A stretch of 64,000 nucleotides of DNA, from positions 910,842,001 through 910,906,000 of the forward strand of contig NW_027362761.1 in assembly GCF_046119375.1 (NCBI RefSeq), in the 5' to 3' direction. This DNA is from Phyllobates terribilis. Its lineage: Eukaryota. The notes beneath the pieces are model-generated. The model saw only the letters and a program-made list of their open reading frames with translations, made no database searches and had not been told where the DNA came from. Positions 1-64,000 of this stretch are shown here, in pieces (within the stretch, counting starts at the first letter, position 1; each line of letters opens with the position of its first letter). The position numbers and the translations under genes are program-made.

Positions 1-765
1 TTCCTCCACCTCCTCTGCTGACCTCATCTCTTGGCTGACTGTGGGTTGACAGTAAGTGGGATCTCCGACCTCATCATCATCACCCTGTGCGTTATCACAC
101 CCGTCGTCCTCAGAGCAAACCTGTTCCTGCCCTGACAAAAAACTAAAGTTGTCGCTCCAATCAGGTATTTGAGTCTTATCATCGTCTTCCTCATTGTCTC
201 CACCAACAGGAGTTACAGTTTGGGAATGAGGGTCTACATTATGGTCAGAACCTTCTGCGTCTGGTCCTGGATCCGACTCATAAAGATTCTGGGCATCAGT
301 GCAGATCATTTCCTCGTCTGGATTCACAGAAGCGCTGGAGTCGACCTCTGATTCCCAGGCTATAGTATGAGTAAACAGCTCTGCAGACTCAACCATCTGT
401 TCTACCTCATACTCAGACGGGCAGCTGGAGATTTGGGAGCTGTGAGGAAGCAAGTGCGATTTGGGTGACACCTTTGAGGACTGGAGTATTTGTGATGTTG
501 AAGTTGATGTGGAGGAGAGCCCACTAAAAGGAGCACTTGATATCCGTTGAAGCACCTGCTGTTTTTGTGCCTCATCTGGAATTTGTAGCGATTGGCGTGG
601 CCGTAAGAAAGGGATCTTATCACATTGTCCGCTAAAAGAAGTAGACATTTTAGTTTGGCTGGAAGATGGTCTTTCTTCTGCACCTACCCCACGGACACAA
701 CCTTTTTTCCCCTTCCCAACACGCCTATTCCCCTTTCCACCAGCAGCAGGCCTTTTTCCACTCAT
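1..765 (-). pseudogene. hAT transposase N-terminal segment (ATG at 765-763, MSGKRPAAGG...)
   Basis: Reverse-complement match to 56648-57425. Carries a 21-nt deletion relative to copy 3 near position 685 and a disrupted frame. Confidence 0.85.
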
Positions 766-880
766 TTTGGTGGTTAACTAATTCACAACTCTGGAGTTGT
801 TTGCACAAAAAAACAATGGATGGTAACCGAGCAGAGCTGAGTGGCCAAACTGTGGTATTAGGCCAAAACTATTGGCTGGG

Positions 881-3477
881 TTAGATGCAGAAAAAAAATA
901 TTTTTAATTTGCAACCTGATGGAGGTCAGTATAGATGGACTAATAGACCAAGTCCCACACACCGCTAGAAGCCCAAATATTTTTTCAGAGCTAGATGCAG
1001 AAAATTTTTTTATTCAATTTGCAACCTGATGGAGGTCAGTATAGATGGACTAATAGACCAAGTCCCACACACTGCTAGAAGCCCAAATATTTTTTCAGAG
1101 CTAGATGCAGAAAAAAATTATTTTTAATTTGCAACCTGATGGAGGTCAGTATAGATGGACTAATAGACGAAGTCCCACACACCGCTAGAAGCCCAAATAT
1201 TTTTTCAGAGCTAGATGCAGAAAAAAATTATTTTTAATTTGCAACCTGATGGAGGTCAGTATAGATGGGCTAATAGACCAAGTCCCACACACCGCTAGAA
1301 GCCCAAATATTTTTTCAGAGCTAGATGCAGAAAAAAATTATATTCAATTTGCAACCTGCTGGAGGTCAGTATAGAAGGACTAATAGAACAAGTCCCACAC
1401 ACTGCTAGAAGCCCAAATATTTTTTCAGAGCTAAATGAAGAAAAAAATTATTTTTAATTTGCAACCTGATGGAGGTCAGTATAGATGGACTAATAGACCA
1501 AGTCCCACACACTGCTAGAAGCCCAAATATTTTTTCAGAGCTAGATGCAGAAAAAAATTATTTTTAATTTGCAACCTGATGGAGGTCAGTATAGATGGAC
1601 TAATAGACCAAGTCCCACACACTGCTAGAAGCCCAAATATTTTTTCAGAGCTAGATGCAGAAAAAAATTATTTTTAGTTTGCAACCTGATGGAGGTCAGT
1701 ATAGATGGACTAATAGACCAAGTCCCACACACCGCTAGAAGCCCAAATATTTTTTCAGAGCTAGATGCAGAAAAAAATTATATTCAATTTGCAACCTGCT
1801 GGACGTCAGTATAGAAGGACTAATAGAACAAGTCCCACACACTGCTAGAAGCCCAAATATTTTTTCAGAGCTAAATGAAGAAAAAAATTATTTTTAATTT
1901 GCAACCTGATGGAGGTCAGTATAGATGGACTAATAGACCAAGTCCCACACACTGCTAGAAGCCCAAATATTTTTTCAGAGCTAGATGCAGAAAAAAATTA
2001 TTTTTAATTTGCAACCTGATGGAGGTCAGTATAGATGGACTAATAGACCAAGTCCCACACACTGCTAGAAGCCCAAATATTTTTTCAGAGCTAGATGCAG
2101 AAAAAAATTATTTTTAATTTGCAACCTGATGAAGGTCAGTATAGATGGACTAATAGAACAAGTCCCACACGCTGCTAGAAGCCCAAATATTTTTTCAGAG
2201 ATAAATGAAGAAAAAAATTATTTTTAATTTGCAACCTGATGGAGGTCAGTATAGATGGACTAATAGACCAAGTCCCACACACTGCTAGAAGCCCAAATAT
2301 TTTTTCAGAGCTAGATGCAGAAAAAAATTATTTTTAGTTTGCAACCTGATGGAGGTCAGTATAGATGGACTAATAGACCAAGTCCCACACACCGCTAGAA
2401 GCCCAAATATTTTTTCAGAGCTAGATGCAGAAAAAAATTATATTCAATTTGCAACCTGCTGGACGTCAGTATAGAAGGACTAATAGAACAAGTCCCACAC
2501 ACTGCTAGAAGCCCAAATATTTTTTCAGAGCTAAATGAAGAAAAAAATTATTTTTAATTTGCAACCTGATGGAGGTCAGTATAGATGGACTAATAGACCA
2601 AGTCCCACACACTGCTAGAAGCCCAAATATTTTTTCAGAGCTAGATGCAGAAAAAAATTATTTTTAATTTGCAACCTGATGGAGGTCAGTATAGATGGAC
2701 TAATAGACCAAGTCCCACACACCGCTAGAAGCCCAAATATTTTTTCAGAGCTAGATGCAGAAAATTTTTTTATTCAATTTGCAACCTGATGGAGGTCAGT
2801 ATAGATGGACTAATAGACCAAGTCCCACACACTGCTAGAAGCCCAAATATTTTTTCAGAGCTAGATGCAGAAAAAAATTATTTTTAATTTGCAACCTGAT
2901 GGAGGTCAGTATAGATGGACTAATAGACCAAGTCCCACACACTGCTAGAAGCCCAAATATTTTTTCAGAGCTAGATGCAGAAAAAAATTATTTTTAATTT
3001 GCAACCTGATGAAGGTCAGTATAGATGGACTAATAGAACAAGTCCCACACGCTGCTAGAAGCCCAAATATTTTTTCAGAGATAAATGAAGAAAAAAATTA
3101 TTTTTAATTTGCAACCTGATGGAGGTCAGTATAGATGGACTAATAGACCAAGTCCCACACACCGCTAGAAGCCCAAATATTTTTTCAGAGCTAGATGCAG
3201 AAAAAAATTATATTCAATTTGCAACCTGCTGGAGGTCAGTATAGAAGGACTAATAGAACAAGTCCCACACACTGCTAGAAGCCCAAATATTTTTTCAGAG
3301 CTAAATGAAGAAAAAAATTATTTTTAATTTGCAACCTGATGGAGGTCAGTATAGATGGACTAATAGACCAAGTCCCACACACTGCTAGAAGCCCAAATAT
3401 TTTTTCAGAGCTAGATGCAGAAAAAAATTATATTCAGTTTGCAACCTGATGGAGGTCAGTATAGATGGACTAATAGA
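881..3477. repeat. Tandem array inside hAT copy 1: exact 110-bp period, about 23.5 units
   Basis: GCAACCTG recurs at 911, 1021, 1131 ... 3441, every 110 bp with no indels. Confidence 0.97.
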
Positions 3478-3616
3478 ATGATGCTATGCCCAAAAGATTT
3501 TACTTCACTAGGTGCAGTAAAAAAATTGGTATTCTATACACAGGTGGTATATCTTGCAACACAGATAGGCTACTCCACTGACTAACACACTCTGCAATAG
3601 GCCAAAAAGGATTAGC

Positions 3617-4038
3617 TGTTATGTTCTGCTACCAGAGCTAAGGAAAGAGAGGAGATCTGTCCCTACTATAGGACTCAGCTGAATCCCTACGATGTAACAG
3701 GGAACCTGATCCTGCGATCAGACCTGCTAAAGTCCTAAGCTAGTCTGTACGAAGACCTATAGATGTGGGGGAGGAATCCCTACAAGTACTAAGGACTGGG
3801 AGGAATATGGGACACCTCCTAACAGAAATAGTAGCAGACAGACGAACAAACAAAATATAAAGAACATAGAGGTCCGTAGACCAAGCAAAGTAACAGAGCA
3901 AGACACAGAGCACAGGCTAGCTAGAAAGTAGATATACAATGAAGTCCAGCAAAGCCAGAAGGGCGGAGCAGGATTAAATAGGCCAACAAGGTCATGTGAC
4001 CAGCAAAGGAAAAAAAACCTAACAGCAAGGTTCTAACA
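3617..4038 (-). mobile_element. Solo LTR (422 bp) related to the chromovirus at 28977-33965
   Basis: TGTT...AACA ends and 5-bp TSD TTAGC (3612-3616 / 4039-4043). The empty site (GCTAA, opposite orientation) is seen in hAT copy 3 near 54207. Same length as and clear homology to LTR 28977-29398. Confidence 0.95.
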
Positions 4039-6223
4039 TTAGCTTTGCTAGATTCAGCCAAATGCTGTGAAAAAAACTTGCACAGCACTGGCACAGACCT
4101 GCCTGGCAAAAACTGATAGGAACTGATGTAACCTAGTCCTGAAAAGGACTCCAATTACAATTAGTCTTTACTCCCACAATCTATCTATTTAAGAGCACAG
4201 ACCTGCCTGATAAAAGTCGTAGGAAATGCTGTAACCTAGTCCTTAAAAGGACTGCAATCACAACTATTCCCTACTCCCAAGCTATCTGTATATTTGTGCG
4301 AAAATTGGCTTGAAATTAACAAGGTATAGCGCACACAGCAACAGCGGTGCCGTCTAACACGCAGCTGCAGCAGTGAGAAAATGGTGGCGACGGGGAAAAT
4401 GGCTTGGTCTTATAGGGCAAGGACATGTGACATACACTGCCAATGACACATGCCCTTGCTTGTGTGAAAAAAAGCACTTCGCTCCCTGTGTGCGCTGCTG
4501 ATAGGCTGACAGATTGCACCTCCCCACTGCAAATGCGGGAAAGAGAAAAAAAAATGGAGATCTTCATTATTCCTGCAGAGATCCATCCCCTGCCCCTCCC
4601 CCCGCCCCGCTGTACACTCAAACTGCGTATTAACATTAATTTTCATCATTACTAAGAAAAAATCCAGTTATGATTTTGGTGCACGAACAGTTATCGAACA
4701 TAACCTCGAACAGCCGAATTTTTCTCAAATTGTTCGTGTTCGCCGACCGGCTCGAACACCGCCCAAAACAGCTCGAATTTGAGATTGGCGAACAGTTCGA
4801 GTAGAACAACGCTCATCTCTACTCATGAATACGTTTTACTACCTGGCAGCAGGTTTACTAGTTCTCTAAAGATAATCTTCTCCTGATAAAGCAGTTATTT
4901 TATCAAAACTAGACTAAGCAGACCAGCAAGTGATACGACACTGGAATCAGGTCTCTGTCTCCACATTATGCTGCTCTCAGATTAGATAGCAAAAATCTGG
5001 TGACAGGTTTCCTTTAATGGAAATTATCACCGTGAGCACTGAAGTAGCAAACTTTGTAAAAAGCTAAATTTGTGTCAGTCTCAAAACTTTTGGCCATGAA
5101 CTTTTGTTGACTTTACAATATTTTGCTATAGCCTAGTAATATCATATTTCAATGATTTTTGAACAAAATAAATGAAATAAAATGGCCACAAACAATGCAA
5201 TAAAACTCAGTCTGTGAATGTGGCCTAAATCTGTTTTTTCAACCTTTCAATACTACGGAGATAAAATGAATGTATATATGCATTTTTAGCAACAAATAGC
5301 AACAGACTGTATGCAAATAAAGTACTCGTCATCATAAATAAGCAAAATAATGGTGGATATTTAACAAGCAAAATACATCAGAAGTATAGCCCTATTTACT
5401 TAGAACTGTCTATAGATAGTTTTAAAAAGTATATAGAAAAGTGGGCATGGCTTTAGGACTCTATATACATCAGTGGTGTGCCCCCAGTATTATCAGAAAA
5501 TGTTAGAGTAAAGTAAAGTAAGTCCGCCAAGAGGTGGCATAAGGAAGTGTGTCTAGAATTCTAAAAAGAAGTGGTTAATATTTTACAGTGTTCACCATTG
5601 AAATAAATTTAGCACAGGTTCTGTCTGTCACATCTATTTTATTCTGTCTGAGTTTAACATAATATTAATAAATCTCCTGCAATGTGTATGTCATAAAAAC
5701 TTTACAGCTGTCACAAAACAATTCTTCCTAATTTAATATGTTGTCATCTTTCCTTCCAATATGGATCTTTATCAATTCATAAAGATGTAAGAACTAAAGA
5801 GGATCAAATATTTTTAAATTCAAATTTGTCAGGTTTGATAATTTTCTCTAAAATCAATTTACTGCCAATTGAAATATTGTAAAGCCTTTAATAGCCCTGA
5901 AAAGATGAGTATAAGACTTTGAGGTCTCCTATGACTGTATCAAACAGCTTTCTAAGATAAATATTATCTTTGTAATATCAAAGTGACCTCACCATAAAAA
6001 TGTATGGCAACCCGGTAATATCTAACAGCTCTTTTAATAACACAGAGCACTAAGACACTTTTCATGTTATTAAAATTAAAATAACTGTCCAAAAATTATC
6101 CCTCTTAGTCATTTATAAGAAGGTACACCATTCTGTGCAAAGCATTGACTCAAACTGATGAGGATGATGTCACCGTCAGAAATTATATCATCCTGCTGTG
6201 AATGAGATGAGTGATGTGTCATG

Positions 6224-7752
6224 CACTAATGAGCAGAAGGGTAACAATGTTTTGAACTTTTGACTTTCAGGCTCCATATCTCACCATCCACTACTGCTTT
6301 CAATGTGAGACTACCATCATTTTATAGACAATCATCTTGGCTATCTCATACATAAATATGACTTGCAACTATTTAGCATATGATTAGCTATGCAAATTCT
6401 TGTCATGTCACTTTTATTATTTTGTAAATCCACCTTTGGCTGTCAACACTGCCTGAATCCTTCTGGGCATGCTGTCTATCCGATTTACACATGTCTCGAC
6501 CAAAATCTGATCCCAGATCTCTTATACATGTTCCCAAAGTTGTTGCATACTGGTCAGCTCACTTGGGTATATATACAGTTTTTTCTTGAACTTTACCCAC
6601 AAGTGTTCGATTGGGTTGAGGTCTGAGGACTGTGGGGAACAATCCAGCATCTCTACTTCATTGTCATTGAACCATTTCTTTGCCAAGCTTGACGTATGCT
6701 TCAGGTCGTTGTCCTGCTGGTACACTATGTAGTCCTTTTCATACCCATAGTACTCAAGCGTACAAAGTGACTCATCTTGAAGGATACTCACATATAGCTC
6801 AGCATTGAGACCACCATTGATCCTGGTCAAGTATCCAACACATTTGGCTGTGAAACAACCAAAGGTTCCTCCACTGAATTTGAAACTTCCTTCAATTTCT
6901 CAATCCGTTAACCCCTTTTTTGCTTGTTTTTTTCTAGACCCATTTGCACCCATTAGAGCCTAATCCATTGACTTTAGTCTCATTGCTCCAAATCACCCGT
7001 TTCCAATCTTCAACTGTCCACTTTTCGTAAACTCAAACTGACGCTTCTTATGACAATATGGAAGTCGAGGCTTCTTCACCTTTTTTCAGGCCACCATTCC
7101 AGACTTTTGTAACGTGCGTCGCACTGTGCTTGCATGGACATCTGTGATCTCACTATTACGAAGCATACGAGCCACCTCCACTGCCATTTTTCTCGCGCTA
7201 GAACTGAAAGACCGTGAGATGAGCCTACTTATTAACTCCAATATTTTGCCCGGACAGCCACCTCTTGGCTTTTGAATGGATGGATGGGCTTCATTTAGTA
7301 TTCTTCCACTGTCATGGTACTCACATGATGCAGTTTGGCAATTTTCTTGGCTGACAAACCGCTATCGATGAGCTGGATGATGCTGTTTCTCTTTTCTTGG
7401 GGAAATCTTCATGGCTGCTCCTCGATTCGAACCAGTGATCTTTCGCTTGGGAATCAACCTAATAACACACTGAGCTATTAGGGAATGTGAGAACAGGTTG
7501 TATTTTGTAGTATTCAGGATGAAAAATATTTTTCAACCTCCAAGAGCAAAACTGTAACAATATAGTGACATGTCAAGAATCTGCATAACTAATCATATGC
7601 TAAATAGTTGCAAGTCAAATTTATGTATGAGATAGCCAAGATGATTGTCTATTAAATGATGGTAGTCTCAAGTTCAAAACAGTAGAGGATGGTGAGATAT
7701 GGAGCCTTAAAGTCAAAAGTTCAAAACATTGTTACCCTTTTGCTCATTAGTG
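6224..7752 (-). mobile_element. Tc1-like (DD34E) transposon, decayed, with ~190-bp TIRs
   Basis: Long inverted repeats at 6224-~6412 and ~7563-7752. ORF 6522-6830 contains QQDNDLKH...DLNPIEHLW with 34 residues between D and E. The TA TSD is not intact. Confidence 0.9.
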
Positions 7753-9301
7753 TTTATTTCATAGGACCTTACGTTTTTCCCCCATTAATTTCCCTACTGG
7801 CGGCCAAGGGGTCAAATTGTAGCCCGCATTTGGTAGCAGTGTTACCTGAAATGCAGGGGCCAGTGGTTGGTGACTGGTGATGCCTCTACTGCTGCTAGCA
7901 GCTCCCACATTCTTAGCCGTGGAATGTTTTTTCAACCATTGCCTAAAAAACATAACAAGCAATAGATAGCTAGATGTACAGATAGCAAAATGTGGCAGCC
8001 ACAGTATAGGTATCAAATTAGAATATTGAGACAAGTATATAAAAACATACATGGATAATTAAATGTCTACATTTTTTAAACATTTTTTAAAAATTTGTTA
8101 AAAAAATTCAACCCCCTTTCCAAAAATGAAATGATAAGGAATGCTACATAGGTACACTTTCAAAAAAGTCAGTACCTGTAATAGGGTGCTGTATTGGTAT
8201 GGCGTGTACAAATGTAAAACTTGACTAGTAAAACAGATGTACAAATAAAAAAAGTTTGCAACACATACACTTTGTGAGTTTAACAGTAGCAGTTAAATAT
8301 CTGTAAATATCTGGATTTTGCAGCATTTTCTTTAGCATTTTTTCAAAAATAATTATTCCTCCCTTCACAAAAATTATTTCACAAAAAACAATTGCAGAAG
8401 AAATTCAAAAACTCATATATTTTTTCTGTAAAAAAACACTGTGCTGCCTTGCTGCACTTTTCTTGTGCATTAAGAATCAATAAAAAAAATTAGAACTGTA
8501 ATTAAAATGCAGTAGGAAACATGCCAGCTATGCTATAACACTGATCAATCACGTTGAGGCGGTTAATACTGCTAGCATCTACCTATCTTTCTATCAATTA
8601 TTATTCATAAACTAATACACTCATCTTCACTGTTGCAGTTGTACAATATATTGCTGTCCGTGGTATTTGTTTAATGGCTTTCTCTTAGTGTCTCTATTAT
8701 TGAGCTGTTAACTCTGATGTCTTTTCATTATCTTATCCTAAAATGGTGTCTGCATTCCCTGCCTAGGTTATTATACAGGCTTTGATAATCCCTCCTAATT
8801 AGCTGCACTATACTATGTGATGTGTTAGTTGCAAGGCATTATGGGGAAGCCCGTGTGGTTGCGCCTATGGTCTTGTCAGCCTTCTATCGCTGATTCAATC
8901 TTCTGCAACGTGTAAAAAAAGAGGCAGTCATTTTTTGGGTGATTCGAGTGAATCAAATCACAAATTGTTGAAATTCACTGGGACCTGCGACTTTCATAAA
9001 ATACGACTTGAATTTGATTAGCATTGAATTAATTTGCTCATCTCTAGTAACAACACATAGTGAGCCTTAAGAGGAGTCAAAAAATGAATATCAAACTATG
9101 CATAGCACCTTGCAGAGAAATAGTTTTTACATATGATACCATTAGTGTTTTAATCCATTGCTGCTTTTACCAAAAAATCCTTCTTTACTCAAATATGCTA
9201 ATGAGGTGTTTGATGGTTCAACGTACCTGTTCACCAACTTGTTATACATGTACATTTTTAGAGCTAGCACTGTCAATCAAGGAACAGGGTGGAGATATAA
9301 G

Positions 9302-10417
9302 TGTAACACGTATCAGGGAGATATTGAGGAATATTGAAAGTCTGACATAGATATTGGCCATTTCTCTCAGGCTTTTCTTCACCCCCTCTCCCTTGTTCAT
9401 CTTTTGAGAGCTGTCTCCATGAAAATATACAGTATCTTCCTGCAAATTATCACCCACAGCCAAAAAGCCTTACACAAACAAATGCCAGCCAAGAGGTATC
9501 ACCAAACTTCATTAAGATGCGAGCCTTTTGTCCCTGGCACATGCAGGGGGGTAATTACTGGCAGAATTGCACTAATTTGCTTGTAACTGGGAAAATTGCT
9601 TTCCCAAGCTTAACAAAGAAAGCTCCAGACAATCCGACTACGAAATGAAATATGAAATATTGTAAGTTCCATGCGTCTGACAATAATGGGACCTTTATTT
9701 CTAGTGACAGAAACAGCCAAGGAATGTTCATTGTTGCAAGCCAAATTAGAGAGCTGTAGCGCAAAAACACCAGAATAGAAGACTGCAGCTATGGGATGTG
9801 TGGTCTCTAAATGAAGGTAAAATCATAAAGGGAAAAAATGTCATAGTTTGCAAGCTTCTGCGATCAACGAGCGATGAGTTATTGCAGAAGTTAGCATTTT
9901 TAATAAAAATGTACAGGCTGGAGACCAGCCCACATGATGTAACCACAGCAGGCGTGTGGCCAGATCTCCCCTTAGGTATAAGAGAACCCATGGACATTAG
10001 ATGAGCACTCATAGCCAGGGGGGAATAAGAATTATAAGCAACGGGTCCTGTTCGATAACAGCATAATCACACTGGGGAGCCTCTCCTCCACCTATATTGA
10101 ATCGTCTCCGCGATCGTATAGTGTAAGTTTTTCTTCTTTTATCCTGTTTATTTTATGTAACTGCTTGTGTATTTTAATGTCTCCTTTGTAACATCCTTGT
10201 ATATATTATTTATTAAACACTGCCTCCCTTTTGGATAAAATATAAAATGTAATAGTTCTGTTTCTTTTGTTCTGTAATCGCTCTCTTCCCCAAAGCCATA
10301 TACGATACCAAAATGCAGGCGTCCGGCCACGCCTGTATTATATTTCAAACTCGGCCGGTGGTGGCAGAGAATAATAATAATTGGGCTATCGTGAAGCTGA
10401 CAGTGAGGGCGTAAACA
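9302..10417 (+). mobile_element. Possible solo LTR (boundaries uncertain)
   Basis: TGTAAC start and GTAAACA end, TATAAGA near 9977, ATTAAA near 10212. No TSD found and no second copy in the window. Confidence 0.3.
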
Positions 10418-13400
10418 CAGATTCCAGGCTTTGGAACCCAGAGGTGTGACGCCATACTATCATTGGTCGCTTGCCGATATCCACGCAGCGAGTAGTCTGG
10501 ATCACATGCTCGTGATTTCGGACAAAATACTGACAGCGTGACAGCACGGTGAGATATCGCGTGATCTCACCAATGTCATCGCTGTGTGGTGATCCATGAC
10601 ACAAGTAAGTGGGAAGGTGCATGATCCACTTGACTATGCCAAGGGTGCACCAAGCATCTCACTAACATATCTCAATAATGAATTGGCTACAAGTTGCTGT
10701 GCTTACTTTGGACACTCATTTTGTGCTTACCCACTTACTCTTCATTAGGTAGAAATACTTTTAATGTAATTTTTTTCAAATACTTCCATTTTTTTTAAAG
10801 GATATTAGATATAGGTGTAAACTCACCTGCGTCTACCACTCATTCCAAAATTGAGCTTTGATTACCAGCAACCATGCACCTGACAAGTACAAGCGGCAGA
10901 AGGGTTGGTCACATATCATTGATAAGCGTTACAGAATTGCTGCAGACAGATGAGTTGCACCTGCTTCATGTTGTGCCTGTTGATAGGAAATAGCTTAAAC
11001 ATATTGGAATGAGCATTTTAAAATACGTTTCCATTTTTAGCTCTGGCCAAAGCTTTGGTAACATTCAGTCTTAAGAGAAAGCAAATAGTGTGACAAAAAA
11101 TGCAAGCGATTTGTTAGTGTCTATGACTATATAAATATTTTATTTGGCTCTAAAAATTCAACCATCTCATTGACAGATGGAAAGCAATTCTGAGTCATAC
11201 CTTATAATCTATGATGACAAAGAAAAAAACTCTGCCCTTGCTCCATTCCAACAAGGTATTTTAGAGTTCCGATTCTTGAGATCGGTAGGTGTTCCAAAAC
11301 CCATAGGTGTGAATAGGTGATAACCAGTGGATATGTGATAACTTGCCCATTTGGGAATAGTCCATCAAATGGGGTTTTCCTGTTTAATGTTTTTTAGGCT
11401 TGCAGACTGATAAAATAACAAACTGAGTTTTTACCCTCTGCGGGTCTAGTGTTGACTCTCCACCGCTGCTGCAGTCTTTGTTAATCAGCTGCAGCGATGA
11501 TGTCATGTCTACAGCTTAGCCCTGCAGCCAATCAGAGAGACACAGAGCCAAGTGGTCACCCTTGCTTTACAAAAGTGAAGACGTTTTTTGTAACGGAGAC
11601 ATGATTTAAGTAATTTTACAAAATTTTGTGATATTGAACATGAAAAGGACATTGAAAAAGTGAGATTGGTTCTTGTTTGGATGTTACAAAGGAAAAAGGT
11701 AAAGAAAAAATGCTAAAAAAGAGAAAATTGTCAAAGTTCGAGATTTACCCGAACTCTGCGGGTAGAAAATGAACTTTATTCTCACCGGCAGCATTCGGTT
11801 TCAGTCATGGGGGCAGCACCGGCACTGGTTCAGTCACCACTCTGTAACCGCACCTCCGGCTCTGACTGACACTCGCTCTGCATTGCGGCTAGCTGTCAGT
11901 CAGGGCTGGGAGCTCGGTTACAGCCGCTGCTCTGTTTCCTCAGAGTGATGACTGAACCAGCGCCCCCCTGTGACTGAAACCAAATGCTGCCAGGGAGACT
12001 AAAGTTAATTTTCTCCCCGCAGGTTTGGCTAAGTGCAGGCGCCAGGCAGCATAATAACGCTATTAACCTGCAAATTAACTTCATATCTGCAGGTTAATAG
12101 GGTTTTTGCTGGTGACAGTTTCCCTTTAAGTGAAATCTTTGCTCTTGATCCTCACATAGAGCATTCCACTACTATATGATATATTGCCTTGTTTCTGTGC
12201 AAACAACTCTGATTTCCAGCTTCATCAGGACTTTAGCAGAATGCCTGCGTTTCCACAATGTCATCTTAGAACAAAGAAATACTGATTGAGAGCTTTGTTG
12301 GAACTTTTTTTTTTAACTATATACCTGCTCCTGATATTCAACCAGCTATCTCCTTGTTTATTCTGAAACCCCTGCCATGAAATAAAAAAAGATTGTAAGA
12401 AATTCCCAAGTTAGTAGCTAGAGGCTGGATTTTGTTACAGTCTTAATTGAAGTTCTATTAGCTGATTATTTCCTGACTTTTCTCTAATTAGCCCATACAA
12501 ACTTTAAACTCTCAAAAAGAATCCCATTGCTAATCATCATTTCCTGTCACTGCATCATCTTCTCCTGCTTTAGAGCTTGATAAGCTTCCAAGTCATGTAC
12601 AGAGGAGAAAGACCATTACTGAATGCTTTCCATCTTCCGTTGATCAAAATAATTAGACCACTGTGTAGTTCCAGCCATGAAACGGCCCTTACTACAAAAG
12701 AAGTAAAGTAGCAGTGCCAAAGTAATTTAATGGTGAAAGCCTAAGATATGGATTCATTGTTTCTGACCTTTACATTGCTTGAATACTAAATAACTGAGAT
12801 ACAGATGTGGCTCTTTATTATCAAACTTCTCATTACATATACAAAATATATCCTGAAGTTAATGTTGATTTTATATGTCACTAAGTAATGTATCAATTAA
12901 TAGAATTAAACTCTTATTGTAAGGTTATAGTACTGTTGAATAAAAGCTTAGATAAAAGTACTGTTTTTGAAACCTTTCTTAAAGGGGATACATAGCAGAT
13001 AAAATAGTTTTAAAAAAAGACTACTATGAAAAAAATAAAAGAAGAAATGCTTACCGTCACCCCTTTCTTACACTTGCTCAGTCCTGAGGTAGCTTGACAC
13101 CGTTAAAGCCAGTGATTGGTTGAGCAGGCATTTCTTGCAGCTTCTGGTGTGTAAAAAAATTGAACTTTTATGCCTAGAATGTACTGGCTTCTATAAGAAT
13201 CTATCTCTTCCCTCAAGTAATACTTATGATTAGAGATGAGCGGTGTTCGACTCGAACTGTTCGCCAATCTCAAATTCGAGCTGTTTTGGGCGGTGTTCGA
13301 GCCGTTCGGCGAACACAAACAATTTGAAAAACATTCGGCTGTTCGAGGTTATGTTCGATAACTGTTCGTGCACCAAAATCATAACTGGATTTTTTCTCAG

Positions 13401-14144
13401 TAATGCTGAAAATTAATGTTAATACGCAGTTTGAGTGTACAGTGGGGCGGGGGGAGGGGCAGGGGATGGATCTCGGCAGGAATAATGAAGATCTCCATTT
13501 TTTTTTCTCTTTCCCGCATTTACAGTGGGGAGGTGCAATCTGTCAGCCTATCAGCAGCGCACACACGGAGCGAACTGCTTTTTTTCACACAAGCAAGGGC
13601 ATGTGTCATTGGCAGTGTAGGTCACATGTCCTTGCCCTATAAGACCCAGCCATTTTCCCTGTCGCCACCATTTTCTCACTGCTGCAGCTGCGTGTTAGAC
13701 GGCACCGCTGTTGCTGTGTGCGCTATACTTTGTTAATTTCAATCGAAGTTTCGCACAAATCTACAGATAGCTTGGGAGTAGGGAATAGTTGTGATTGCAG
13801 TCTTTTTAAGGACTAGGTTATATCATTTCCTATGACTTTTATCAGGCAGGTCTGTGCTCTTAAATAGATAGGTTGGGAGTAAAGACTAATTGTAATTGCA
13901 GTCCTTTTGAGGGCTAGATTATATCAGTTCCTATCACTTTTTGCCAGGCAGGTCTGTGCCAGTGCTGTGCAAGTTTTTTTCAGAGCATTTGGCTAAATCT
14001 AGCAAAGCAAATCCATTTTGGCCTCTTGCAGTGTGTGTTAGTCAGTGGAGTAGCCTATCTGTGTTGCAAGCTACACCACCTGTGTATAGAATACCAATTT
14101 TTTTACTGCACCTAGTGTAGTAAAACCTTTTGGGCATAGCATCA

Positions 14145-16400
14145 TTCTATTAGTCCATCTTTACTAACCTCCACCAGGTTGGAAATTCAAAATAATTTTT
14201 ATCTGCATCTAGCTCTGAAAAAATATTTGGGCTTGTAGCAGTGTGTGGGACTTGTTCTATTAGTCCATCTATACTAACCTCCACCAGGTTGCAAATTCAA
14301 AATTATTTTTATCTGCATCTAGCTCTGAAAAAATATTTGGGCTTGGGCTTGTAGCAGTGTGTGGGACTTGTTCTATTAGTCCATCTATACTAACCTCCAC
14401 CAGGTTGCAAATTCAAAATAATTTTTATCTGCATCTAGCTCTGAAAAAATATTTGGGCTTGGGCTTGTAGCAGTGTGTGGGACTTGTTCTATTAGTCCAT
14501 CTATACTAACCTCCACCAGGTTGCAAATTCAAAATATTTTTTATCTGCATCTAGCTCTGAAAAAATATTTGGGCTTGGGCTTGTAGCAGTGTGTGGGACT
14601 TGTTCTATTAGTCCATCTATACTAACCTCCACCAGGTTGCAAATTCAAAATAATTTTTATCTGCATCTAGCTGTGAAAAAATATTTGGGCTTCGGCTTGT
14701 AGCAGTGTGTGGGACTTGTTCTATTAGTCCATCTATACTAACCTCCACCAGGTTGCAAATTCAAAATAATTTTTATCAGCATCTAGCTCTGAAAAAATAT
14801 TTGGGCTTCGGCTTGTAGCAGTGTGTGGGACTTGTTCTATTAGTCCATCTATACTAACCTCCACCAGGTTGCAAATTCAAAATAATTTTTATCTGCATCT
14901 AGCTCTGAAAAAATATTTCGGCTTGTAGCAGTGTGTGGGACTTGTTCTATTAGTCCATCTATACTAACCTCCACCAGGTTGCAAATTCAAAATAATTTTT
15001 ATCTGCATCTAGCTCTGAAAAAATATTTAGGCTTGGGCTTGTAGCAGTGTGTGGGACTTGTTCTATTAGTCCATCTATACTAACCTCCACCAGGTTGCAA
15101 ATTCAAAATAATTTTTATCTGCATCTAGCTCTGAAAAAATATTTGGGCTTCGGCTTGTAGCGGTGTGTGGGACTTGTTCAATTAGTCCATCTATACTAAC
15201 CTCCACCAGGTTGCAAATTCAAAATAATTTTTATCTGCATCTAGCTATGAATAAATATTTCGGCTTGGGCTTGTAGCAGGGTGTGGGACTTGTTCTATTA
15301 GTCCATCTATACTAACCTCCACCAGGTTGCAAATTCAAAATATTTTTTATCTGCATCTAGCTCTGAAAAAATATTTGGGCTTGGACTTGCAGCAGTGTGT
15401 GGGACTTGTTCTATTAGTCCATCTATACTAACCTCCACCAGGTTGCAAATTCAAAATAATTTTTATCTGCATCTAGCTATGAATAAATATTTGGGCTTGG
15501 GCTTGTAGCAGTGCGTGGAACTTGTTCTATTAGTCCATCTATACTAACCTCCACCAGGTTGCAAATTCAAAATAATTTTTATCTGCATCTAGCTCTAAAA
15601 AAATATTTCAGCTTGGGCTTGTAGCAGTGTGTGGGACTTGTTCTATTAGTCCATCTATACTAACCTCCACCAGGTTGCAAATTCGAAATAATTTTTATCT
15701 GCAGCTAGCTCTGAAAAAATATTTGGGCTTGGGCTTGTAGCAGTGTGTGGGACTTGTTCTATTAGTCCATCTATACTAACCTCCACCAGGTTGCAAATTC
15801 AAAATAATTTTTATCTGCATTCAGCTCTGAAAAAATATTTGGGCTTCGGCTTGTATCTCTGTGTGGGACTTGTTCTATTAGTCCATCTATACTAGCCTCC
15901 ACCAGGTTGCTAATTCAAAATAACTTTTATCTGCATCTAGCTCTGAAAAAATATTTGGCTTCGGCTTGTAGCAGTGTGTGGAACTTGTTCTTTTAGTCCA
16001 TCTATACTAACCTCCACCAGGTTGCAAATTCAAAATAATTTTTATCTGCATCTAGCTATGAATAAATATTTGGGCTTGGGCTTGTAGCAGTGCGTGGAAC
16101 TTGTTCTATTAGTCCATCTATACTAACCTCCACCAGGTTGCAAATTCAAAATAATTTTTATCTGCATCTAGCTCTAAAAAAATATTTCGGCTTGGGCTTG
16201 TAGCAGTGTGTGGGACTTGTTCTATTAGTCCATCTATACTAACCTCCACCAGGTTGCAAATTCGAAATAATTTTTATCTGCAGCTAGCTCTGAAAAAATA
16301 TTTGGGCTTGGGCTTGTAGCAGTGTGTGGGACTTGTTCTATTAGTCCATCTATACTAACCTCCACCAGGTTGCAAATTCGAAATAATTTTTAGCTGCATC
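14145..16400. repeat. Tandem array inside hAT copy 2: mostly 116-bp units, about 19 units, followed by degenerate units to ~16635
   Basis: CAGGTT at 14175, 14285, 14401, 14517, 14633 and onward. Same monomer as 881-3477 plus a 6-bp GGGCTT duplication. Confidence 0.95.
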
Positions 16401-18543
16401 TTGCCTGTAAACTAATTTTGGGCATATTAGCTGTGTGTGGTACTCATTCTATTAGGCCATCTATACTAAGTTCCACCAGCTTTCAAATTACTAATAATTT
16501 TTAGCTGCATCTTGCCTGGAAAATAATTTTGGGCATAGTAGCAGTGTGTGGTACTCATTGTATTAGGCCATCTATACCAAGCTCCACCAGCTTTGAAATT
16601 AATAATAATTTTTAGGTGCATCTAGCCCGGAAAAAAATTTTTCTTCCCAATAGTGGTAGCAATAGAAATATGGGGCGCGCTCCTGGCTAACAAAAATATA
16701 CGCTTCATAACAAAAAAGCACCAGCCTAGCGCACTGCATTAATAAGATGGCATCATCGTCTCTCCTGTCTACACCGGCTAGCATTCCTGTGCCTAAAACA
16801 CAATGCATGGGTCCGCGCTAGCCACGATGCTAAGGGGTCTAAAGCTGCTGCTAACGCTTTACCACAATTCAATTGGCAGATTTTCACAGAGCTCCTCCCC
16901 AACGCCCACCCATCAGGGAACAGTTGCCCACCCTCCCTATGGGATCTAGTGGCGAATAGTTGATGCCATTAATCAGAGCGTCAGTGGCCCCGTCGACGTG
17001 GCAAGCATACGGTAAGACATGGGAAGAGTGGACACGACTAGTAGCAGACAGACGGGTTGACCAATGTGAACAAGCCAGATTACAAGTCACAATAGAATTT
17101 CTCCACCAGCTAATGATGAGGGGCATATCAGGGGCGTCAGCGCGGCGGTGTCTGACCGGAGAAGCATTTCACTTCCAACTACTGGATAGGGGAGATATGA
17201 CAAAGAGATTCATCATCAGACAATCCATAAAAGGGTGGAAAAGGGGTCAGCCAAGTCAGGAGTGTAGACGTCCCATGCCGTGTCACTAAAACTGATTTCT
17301 CACATCCTATCCCTAACACCATTAACATGACACTCACAATTTGAAGCAACACTACTGTCTACTGCATTTGCGATCGCCTTCTTCGGGGCGCTATGCATAA
17401 GCGAATTAGTCCCTCAATCCAAAATTACCACCAGTGGAGGCTTATTACACCAGGACGTAGTCATAGCCAATAATGCAATACGTCTACGCATACGCCAATC
17501 GAAAACGGTTCCAGCGGGCAGGGGCACTTGGGTACTTCTACAACCCACAAACGGTACACTGAGTCGGGTAACAATAGTAAAAACATATATAACCATCAGA
17601 TCACAAAGTAATTTCTTCCTATCACACATTGATGGAACGCCATTTTCAAGATACCAGTTCCAAGCTATATTTAATAAATACATAACATCGGCAGGGAACC
17701 ACCCCAAAGATTACGGGACACACTCATTCCGCATAGGCGCGGCCATGGAAGCAGCAAGAGCAGGTCTGTCAGAAACGGAAGTTCAGAGGATAGGTGTAAC
17801 ATACCTGGCGGCATCCTTGCATAGTGGTCCATCTCCCACTGTGCAAGAGCGCGCACTTGATCTCCAATCCAGAATGTCTCTCTGACTTCCCTCCATGCTG
17901 TCTGTTTGCTTCTGTGTGCTGCTGCTTAAGGGCGGCGCCCGATCACTTCCTGCTTTTTGTACCTGCTGCAGGCACACCCCTTGTGCGTCCTCAGCCTATT
18001 GCTGTCTGTCACCTGGTATTTAAACCAGCTGCTCCAATTAACCCATGCCTGAGCATTGTGTTTCATTCAGTGTGGTCCTTCACTCTGAATGTGCCAGGTC
18101 CCCTTCTGTGTTCTCTTGTCTGCCTATCCTGGAGGCTGTAATTCCAGGCCTGTCTGAACACGCTTCTTGCCTGTTCGTCTCGCCTTCTAGGGGCCGCATA
18201 CCTAAACCGCTCCTGTATCTTGTCTGTCCTGTCTGAACACGCTCCTGGCCTGTTCCACCCACCTTCTAGGGGCTGCATTCCTAGACCCGCTCCTGTATCT
18301 TGCTACTGTGTCTGTTCTTGTCTGTATACTCTTCTAGCCTGTTTTCCCGTGTTTCTCTATGTCCGTACCTTTCCTTTTTCTGCAGAGTCTGAACTCGTAC
18401 CTAACTCCTGCTCGTTGTCACTGTACTCCCGTTTGTGAGTTTGTGGTCCACTCGCTACTTCACTGCAAGTACCTGTTGGTATCTGGTTCTGCCATTCCCT
18501 TCCTGTCTGTTCCGTGTGAACAGAGCCCTGTCCCCCCTGCTTT

Positions 18544-19045
18544 GCCTTTGCTCACCGCTCCGGCGGTTCTAGCCTGCTCTGCCTTTGCTCACCGCTCCGG
18601 CGGTTCTAGCCTGCTCTGCCTTTGCTCACCGCTCTGGCGGTTCTAGCCTGCTCTGCCTTTGCTCACCGCTCCGGCGGTTCAAGCCTGCTCTGCCTTTGCT
18701 CACTGCTCCGGCGGTTCTAGCCTGCTCTGCCTTTGCTCACCGCTCCGGCGGTTCTAGCCTGCTCTGCCTTTGCTCACCGCTCCGGCGGTTCTAGCCTGAT
18801 CTGCCTTTGCTCACCGCTCCGGCGGTTCTAGCCTGCTCTGCCTTTGCTCACCGCTCCGGCGGTTCTAGCCTGCTCTGCCTTTGCTCACCGCTCCGGCGGT
18901 TCTAGCCTGCTCTGCCTTTGCTCACCGCTCCGGCGGTTCTAGCCTGCTCTGCCTTTGCTCACCGCACCGGCGGTTCTAGCCTGCTCTGCCTTTGCTCACC
19001 CCTCCGGCGGTTCTAGCCTGCTCTGCCTTTGCTCACCGCTCCGGC
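18544..19045. repeat. 37-bp GC-rich minisatellite in the 5' LTR (14 unit starts)
   Basis: GCCTTTGCTCACCGCTCCGGCGGTTCTAGCCTGCTCT recurs from 18544 to 19025 at a 37-bp period. Confidence 0.95.
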
Positions 19046-19976
19046 AGTCTCGCTCTGCTCTGACTCCTTTGCTCACTGCTCCGGCAGTCTCGCTCTGCTC
19101 TGACTCCTTTGCTCACTGCCCCGGCAGTCTCGCTCTGCTCTGACTCCTTGCTCACTGCTCCGGCAGTCTCGCTCAGCTCTGACCCTTTGCTCACCGCTCC
19201 AGGCGGCCTTGTCCTGCTCTACTCTTGCTCACCGCTCCAGGCGGCCTTGTCCTGCTCTACTCTTGCTCACTACTCCAGGCGGCCTCATCCTGCTCTACTC
19301 TTGCTCACCGCTCCAGGCAGCCTCGTCCTGCTCTACTCTTGCTCACCGCTCCAGGCGGTCACGTCCTGCCCTGCTCTCGCTCACCTCTCTGGGCGGCCTC
19401 ACTCTGCTGTGTTTGTCCGCCACATCTGTGGTTCTGTTCCTGAGTCCCAGTGTGTGCTGGGTCCTATCCCGCCTGTGTTCCTACCTGCTAGTGCCTCCCT
19501 GTCAGCACTCTAGCCGTGCTTGCCTGTACCCCCCTGCCTGCATACCCGCCTGCCTGCATACCAGTCGTGCCTGCCTATACCCACCAGTCTGTGTGCCAGC
19601 CTAACCAGTCTGTTCCTGTATTCCCCTGTGTGGGTCAACAGTTGTGTCCGGGGTCTGTCCTGGAGTAGCACCTGGTCCCTCTGCTCGGTTCCTCCTTGGT
19701 GCACTGGCGTCGTATGCCGTTGTGCGACCCTGGTCGGATCGGGTGAATACCTAGTTACGCCCCTCCACGCATTCACTCTCCGGCACAGTCCAGTGGAATC
19801 ACACGCACACGCCGCTCAGCCCGCGCATGTGCATTACAGCATGCTCAGGCCATGGTTCCCGTTGAGCCCCACGGCCTTCGCTCTCTGAGACGTTTTCCAG
19901 CGAATACGTGCATTAAAAATAAATAAATAATTTTTTTTCTCTAGCTAAGTTCCAGGCGAATTACGCACCCGTCCAG

Positions 19977-20549
19977 ATGGATCTATCAGCTCTCGTTCCT
20001 GCGGATCCGCCACAGTACTATGGGGATCCAAGACAGAGTCGTGCATTTGTGGAGCAATGCATGCTACACTTCAAGTTCTACCCTCTATGTTTTCCCACAG
20101 ATCGGGTTAAGGTGGGATTCATGATGTCTTACCTAGCGGGTGATGCCTTGAATTGGATCATCCCCCTATGGGACGCACAGGATCCTATCGTCCTGGACAT
20201 AATGGCCTTCCTGGTGGCCTTTCTAATGGTCTTCGATAATCCTAACCCGGAGGCTCCTGCTGAAGCTTCACTTCCCAATATCCCGGAGCAGCCCCGATGG
20301 GTAATGTGTGTGGGTAGCGCAATAGTCCTCCAGCCCAATGAGACTACTGCCCACCCAGAATCCTCACAGGGTGACTACGCTCTCCGGAATACTTCTCCCA
20401 ACCTCAAGAGGCAGTCCAGACGTGCTAGACGTAGAGGCAAGCCGTCACGCCAGGGTCTGTCCTCCCTGAGACCTCCTGACCCCAACCTTGAAGTCCCTAC
20501 TGAAGCTTCATCTCCCTTTTTCCCGGAGAAGCCCCAATGGGTAATGTGA
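19977..20549 (+). CDS. Gag capsid-like ORF (sushi/RTL1/LDOC1-like), 190 aa
   Basis: PPQYYGDPRQSRAFVEQC...KVGFMMSYLAGDALNW...FLVAFLMVFDNP resembles the Ty3/Gypsy sushi-clade capsid and the Gag N-terminus of 30116-33481. ATG lies 138 bp downstream of the LTR. Confidence 0.75.
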   Translation: MDLSALVPADPPQYYGDPRQSRAFVEQCMLHFKFYPLCFPTDRVKVGFMMSYLAGDALNWIIPLWDAQDPIVLDIMAFLVAFLMVFDNPNPEAPAEASLPNIPEQPRWVMCVGSAIVLQPNETTAHPESSQGDYALRNTSPNLKRQSRRARRRGKPSRQGLSSLRPPDPNLEVPTEASSPFFPEKPQWVM

Positions 20550-20659
20550 GTGGGTAGTGCACCAGTTCTCCTGCCCGAAGAGACTGCTGCCCACCCAGAA
20601 TCCACACCAGAGGACCCCCTGTTGCCTCCTGAATCCCCCGGGATACACTTGATGACAAT

Positions 20660-21520
20660 TGGAGAGAGACTTCCCTATACTCTGCACCTGATACCTCGCC
20701 CGCTTCGTCCAGTGAGTCCGACCTAGTGTACTCCGAAGCAGAGGTTACCCATGAGTCTCTTCACCCCTCCGACCTGGCGGAGGACCTCCAGCTGTCTCCT
20801 GAGCCCTTCGGGGTGCTACCTGGCAGCGAAAGGACAGAGACTCTCCTATACTCTGTACCTGATACCTTGCTCGCTTCGTCCAGTGAGTCCAACCTAGTGT
20901 ACTCCGAAGCAGAGGTTACTCCCGAGTCTCTACACCCCTCCGTCCAGGCGGAGGACCTCCAGTTGTCTCCAGAACCCTTCGGGGTGCCACCTGGTGGTGA
21001 ATGGACAGAGACTTTCCTATATCCTGCAGCTGATACCTCGCTCGCTTCGCCTAGTGAGTCTAGCCTAGTGTACTCCAAAGCAGAGGTTATTCTTGAGTCT
21101 CTACACCCCTCCGCCAGGCGGAGGACCTCCAGTTGTCTCCAGAACCCTTCGGGGTGCCACCTGGTGGTGAATGGACAGAGACTTTCCTATACTCGGCACC
21201 CGATACCTCGCATGCTTCGTCCAGTGAGTCCGACCTAGTGTACTCTGAAGCAGATGTTTTCCCCAAGCCTCTGCACTCTTCTGACCCGGCGGAGGACCTC
21301 CAGTTGTTTCCTGAATCCTCCAGGGTACCACCAGATAACAAAGAGACAGTGACTTTTCCTCACCCTGTACCTGATAACCCGTCTATTTCTTCCTGTGAGC
21401 TTGACAAGATGTACCTCGAAGCAGAGATTACCCCCAAGTCTCTGCTCCCCTCCAACCCGGTGGAGGACTTCCAGTTGTCTCCTGTACCCTCTGGGGTGCC
21501 ACCTGAAAATATATGGAGAG
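20660..21520 (+). repeat. Five ~171-bp units (57-codon acidic Ser/Pro-rich repeat) in the gag-only element
   Basis: The GAGTCC-anchored unit recurs at 20714, 20885, 21056, 21226 and 21397 (periods 171, 171, 170, 171). Confidence 0.9.
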
Positions 21521-22480
21521 AGACTTCCTTGTGTGCTGTTCCTGGTACTCCACCCATTTCGACTGTTGCTAAGGGTGGCTGGATGGGAGGTAGCATCCTA
21601 GCTACCCAGAGGAGACCAGTTTTTCCAGTGGACAGTGGAAGTGATCTCCTTGAAGTGAAGGATTGGCCCTCGAATTCCCTGCGGAACATTTTGGCAGGCC
21701 TGAAGAAGAGGGGGCGTAAGGGGGGGTACTGTAACATACCTGGCGGCGTCCTTGCATAGTGGTCCATCTCCCACTGTGCAAGAGCGCGCACTTGATCTCC
21801 AATCCAGAATGTCTCTCTGACTTCCCTCCATGCTGTCTGTTTGCTTCTGTGTGCTGCTGCTTAAGGGCGGCGCCCGATCACTTCCTGCTTTTTGTACCTG
21901 CTGCAGGCACACCCCTTGTGCGTCCTCAGCCTATTGCTGTCTGTCACCTGGCATTTAAACCAGCTGCTCCAATTAACCCATGCCTGAGCATTGTGTTTCA
22001 TTCAGTGTGGTCCTTCACTCTGAATGTGCCAGGTCCCCTTCTGTGTTCTCTTGTCTGCCTATCCTGGAGGCTGTATTTCCAGGCCTGTCTGAACACGCTC
22101 CTTGCCTGTTCGTCTCGCCTTCTAGGGGCCGCATACCTAGACCCGCTCCTGTATCTTGTCTGTCCTCTCTGAACACGCTCCTGGCCTGTTCCACCCGCCT
22201 TTGAGGGGCTGCATTCCTAGACCCGCTCCTGTATCTTGCTACTGTGTCTGTTCTTGTCTGTATACTCTTCTAGCCTGTTTTCCCGTGTTTCTCTATGTCC
22301 GTACCTTTCCTTTTTCTGCAGAGTCTGAACTCGTACCTAACTCCTGCTCGTTGTCACTGTACTCCCGTTTGTGAGTTTGTGGTCCACTCGCTACTTCACT
22401 GCAAGTACCCTGTTGGTATCTGGTTCTGCCTTTCCCTTCCTGTCTGTTCCGTGTGAACAGAGCCCTGTCCCCCCTGCTCT

Positions 22481-23050
22481 GCCTTGCTCACCGCTCCGGC
22501 GGTTCTAGCCTGCTCTGCCTTTGCTCACCGCTCCGGCGGTTCTAGCCTGCTCTGCCTTTGCTCACCGCTCCGGCGGTTCTAGCCTGCTCTGCCTTTGCTC
22601 ACCGCTCCGGCGGTTCTAGCCTGCTCTGCCTTTGCTCACCGCTCCGGCGGTTCTAGCCTGCTCTGCCTTTGCTCACCGCTCCGGCGGTTCTAGCCTGCTC
22701 TGCCTTTGCTCACCGCTCCGGCGGTTCTAGCCTGCTCTGCCTTTGCTCACCGCTCCGGCGGTTCTAGCCTGCTCTGCCTTTGCTCACCGCTCCGGTGGTT
22801 CTATCCTGCTCTGCCTTTGCTCACCGCTCCGGCGGTTCTAGCCTGCTCTGCCTCTGCTCACCGCTCCGGCGGTTCTAGCCTGCTCTGCCTTTGCTCACCG
22901 CTCCGGCGGTTCTAGCCTGCTCTGCCTTTGCAAGCTCCGGCGGTTCTAGCCTGCTCTGCCTTTGCTCACCGCTCCGGCGGTTCTAGCCTGCTCTACCTTT
23001 GCTCACCGCTCCGGCGGTTCTAGCCTGCTCTGCCTTTGCTCACCGCTACG
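22481..23050. repeat. 37-bp minisatellite in the 3' LTR (16 unit starts)
   Basis: Same unit as 18544-19045, with one unit 1 bp short and one 3 bp short. Confidence 0.93.
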
Positions 23051-23849
23051 GCAGTCTTGCTCTGCTCTGACTCCTTTGCTCACTGCCCCGGCAGTCTCGC
23101 TCTGCTCTGACTCCTTGCTCACTGCTCCGGCAGTCTCGCTCAGCTCTGACCCTTTGCTCACCGCTCCAGGCGGCCTTGTCCTGCTCTACTCTTGCTCACT
23201 GCTCCAGGCGGTCTCGTCCTGCTCTACTCTTGCTCACCGCTCCAGGCGGCCTCGTCCTGCTCTACTCTTGCTCACCGCTCCAGGCGGTCACGTCCTGCCC
23301 TGCTCTCGCTCACCTCTCTGGGCGGCCTCACTCTGCTGTGTTTGTCTGCCACATCTGTGGTTCTGTTCCTGAGTCCCAGTGTGTACTGGGTCCTATCCCG
23401 CCTGTGTTCCTACCCGCTAGTGCCTCCCTGGCAGCACTCTAGCCGTGCTTGCCTGTACCCCCCTGCCTAAATACCCGCCTGCCTGCATACCAGTCGTGCC
23501 TGCCTATACCCACCAGTCTGTGTGCCAGCCTAACCAGTCTCTTCCTGTATTCCCCTGTGTGGGTCAACAGCCGTGTCCGGGGTCTGTCCTGGAGTAGCAC
23601 CTGGTCCCTCTGCTCGGTTCCTCCTTGGTGCACTAGCGTCGTATGCCGTCGTGCGACCCTGGTCGGATCGGGTGAATACCTAGTTGCGCCCCTCCAGGCA
23701 TTCACTCTCCGGCACGGTCCAGTGGAATCACACGCACACGCCGCTCAGCCCGGGCGTGTGCATTACAATAGGGAGATGGCGATCCACGTATTTGGCGAGA
23801 TACATAAGACCGGACTTGTTATCCTAACGTGGTTTGTTTCTTTTACAGG

Positions 23850-24477
23850 TGACACTAAGCCAACAGTGTGGGTGATAGGCCACTCGCATATATATTGGGC
23901 AGAAAAAAGGACGAAAGTCCACCCAGGCGGGAGGAAATTAGAGTTTCATAACACATATTTCAACTGGAGAGGTATTAGAGGCCTGCTATGGCCACAGGTA
24001 CTAATGGAGGTAATCAAGGTAGGGAGAGAGGCAAGAGGTCCGGTCATCTTAGTTATACAGGCCCGGGGAAACGACCTAGGTCATCACAAGAGCGCATAAC
24101 TAATGGCAATAATGAAACTAGACACTGAGCGCTTCAGAGAATTTTTCACAAAACTAACTAAGGTATGGTCAGAGATTGTGCCGATAGCGGTATGGCAAGG
24201 TGCGCGAGACATCACGGCCATCGAACGGACAAGGCGGGTAATAAATATTCGGATGGCAAAATTTAGAAGAGACAGAGGCGGTGTAGTGATACAACACCGA
24301 CAACTGGAAGGAGATAAAGCAGGCCTCATACAGCCCGACGGTGTTCACTTAATGGATATTGGACTGGACATATCCCTGTCAGGACTCCAGGATGGAGTGA
24401 AACAAGCGTTAAGAGTGATGGATGGGGGTCAGAGTCCTGCATATGAGTACGCAGGATCCTCCATGGCCTGGAAATAG
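23850..24477 (+). pseudogene. SGNH/GDSL-like hydrolase ORF of the Ngaro element (in-frame TAA at 24097-24099)
   Basis: Blocks VWVIGHS (I), GIRG (II), ARGND (III) and PDGVHL (V) occur in the expected order. Confidence 0.85.
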
Positions 24478-26315
24478 AAAGGACATGTTGGAAAGTTACA
24501 CTTGTTGGCCAACTTGCCGGTGTGGAGACCCAGGGCATGCTGCAACAAGCTGAATTATTTTAGAAATAAAATGCCTTTCTAATGGAATGAGTATAAAGAG
24601 TTAATAAAGCTGTGACCGATCCTCACCCATCCAGTTGTAAGAGTTACATTATTGTATTGTCAAGGAAAGGGGGGTGGTAGGGGGGCTGAGCGTCTGGGTT
24701 TGGTTGGGGGTCCCCACAGTCTGCCTAGGCTAGATGCATTTAAAAGTTCTTATTAGATACACAGGCGGTGCAGCTTGCTTCGCAGCTGGACTACTACGCC
24801 CAAAGTATTGCCTAGATGCAGTTAAAAATTCTATGCTGACTAGCAGACACTGAAGCTTTGGAGCTGACCTCTGAGTAAACAGCTCTTCAGACTCAACCAT
24901 CTGTGTTACCCCAAGCCATAGTGTATGTAGTTTCTTACAGTTAAAAGGGGGGGGGGAGCGACCCAACCCACCTGGAATTAACGATGCCAACGTCACGTAA
25001 AACACAGCAAGGGGACTCCAAAAAGAGTCTCCATTTTTTCCAAAAATTGTGGCACAGACACCACTTAAGTGGCATCAATTGCCCCAGAGTTGCTTAAAAC
25101 GGTTGGTGAGGTGATTTTATCAAATCCTCAAGCTTTTAGTCTCCCCAGGATGACACAGGGGTAGAAAAGTCTTTGTGGATCCATGATTTGTTCATCTTTA
25201 TGAACGTGAGTCTGTCTACATTCTCAGTGGGCAGCCACGTGCGCTTATCTGTCAGCACACCACCAGCAGCGCTGAACACACGTTCAGAGAGAACACTGGC
25301 TGCAGGGCATGACAAGATCTCCAAGGCGTGAGTGGCGAGCTCCGGCCATTTTTCCAGATTGGAAGCCCAAAATGAGCAAGGGTCCAGTTACACAGTCATA
25401 GCTTCGATGTTCACTTGGAAATACTCCTGTACCATCCTCTCTAGGCGTTGACTATGTGTCAGACTTCTTGTCTCCTGTGGCCTTGCAAAGGATGGTCTAA
25501 AAAAGTGGTGAAACGATTCCACAAAATTGTTGTTACCAGCAGATACTGTGTTACTGTTACGGTTTGAGTGATAAAGACTCGACAGTCCCACGGTTTGCAA
25601 GTTAGAACTGTGAGATTCACTACGTGCACCACTGGTGTTTTGTGGAAAAGCACATGTAAGATTCTGCAACAGCCTCTGCAGATACTCCTGCATGCGTGAA
25701 TCCCTTTCTATGGCAGGAATTATTTCGACAAATTTACTTTTGTACCGTGGATCTAAGAGTGTGGCAACCCAGTAGTCTGGATTACTTTGAATTCTGACAA
25801 TCCGATGGTCATGTTGCAGGTAGTGCAGCAAGAAGGCACTCATGTGTCTTGCGCATCCAGGAGGACCAAGTCCTTGTTGTGTTGGTAGCGAGGTAAGAAT
25901 CATGCTTCCTTCCTCTGCCCTCTCCCCCCAACCTCTCACAACAGAAATGTGATCAAGGTCTCCCTCATCTGATGAGTCTTACATGCCCATCGCCAGTTCG
26001 TCCTCCACTTCTTCCTCGGCTCCTGCACCTTCCTCAACAGTTTGGCTGCTACCATGCGCCCTGGTTAATCCCTCTCCCCCACCCTCCCATGCCTGCCGCC
26101 TTGGTGCTGCTGACCGTCTGGACCTTGGAGATGTTATCCCTTCCGCATACGACTCCTCCTCTACTTCCTCCACCTCCTCTTGTCCCACCACCTGACTCTG
26201 AATTCTGTTTAACGTGTGCTCCAGCATGTAAATCACAAGAATAGTCATGCTGATAATGGCATCGTCGTCAGCACTAAACATCTTCGTCGCCATTTCAAAA
26301 CTGTGCAGAAGGGTG

Positions 26316-27502
26316 TGTGGCGCCCCTGAGGGTTCAGTCGCCACAGAGGTACTGCATCTCACCCAGAGGTGTGGTATCTCACCCTCAGGTAAGGAAGGAG
26401 TATGGCTCGGGACCCTAACACCTGCATCCAACACATACCCGCAGTGGGGGTAGGGCGAGATTGCTCCTAAGGGAGAGCACAGTCCCAGGTCCCTAGCTGG
26501 TGGGAGGGTCCTATGTAGTGGGTGTGGATGGAGAAAGCAGCTTAGGGGAGCTCATGACAGTGAGAGTATAAATAGGAAGCCATCTTAGAAAGAGCAAGCC
26601 ATTCAGAGGAGGAGAAGTGACAGGAGCAGAGGCTCTGCATGAGCTCTGCTCCGGAGGCGGGCCTAGCCTGGGAGGCCCAGGACTGAAGGAGAGAAGAGAG
26701 GAGTGGGAGCAGGAAGGCTCCAGGAACCGAAGGGACCCTAGGGGTATGGGCCCTGCAGAAGGCCACCCGTACGCCCGCTGCTACCAGGAGGTAGAGGGGT
26801 CAGGCCAGATAAGGGGAACCGGTCCCTCAACTAGCGGAGAAACAGCAAGGCTCAACTAGAAACCGGAGGCTGCAGCATTTCATTTACTGCAGGCCAAAGT
26901 CCACACCAGTATCACTAAGAAGGTAGCCACATAGGACCCAGGGGACGGAACACACGTCGCCCGCCAAGGCCCGAGGATACCGGATAGAAGTGTCACTGGG
27001 TGTGAGGTGCAGGGAGAAGGCCAGAGAAAGGACACACAGAAGGGGGTCCTGCTAAGTACTCCGGCGCTATCTGGGGGTGGACTGAGCCCCTCACTGAGTA
27101 CGCACAGCACGACGGGGGAGATTGCTCTGGTACCTGTAATCTGGACTGCAACAACTATGAGTAAAGATCTTGGGACTGCATCACACGGACTCTGTGTTCA
27201 TTACTGACTCCCTGCACTACAACCACCATCATCCACCCACACTGCCCTGAAGCTACACTCTTCCTGTGGAGAGTAATAATACCATTGCTGCAAAACCACC
27301 AGCTTCAGAGGACTGTTCCACAGCGGCGTCCCCTTTGGCCGCACTCCACAGGTGGCGTAGTCGGACATTATAAAACCCATATATACAAATTACCCTTGGA
27401 TTGACCACCCTGGATCACGGACCGGGTCGCCGCCACAGTGACTACAACCCCCAGCGTCTACCGGCCCGGCTCCGGGTACCCCACGGCCCAGGGGGCGCGT
27501 CA
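26316..27502 (+). mobile_element. Solo LTR (Gypsy type, TGTGGCG...GCGTCA), no TSD
   Basis: Interrupts the transposase between AGGGTG and CATAGG. Homologous to LTR 62569-63782. Followed by 4 extra nt, ACTT. Confidence 0.88.
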
Positions 27503-28976
27503 ACTTCATAGGTCCCTGATCTGAGACCACTCCTGCAGCGTGATTTGCCCCACCTCTGGATCTCGTTGGCCCAGGCTATACGTCAGAACGTATTGCACCA
27601 GGGCTTGTCGGTGCTGCCACAGTCGCTGCAACATGTGCAGAGTTGAATTCCACCGTGTCGGCACATCGCATTTCAGCCGGTGAAGTGGCAGGCCCAACGA
27701 CACACAGCGACCGTGCCCTCTGCAGAAGGCCATCTAGTCCGGGATAGTGGGCTAAAAATTGCTGGACAACCAGGTTCAACACGTGAGCCATACAAGGCAC
27801 GTGTGTGACATTGCTTCGGCGAAGGGCCACACCCAGGTTTGCAGCATTGTCGCACACGGCGTTCCCTGGTTGCAGGTCCAGTGGAGACAACCATTCATGA
27901 AACTGGGTCTCCAGAGCTGACCACAACTTCTCAGCTGTGTGACTCACATTTCCCAGACATTTCAAAGTAAACACCGCCTGATGCCGTTGAGCCCAGCTGC
28001 CAGCATAGTAAGGAGGTGTGCAGGATTCCTTCTGCGCAGTTAGAAAGCGGGTGGCATTACCAGACAGGCTTTGGGTGCAGGTGGAGGACCGAGAGGAGGT
28101 TGAGGAGGCAGAAGCAGTGGAGGAACTTCTAGATAAAGAGGATTGACGTACAACTCGTGGGGACGGCAAGACTTGGACAGCAGCCCATTGTCCTGCTGTC
28201 ACCATAGTTACCCAGTGCCCAGTCAGTGACATGTAACGCCCCTGTCCATGCTTACTCGCCCAAGTGTCTGTGGTGAAATGCACCCTGTCACACAAAGAGT
28301 TTCTCAAAGAAGTGGTGATGTTGTGTGTGACATGCTGGTGGACCGCAGGCACACCTTTCTTTGAGAAGTAGTGCCGACTGGGCATCTGGTACTGGGGCAC
28401 TGTGACGGACATAAGGTCTCGAAAATCCTCTGTGTCCACCAGGCGGAAAGGCAGCATTTCTGTAGCCAACAGCTTGCAGATGGGGAAATTCAACCTCATA
28501 GCTTTGTCATGGCTAGGAGGAAATGGTCTTTTACTTGTCCACATCTGAGGGACCGAGGGCTGGCTGTTGTGCTTAGACGGTGTTGAGTAGGGTGTCGCCG
28601 GCAAACTTTCTGGTCTGTGAGGAAGATGCAGGCGGAAAAGTTAGGTTGTCTTGATACAAAGGTGGTGCTCTCGATGTCGGAGAGCGCTCAACACCAGCTG
28701 GTGTTTCCACTTCCAAATGAAATGATGATCTGCCAATCACACTGGTTGTTACGGGTAAAGAGGTGGCAGGTCTGCGTCCAAAAACATGTGTGACTGCTGT
28801 CCCCCCAGTCACAGAGGATGAAGAGGCCTCGGATGCACAAGATGGGGCAGACGGTGGTTGGCACGGCCCGCTAGGCAGCATTGTAGCACAGTGAGCTTCC
28901 CACTGCAACTTATGCTTCATATCCATGTGACGGTTCATGCATGAAGTACTCAAACTATGGATTTTTTGGCCTCTAC

Positions 28977-31900
28977 TGTTATGATCTGCTACAGGGACTA
29001 AGGAAAGGCAGGAGATCTGTCCCTACAATAGAACTAAACTAGATCCCTACGATGTAACGGGGAACCTGATCCTGTGATCAGACCCGCTAAAGTCCTCGGC
29101 TAGTCTGTACGAAGACCTATAGATGTGAGGGAGGGATCCCTACAAGAACTAGGGACTGGGATAAGTTGGACACCTCCTAGCAGAAATAGTAGCAGTCAAA
29201 GACAAACACACAACAAAAAGCATAGAGGTCAGAAGACCTAGCAAAACTAACAGAGAACGGCAACAGAGCACCAAGCTAGCTCAAGAGTAGTAAATACAAT
29301 GAAGTCCAGCAAGGCCAGGAGGGCGGAGCCGGATGAAATAGGCAAAAATGTTCATGTGACCAGCAAACTAAAAAAAACCTAACAGGAGAGTTCTAACAGT
29401 ACCCCCTCTTCTAAGAGGATCCTCCGGATCCCCTAGGCCCAGGCTTACCAGGAAACCTCCTGTGAAACGCTCTGACAAGTCTGGAAGCAGAAACATCACC
29501 CACCCTCACCCATGAGTTATCCTCAGGTCCGAAACCCTTCCAAGCGACGAGATACTGCAAACTCCCTCTATACCGTCTAGAATTTAGGATGCGGGAAATT
29601 TCATATTCCCCGTCCTCCACCACCGGAGGAACAGTGGCAAAGGCGTCACCATCCGACACATCAGCTTTTTTCAACAGAGAAACATGAAACACCGGGTTAA
29701 TCTTCCAGGACATAGGAACCTCCAACCTAACAGCAGATTGGTTAACTATCTGAAGCACCTTAAAGGGCCCTATGAACTTGGGACCCAATTTTTTAGAAGG
29801 AATCCTCAATCGCAGATTCTTAGAGGACAACCAAACCATGTCACCAACAGCAAACAAAACCTCTTGCCGTTTCCTATCAAAGTACCTCTTAGATTTTTTG
29901 TTAGCCTCCTGAAGATTACCACGCACATCCGTCCAAACTCTCTCCAAATCACCGGAAAAACTCTCCTCCTCAGGCACAGCCGAAACCAATTTGGAGAATG
30001 ACCCGAAAGACGGATGTCTCCCAGAACAACAAAAAAAAGGCGAACACCCAGCAGAAGAGGATGTATGGTTGTTAAGAGCAAATTCAGCAAGTGGCAGAAA
30101 CTCAGACCACCCCTCTTAATTGTCTGCCACAAAACAACGCAAGAACTGCTCAACATCCAGGTTCTTCCTTTCTGTCTGGCCATTAGACTCAGGATGATAT
30201 CCGGATGAAAACGACAAATGAACTCCCAACCTGTCACAAAAGGCACGCCAAAAACGAGCCACGAACTGAGGTCCCCTATCAGAAACAATGTCAGTAGGAA
30301 CACCATGTAGTCTGACAATTTCCTTGACAAAGGCCTTAGCGAGTGTCTTAGCGCAAGGCAGTTTGATGAAGGGAACCATGTGACACATCTTGCTAAAACG
30401 GTCCACGACCACCCAGATGACCGTGAAACCTTCAGAGGGGGGAAGGTCAGTAATAAAGTCCATAGCCAGATGTGTCCAAGGTGCACTAGGAACCTCCAGA
30501 GGGCAAAACAACCCCGCAGCAGGAGCATGCGAAGACTTGGATCTAGCACACACAGTACATTGACGCACCCACTTAATGACTTCCTTCTGCCATCCAGGCC
30601 ACCAAAAACTGCGACCCACAAGTCTCTTGGTCTCAGAAATTCCTGGATGACCTGCCAACCGAGACTCATGACACTCAACAAACAAATCTCTCCTAAAGGT
30701 CCTAGGCACAAACAACCTCCCATGGGGAGTGTTAGATGGGGCATTCTCCTGAGCTTTAAGAATCTCATCCTCCAAAACGGAGTCCAAAGCAGCAATCACA
30801 ACACCTTCTTGTAAAATGCTCTCCTCTTCCTCCTCAGCACTGACCATGGGAGAAAAGCTGCGAGACAAAGCATCCGCTTTAACATTCTTGGTACCCGGGA
30901 TGTAAGTAACGGAAAAATTAAACCGCGAGAAAAAAAGTGCCCACCTAGCCTGACGGGCATTCAAGCGCTTGGCAGCATCAAGATAGATCAGATTTTTATG
31001 ATCAGTGAAAACCTGAATGGGAAATTCAGCACCTTCCAAGAGGTGACGCCAGTGTTCAAATGCGAGTTTAATCGCCAGCAATTCCCGATTACCAATATCG
31101 TAATTAAGTTCAGTCTCAGAAATTTTTTTTGAAAAAAAGGCACAGGGATGTACTCCATCCTTGTTTTCCTGAGACAACACCGCACCGACCCCCACCGAAG
31201 AAGCATCAACCTCAACCAAAAACGGCTTAGTCACATCAGGCTGCATAAGGATGGGGGCAGAGCTGAACCTCTCCTTTAGAAACACAAAAGCTTCAATGGC
31301 CTCAGAAGTCCACTGAACCGCATTAGCACCTTTCCTGGTGAGATCGGTCAGCGGTTTGACAATAATAGAAATTTTTTTTATGAATTTTCTGTAATAATTG
31401 GCGAAACCCAAAAACCTCTGTATCGATTTCAAACCAATAGGCCTAGGCCATTCCTGCACAGCTTGGACTTTAACCGGGTCCATCTCAAAACCTTCACTGG
31501 AGATAATGTAGCCCAAAAAACTAATTCTCTGTACAGCGAACTCACATTTCTCCAGCTTAGCAAAAAGCGAATTGTCCATTAATAACTGTAATACCTCACG
31601 TACGCTCCGCCAATGAGACTCCAGATCAGGCGAATAAATCAGAATGTCATCCAAATACACAACCACATTTTTGCCGATTAAAGGTCTAAGGATGTCATTA
31701 ATAAGATTCTGAAAAAATGCTGGAGCATTGGTAAGAGCAAAAGGCATCACCAGATTCTCAAAATGACCCACAGGAGTGTTAAAAGCAGTCTTCCATTCAT
31801 CACCCTCCTTCATGCGCAACAAATTGTATGCCCCCTGGAGATCAATTTTAGAGAACCACTTGGCCCCCACTAACTGGTTAAATAAATCAGGAATCAATGG

Positions 31901-33965
31901 CAGTGGGTAAGGATTGCGTACAGTAATTTTATTAATCTCACGAAAGTCCAGACAAGGACGTAAACCGCCATCTTTTTTTTTTACAAAAAAAAATCCAACA
32001 GCCACAGGAGACTTGGAAGGCCTAATGTGACCGGCGGCCAAGCTTGTCTGTATGTATTCCTCCAAAGCCTTTCTCTCAGGAATAGTAAGATTAAATAAAC
32101 GACTTTTAGGAAGAATCGCTCCAGGGACAAATTCAATGGTACAATCATAGTCTCTATGGGGAGGCAAAATTTGTGACTCCTCCTCAGAAAAAACTCTCCA
32201 AAAATCCTGAATAGGTACAGGTAATTCCCCTTTATCCACAGCAGCAATGCGCCCGTTACAACACTTGTCATAACACTTAGGGCTCCAGGACTTAATTTCA
32301 TTGGTAGACCAATCCAGTACAGGATTGTGCAATTTTAACCAGGGTAACCCCAATATTACTGGAGAAGGCAAATTATCCAATACCACCAAATCCAAATTCT
32401 CTTGATGAATACCATTAATAGTGAGGGGAAATTCACAGACCTTATGAGTAACACTCTTCAAGGGAGAGCCATCAACAGAAACCACAGCAATAGGGGATGA
32501 CAAAGTTTTAGGTTCTAATCTAAGTTTTTCCAAGAATCCCCCATCAATCACATTCAGAGTAGAACCACAATCCACAAATACCCGAAGTTCAATTAATTCA
32601 TCCTGAGCAGCAGTAGTGGCAGATAGGAATACTCCCTTAGAATTTAAACAGGCTATACGTGCATGACTGACCATTTTTTTTTCTTTCTTCATACGAAGCA
32701 CACAGTTCTTAATAAAATGACCAGAATTTCCGCAATAGAAGCACAAGCCTTCAGAAAGCCTGCGGTCTTTTTCCTGAGAGTGGGGTGCCATCGCCCCAAT
32801 CTCCATCGGCTCTCCATTGTCAGCACAGACCCTCTCAGGACTCGGAGCTGACATAGCAGAGGATTTGCTCTCATTAACCCTTGCACGCAGTCTCCTGTCC
32901 ACCCGTATAGCTAATTGCATTGCCTCCTGCAAGTTTCCAGGTGTGGGATAAGCAATCAGTAAATCCTTAACCCTTTCACCTAGCCCTGCAAGAAACAAGC
33001 TTTTCAAAGCTGAATCGTTCCACCCCACCTGGGCAGACCACCGACGGAAGTGAGAACAATATTTTTCCACATTACCTGATCCCTGCCTCAGATGTCTCAA
33101 TTCAGACTCAGCAGATGAGACACGATCAGGATCATCGTGCAACAAACCCAAAGCAGAAAAAAAACTATCCACTGATCTAAAGCACGGATCACTAGGTTGG
33201 AGAGAGAAGGCCCATCCCTGAGGATCTTTGCGCAAAAGTGACATTATGAACCCTATGCGCTGTGATTCATCACCAGAGGATCCGGGTCTCAAACGAAAAT
33301 ACAATAAACAAGCATTTTTAAAAGAAAAAAAATCTTGTTGTTCGCCAAAAAATAAATCAGGCAGACGTACCTTTCGTTCCACAAAATGTGCTCCAGAACA
33401 GCTACTCACGTGTTGTTGGAGCTTGGCCACCTCCAGAGAGAGTCCCTGCAAGCGTTGAGCCAAATCTTGAACCGAGACCATGATGGAAAACTGGAGGTCT
33501 TTCCTTAGAGAAAATTTTTTTTTTCTTTTAGGGCTGGACTTACTGTTATGATCTGCTACAGGGACTAAGGAAAGGCAGGAGATCTGTCCCTACAATAGAA
33601 CTAAACTAGATCCCTACGATGTAACGGGGAACCTGATCCTGTGATCAGACCCGCTAAAGTCCTCGGCTAGTCTGTACGAAGACCTATAGATGTGAGGGAG
33701 GGATCCCTACAAGAACTAGGGACTGGGATAAGTTGGACACCTCCTAGCAGAAATAGTAGCAGTCAAAGACAAACACACAACAAAAAGCATAGAGGTCAGA
33801 AGACCTAGCAAAACTAACAGAGAACGGCAACAGAGCACCAAGCTAGCTCAAGAGTAGTAAATACAATGAAGTCCAGCAAGGCCAGGAGGGCGGAGCCGGA
33901 TGAAATAGGCAAAAATGGTCATGTGACCAGCAAACTAAAAAAAACCTAACAGGAGAGTTCTAACA
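28977..33965 (-). mobile_element. Full-length Ty3/Gypsy chromovirus (sushi clade), very recent insertion
   Basis: 422-bp LTRs at 28977-29398 and 33544-33965 with one mismatch seen. 5-bp TSD TCTAC. PPT GAAGAGGGGG next to the 3' LTR. Confidence 0.98.
29411..33481 (-). pseudogene. Single-frame gag-pol (CA, CCHC, protease, RT, RNase H, integrase, chromodomain) with one in-frame TAA at 30116-30118
   Basis: CFYCGNSGHFIKNC, VFVDCG, YLDDILI, VDASSVGVGAVL, HHCC plus D-D-E integrase, YEISRIL...YLVAWKGFGPEDNSW chromodomain. The frame continues in register past the stop (EGWSEFLPLAEFALNN). Confidence 0.95.
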
Positions 33966-34193
33966 TCTACTTAGCTTTTGGTGACAAATATTACAGATAA
34001 CACGAGTTGGGTCATCCTTATCGATCTGAAAAAATACCCAGGCTATGCAAGGCTTAGAGCCCATGCGACCTGATGAGCCACTACGACTTGTGGTCAGAGG
34101 CAGAGTTGTGGTTGAGGATGCAGTTGTTGACGTGCTTCCAGTACTCCGTCTCTGTCCAGGAAGGCGCAACCTAACCTCGTCGTCAATAGCATC

Positions 34194-35334
34194 TGTGACG
34201 CCCAGCTGCGCTTGGTATCACAGATCCTAGAAGAGTGCATTGATGGAATCCTAAACAAGAGGCCCCCATAAACATTCACACATCTCCACCTTCCACCTCA
34301 GACCAGCAGAGGGAGCCCGTTAGGGATATAAATAGGGAAAGTGGAGCTAGGCAGTTCAGTTCCTCTGAAGAGTTCCTGCAGTAGAGAAGCCTAAGAGATG
34401 TCAGTCTGCAGTGGAGCTCAGTCTAGTCTAGAGAACTCAGTTAATAGTTCAGCAGTGGAGCTTGAGGCTCCTGTTAGCTAGATTCAGGGAGCCCAGTTAG
34501 AGCTTAAGGTGTGCCGGCGCCATAAGATCGGTGATGCGCGGCAAGTTGCCGTTAGTGTGTATAGCCTAGTGAGGGCCCGAGTAGGCCGAAGGCGAGTGGA
34601 GAGTTAGTACATAGTGGACAGAGGAGCTTAACCAGCTCACCCCGAAGCATTTACCGGACACTGGATCCGAGCTTATCTCTATGACCCAGTAAGGCATAAC
34701 CAGAATCCCTGGAGAACTACAAGTCCCAGGATCGCTAAGGTGCTGATACGTAACAGAGTCAGGAGACGCTTAGGCCCCGCATACTGGGAGCGTGAACTCC
34801 AAGACAAGGCCCTACCACAAGGTCAGCCAGCGCAGGACAGAGACAAAGTTAAGCCTAGCTCCAGGCAGGTCAGAAACTTACTACGCAGAGGCAAGAAACA
34901 GGAGGCCCTACACCCGCTCATTGGGGGGGGAATCCTGATATGCACCCTTCACCCTACAGTGCTCCGGGATGTGCCTGAATTTCCACCAGTAAAAGGTACT
35001 GAAGTGACTACCGTGTCCATTCCGGTTCTTGCTCTGACCCAGCTGGGTCTCGCCTGTCCTGCATTCCCCCTGCATACGCTTTTCTGAGGCCTAGCTCCAC
35101 CTGTGGGGAGCTATACCATCGAGCTGCCTTATCACCGGCCTCAGTGGACTACTGCAGCGCTGGTGCTTCTCACCAGATACCACAGGTGGCGTCACGAACT
35201 CTTATAAAATTAACAATTATCCACCCTTTTAAAGACTGACCCCAGGGTACGGGCCCGGGAGCCGACCACCGTGACATCCCAAAGGCCAGGCAAAGGCCCG
35301 GGTACCGAGTCATTCCCATCCCCTGGGCTAGTCA
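34194..35334 (+). mobile_element. Solo LTR (Gypsy type, TGTGAC...AGTCA)
   Basis: 4-bp TSD CATC (34190-34193 / 35335-35338). Interrupts the hAT transposase. Confidence 0.88.
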
Positions 35335-36829
35335 CATCCTCCTCCACCTCCTCTGCTGACCTCATCGACTGGCTGACTGTGGGTTGACAGTAAGTGGGAT
35401 CTCCAACCTCGTCATCATCACCCTGTGTGTTCTCACACCCGTCGTCCTCAGAGCCAACCTCTTCCTGCCCTGACCGAACAGTCAAGTTGTCGCTCCAATC
35501 AGGTATTTGAGTCTCATCATCGTCTTCATCATTGTCTCCACCAACAGGAGTTACAGTTTGGGAACGAGGGTCTACATTATGCTCAGAACCTTCTTCATCT
35601 GGTCCTGGATCCGACTCATAAAGATTCTGGGCATCAGTGCAGATCATTTGCTCGTCTGGATTAACAGAAGCTCTGGAGCAGACCTCCGTTTCCCAGGCTA
35701 TAGTATGAGTAAACAGCTGTGCAGACTCAACCATCTGTATTACCCCATACTCAGACGGGCAGCTTGAGACTTGGGAGCTGTGAGGAAGCAAGTGCGATTG
35801 GGGTGACACCTCTGAGGACTGGAGTATTTGTGATGTTGAAGTTGAGGTGGAGGAGAGCCCACTTGAAGGAGCACTTGATATACGTTGAAGCACCTGCTGT
35901 TTTTGTGCCTCATCTGGAATTTGTAGCGATGGGCGTGTCCGTAAGAAAGGGATCGTATCACATTGTCCACGAAAAGAAGTAGACATCTTAGTTTGGCTGG
36001 AAGATGGTCTTTCTTCTGCAGATGTTACTCCCCCCCACCGCGGGGGGGCTCGACCCACCAGCGGACAGGCACCAGTATTGAGAGAGGGGGGCTGGCCGTC
36101 ATGGTCCACCGCAGCTCTGGCACAAACCCGGCGACACGGAGGTGGCACGGGCAGGAACGGACTGGCCGCGTCGGCTTCGCACTTTTTTGGTTTTAGAAGG
36201 GCATGACATGCCTATATCTGTGTCTCCCCCTCCTTTTACTCCTCCACCTCTTTTCTTTTCGCATGACTATATGTACTTGTCACTTTTCCATGTGTTAGTT
36301 GTGTCTTCTGAGAAGTTTGTCAGCTTTTGGACACCTTTGAAGGTGTTTTCTATGTGTTTCTATGTGTTTTTGTTTGCCTGCCATTGGTTTTAATGGTGTT
36401 CGACAGTGTTCGACGAAAAGTTCGGCGAACATAAAGTTTTCGACGAACCGAACCGAACTCGAGCACTACGGGGGTGGCTCAACACTACTTATGATACATG
36501 AACATGTGTCTAGGTGTCTAGTACCCTAAACCTAACCGTAACCCTAGCACACATTAAAAAGCTAACCCTAACAATGACACTACTAAACACAAAACTCTCC
36601 TAAATACTAGCATTACCCATCACAAGACTTAGCATCAAATGCCCTGTGTAAAACTAAAAATGGAGCGGGAATTGAGTTCTTCACTTTGATACGGCTGTGC
36701 ATAAAAGAGGCTGAGAAGAAGGGACATGTTGCTGGGACAGTGGAGTGATGTATTGCATGAGGAGGCTGTGTATAGAAGGGTCTGAGGAGCGATATACTAC
36801 AGGAGATGACTGTAAACAGAAGTGTCTGA

Positions 36830-37801
36830 GGAGTTAAGTATTGCAGGATGAGGCAATTTCTTTCCCTGAATTTCTGTGCCCTTTTTTCTCCATACATACC
36901 TTTGATCATATTGTGTCCAAAGAGTTCTATTTTAGCCTCATCGGTCCACAGGACTTGTTTCCAAAATGCATCAGGCTTGTTTAGATGTTCTTTAGTATAC
37001 TTCTAACTCTGAATTTTATGCTGAGGCTGCAGGAGAGATTTTCTTCTGATGACTCTTCCATGAAGGCCATATTTGTGCAGGTGTCACTTAACAGGAGAAC
37101 AATGTACCACAACTCCAGAGTCCTCTAAACCTTTCTGAAGGTCTTTTGCAATAAATCTTTCTGAAGGTCTTTTGCAATCAAGCAGGGGTTTTTATTTGCC
37201 TCTCTAGCAATCCTACGAGAAGCTCTCACTGAAATTTTACTTGGTCTTCCATTCCTTATCTTGACCTCCACTGTTCCTGTTAACTGCCATTTCTTAATTA
37301 GATTTCCAACTGAGGAAAGGGCAATTTGAAAAGCTTTGATATCTTCTTATAGCCTTCTCCTGCTTTCTGGGCCTCCAACATTTTCATTTTCAGAGTGCTA
37401 GGCAGCTGCTTAGAAGAACCCATGGCAGCTGTTTTTTGGCACAAGGTTAGAGGGCGCTGGGTTTTTATAAAGCTGGGAAATTTGCATCACCTGGCATTCC
37501 TAGCGATGATAGTGAACAAGCCATAACCCTAACAGGTTAATTTAGGTCTGAAACCTTGGTCAAAGTTATCTGAGGACACAAATCGTCAAAGGTGCCCAAA
37601 ATTTTGCATCAGCCCATTTTCCTTTTTGTAATTTTTGAAATATAATAGTTGAAAATATATATATTTTTTTGCCTAAAATACAAATGAAATGTGTCAATTT
37701 TAACTTTAGGCCTTTTAGAGATCATTTTATCTTCAACTTGCTTAACTGTTCACTATAATAGTAATTTTGACCAGGGGTGCCCAAACATTTACATGCCACT
37801 G
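36830..37801 (-). mobile_element. Tc1-like transposon remnant (5' half)
   Basis: VLWTDEAKIELFG on the minus strand near 36915-36955. Terminal ...GGGGTGCCCAAACATTTACATGCCACTG followed by TA at 37802-37803. Confidence 0.8.
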
Positions 37802-38319
37802 TACAGTGTTCTTTGAAAAGTAAGGTTTTAATCAATATCTCACTGAACAGAAAAACAATTTCCAAAATTTGACAAGGCTGAGTGTCATAGAACATATTTT
37901 AACCCACAACATGAAAGTAAGATATAACTTTTATTACAAGATCTTCAGCTTAATCAAATTAGTTGATACAAAAATGAATACATCCCACATCAAAAACAAT
38001 TGCATCTATATACCAAAAGGGGAGAACCCCCACTAAATATACCTCACTAACAAGACCTTAAACTTAACTTTTATTTTTATATATACATAAATGAGGGTGT
38101 AGAAATAAACCGATTAAAAGTTGCTTTGCCCCCAGTTTGCTAATTAGACTCTTTATATTGAGCAATTATTGCTACTATTCTGGAATAAACGGCATCCCAG
38201 GTGCCATAGTTTATAAGCAAATCAGGGCAAACTATTAAAATATAGTCCCCCCCTACATGTTTCACTGTTTACACAGCGTCATCAGGGGAAGGGACACAGA
38301 CACTAAACTATTTTGTATA

Positions 38320-40480
38320 GCCTCAATATTTTTTAAGGACAGCACCAATTCTTCTAGGCATGGAATGAACAAGTTGATGACATATTGCAACACCTATCTT
38401 TTTCTATTCTTAAAGAAGGACTTCTTTTAGAGCCTGGATGCTAGATGGAGAGTGATGCTCAATTTGTCTCTTCGTGTGTTTGATTGGGTTCTGATCAGGA
38501 GACATACTTGACCACTGAATCACTTCCACCCTGTTCTTTAAAAGTGCAATAGTGGCCTTAGATGTGTCACAGGGATGCTGCGACAGAGAGGGGGCAGACG
38601 ATCGCGACGTCTGGTTTCACGAACTCCTGCACTGGTTAGAAGTACTTCACCATCATATTAAACAGTGCAGGTTTTTTCCTTGCCAGAAGTGCAAGGGTTA
38701 ATCTGTTAAGATGAAGCTCCTGGAGCTATCCTATTTGCAATGTTTCAGCTGTTCAGTGTTGGCCACTTCCCCTCTGCTATATATTTTCACCTCTGACACT
38801 TGGGAATTGCCAGTGTTAGTTCTTACTGACTTGTGTGCACTTAGAGGTGTAGTTTGTGGTTGGAGTTGGAATTTGGAGATTTATTCAGGAGATTGTGGCT
38901 TGGAGTTTTGTTTGTCTGCACATCTTCTTCCTCTCCTATTTGGTAAATCCTTCCTTTAACTCTCCTGTGTTCCATTTTGTTGTTTGGTGAGTGTATTTTG
39001 TATGATTGTTATTTTAATTTATCCCTGTCTGTCTTTCCTTGCTTATCTGGTTAGTGTATTCCTATACACTTCAGCTTCCCACCTCCCTAGGGTGAGAGGG
39101 GACAGATAAGGGTTAATTTAGAAGCTCAGTAAGAAATGAGAACCCGGTGTCTTCACCTTCAGGAGTAATCCATGGGACAGGGATAGACCAGGGAGCCCAT
39201 AGTTCTAGGAACCTGGTTAGCACCCACAGTCCCAAGGTACTGCGTGACAAGATGTGTGTTTTGAATCATTGTCATGTTGGAAAAATGCATGTCTACCAAG
39301 GGCATGGAGTGATGGTAGCATCTTCTCTTTCAATATGGTGCAGCATATCTGTGAATTCATAATTCATCAATGATTCTTACTGATGAATTTCAGATTAATT
39401 ACTCAAATCACATAAGGATGCTGCTATTACCATGTTTTACTGTAGGCGCCATGCATTTTTCTTCGTACTCCTCACCTTTGTGATACCATACAGTCTTGAA
39501 GCCATCAGTTCCAAAAAGATTTATCTTGATCTCACGACTCCAGAGTATAGAGTCTCAGTAGTCTTCATATTTTTCAGCATTAATCTTGGCTAATTATAGG
39601 TAGGTTTTTTTATGCATGGGCTTTAGGAGAGGCTTCCTTCATGGATTACACCAATGCTTGCCATTCCTGTGCAACACTGTAGTGTGTCATAGAAAAAATC
39701 TGTGGGTAACAGGGCACATAATAGTGTCATACACTATGGAGGAAGAGTGGCTAAGCTCTTGGTTAACGCTCACCTGGTGGAGTTGTGACAGGCACAACTG
39801 CTATGTAGTCATTAATAAAAAACAGCTGCTGCCCCATGGCAGGAGCATAGATCCTCCAGGAAATATTGAATCAGGTTGGATAAAACACCTTAGGTGGGCT
39901 ACGCTGCTGGAGTAATCCTATTTTTCAACAATGATGATAATAAGCTTTTTTTTCACAACGTGCTTCAACGCTGTTGCGGCGTCTTTATCAATTGAAAAAA
40001 AACAAGAGTCATAGGCTTTCTACTTCTTTAGCTAACTGCAGTGAACTTGCAAGTTGATATTTTTCCTGTTTTGGTTTTAACTTCTGTGGTCAACAGTTCC
40101 ATCTTTGTTAAATTTTTGTATCACTTTTACTACAGTATTCTAACTGATAAGTAAAGCTTTGCTGACCTTCTTGTTGCCTTCACCTTTCTTGTGTAAAGAA
40201 ATAATTTTATTTCTGAGGTCTCAGTTCTCTTCCTTGTGGTGCCACTGCTGTCAGCATTAAATGGGAAGGGGTTTTCTTAGTTAACTAATGCCATTTTTAG
40301 TCAACTGTCTGCTGGACACCCAATTAATGAATAATTAGACTTAACTGTAGTTGAATTCTTGTTAATTTGTATTTTGTAGTCTAAGCTTTAGCTTAGCTTC
40401 CAAGACTTTCATTAGGGTGTACTTGTACTCATTTTTGCAACATGATCTTGAATGAATATGTTAGGAAAATTACTTTTTTG
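38320..40480 (-). mobile_element. Decayed Tc1-like transposon interrupted by a solo LTR
   Basis: Minus-strand FFQHDNDSK (~39262-39288) and WSSMSPDQNPIK (~38480-38520) flank the LTR. KINLFGTDGFKTVW near 39490-39530. Confidence 0.75.
38565..39249. mobile_element. Solo LTR (685 bp)
   Basis: TGTCAC...GTGACA ends and 5-bp TSD AGATG (38560-38564 / 39250-39254). Confidence 0.9.
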
Positions 40481-40494
40481 TTCACAATCAATGG

Positions 40495-40670
40495 TCCACA
40501 TTGAATCAAATCAGATGCCTCTCTGATGGTTTTGCATGATGGATAAGTATCTGCCTGTATTTCTTAGCATTGAGGAGACCATTAATCCTGACCAAATCCT
40601 CCATTTAGTGAAATGCGGCCCCAAACTTGCAAGGAAAGACCATCATGCATCACTGTCACCTACAAACACT
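40495..40670 (-). mobile_element. Tc1 transposase fragment
   Basis: Minus-strand translation DLVRINGLLNAKKYRQILIHHAKPSERHLI resembles the Tc1 catalytic core. Confidence 0.7.
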
Positions 40671-43363
40671 CTTTATTGCTCTATTCTCAAGCCCTTCGGT
40701 GAAAAAAATGCTTTCCGTTATAGCCAAATATATAACATTTTGACTCATCAGTACAGAGCACCTGCTGCCGTTTTTGTGCACTTCTGTTTTCATGCTTTTT
40801 TGTATAATTGAGTCACTTGGCCTTGATTCCATATCAAGGGCCATGTTTTTAGCCACAATTCTTTCATGAAGACCATTTCTACAACTATTCAATTTCTATT
40901 TTAGATTTAGATTATAAGATTAGACATGACTGTATCAGCTAGACACATCATAACAATATGGTCAAAACTCAGGTGAGATGTAAGCCAGTGTAGATATTCT
41001 GTAAGAAATGAGAGGTTTAAGGTATATGTGATACTTTTCACAGTTTTGTTTTATTAACCACATTCATGTCAATTTTATGGTCCTCTCTCCATTAATTCCT
41101 ATAATGTACAGTACAATGAATCAATATGCACTATGCTAGCTGCACAAGTAGTATAAAATTCCAGGCTTGGCATCTATCTGCTACCATTTAACAGTTTAGT
41201 TGGCTACTATTTGCAGTTGTTTCCTGTTGACCATCTTCTCATAGTTATTGGCCTTGTTCTCTGCTGTGTGACCTTTCCCCTTTTGCCTGACCCTTATTTT
41301 TCTGTTCTTCAAGTGGTATTGTCTGTATGTGTATTATAATTGCTTGTCTACCTTAGAGTTTGGATGCTATTGGACAGCTCACTGTAAACATAACAGAACT
41401 TTGACTGGTGTTCCTTGGTCTATGAGAAGACATCACTGAGGACACACGTATTAACTATATAAAACACTCACATCATAAATGCTATTGTCATTACAGGACA
41501 GTAGCAGTGAGGTCTATTAGGTTATTTGTGAATCCACCTTTTATAAATAGACCTTAGTCAGAAGTGACTGGCACCAATTAGCGAAAAATGGGTTTGTCTT
41601 CTAACTGGCATTTGGAACTCTGTTAAAATAGGGGCTTATCTTCATTTATCAGCTTGGATCAACTAGAGGATCCTCTATTAAAGGAATATTTTTATGTTTT
41701 AAATGTATCCTTTAAGAATGAATGCAGCAGCAGGTGAGCACCACTTCATTCACCTGGGTGTCTGCAGAGCCCTGGTTCTTGGAATCAGTGGGGGTCCCAG
41801 TGGTCCGACTCCCAGCGATCAGGATGTTATCCCCTATGAGATGTAGTTAAAACCCATCCAATTTGCAGGTTCTGTAAAATGCAGCAGATTTTACCCATCT
41901 CACTCTTTGGATATTGTTTGTATATATGATAATTATTTTTTGTATAATTCATAGTTAGATGTTTGAAATGTTTTCAAAACGCCTGAATCTTGCTGGGAAA
42001 GTATTCAGATTTCTCTGACACGTTATGAAAGCCTGAAATAATATTCTTTTATGCTACCAAGAGCAGTAAAGTGAGGCACCCAGTGCTCTTGTTGCTCTTA
42101 ACAACCGAGTACATATGGAAGCTTAATTAACACTTTAAGTGCAGGAAAAACTCTCCATACACATAAGGGATTAAAAGATCACCATGGGGTGAAAGGGTAA
42201 GGCATGTCTGGAATACCAACAAGCATGGAAAGATTTGTAGTAGGAAGTTCAATGATCATTAAAAAGCCTCTGAGATTCTTTGAGAAAAATCCCTCAAGGA
42301 TAAGTTGATGATTCCAAAGCCAGCTGTCCTTCTCCCCCAGCACATTCCTCATCCAAATCCTCCTCCACCTTCAGTACAGGCATTTGGATTCTTGGATTTA
42401 GTACTTCCTCCTCTGGATCACCTGTGTTGCAGCATAAATAAAGGCTTGTTTTTTCAGCTGTCTAACCTTTGGTTCCATCTGCCTTCTGCAGACCCTTTGT
42501 TTTCTTAATGAGAGCCAGTGTGCAAGCAGTTACTTCGGTGAATGAAGAGATGATCCCACAGCAGCAACAAGTGTCCAGCGATGTTTGTTTTACTGATTAG
42601 CAAAGTAAAATGTAATACAATGAGTATGTGCCAACCTACAAAGGAATTATTCTATTTAGGATTTCTCCTTTTTTTTAACAATTTTTCCACTAGGTCATCA
42701 GTTATATTTTTTTCTTTGTATATCTCATTTATTTGTATATTGAATTCATTATGAAAAATATACAGTACATAGAAGTGTAGGTTCACGCCAAGTATGTACA
42801 TCAGCAAATTGTCCAAATGTGGCCATAGACTATTATTGGTTAAACATATAAAAGTTTCAATCGGCTATACAGCATTTCTAGCTTTATTTTAAAAACTCTA
42901 AGTAACTGAATACATTTCCAAACAAAATGTAAAATATCAAATTGCAAAAAAAAATACAATGAGTACAATAACACATATTGTTTACATTCAATTCTGTTTT
43001 TCACAGTGTCTTGTTGTCCAATGATGTGTCATCACTAAAATGGCACTAGTTTTGGTAGAACGTCATCAATATAGGTCCAAAAGGACTTACATCTGGGTAC
43101 AACTCCATACACTAATCTACAGTGCTGATGGTTGAATGAGCTATGTGCCATTGAAGCTACTGTAGTACAGGTTCAATATGCATTTCGGACTGAAAATTGC
43201 TCATGTGCTCTAGCACTCTGGTTTATATTGGTCAGTGTACTGTCCGACATCAGTAGATTGTGGAAATGGACAGCACATGGATCAAAATGTCTCTTTTGTT
43301 AAACTCGGTCAGGTGCAGATTGCTAAGTGACATTTTTGGTCACGCAGATGCAATAAGACTTTA

Positions 43364-43672
43364 GCCCACAATACACTTTAGATGGCTGTTGGTCAGACAA
43401 TGGTTTGGCTGATCGTTTGACTGGCAGCCATGTTGGTCGGTATTTCCATACACAGGAGGACTTGTGTTCAGCCGAGCGCCCGTGAGAGAGCTACCCCCAG
43501 ACACTGGCAACAGCTTATCTCTGGGAGACAATACAATCAGCTGTCTGAAATTGGACATTCCAGATCGATATTTTCCCCGACAATAAATTGCCTGGGGCAT
43601 CCATACATTGTCATCTGAACCACTACAAATTGATGGGTTCTGCTGACTTTTAGTCTTACGTGTATGGGGGGC
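43364..43672. mobile_element. PIF/Harbinger-type MITE
   Basis: GCCCACAATACAC / GTGTATGGGGGGC imperfect TIRs with a 3-bp TTA on both sides. Confidence 0.65.
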
Positions 43673-44418
43673 TTAAGATTTCACCAGGTTCATATACCTA
43701 TATTTTCAGTCATTGTGCACAATGTACAGCACCCAGGCTGCACACTAACGAATGTTGCTTTGTGTGCTAGTGTAAATGAGCGAATTTCCAGACTGATCCA
43801 CGTGACTTCATTTGTTTTAGTATGTAAGGCGGAAGTACAGTTTGTGCACAATTACAGTGCTGTTAGTCAATCCAAAAGGGTAGTAAACCTGAAGCCTGAA
43901 TATTTAAAAAAGTAAAAGTGAGGTTTCGTCTTTCTTAGTAGAATATCTGTGTGTGCATTTAGAATTATTATATAACTAAATGAAAAACCTATATGTTCAC
44001 ATCTCAATTGTTTATTTTCATCTGTTAGAGTGAGAATAATAACTCAATGTACAAAAATGCATCAATAAATAAAGATAAATTATTTTTTTTAAATCAGTGA
44101 CCAATATAGCCTTCCCTCCTTACAATAACAGCCATAAGCCTTCCACCCATAGAGTCTGTCAGATTCTCAATCTGTTGAGGATCAACTTTTTGGGCAGCAC
44201 CAACCACAGCCTCTCAGTGTTCAGAGAGCATGTACTGTTTTCCTTCACTGTAAATCTCCCATTTAAGAAGGGCCCACAAGTTCTAAATAGGATTTAGGTC
44301 AGGTGAGGAAGGGGGAAACTTTTAAAGTTGTTCATTTAGTGTGTGATATTGTAGATCAAGTGCCTTTCACATGTCCGTTTATCTTTTCTGTTTGTCTGCA
44401 TCATGTAGAACAGACTGA

Positions 44419-45293
44419 GGCTATGTGCCCACGATGCAGAAATGCTCTGGATTTTTTCCTGAGCGTTTCTGCATCTCCCTTGCAGAAAAAAACGCATGCG
44501 GATTGTACATGCGGATTGTACATGCGGATTGTACATGCGTTGTTCCTGCCAGTGACAAGCGGATGTGAAGCGTTCTTCACATGCATTTCCGCATGCGGGT
44601 TGACAAGCGCTTTCCAAGCGATTTTAGCATCACTTGGAAAGTGCTTGTCAACTTGGTCACACTATATAAATCCATGCAACCGGCATGGATTTATATAGTG
44701 TGACCTTAAAGAATGGTAAAAAATAAAAAAATAAATCTATACTTACCCACTGATGGCCCCCGGAGTCTTTATTCGCTCCGTCCTGGCTTGCCGGCAGCTC
44801 GCGGTACACTGAAGGACCTGCCGTCACATGACTAAATGACGTCAGCGCAGGTCCTTCAGTCCACCGCGATCTGCCGGCAAGCGAAGACAAGGAGACCGGG
44901 GGCCATCAGAAAGTAAATATAATATTTATTTTTTGTTTTATTCTTTTTTTTACAAGTTCTATGGTACCCGGGTCCGGAGGAGAGTCTCCTCTTCTCCAGA
45001 CCTGGGTACTATCCGCACATTGAAACGCATCTACAGATCCAGTGATGCTGAATCCAAACGTTTCAATGCAAGTCAGTGGCGGCGAAAACGCAGCGCTTCC
45101 GCAAAATAATTGGTAGTGCTGCGTTTTTTTCAGCAATGAAAATCCGCAGCGGAAATTTCCGCAGCATGTGCGCAGCACATGCGGAATATCATTGGGGAAC
45201 ATGGCAGGCCTTCTACCAAGCGTTTTTTAAGCGTTTCTGCAGCATTTTTGCCGCTGCGGAAACACTTAAAAAACGCATCGTGGGCACACAGCC
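44419..45293. mobile_element. PIF/Harbinger-type MITE with internal palindromes
   Basis: GGCTATGTGCCCACGATGC / GCATCGTGGGCACACAGCC TIRs, flanked by TGA and TAA. Confidence 0.8.
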
Positions 45294-46179
45294 TAATGGT
45301 ACAGGAAAACCGAGTTTTACCTCAAAGGAAGAATGGGCTGTGATCCCCTGCTGTGATGTCAGTATATTCTCTTGCTTCCTCCCCTGCCCAGGAGGTGTGG
45401 CATGATCAGACCGTGTCTCTGTACGGTCAGACAAGGCCATTACACTGGGGCACATTTATTACACTATCTCGGGACAGGAACATTTTTTTTAAACACATCC
45501 AATTGTGGAGTTTATTTTTACTCCAAGATCTGTTGATTAACCGCTTCCCGACCACCCACTGTAGATAAACGTCTGCGCTGCCTGGGCTCTGTGCAGCGCG
45601 TACGTTTAAAAACAGCGGGTGGTCCCGCAGCGCTCAGGACCCCCAGGGTCCTGCAAGCGCTGCGGGTGCGGTGCAGAGCGATAGCTCTGACAGGGAACAT
45701 CATCGGGACCTGATTGGATCAGGTCCCAGTGATGTTAAGCCTTTGCTGTCTTCTATATGCCGCGATCTATAGTGATCGCGGCATATAGAAGACAGCAGGA
45801 GGAGAGGGGGTCGTCCACTTACCTCTCCGACGGCCCCCTTATACCTTCCAGGACCTGACGTTGCTATGGCAGCTGGAGATCACTTGACCGCCTCCAGATC
45901 TGCCATATATGGTGTCCTGCCTGGCTCAGCCTGCAGCTGAAGCCAGGCAGGAGACTGACTGTGAAACAGTCAGCGAAGATCTCATGTAATGTAATATATG
46001 TCTATTACATTACATGAGATCAGTGATCAGAAAAATAAAAATTAATGTCCCATACAGGGACTAAGTAAAAATGTAAAAAAAAAGTAAAAAAAATGTTTTG
46101 AAACTGTTAAAAAAAAATTACAAAATAAATAAAAATAAATAAATAAAATATTAAACCGATAAATCCGTATATTTATGCA

Positions 46180-47010
46180 AAAATAAAAAAAGTACACATA
46201 TTTGGTATCGCCGCGTCCAAAACAACCCGAGCTATAAAACTGTCACACTAATTAACTCCTTCTGTGCACACCGTAATAAAAATAAATAAAAAACGGAGCA
46301 AAAAACTATACTTTTTCCTCATATCGCCAAACAAAAAGTGGAAAAAAATGCGATCAAAAAGCAAAATGGAAATAAAAATGGTACCGCTGAAAACATCATC
46401 TTGTTCCACAAAAAACAAGCCAAAATACAGCTCCATCAGCCGAAAAATAAAAAAGTTATAGCGCTCAGAATAAAGCGATGCAAAAAAAATATTTTTTGTA
46501 TAAAATTGTTTTATTGTGTAAAAGCGCCAAAACATAAGAAAATATACAGTAAGTGTAGTATCGCTGTAAATGTACTGACCCGAAGAATAACGCTGCCTGA
46601 TCACTTTTACCACACGCAGAACGGCATAAAAAAACCCTCAAAAAACAATTCCTGAATTGTTCGTTTTTGTTAATTTTACCTCCCAAAAAACTGAATAAAA
46701 AGTGATCAAAAAATGTCACGTACCCAAAAATGGTACCAATAAAAATGTCAACTCGCCCCGCAAAAAAAAAGCCATCACATGACTCTGTCGGCCGAAATAT
46801 GGAAAAATTATAGCTCTCAAAATATGGCGATGCAAAAACTAGATTTTGCAAAAAAAAGCGTCTTTTAGTGTGTGACAGCTGTCAATCATAAAAACCCGAT
46901 ATAAATCTGGTATCTCTGTAATCGCACCGACCCGAAGAATAAAGTAATCTCATCACTTATACCGCACGAGGAACGGCGTAAAAAATAAATAAAACCAATT
47001 CTTCACCTGC
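46180..47010. repeat. Degenerate ~352-bp tandem units (about 2.5-3 copies)
   Basis: A GTATC-anchored motif (GTATCGC, GTATCGC, GTATCTC) recurs near 46205, 46558 and 46910. Confidence 0.65.
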
Positions 47011-47038
47011 TACTGATTTGTTTATTATGTCTCCCAAT

Positions 47039-48200
47039 GTGCTCACCGCACATCTAGATAAGTTCCCTAAGGGGTCTAGTTTACAAAATGGTGTCACTTG
47101 TGGGGGGTTTCCACTGTTTAGGCACATTAGGGGCTCTCCAAACGCAACATGGCGTCTGCTAATTATTCAAACAAATTTTACATTCAAAAAGTCAAATGGC
47201 GCTCCTTCCCTTCCGAACCCAGCAGTGTACCCAAATAGTGGTTTTCCCCCACATATGGGGTATCGGCATACTCAGGAGAAATTGCACAGCAAATTTAATG
47301 GTGCAATTTCTCCTGTTACCCTTATGATAATGCAAAATTAGGGGATGAAAAACATTTTTTGTGGGAAAAATGTGAAAATTTTATTTTTACGGCTCAATAT
47401 TATAAACTTCTGTGAAGCACCTGGGGGTGCAAGGTGCTCACCACACATCTAGATAAGTTCCCTAAGGGGTCTAGTTTCCAAAATGGTGTCACTTGTGGGG
47501 GGTTTCCACTGTTTAGGCACATCAGGGGCTCCCCAAATGCAACATGGCGTCCGCTAATAATTCAAGCAAATTTTACATTCAAAAAGTCAAATGGCGCTCC
47601 TTCCCTTCCAAACCCTGCTGTGCGCCCAAACAGTGGTTTGCCCCCACATATCGGGTATCGGCGTGTTCAGGAGAAATTGCACAACAAATTTCATGTTGCA
47701 ATTTCTCCTGTTACCCTTATGATAATGCAAAATTAGGGGATGAAAAACATTTTTGTGGGAAAAATGTGAAAATTTTATTTTTACAGCTCAATATTGTAAA
47801 CTTCTGTGAAGCACCTGGGGGTTCAAGGTGCTCACCACACATCTAGATAAGTTCCCTAAGAGGTCTAGTTTCCAAAATGGTGTCACTTGTGGGGGGTTTC
47901 CACTGTTTAGGCACATCAGGGGCTCTCAAAATGCAACATGGCGTCTGCTAATTATTCAAACAAATTTTACATTCAAAAAGTCTAATGGCGCTCCTTCCCT
48001 TCCGAACCCTGCAGTGCGCCCAAACAGTGGTCTTCCCTCACATATGGGGTATCAGCATGCTCAAGAGAAATTGCACAAAAAATTTTGGGGTCCATTTTTT
48101 CCTGTTACCCCTGCGAAAATAAAAAAATGGGGTCTAAAGTAACATTTTTGTGAAAAAAGTTAAATGTTCATTTTTTTCTTCCACATTCCAAAAATTCCTG
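47039..48200. repeat. ~394-bp tandem units (about 3 copies)
   Basis: GTGCTCACC(G/A)CACATCTAGATAAGTTCCC recurs near 47040, 47434 and 47828. Confidence 0.9.
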
Positions 48201-49639
48201 TGAAGCACCTGAAGGGTTAATAAAGTTCTTGAATGTGGTTTTGAGCACCTTGAGGGGTGCAGTTTTTAGAATGGTGTCACTTTTGGGTATTTTCTGTCAT
48301 AAAGACCCCTCAAAGTGACTTCAAATATGTGGTCCCTAAAAAAATGTTTTTGTAAATTTTGTTGTAAAAATGAGAAATCGCTGGTCAACTTTTAACCCTT
48401 ATAGCTCCCTAACAAAAAAAAAATTTTGGTTCCAAAATTGTGCTGATGTAAAGTAGACATGTGGGAAATGTTATTTATTAACTATTTTGTGTGAAATATC
48501 TCTCTGATTTAAGGGCATGAAAATTCAAAGTTTGAAAATTGCAAAATTTTCTAAATTTTCGCCAAATTTCCGATTTTTTCACAAATAAACTCAAGTGATA
48601 TCGAAGAAATTTTACCACTATCATGAAGTACAATATGTCACGAAAAAACAGTCTCAGAATCAGCGGGATCCATTGAAGTGTTCCAGAGTAATTACTTCAT
48701 AAAGTGACAGTGGTCAGAATTGAAAAATTTGGCCCGGTCACGAAGGCAAAAACAGGCTCTGGCGCGAAGTGGTTAAAGTGAACTTTTGTTTGTGGCACAA
48801 CCCCTTTAACGATTTCATCTAGGGGTGTAATGAGTATTTTGAACCCACAGGTGCCTCACAGAATTTTATAGCATTGGGACATGGAAATATAACATTTTAG
48901 TGCTAAAAATGTAAGCTTTTCATTTGTGGAAAATTTGTCAGTTACACAAGAGTTAATAAGTGAAACTGGACCCCACAATTTATTGCACAATTTCTCCTGA
49001 ACGCGGTGATGCCCTATACTGTATGTTTTCAGAAACTACTCTTTGGCCACACGTCAGGGCTGAGAAGGAAAGAAGGAGCGCTATTTGGCTTTTGGAGCCG
49101 TAGAGTAGTTTGTGGGTGATGTTTGAATGTGATATAGAAATTGCACCTCTCAATGAATTCATCTATGACTGCAGTGACTATTTTGTAACATCCACGCCAG
49201 GCTTTTTTCTGGAGAATTACAAATATACCAGTTTAGTGCCCATACATGGTGCCCCCATATATTGTAGAGCCCCATATATTGTAGCGCCCCCATATATTCT
49301 GCCCAGCTTTTTCTTCTGGAGACACACACCCCGTAAATTGTTAAGTGCTCTATTCCCACTACAATAATGACAAACATGTGGCCACTTACTGAGGTTTAGG
49401 TACAGTGGGGCTCAGAAAAAGGGGGGCATTTTGAATTGGGAGCGCTAATTTCACTGGATTTTATTTTAGGGGGTGAGAGCCATGTTGATTTCCATTGTTT
49501 TTGTTCTACCAGTAATGAGGGACCCCTATATTTCCAGTGACAGATGACGGAGTGGGGGCTGGTTTTGTGCTGGATAAGCTAGAGTTTTCATTGGTAACAT
49601 TTTGGGGTACATAACATCTTTTGATCACTTTCAATATAA

Positions 49640-49842
49640 GGCCACGGCCCCACTAACAGTATTTGATCAGTATTTGGTCAGTATTTTTTCTCAGGAGTGG
49701 GAGCTAAAACCATGTGAGGAACAATCAGGGAAAAGGTATAATAGAAACACGTCACCAATTCTGCATTTATCACCCACTCATGGTTTTGGCTCCCACTCCT
49801 GAGAAAAAATACTGACCGAATACTGATAGTGGGGCTGTGGCC
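49640..49842. mobile_element. Short Harbinger-type MITE
   Basis: GGCCACGGCCCCACTA / TAGTGGGGCTGTGGCC TIRs with TAA TSD. Long internal arm symmetry. Confidence 0.8.
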
Positions 49843-52085
49843 TAAGGCTGGGATCACATTCTTGTTCTCTACACTGAGCACTTACGTTGAGATTACCGTG
49901 TAAAACCAACAAAAATGCAATTCAGATGAAACCCCCGTCGGAACCACTCACTATAATGAGGCAAATGGAGACACTTTGATTTGCCGTACAGAATAAATAA
50001 TACACCAGTTTTATAGATACGGTTGTTCTTGATGCGGCGATACTAATTATGTGTATGTTTATTTGTTTATTTTTGTTTAAGCGCAAACGCTGTGTTTTTT
50101 GTGGTGAAACGGCTTTTTGTGATTTTGTGTGCTCTTTTTTTCGTGTTGTTTTTTTTAACTTTTTTACACATTTTATGTCTCTTTTTTCCTTTTTCACTTA
50201 GTCCCACTGTGGGACATGAATATTTTGTACTTTGATTTCTGGTCTCATGCATTGCAGTACTCATGTAATGCAGTGCCTGAGACCTATCAGAGACTCACTG
50301 ACAGAGCCTGTTAGACTCTGCTTGTAGCTGAGACTAACAGGCCACCAAACCCTGGGGTCATCAGATGACCTCAGGGTACCATGGCAACAATTAGCACCTG
50401 TGATTATGATAAAGCCGGGGGGGGCGATCCTGTCAAAGGGGGCCTTTTAACCTTCCTTTAACCCTAGAACGCATACCTGGGGCCTCGCAGGCCCGCCCTG
50501 TTAATTGTTTTCTATTTTCTGCAAGATTACTTTAGCTAGAATTTTGAAACTCTAGGTATTCCTCAGGTATATAGTTGTTTGTCATTTTTGTTTGAGTTAT
50601 TCCATGTTATTTGCACAGGGGCCTAAAAGGCCCCAGGTATGTGAAAGTGTAGCTCTTTATGGTCATGCGTTCTAGGGTTAATCACTTAGATACCGGTTTC
50701 GCAATTGACAGTGGTATTTAAGGGTTTAATTGACCCTGATCGGTTTCAAAACCATCCGGGGACGAAGCCGAAGGGTGTCAGATGCCATGTACAGCTGTCA
50801 CCCATCCCTGACCGCCATTTTAATGCGTATTGGTTGGTCATTAAGGGGTTAAAACACAACACAGAACGTAACATAAAAGTCCTGCTCCTGGTGGTACTTT
50901 ACACTTTTTAAGAATGAAATTACAATTGCCTCAACAAAGTATTTCCTCTATGTGGACAGTTCGCAGTAATATAGCTAAGCAAACTAGAGACAGACTTGCC
51001 AAGAGATCTCTAATAAACAACACGAGCTGTAGGAAATAATACTAGTCGTAGCTTGTTTTCCTGACCTGGGGCCTCATTCCAACCTGTTGCAACCAGCTAT
51101 GGAGAGTCTATAGGGACACCCTGTGCAGGAGGCCCCACAGAGGAAGCAGATCTTTATATTTTGTTTAACTGGGATATCTGCCAGTGGCTAAGTTCAAAGT
51201 GCAGTTTCCAGTAATTTGCTATTACTATGCAGTGTATTTGATAGATCAGGACAGAAGCATGCAAGCCGAAGTAATATTTCCTGATTCCTGTCATATTTTG
51301 AGTTGTGAATGAAGATTGCTATGGGACCTTGCTGTGAAGAAATACTTCTTGAATCTTCTGCTTTTTTCCTGCTTGCTCATATTGTACACATTGTGTTTGT
51401 TCAAGCCGCTACTACATTGTAGACATATTATTGTTATTCAATGATAAAATTCCTATTGATTACAATGATTAGTGCAGAATCCCGTTAAGGATTTATTGTT
51501 TTATTGTATAAACATGTGTAATACAGAGGACAAACAATCATCTCCATTACTTTATATCAATAATTTGTACATGATTATTTCATTGACTTCTCCTGAGATT
51601 ATTGTTCTTATCTAACAACTTCCTGACATGCACATACTTGCACTCAGAGGTTAGAAATACATCAACTCTACAAATACATGGAGATCAGTGTTCATCATTC
51701 TCGCACATGTTTTGTAGCATTATATTGCCATTCTACCTAATGATCACTATTATTAGGAACAAGGGGTAACATTATAATATACAACCTTTCTTTATACTGA
51801 TGCCCTGTTCCAAACATGGACTTGTTTACTAGTACAGCTACTCTGATTAACTCCATACATTTTCTTAGTTGCATTTTACAGCAAAAAACATGGTCTGTAG
51901 ACAGCCTACAACACAGCAAAGGGATTCTCATTGTTGAAAGTTATCAGTTAGGAGAGGGATACAAAAAATTTTCCATGGCATTAGATATACCACAGTAAAC
52001 GTAATAAAAATGGCATTGTGAAGAACTGAGAAATATGCTACACAGATGTGGATATTACTCACCTGTCCAGACACCAGCATTGACC

Positions 52086-52335
52086 CTTATTTATTGATTT
52101 TACTCACTTCAACAGAGCTTTACATAGGTTATCATCACTGTCCCCATTGGGGCTCACAATTTGACTTCCCTATCAGTATGTCTTTGGAGGGTGGGAGGAA
52201 ACCAGAGAAACCAGAGGAAACACACGCAAACACAGGGAAATTATACAAACTCCTTCCAGATGTTGTTTTTGGTGGGATTTAAACTCAGGACCCCAGTGCT
52301 GCAAAGCAACAGTGCTAACTACTGAGCCACCATGG
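52086..52335 (-). mobile_element. tRNA-derived SINE (V-SINE-like)
   Basis: The GGAAACCAGAG...GAGGAAACACACGCAAACACAGGGA core is typical of fish and amphibian V-SINE-like elements. A-rich tail near 52090. Confidence 0.7.
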
Positions 52336-54344
52336 CCCTTGGTCTAGTCGCCTATTGCCAACTTTCTCTGTACCAGCTCGTGTTGGGTTTCCTATTAACC
52401 ATGCAAATATCTGAGGTTGTTACTCAAGGCACTTAAAGGCCAGATGAAGTTGCCATGTGTGCCTGAGTATTTAGAAAGCATTGTTCTTGTCTTCCACTTG
52501 TTTGTCAGAAGTTTGGTTCTCTTTGCACTAGGCTCTGCTACACTTGACTACTATGCCACTACCAGTGCTATTTTTAAGCTCAGTCCAGCTATTCTAGGTC
52601 TAGTCCACACATCATTTAGCAATAGAGATGCCGGATTACCACAACTTGTAAGTATTGTCAATGCTATTCACACTATAGTCGCTTTTTTCAAGGTAGAGTA
52701 TCTCTGCAAGCAAGTTTTCAGTTTGACAAGCAAGTTTGCCAGTACTTCACTGCTTTCCTACAATTAACCATTTCCCTGCTTCAAGTTCCTGTTTGCATAC
52801 ACCTATACTATAAACCATAATTCTGCAAACAGGTTAACAGATTTCCTATACATTTCTTACTCCTGTGTGTAACCTCATCTCTGCAAGTCATTTACCAGAA
52901 TGCCTATACATCTATCACTCTTATGTGTAACCGCATCTCTACATGTTACCATATTGATTATATATCTTTTATTTCAGTGTGTAACTGCATTTCTGTGCGC
53001 AAATTATTAGATTGACTATACATCTATTATTTCTGTGTGTAATCGCATCCCTGCAAGCAAGTTACAAGGTTGCCTATGGTTCTATTATTCCTGTTTTGTA
53101 ATTGTACACAGGGCTAAGCTTCATTTGGTGCTTTCTGATTCAATTTCTGTGCTCCCTTGCATCATTGCCTCTGGTTAGTGCTGCTCTCCCTGACCTACAG
53201 CCTAGAGAATTCAACTCAACAGATGAGCCCTTAACAATAGATTTGAACACAGATTTTAACCTTGGTTATGGAACATCAGAAATCATTGATGAATTTCACC
53301 ATCACACCATTTCATCATATGCTCTAGATTTTTTGCCAGTGTGTGAACAATATTTGATAATGCCATTCACATACATTGTTTTATTGATTGGTTTGGACTC
53401 TCTGTGCTGAACTTCTTCAGTGTTAACTAGAGATGAGTGTTGTTCTACTCGAACTGGTCGCCAATCTCAAATTCGAGCTGTTTTGGGCGGTGTTCGAGCC
53501 GTTCGGCGAACACGAACAATTTGATAAAAATTCGGCTGTTCGAGGTTATGTTCGATAACTGTTCGTGCACCAAAATCATAACTGGATTTTTTCTCAGTAA
53601 TGATGAAAATTAATGTTAATACGCAGTTTGAATGTACAGCGGGGTGGGGGGAGGGGCAGGGGATGGATCTCTGCAGGAACAATGAAGATCTCCATTTTTT
53701 TTTCTCTTTCCCGCATTTGCAGTGGGGAGGTGCAATCTGTCAGCCTATCAGCAGCGCACACACGGAGCGAAGTGCTTTTTTTCACACAAGCAAGGGCATG
53801 TGTCATTGGCAGTGTATGTCACATGTCCTTGCCCTATAAGACCAAGCCATTTTCCCCGTCGCCACCATTTTCTCACTGCTGCAGCTGCGTGTTAGACGGC
53901 ACCGCTGTTGCTGTGTGCGCTATACCTTGTTAATTTCAAGCCAATTTTCGCACAAATCTACAGATAGCTTGGGAGTAGGGAATAGTTGTGATTGCAGTCC
54001 TTTTAAGGACTAGGTTACAGCATTTCCTACGACTTTTATCAGGGAGGTCTGTGCTCTTAAATAGATAGGTTGTGGGAGTAAAGACTAATTGTAATTGGAG
54101 TCCTTTTCAGGACTAGGTTACATCAGTTCCTATCAGTTTTTGCCAGGCAGGTCTGTGCCAGTGCTGTGCAAGTTTTTTTCACAGCATTTGGCTGAATCTA
54201 GCAAAGCTAATCCTTTTTGGCCTATTGCAGAGTGTGTTAGTCAGTGGAGTAGCCTATCTGTGCTGCAAGATATACCACCTGTGTATAGAATACCAATTTT
54301 TTTACTGCACCTAGTGAAGTAAAATCTTTTGGGCATAGCATCAT

Positions 54345-56535
54345 TCTATTAGTCCATCTATACTGACCTCCATCAGGTTGCAAATTAAAACTAATTTTTA
54401 TCTGCATCTACAGTACCTCTGAAAAAATATTTGGGCTTCTAGCTGTGTGTGGGACTTGTTGTATTAGTCCATCTATACTGACCTCCATCAGGTTGCAAAC
54501 TGAATATATTTTTTTCTGCATCTACCTCTGAAAAAATATTGGGCTTCTAGCTGTGTGTGGGTCTTGTTCTATTAATCCATCTATACTGACCTCCATCAGG
54601 TTGCAAACTGAATATAATTTTTTTCTGCATCTAGCTCTGAAAAAATATTTGGCCTTCTAGCAGTGTGTCGGACTTTCTCTATTAGTCCATCTATACTGAC
54701 CTCCATCAGGTTGCAAATTAAAAAATTTTTATCTGCATCTACAGTACCTCTGAAAAAATATTTGGGCTTCTAGCTGTGTGTGGGACTTGTTGTGTTAGTC
54801 CATCTATACTGACCTCCATCAGGTTGCAAACTGAATATATTTTTTTCTGCATCTACCTCTGAAAAAATATTGGGCTTCTAGCTGTGTGTGGGTCTTGTTC
54901 TATTAATCCATCTATACTGACCTCCATCAGGTTGCAAACTGAATATATTTTTTTCTGCATCTACCTCTGAAAAAATATTTGGGCTTCTAGCTGTGTGTGG
55001 GACTTGTTGTATTAGTCCATCTATACTGACCTCCATCAGGTTGCAAATTAAAAATAATTTTTATCTGCATCTACAGTACCTCTGAAAAAATATTTGGGCT
55101 TCTAGCTGTGTGTGGGACTTGTTGTATTAGTCCATCTATACTGACCTCCATCAGGTTGCAAATTAAAACTAATTTTTATCTGCATCTACAGTACCTCTGA
55201 AAAAATATTTGGGCTTCTAGCTGTGTGTGGGACTTGTTGTATTAGTCCATCTATACTGACCTCCATCAGGTTGCAAACTGAATATATTTTTTTCTGCATC
55301 TACCTCTGAAAAAATATTGGGCTTCTAGCTGTGTGTGGGTCTTGTTCTATTAATCCATCTATACTGACCTCCATCAGGTTGCAAACTGAATATAATTTTT
55401 TTCTGCATCTAGCTCTGAAAAAATATTTGGCCTTCTAGCAGTGTGTCGGACTTTCTCTTTTAGTCCATCTATACTGACCTCCATCAGGTTGCAAATTAAA
55501 AATAATTTTTATCTGTATCTACAGTACCTCTGAAAAAATATTTGGCCTTCTAGCAGTGTGTGGGACTTTCTCTATTAGTCCATCTATACTGACCTCCATC
55601 AGGTTGCAAATTAAAAATAATTTGTATCTGCATCTACAGTACCTCTGAAAAAATATTTGGGCTTCTAGCTGTGTGTGGGACTTGTTGTATTAGTCCATCT
55701 ATACTGACCTCCATCAGGTTGCAAACTGAATATATTTTTTTCTGCATCTACCTCTGAAAAAATATTTGGGCTTCTAGCTGTGTGTGGGACTTGTTGTATT
55801 AGTCCATCTATACTGACCTCCATCAGGTTGCAAATTAAAAATAATTTGTATCTGCATCTACAGTACCTCTGAAAAAATATTTGGGCTTCTAGCTGTGTGT
55901 GGGACTTGTTGTATTAGTCCATCTATACTGACCTCCATCAGGTTGCAAACTGAATATATTTTTTTCTGCATCTACCTCTGAAAAAATATTGGGCTTCTAG
56001 CTGTGTGTGGGTCTTGTTCTATTAATCCATCTATACTGACCTCGATCAGGTTGCAAACTGAATATATTTTTTTCTGCATCTACCTCTGAAAAAATATTTG
56101 GGCTTCTAGCTGTGTGTGGGACTTGTTGTATTAGTCCATCTATACTGACCTCCATCAGGTTGCAAATTAAAAATAATTTGTATCTGCATCTACAGTACCT
56201 CTGAAAAAATATTTGGGCTTCTAGCTGTGTGTGGGACTTGTTGTATTAGTCCATCTATACTGACCTCCATCAGGTTGCAAATTAAAACTAATTTTTATCT
56301 GCATCTACAGTACCTCTGAAAAAATATTTGGGCTTCTAGCTGTGTGTGGGACTTGTTGTATTAGTCCATCTATACTGACCTCCATCAGGTTGCAAACTGA
56401 ATATAATTTTTTTCTGCATCTACCTCTGAAAAAATATTTGGCCTTGTAGCAGTGTGTCGGACTTTCTCTATTAGTCCATCTATACTGACCTCCATCAGGT
56501 TGCAAACTGAATATATATTTTTCTGCATCTAACCC
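54345..56535. repeat. Tandem array inside hAT copy 3: mixed 108-115-bp units, about 20 units
   Basis: The CATCAGG anchor recurs from 54371 to 56493 with periods of 108, 109, 110, 113 and 115. The long units carry a CAGTAC insertion. Confidence 0.95.
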
Positions 56536-56647
56536 AGCCAATAGTTTTGGCCTAATACCACAGTTTGGCCACTCAGCTCTGCTCGGTTACCATCCATTGT
56601 TTTTTTGTGCAAGCAACTCCAGAGTTGTGAATTAGTTAACCACCAAA

Positions 56648-59600
56648 ATGAGTGGAAAAAGGCCTGCTGCTGGTGGAAAGGGGAATAGGCGTGTTGGGAA
56701 GGGGCAAAAAGGTTGTGTCCGTGGGGTAGGTGTTAAAGCAACAGTAACATCTGCAGAAGAAAGACCATCTTCCAGCCAAACTAAAATGTCTACTTCTTTT
56801 AGCGGACAATGTGATAAGATCCCTTTCTTACGGCCACGCCAATCGCTACAAATTCCAGATGAGGCACAAAAACAGCAGGTGCTTCAACGGATATCAAGTG
56901 CTCCTTTAAGTGGGCTCTCCTCCACATCAACTTCAACATCACAAATACTCCAGTCCTCAAAGGTGTCACCCAAATCGCACTTGCTTCCTCACAGCTCCCA
57001 AATCTCCAGCTGCCCGTCTGAGTATGAGGTAGAACAGATGGTTGAGTCTGCAGAGCTGTTTACTCATACTATAGCCTGGGAATCAGAGGTCGACTCCAGC
57101 GCTTCTGTGAATCCAGACGAGGAAATGATCTGCACTGATGCCCAGAATCTTTTGAGTCGGATCCAGGACCAGACGCAGAAGGTTCTGACCATAATGTAGA
57201 CCCTCATTCCCAAACTGTAACTCCTGTTGGTGGAGACAATGAGGAAGACGATGATAAGATTCAAATACCTGATTGGAGCGACAACTTTAGTTTTTTGTCA
57301 GGGCAGGAACAGGTTGGCTCTGAGGACGACGGGTGTGATAACACACAGGGTGATGATGATGAGGTTGGAGATCCCACTTACTGTCAACCCACAGTCAGCC
57401 AAGAGATGAGGTCAGCAGAGGAGGTGGAGGAAGATGCTAGTGACGACGAGGTCAGGTTGCGCCTTCCTGGACAGAGACGTAGTACTGGAAGCACGTCAAC
57501 AACTGCATCCTCAAACACAACTCTGCCTCTCACCACAAGTCGTGGTGGCTCTTCAGGTCGCATGGGTGCTAAGCCTTGCATAGCCTGGGCATTTTTTCAG
57601 ATCGATAAAGATGACCCAACTCGTGTTATCTGTAACATTTGTCAGCAAAAGCTAAGTAGAGGCCAAAAAATACATAGTTTGAGTACTTCATGCATGAACC
57701 GGCACATGGACATGAAGCATAAGTTGCAGTGGGAAGCTCAGTGTGCTACAATGCGGCCTAGCCGGCCGGGCCAACCACCGTCTGCCATATCTTGTGCATC
57801 CGCGGCCTCTTCATCCTCTGTGACTGGGGGGACAGCAGTCACACCTGTTTTGGGGCGCAGACCTGCCACCTCTTTACCCGCAACAGCCAGCGTGATTGGC
57901 AGGTCATCATTTTCTTTGGAGGTGGTAACAGCAGCTGGTGTTGAGCGCTGTCCGACATCGATAGCACCACCTTTGGATCAAGGCAACCTAACATGTCCGC
58001 CTGCATCTTCCTCACAGACCGGCAGTTTGCCGGGGACACCCTTATCAACCCCGTCTAAGCACAATAGCCAGCCCTCGGTCCCTCAGATGTGGACAAGTAA
58101 AAGACCATTTCCTCCTAGCCATGAGAAAGCTAAGAGGTTGAATTTCACCATCTGCAAGCTCTTGGCTACAGAAATGCTGCCTTTCCGCCTGGTGGACACA
58201 GAGGATTTTCGAGACCTTATGTCCGTCGCAGTGCCCCAGTACCAGATGCCCAGTCGGCACTACTTCTCAAAGAAAGGTGTGCCTGCGCTCCACCAGCATG
58301 TCGCACACAACATCACCGCTTCTTTGAGAAACTCTGTGTGTGACAGGGTGCATTTCACCACAGACACTTGGACGAGTAGGCATGGACAGGGGCGTTACAT
58401 GTCGCTGACTGGGCACTGGGTAACTATGGTGACAGCAGGACAAGGGGCTGCTGTCCAAGTCTTGCCGTCCCCACGAGTTGTGCGTCAATCCTCTTTATGT
58501 CAAAGTTCCTCCACTGCTTCTGCCTCCTCAACCTCCTCTCGGTCTTCCACCTGCACCCAAAGCTGTCTGGTCATGCCACAAGCTTTCTAACAGCGCAGAA
58601 GGGATCCTGCACACCTCCTTACTATGCTGGCAGTAGGGCTCAACGTCATCAGGCGGTTTTTACATTGAAATGTCTGGGAAATGTGAGTCACACAGCTGAG
58701 GAGTTGTGGTCAGCTCTGGAGAACCAATTTCATGAATGGTTGTCTCCACTGGACCTGAAACCAGGGAAGGCCGTGTGCGACAATGCTGCAAACCTGGGTG
58801 CGGCCCTTCGCCGGGGCAATGTCACACACGTGCCTTGTATGGCTCACGTGTTGAACCTGGTTGTCCAGCAATTTTTAGCCCACTATCCCAGACTAGATGG
58901 CCTTCTGTAGAGGGCACGGTCGCTGTGTGCTCACTTCCGCCGTTCGCATCCCGCAGCTCAGCGACTTACATCTCTACAGAAGTCGTTGGGCCTGCCACTT
59001 CACCGGCTAAAATGCGATGTGCCTACCCGGTGGAATTCAACTCTGCACATGTTGCAGCGACTGTGGCAGCACCGACAAGCCCTGGTGCAATACGTTCTGA
59101 CGTATAGCCTGGGCCAACGAGATTCAGAGGTGGGGCAAATCACGCTGGAGGAGTGGTCTCAGATCAGGGACCTATGCACCCTTCTGCACAGTTTTGAAAT
59201 GGCGACGAAGATGTTTAGTGCTGACGATGCCATTATCAGCATGACTATTCCGGTGATTTACATGCTGGAGCACATGTTAAACAGAATTCGGAGTCAGGTG
59301 GTGGCACAAGAGGAGGTGGAGGAAGTAGAGGAGGAGGAGTTGTATGCGGAAGGGCTAACATCTGCAAGGTCCAGACGGTCGGCAGCACCAAGGCGGCAGG
59401 CATGTGAGGGTGGGGGAGATGGTTTTACCAGGGCGCATGGTAGCAGCCAAACTAGTGAGGAAGGTGCAGGAGCCCAGGAAGAAGTGGAGGACAAACTGAT
59501 GGAAGACTCATCAGATGAGGGAGACCTTGATCACATTTCTGTTGTGCGAGGTTGGGGGGAGAGGACAGAGGAAGGAAGCATGATTGTTACCTCGCCACCA

Positions 59601-60347
59601 ACACAACAGGGACTTGGTGCTCCTGGATGCGCAACACACATGAGTGCCTTCTTGCTGCACTACCTGCAACATGACCCTCGAATTGTGAGAATTAGAAATA
59701 ATCCTGACTACTGGGTTGCCACACTGTTAGATCCCCGGTACAAAAGTAAATTTGCAGAAATTATTCCTGCCATAGAAAGGGATGCACGCATGCAGGAGTA
59801 TCAGCAGAGACTGTTGCAGAATCTTACATGTGCTTTTCCACAAAATACCAGTGGTGCACGTAGTGAATCTCACAGTTCCAACTTGCCAACCGTGGGACCG
59901 TCAAGTGTTCAGCACTCAAACCGTAACAGAACCACAGTATCTGGTGGTAACATCAATTTTGCGGAATCATTTCACCACTTTTTTAGTCCATCCTTTGCAA
60001 GGCCACAGGAGACAAGAAGTCTGACACATAGTCAACGCCTAGAGACGATGGTACAGGAGTATCTCCAAGTAAACATTGAAGCCACGACTGTGTCACTGGA
60101 CCCTTGCTCTTTTTGGGCTTCCAATCTGGATAAATGGCCGGAGCTAGCCACTTACGCCTTGGAGATCTTGTCATGCCCCGCAGCCAGCGTTCTGTCTGAA
60201 CGTGTGTTCAGCGCTGCTGGTGGTGTGCTGACAGATAAGTGCACGTGGCTCTCCACTGATAATGTAGACAGACTCACGTTCATAAAGATGAACAAATCAT
60301 GGATCTGAAACGACTTTTCTACCCCTGTGTCATCCTGGGGAGAGTAA
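56648..60347 (+). pseudogene. hAT transposase, ~1230 codons, with frameshifts (~57155, ~58580) and stops (58908-58910, 60306-60308)
   Basis: BED finger, D (HFTTDTW), D (VCDNAAN), CxxH (CMAH), TRWNST, E (SERVFS) and hATC dimerisation domain. Confidence 0.95.
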
Positions 60348-60679
60348 AAGCTTGATGATTGTTTAAAATCACCCTACCAACCGTTTTAAGCTTTCAAATT
60401 ACTAATCATGTTTATCTGTATCTTGACTGGAAAATAATTTGGGCTTTGTAGCAGTGTGCAGCACTGATCCTATTAGGCCATCTATAATAAGCTCCACCAG
60501 ATTTAAAATTAAAAATAATTTTTAGCTGCATCTAGCCCGGAAAATAATTTTGGGGCTCCGAGATGCGCAAGACACATAAGTGCCTTCTTGCTGCACTACC
60601 TGCAGCATGACCCTCATATTGTCAGAATTCGAAGTAATCATGACTACTGGGTTGCCACACTCTTAGATCCCCCAAACTT

Positions 60680-62046
60680 TTCGATCAACCTTTTCATTTT
60701 AATAAAGACCAAAAAAATGGTCATTTTTGAAATTATAAGCATTAGCAGGTTGTTAGAAACTGAAATCAAACAGTTTTCAACTCAAAACTTTATTCTAGGT
60801 GATGTTACATTTTCACATAGGACCCCTTGTACGAAAGGAGCTTCTGAACTCTCTCGTCCATTGAATTTGTCAGGTTTTGGATGGTTTCTGCTTCAATTGT
60901 TTTGCATGAGGACAGAATACCCTCCCAGAGCTGTTGCTTAGATGTGAACTGCCTCCCGCCATCATAGACACTCCTTTTAATGATGCTCCAAAGGTTCTGA
61001 ATGGGGTAGAGGTCAGGGGAGCATGGGGGTCACACCATAAGTTTGTCCCCTTTTATGCCCATATCAGCCAGAGATGCAGATGTTTTATGTGCAGCATGAG
61101 ATGGTGCATTATCATGCAGAAAAATGATCTTGCTGTGAAATACACGGTTCTTCTTCTTGAACCATGGCAGGAAGTGCTGTTTGAGAAAATCCACATACAT
61201 TATGGAGTTCATCTTTAGCGCCTTCAGGGATCCTAAAGGGGCCGACAATCTCTCTCCCCATGATTCCAGCCCAAAACATTACTCCACCTCCTCCTTGTTG
61301 GCGCTGTAGCCGTGTTTGCGTGGGGTGTCCATCAACCAGCCATCCTCCACTCCATCCATCTGGACCATCGAGCGCTGCACGGCACTCATCCGTGAACAAA
61401 ACAGTTTTGAAATCAGTCTTCATGTAATGTTTGGCCCACTGGAGCCGTTTCTGCTTGTGTGAAGTGGATAGAGGAGGTCGACAGGATGGCGTATGCACAG
61501 CTGCAAACCTCTGAAGGACCCTGCATCTTGTTGTTCGGGGGACGTTGGAGGCACAAGCAGCTTCAAAAATTTGTCTGCTGCTATGACAAGGCTTTTTTGC
61601 CGCTGCTCTTTCAACCTGACGTAATTGCCTGTAGGAAAGAGTCCTCAATTTGCCCTTATCAGCACGCACACGTGTGTACTGTGAATCAGCTACATACTTC
61701 TTGATTGCCAAGACACTTCATCCTGATCATCGCACAATGTTGATTGTAGTCATGCCTTGACCTAAACACTCCACAATTTGTTGCTTCTCAGCAGCCGACA
61801 CATCCTTTTTCTTTCCCATTTTGGCAGAAAATGTAGGCTGCTGAATAATGTGAGAGAGCCTTCTTAAGTAGTCTTGCCTTTCATTGGACACACCTGACAA
61901 ACTAATTAGCACTGGTGTCTGCAATTGGTTACAGTGATATAAAGAGCCCTGACACACATCACCATCAATGAGTTTAACTGACAAACAAACAAATTCTTCC
62001 CTTATCACTCCTAAACACTTTTTGCATAATAATTTGGAACACAGTG
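60680..62046 (-). mobile_element. Tc1-like transposon with DD37E (TRT-like) spacing, decayed
   Basis: Terminal TTGCATAATAATTTGGAACACAGTG|TA at 62046. VLFTDEC...GGGGVMFWAG...LHDNAPSH-(37 aa)-Q(E)NLW. Contains a frameshift and a TGA. Confidence 0.88.
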
Positions 62047-62119
62047 TACATGTGCTCTTCCACAAAACACCAGTAGTTCACGTAGTGAATCTTACAGTTC
62101 TAACTTGCCAACCGTGGTC

Positions 62120-63935
62120 TGTATGGAGTTGTTCAATAAAGGGCCCAAAATTAAGATAACATAGATGGGAGAGGTCTCTATGAATAGGAATTCCTAAGTA
62201 TTTGATACCCTGTGAGGGCCAGGCAAAGGGAAAGTTGGACTGGATGGAATCCTATATGGATTTGGGGAGGGAGACATCGAGGGCCTCAGACTTCGCTGCA
62301 TTGATTTTAAAATTTGACCATGTAACAAAGTGATCTATTTCAGCCATAACAGCATGGATGGATATATGTGATTGAGTGATATATACTAGGACATCATCAG
62401 CAAATAGAGAGCACTTGTACTCGGTGCCTCCCACCTCAATCCACCTAATATTGGGGTTATGGCGAATTGATGAGAGCAGGTGCTCCGTCACTAGGATGTA
62501 TAAGAGAGGGGACAGAGAACATCCCTGCCTTGTCCCATTGGTGATTGTGAAAGGTGATGAAAATGTTCTGACGCGCCCCCTGGGCCTTGGGACACCCGGA
62601 GCCGGACCCTTTTTGGTGGATGCTGGTGGTTGTAGTCTCCGTGGCGGCAACCCGGTTCCGTGGCTCAGGGCGGTCAAACCAGTGGCAGAACTATTTATGT
62701 GGTTTTGATGTTTAAATGTCCGACTACGCCACCCGTGGATTGCGGTCAGAGTGAACCGCCGCTCCAGGGCAGACCGCTGAGGCTGGTGTTGTGGGTGCAG
62801 CAGAGCGTAGCATAACTCCCCACGGGAGGAGTATAGCCTCAGGGCAGTGTATGCGGAGGATGGGGGTGATGGTGCAGGGCAGCAGCAGTAATGACACGGA
62901 GTCAGTGATGCAGTCCAGGGCCTTTACTCACAGTTCTTATTATCCAGACCACGTCTGCAGGTAACGGCTGCCCACGTCGTACTGTGCTCACCAGGTGAGG
63001 GGCTCAGACAACTCCCAGATAACTTTGGAGCGCTTCACAGGACCCCCTTTGTGTGTCCTTTGTCTGGCCTTTCTTACCAACCCTTCTGTCCGGCTGCCTC
63101 GGGCCTCCTCTTGGTAAACTTGGCGCCAGTTTCCCTGACCCTATGTGGTGCCTTCCTAGCGGGTGTAGCGAGGGGCTGCGCCACATAAAATGTCACAGCC
63201 TCCTGTTTCTAGCTGGGGGTCGTTTCGTGTCTCCACTAGTTTCGGGGACCGGTCTCCCCCTTTGGCCTGACCCCTCCACGCAGGTGGATTCTGGCGTGCG
63301 GTGGCGACTCGCCCATCCGCACCCCTGAGATCCCTTCGTTCCTCGTTCCTGGAGCCTTCTCCGCTCCTCTTCCTTCCTTCTCCCTCTTCCAGGCCTGGGC
63401 CTCTGTTACTAGGCCCGCCTCCGGAGCAGAGCTCATGCAGAGCCCCTGCTCCCTGCCACTTCTGCTCAGACTTCTCTGCACTGAACTAAGATGGTGCCCA
63501 CCTTTTATACTCCCTTCTCAATGCACCCAGGAACTGCTTCCTCCCTGCTCCTGCACTACAGGGTTCCCCTTCCTCAGTGTTCCCTCCCCCCACTCCAGCC
63601 AGGGACAGGGACTGTCGTGCCCATCTCAGGGGCATATTGGTCGCCCTGCCCCACGGCAATGTGGTGTAATGCATGCAGGTGTCGGGTCCTGATCCACACT
63701 ACATCCTTACCTGAGAGTGAGATATCACACCTCTGGGTGAGGTGCAATACCTCTGTAGCAACCGAGCCCTCAGGGTGCTACAGTTCCATTTATCTTCAGC
63801 CTAGGTGACGTATTGCGATACAGGGCCGTGATTTTGGCTATAAAAGGGTCCCCTAGACCCCTACCCCAAGCTTTTTAAGAGAATCATATATGGCGTTCCA
63901 GGAGACTCTATGGAATGCTTTCTCAGCATCCAACG
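62120..63935 (-). mobile_element. L1-clade LINE reverse-transcriptase fragment, split by a solo LTR
   Basis: LSLDAEKAF.RVSW (~63880-63930), then NGTRQGCSLSPLLY...LFADD...FKINAAKS (62250-62565). Confidence 0.9.
62569..63782 (-). mobile_element. Solo LTR, same group as 26316-27502
   Basis: TGACGCG...GCTACA ends and 4-bp TSD GTTC (62565-62568 / 63783-63786). Confidence 0.93.
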
Positions 63936-64000
63936 AGAGGATCTAATTACAAATTTTTAACTGCATCTAGCCCAGGGAATACTTTGTGCCTAGTAGCAGG

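Follow-up and report, generated by a model that had tools for sequence, protein, structure and literature searches.

The locus analysed here raises the question of what an LTR element that lacks the enzymes of retrotransposition gains from a reading frame coding for a capsid-like protein with acidic repeats. The window, a 64,000-nucleotide stretch of Phyllobates terribilis DNA, was preliminarily described as holding a TSD-flanked element with two ~2-kb LTRs and a 1.9-kb interior, and this organization was confirmed (TSD ATAGG; interior between the LTRs, 1,891 bp). The LTRs begin with TGTAAC and end with ATTACA, and the pair differs by 46 mismatches in 2,001 aligned bases (2.3%). The features, in window positions, are as follows.

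17795-23767 (+): whole LTR element, 5,973 bp
17790-17794 (+): left TSD ATAGG, 5 bp (sequence)
23768-23772 (+): right TSD ATAGG, 5 bp (sequence)
17795-19838 (+): 5' LTR, 2,044 bp (sequence comparison)
21730-23767 (+): 3' LTR, 2,038 bp (sequence comparison)
18018-18025 (+): TATA-like box TATTTAAA, 5' of the inferred transcription start (sequence)
18047-18056 (+): 10-nt putative self-primer (PBS complement), located at the predicted 5' end of the RNA
18149-18314 (+): 79-bp duplication in the 5' LTR
18536-19359 (+): 37-bp tandem array in the 5' LTR
19521-19574 (+): 16-bp array in the 5' LTR
19663-19765 (+): U5 block, resembling (~80%) the U5 of an older autonomous chromovirus branch
19839-19855 (+): PBS (19841-19850) and ancestral gag start codon (19852) (sequence)
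19852-19926 (+): short upstream ORF, 24 codons in this copy, with an A/T tract at its end
19977-20276 (+): capsid N-terminal lobe (~aa 8-88) and first turn of the C-lobe (homology, model)
20241-20367 (+): short repeat, copy 1 (self-comparison)
20406-20456 (+): Arg/Lys-rich patch (translation; also in natural copies)
20481-20607 (+): short repeat, copy 2, containing the premature stop 20547-20549
20609-21563 (+): array of Glu/Asp/Ser/Pro units of 171 nt (57 aa); five complete, one incomplete
21689-21729 (+): last ancestral pol codons, overlapping the PPT (identity to relatives)

Exact LTR-PBS junctions were counted across the 10.6-Gb genome, and 3,067 were found (control, 0); with an exact junction required, the family numbers at least 3,067 copies. 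Sixty copies were sampled without regard to coding sequence, by an exact 26-mer, all from the same 117-Mb region of a single contig. Two LTRs were present in 56 of these, with interiors of 1,090-2,869 bp; the remaining four copies (no 3' LTR), along with five odd LTR pairs, represent deletions or nested insertions. When the interiors were searched by tblastn at E<=1 with the Pol of a co-resident autonomous chromovirus (the candidate helper), none of the 56 gave a match, in agreement with the pol-less structure first proposed. TSDs were perfect in 38 of 49 copies and had one mismatch in 7 others, and median LTR divergence across the family was 1.3% (11 of the 60 copies, without both LTR ends, were excluded from dating). 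An unbroken frame of ~520-990 aa was found in 27 of the 56 sampled copies, and 15 of the 30 closest copies were open for 586-910 aa, so that the single ancestral ORF of ~600 aa postulated in the preliminary description exists in natural copies. The proteins of open copies have masses of 68-80 kDa, with an acidic part of pI 4.2-4.5. Moreover, the LTRs of open copies were less diverged than those of broken copies (medians, 1.0% vs 1.7%; p 0.04), as expected if copies decay after insertion. The element in the window belongs to a large, young family of LTR retrotransposons without enzymes, of which it is a broken member.

In this copy, the capsid-like frame (19923-20549) is closed by the stop at 20547-20549, which lies, as noticed initially, in the second of two duplicated segments; these measure 127 nt, are 81% alike and are offset by 240 nt. 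Frameshifts near 20645 and 21113 are its other lesions. Tandem Repeats Finder (TRF) reported 4.9 copies of the 171-nt unit (20661-21505), and TRF and self-comparison agreed with the five units described before; a unit profile search detected a sixth, incomplete unit in addition to five complete ones. Unit spacings are 171/170/171/171 or 171/171/170/171, depending on register. In the sampled copies, repeat number varied freely (1-11 unit anchors per copy), 257 of 265 spacings were divisible by 3, and the acidic frame was interrupted by a stop in only 3 of 255 units, bearing out the proposal that the unit is a multiple of 3 and open. The tail frame of this copy (21097-21759) crosses the PPT and enters the 3' LTR by 30 nt, as claimed. 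Such an ending is not fixed in the family: of the 27 open frames, 9 terminate 5 nt inside the LTR, 17 continue far into it, and 1 ends short of it. The PPT G-run of this copy is unlike those of both open copies compared. The idea that the tail is a degenerate chromodomain was rejected, since no Pfam match was obtained and only the last ~14 pol codons align; autonomous and RT-less relatives are 78-91% identical, over 41-47 nt of their pol end and PPT, to the sequence at 21689-21729.

Upstream of the capsid N-lobe, no N-terminal coiled-coil region was found. Xretpos of Xenopus laevis contains a leucine zipper and a CCHC motif, neither of which is present in the element ORF. The Arg/Lys-rich patch, a possible RNA-binding or nuclear-import signal, did not match the helper nucleocapsid. 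The leader is awkward for translation: the main ATG follows ~1.8 kb of leader, with six upstream ATGs in this copy. The short upstream ORF starts in good context, is 19-34 codons long in 53 of 55 copies, and shares the frame of the main ORF in only 1 of 55. A donor-like GTRAGT (48 of 52 copies) and an acceptor-like tract (40 of 55), both counted without a control, permit the guess that a spliced mRNA is made. Four contig sets (three presumed RNA, one of unknown kind, RNA and DNA origin being indistinguishable) cover 19380-21760 and contain no splice-like joint there.

The capsid-like frame gave a Pfam DUF4939 match (E 8e-7), and in this respect the sushi/RTL-type capsid ORF of the preliminary description was upheld; what is encoded is an N-lobe only, and not a whole Gag. 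This DUF4939-type lobe is 40-50% identical to frog and fish Gags, with a median of 48% identity to the Gag of the co-resident autonomous chromovirus. Matches to helper Gag in the 56 interiors were confined to Gag residues ~50-176. The C-lobe and zinc knuckle are absent, homology stopping at the lobe boundary, and the element ORF had no Retrotrans_gag or Ty3_capsid match (relatives, 16/17 and 15/17). In a 50%-cluster search, none of the best 150 proteins matched past residue 143; shared-word homologue searches with the N-lobe, the remaining protein and the first 190 aa, covering near lengths only, returned no match. A structure model of the N-lobe (pLDDT 88) had a capsid-lobe fold; a single-sequence fold (pLDDT 50) was unusable, and a single-sequence search of the PDB gave nothing useful. 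Foldseek returned nothing at E<=0.001 for the N-lobe model, and its top rows above that value were nearly all Arc, PNMA2 or Ty1 capsid lobes. VIA-align Z scores of 7.8-9.3 are middling for a helical bundle and do not distinguish N- from C-lobe. A modelled complex of the N-lobe with helper capsid had a median of 0.33 (mark, 0.34). A PF03732 profile search of the genome found small unplaced contigs only. The capsid part of the element protein is half a capsid. Lacking both the C-lobe and the nucleocapsid, the protein probably does not assemble a shell by itself, and the earlier suggestion that the element supplies its own modified capsid was not sustained.

The PBS is the exact complement of 18047-18056, ~22 nt after the TATA-like box, and a TATTTA/TATATA-type box at equal distance was found in sampled copies too. 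A PBS complement of at least 10 nt was present in 51 of 57 copies, with an equal match in 3 of 2,000 trials of a shuffled PBS control, and the self-priming proposed at the outset agrees with these counts. From this geometry, and with a transcription start that is likewise predicted, we infer self-priming as in Tf1 (mechanism, PMC4600332). Like Tf1/sushi chromoviruses, the element has TG...CA LTRs, a 5-bp TSD, a G-rich PPT, a PBS complementary to the inferred RNA 5' end and a DUF4939-type capsid N-lobe; unlike them, it is without PR, RT, RNase H, IN, chromodomain, capsid C-lobe and zinc knuckle. In the co-resident autonomous family, 8 of 14 copies could be parsed (6 could not), with LTR divergence of 0.6-2.2%, 5-bp TSDs and a 10-nt self-primer. 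Element and same-age autonomous family have the PBS junction, self-priming geometry, PPT and 5-bp TSD in common, and the region from the LTR end through the PBS to codon ~13 matches the autonomous gag start at 76%. The U5 block aligned with a score of 100 (shuffled maximum, 28) and was present in 20 of 20 copies; it was not seen in 14 younger autonomous copies. Short signals are all that the element has in common with the young autonomous copies, and these do not include the U5 block; the family is therefore only a candidate helper. The same genome contains a second, RT-less passenger from the autonomous chromovirus lineage; self-primer and PBS are ~0.8 kb apart in RT-less relatives of this genome vs ~1.7 kb in the element. 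The nearby chromovirus at 29411-33589 was rejected as a parent (N-lobe identity, 26%; LTR and PBS differ).

The 57-aa repeats were not found in autonomous relatives; with helper sequence (54 loci and the window's chromovirus) as possible source, the best E was 1.4, and Atlas matches for the repeats were all <0.9. Three outcomes named in the preliminary description as contrary to it were a consensus of many copies with no continuous ORF, unit lengths that are not multiples of 3, and origin of the element as a one-off deletion derivative of an autonomous family whose pol already contains the repeats. As natural copies with open ORFs exist, unit spacings are nearly all multiples of 3 and the repeats were not found in autonomous relatives, none of the three applies.

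Selection on the frame was assessed by comparing shared with single changes, 2 of the 60 copies being excluded from codon counts. In the first 615 nt, 0 shared and 11 single frameshifts were found, compared with 18 shared and 38 single frame-breaking indels in the last 330 nt of the LTR (p 0.03) and 71 shared and 102 single in both LTR stretches (p 0.007). All length classes found in at least 2 copies are in frame, one pair with independent breaks excepted, and most length variation is of whole units. Stops made up 0 of 270 alleles found in at least 3 copies or units; singleton stops (5/384) were also rarer than the neutral expectation (p 0.002), so that the stop test cannot be relied on by itself. 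Heavy recombination (1,492 of 4,186 site pairs incompatible) means that shared alleles are not independent events. The frame could be that of a functionless remnant, source copies being in frame by chance, the 171-nt unit keeping frame (a one-in-three matter) and the family being too young to decay. We assign this little probability: while youth, near-neutral omega, the awkward leader, the rarity of singleton stops and whole-unit length variation, which preserves the frame unaided, all accord with it, subfamilies are up to 32% apart in N-lobe residues and unit classes ~20%, yet no stop or frameshift is shared; frame-breaking indels common to several copies are numerous in the LTRs of these copies, and N-lobe changes are conservative.

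Selection on residues appeared weak overall, as judged from codon comparisons. Omega for shared changes was 0.74 in the first 205 codons and 0.85 in the repeats, vs ~1.0 for singletons; synonymous excess reached p<0.05 at only one of six thresholds, and strong dN/dS<1 found no support. Between unit classes, dN/dS was alike in all three frames (0.79, 0.56, 0.82). Shared N-lobe changes fell on conserved columns less often than singletons (6/37 vs 25/63, p 0.011) and received higher scores from a 104-homologue profile (p 0.002). Conserved capsid columns were kept at 22 of 26, and the N-lobe profile score was 146 (homologue median, 175; 10th percentile, 146). The frame might be open for the sake of the RNA, translation preventing nonsense-mediated decay or bringing the RNA to helper assembly sites while the protein does little. 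Frameshift selection is strong and residue selection weak, above all in the repeats; unit number is free and the C-terminus variable; and assembly sites are nucleated by translating Ty1 RNA (PMC3945221). Translation alone, however, would not require shared N-lobe changes to avoid conserved capsid positions, and the N-lobe score is still within the homologue range although third positions are saturated vs helper (7/24 alike); we consider this explanation rather unlikely.

The protein could instead be a capsid decoy like RTL8 or Ty1 p22, poisoning helper particles and damping the chromovirus, kept by host selection or competition between elements. Its half-capsid architecture is that of RTL8 and LDOC1 (PMC11684626; PMC10516033), the bulky acidic tail would be expected to disturb a lattice, and 30 of 88 N-lobe positions have a second residue in at least 5 copies. 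Yet a family dependent on helper particles reached thousands of copies, selection is seen on transposing lineages and not on a fixed locus, and open copies are the younger ones, as if decaying after insertion. A decoy accords more poorly with selection in cis than a passenger function does, and appears quite improbable.

Phage satellites remodel helper capsids. By analogy, the family may be a satellite encoding a capsid-remodelling adaptor, whose N-lobe would co-assemble with the helper shell while the acidic tail steered packaging to satellite RNA; RTL8/LDOC1-type genes could then arise ready-made before taming. We regard this as unlikely. An even chance is given to a helper-copied passenger whose half-capsid protein, near its own RNA, docks on the helper capsid and favours packaging of that RNA. 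Such a passenger would be a descendant of the chromovirus lineage that had lost all sequence separating the N-lobe from the final pol codons and had gained the acidic repeats, and would be copied in trans by the RT and integrase of the co-resident self-priming chromovirus. The protein, still close to its RNA, would dock on the assembling helper capsid, so that this RNA is favoured for packaging in helper particles; the acidic part would be a disordered spacer, its length and sequence mattering little provided that the frame is open. RTL8 (N-lobe only) binds the PEG10 N-lobe and enters PEG10 particles (PMC11684626), and the Ty1 RNA that is translated and that which is packaged belong to a single pool (PMC3945221). 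Against the passenger function, RTL8 lowers rather than raises particle yield (PMC11684626) and Ty1 Gag is described as having no cis-preference (PMC3945221); weak constraint, the awkward leader, the unfixed C-terminus and a helper that is a candidate only also count against it.

Gag-only LTR elements are known (TR-GAG, PMC4350172; Quinta, PMC11302176; Bhikhari, PMC12067270; Xenopus 1A11, PMC4585706), as are half-capsids in the form of fixed mammalian genes, RTL8 and LDOC1 (PMC11684626; PMC10516033). TR-GAG of plants, RLG_Quinta of wheat and RLG_Sabrina/WHAM (PMC9744471) are non-autonomous, with a single gag-derived ORF, and active via a partner with common termini, PBS and PPT. The frog element is like the TR-GAG type in its two LTRs, PBS, PPT, one gag-derived ORF, lack of pol and many recent copies. 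Those elements, in contrast, are described as coding for a GAG precursor, whereas the frog element keeps half a capsid plus acidic repeats; TR-GAG is under 4 kb and from plants, the frog element 5,973 bp, vertebrate and self-priming. Zebrafish Bhikhari (Bik-1, Bik-2) and chicken ENS-1/ERNI are likewise young pol-less vertebrate families with a ~600-aa ORF and many solo LTRs, but are retrovirus-derived, have a coiled coil, CA domain and Gly-rich patch, number tens rather than thousands of two-LTR copies, and act in development (PMC12067270). Xenopus laevis 1A11 and Xretpos, compared by description only, are also frog pol-less LTR elements, and the 71-kDa Gag-like protein of 1A11 is within the size range of open frog copies; they differ in having 15-50 ORF-bearing copies (PMC4585706). 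RTL8 and LDOC1 have a sushi-type N-lobe without C-lobe or nucleocapsid, and other RTL/SIRH members have long unstructured extensions (PMC11684626; PMC10516033). Strong purifying selection (dN/dS 0.09 and 0.06) acts on RTL8 and LDOC1, which are fixed, low-copy host genes lacking LTRs, unlike the mobile element with its LTR-flanked copies and omega of ~0.7. The likeness to RTL/SIRH genes pointed out in the preliminary description is architectural.

Our search, covering largely open literature, found no description of this family and no report of a mobile half-capsid family. Here a half-capsid is carried by a still-spreading family and is under selection there, providing a natural system in which to study a possible cis action of LTR-element proteins, the entry of passengers into helper particles, and a possible origin of half-capsid genes as tools of parasites. 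With an autonomous family, an RT-less passenger and the element in one genome, a direct three-way comparison can be made. The insertion itself interrupted a tyrosine-recombinase gene (16960-17794, +), which resumes after 23772 and matched Phage_integrase (E 3e-5) and Phage_int_SAM_1 (E 0.002), both below the Pfam cut-off; we take the host element of this gene to be DIRS-like.

The pol-less LTR retrotransposon copy in the window has the following extent.

17795-23767, + strand: whole element, with two LTRs and interior, between the two TSD copies

The LTRs (2,044 and 2,038 bp; termini TGTAAC...ATTACA) show 46 differences over 2,001 aligned positions, the TSD is ATAGG (5 bp) and the interior measures 1,891 bp. 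Directly behind a TATA-like box, bases 18047-18056 are complementary to 10 bases of the PBS; in control trials, a shuffled PBS gave a comparable primer complement in 3 of 2,000. The same layout is reported for self-priming Tf1-type elements in an excerpt of PMC4600332. As stated in the preliminary description, the interior has a 127-nt duplication, units of 171 nt, a stop at 20547-20549 and a tail running into the 3′ LTR; the lesions of this copy comprise a single stop, and frameshifts at two places (around 20645 and 21113). The LTRs carry 37-bp arrays (18536-19359 and 22473-23288), and because such an array falls within the inferred transcript, the primer-to-PBS distance ranges from 0.9 to 2.4 kb across copies. 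A first-strand cDNA of 0.9-2.4 kb would be unusual.

Relatives of this copy, termed here the passenger family, were sought through the exact 26-nt LTR-PBS junction, which gave 3,067 matches in the 10.6-Gb P. terribilis genome (control, 0). Sixty stretches were taken from the first 62 junction matches listed, two tandem partners being skipped; this sample is blind to coding sequence, but it comes from one 117-Mb stretch and is biased to copies with the exact junction. A 3′ LTR was present in 56 of the 60 copies, with interiors of 1,090-2,869 bp, and the remaining four, together with five odd LTR pairs, represent deletions or nested insertions. The TSD was perfect in 38 of 49 copies and one base off in 7 of the 49, and median LTR divergence in the sample was 1.3%. 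When 20 stretches were anchored on the LTR, 13 solo LTRs (11 with a perfect TSD), three whole elements, three 3′ LTRs and one truncated copy were obtained. Head-to-tail doubles with a common middle LTR also occur (L124, L130, and L009 with L011). The continuous protein of about 600 aa that had been proposed as ancestral exists in natural copies: in 27 of 56 sampled copies the frame runs uninterrupted from the start codon to at most 25 codons from the 3′ LTR, as it does in 15 of the 30 copies most similar to this one. In a list biased to intact N-lobes, frames of at least 550 aa contain 96 of 150 N-lobe matches.

The sole Pfam match of the predicted protein is DUF4939 (residues 11-86). At E≤0.001, 1,027 library proteins matched, and in all but two of the best 150 of these the match stops near residue 90-110. 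The relatives that were examined are whole Gags, and the nearest named Gag relatives come from frogs, Ranitomeya first. In the alignment, the homology boundary is marked by an Asp-Pro motif and the helix start after it, and the passenger ORF also lacks the extended N-terminal region that whole Gags have; in a profile of these relatives, the boundary coincides with the start of the solved PEG10 C-lobe. The first 100 residues, folded from a 105-sequence alignment (pLDDT 88), matched the capsid lobes of dArc1 (Z 9.3, rmsd 5.0, 85 aligned), Arc (N-lobe; Z 8.1, rmsd 3.3, 74 aligned) and Ty3 (N-lobe; Z 7.8, rmsd 2.6, 74 aligned). These Z values of 7.8-9.3 are middling, and the assignment as an N-lobe rests on sequence. 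Two short repeats flanking a basic patch follow, then the 57-aa units, then the tail, and whole predicted proteins have a pI of 4.2-4.5 and a mass of 68-80 kDa. The last codons of the tail match the pol end and PPT of chromoviruses in the same genome; the ancestral gag start persists as a short upstream ORF.

A genome search with a frog Gag led to an RT-bearing chromovirus family, the candidate helper. Like the passenger, it has the self-priming layout and 5-bp TSDs; the two are 76% alike over the PBS junction with the opening gag codons, and 78-91% alike over the PPT and pol end. An older chromovirus branch shares a 103-nt U5 block with the passenger (20 of 20 copies); the block is missing from all 14 younger autonomous copies examined, which were picked for a long open pol frame. 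LTR divergence in the eight of these that were parsed is 0.6-2.2%, overlapping the age of the passenger. Because passenger and helper N-lobes are 48% identical and third positions are saturated, the passenger is, as judged from these comparisons, an old offshoot of the chromovirus lineage. An origin as a one-off deletion derivative was ruled out by the same identity and saturation. The source of the repeats was not found among 54 loci of relatives and the window's own chromovirus (171-nt unit profile, best E 1.4). At L256, a candidate-helper copy is nested in the opposite direction in the LTR of a passenger copy, so the candidate helper was active after that passenger had inserted.

The frog Gag search also listed about 140 places (L172-L200, L201-L218, L220) of another passenger family, very young and from this chromovirus lineage too. 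Its single long frame contains a whole Gag, protease and integrase parts that include SH3 and chromodomain, whereas RT and RNase H are absent, the frame being preserved. Its interiors fall into two size classes, of about 2,255 and 2,740 bp; the LTRs of many copies are 99-100% alike, the self-priming layout is retained, and head-to-tail doubles are again seen (L213, L218). The best 150 Retrotrans_gag matches all lie on small unplaced contigs (C2755-C8306; L141-L170) and none on large ones; these small contigs may hold foreign DNA.

Selection was assessed by setting alleles found in more than one copy, which were probably passed down through transposing lineages, against singletons, most of which probably arose by later decay. 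Over the initial 615 nt of the ORF, 11 frameshifts were single and 0 were shared. Frame-breaking indels in LTR stretches of the same copies numbered 102 single and 71 shared (p 0.007), and those in the last 330 nt of the LTR alone 38 and 18 (p 0.03); LTR counts are inflated by alignment fragments, and all selection p values are approximate because copies recombine freely. Unit spacing was a multiple of three in 257 of 265 cases, and stop-containing units numbered 3 of 255 in the acidic frame versus 255 and 247 in the other two. Among 270 alleles seen at least three times there were 0 stops, and one stop was common to two copies. Counting against a clean frame-selection reading, singleton stops too fell short of expectation (5 of 384). 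Constraint on residues, for which the preliminary description named dN/dS below 1 as a check, was weak: omega of shared changes came to 0.74 over the first 205 codons and to 0.85 in the units, versus 1.0 for single changes, a difference significant at only one of six thresholds. Within the N-lobe, shared changes fell on conserved columns less often than single ones (6 of 37 versus 25 of 63, p 0.011) and scored better in the capsid profile (p 0.002). That the ORF is a functionless remnant ranks last among the readings considered and is improbable.

In the proposed working, transcription would begin at the self-primer, the RNA's own 5′ end would prime reverse transcription, and helper enzymes would copy and integrate the passenger by reading the common termini, PBS and PPT. 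Selection on transposing lineages means that the ORF benefits its own encoding RNA. Retention of the N-lobe fold points to protein contact, and RTL8, which is N-lobe-only, binds the PEG10 N-lobe and enters PEG10 particles (excerpt of PMC11684626). On these grounds, we favor, with roughly an even chance of being right, co-translational docking of the half-capsid protein on the helper capsid, which would favor the passenger RNA. Translation serving RNA stability or placement alone ranks second and seems rather unlikely; a decoy, already raised in the preliminary description, is ranked below it and considered quite doubtful. Three findings are problems for the proposed working: the main ORF is preceded by a 1.8-kb leader with upstream ATGs, the LTR lacks both AATAAA and ATTAAA in its downstream part (57 of 57 examined), and the C-terminus varies among copies. 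Cis action of LTR proteins is described as unsettled in an excerpt of PMC13558583.

In how it works, the passenger family would resemble TR-GAG, Quinta, Sabrina/WHAM, Bhikhari and 1A11, all of them gag-only passengers; these possess a whole Gag, according to excerpts of their descriptions, whereas the passenger family does not. RTL8 and LDOC1 have the same architecture as the passenger protein but, unlike it, are fixed genes. Literature searches covering the main texts of papers turned up no account of a half-capsid family that is mobile.

The element interrupts a tyrosine-recombinase gene (both Pfam matches below the Pfam cut-off), whose frame picks up again past the right TSD; the host element, which we take to be DIRS-like, spans 16960-24477 and is split by the insertion. 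At 29411-33589 (- strand), a near-intact autonomous sushi-type chromovirus with whole Gag including CCHC, PR, RT, IN and chromodomain has LTRs of ~0.42 kb and a leader with an A-tract then a T-tract, as in the passenger; it sits within a hAT-like element. Transposase-like frames at 25388-28640, 35210-36211, 56636-60308 and 61112-61717 are presumably several hAT-like pieces and one Tc1/mariner-like frame. A 394-bp array lies at 47035-48110, and three arrays of ~20 copies each (882-3477, 14145-16640 and 54347-56530) apparently belong to one 110-116-bp satellite, the first being inverted relative to the other two.
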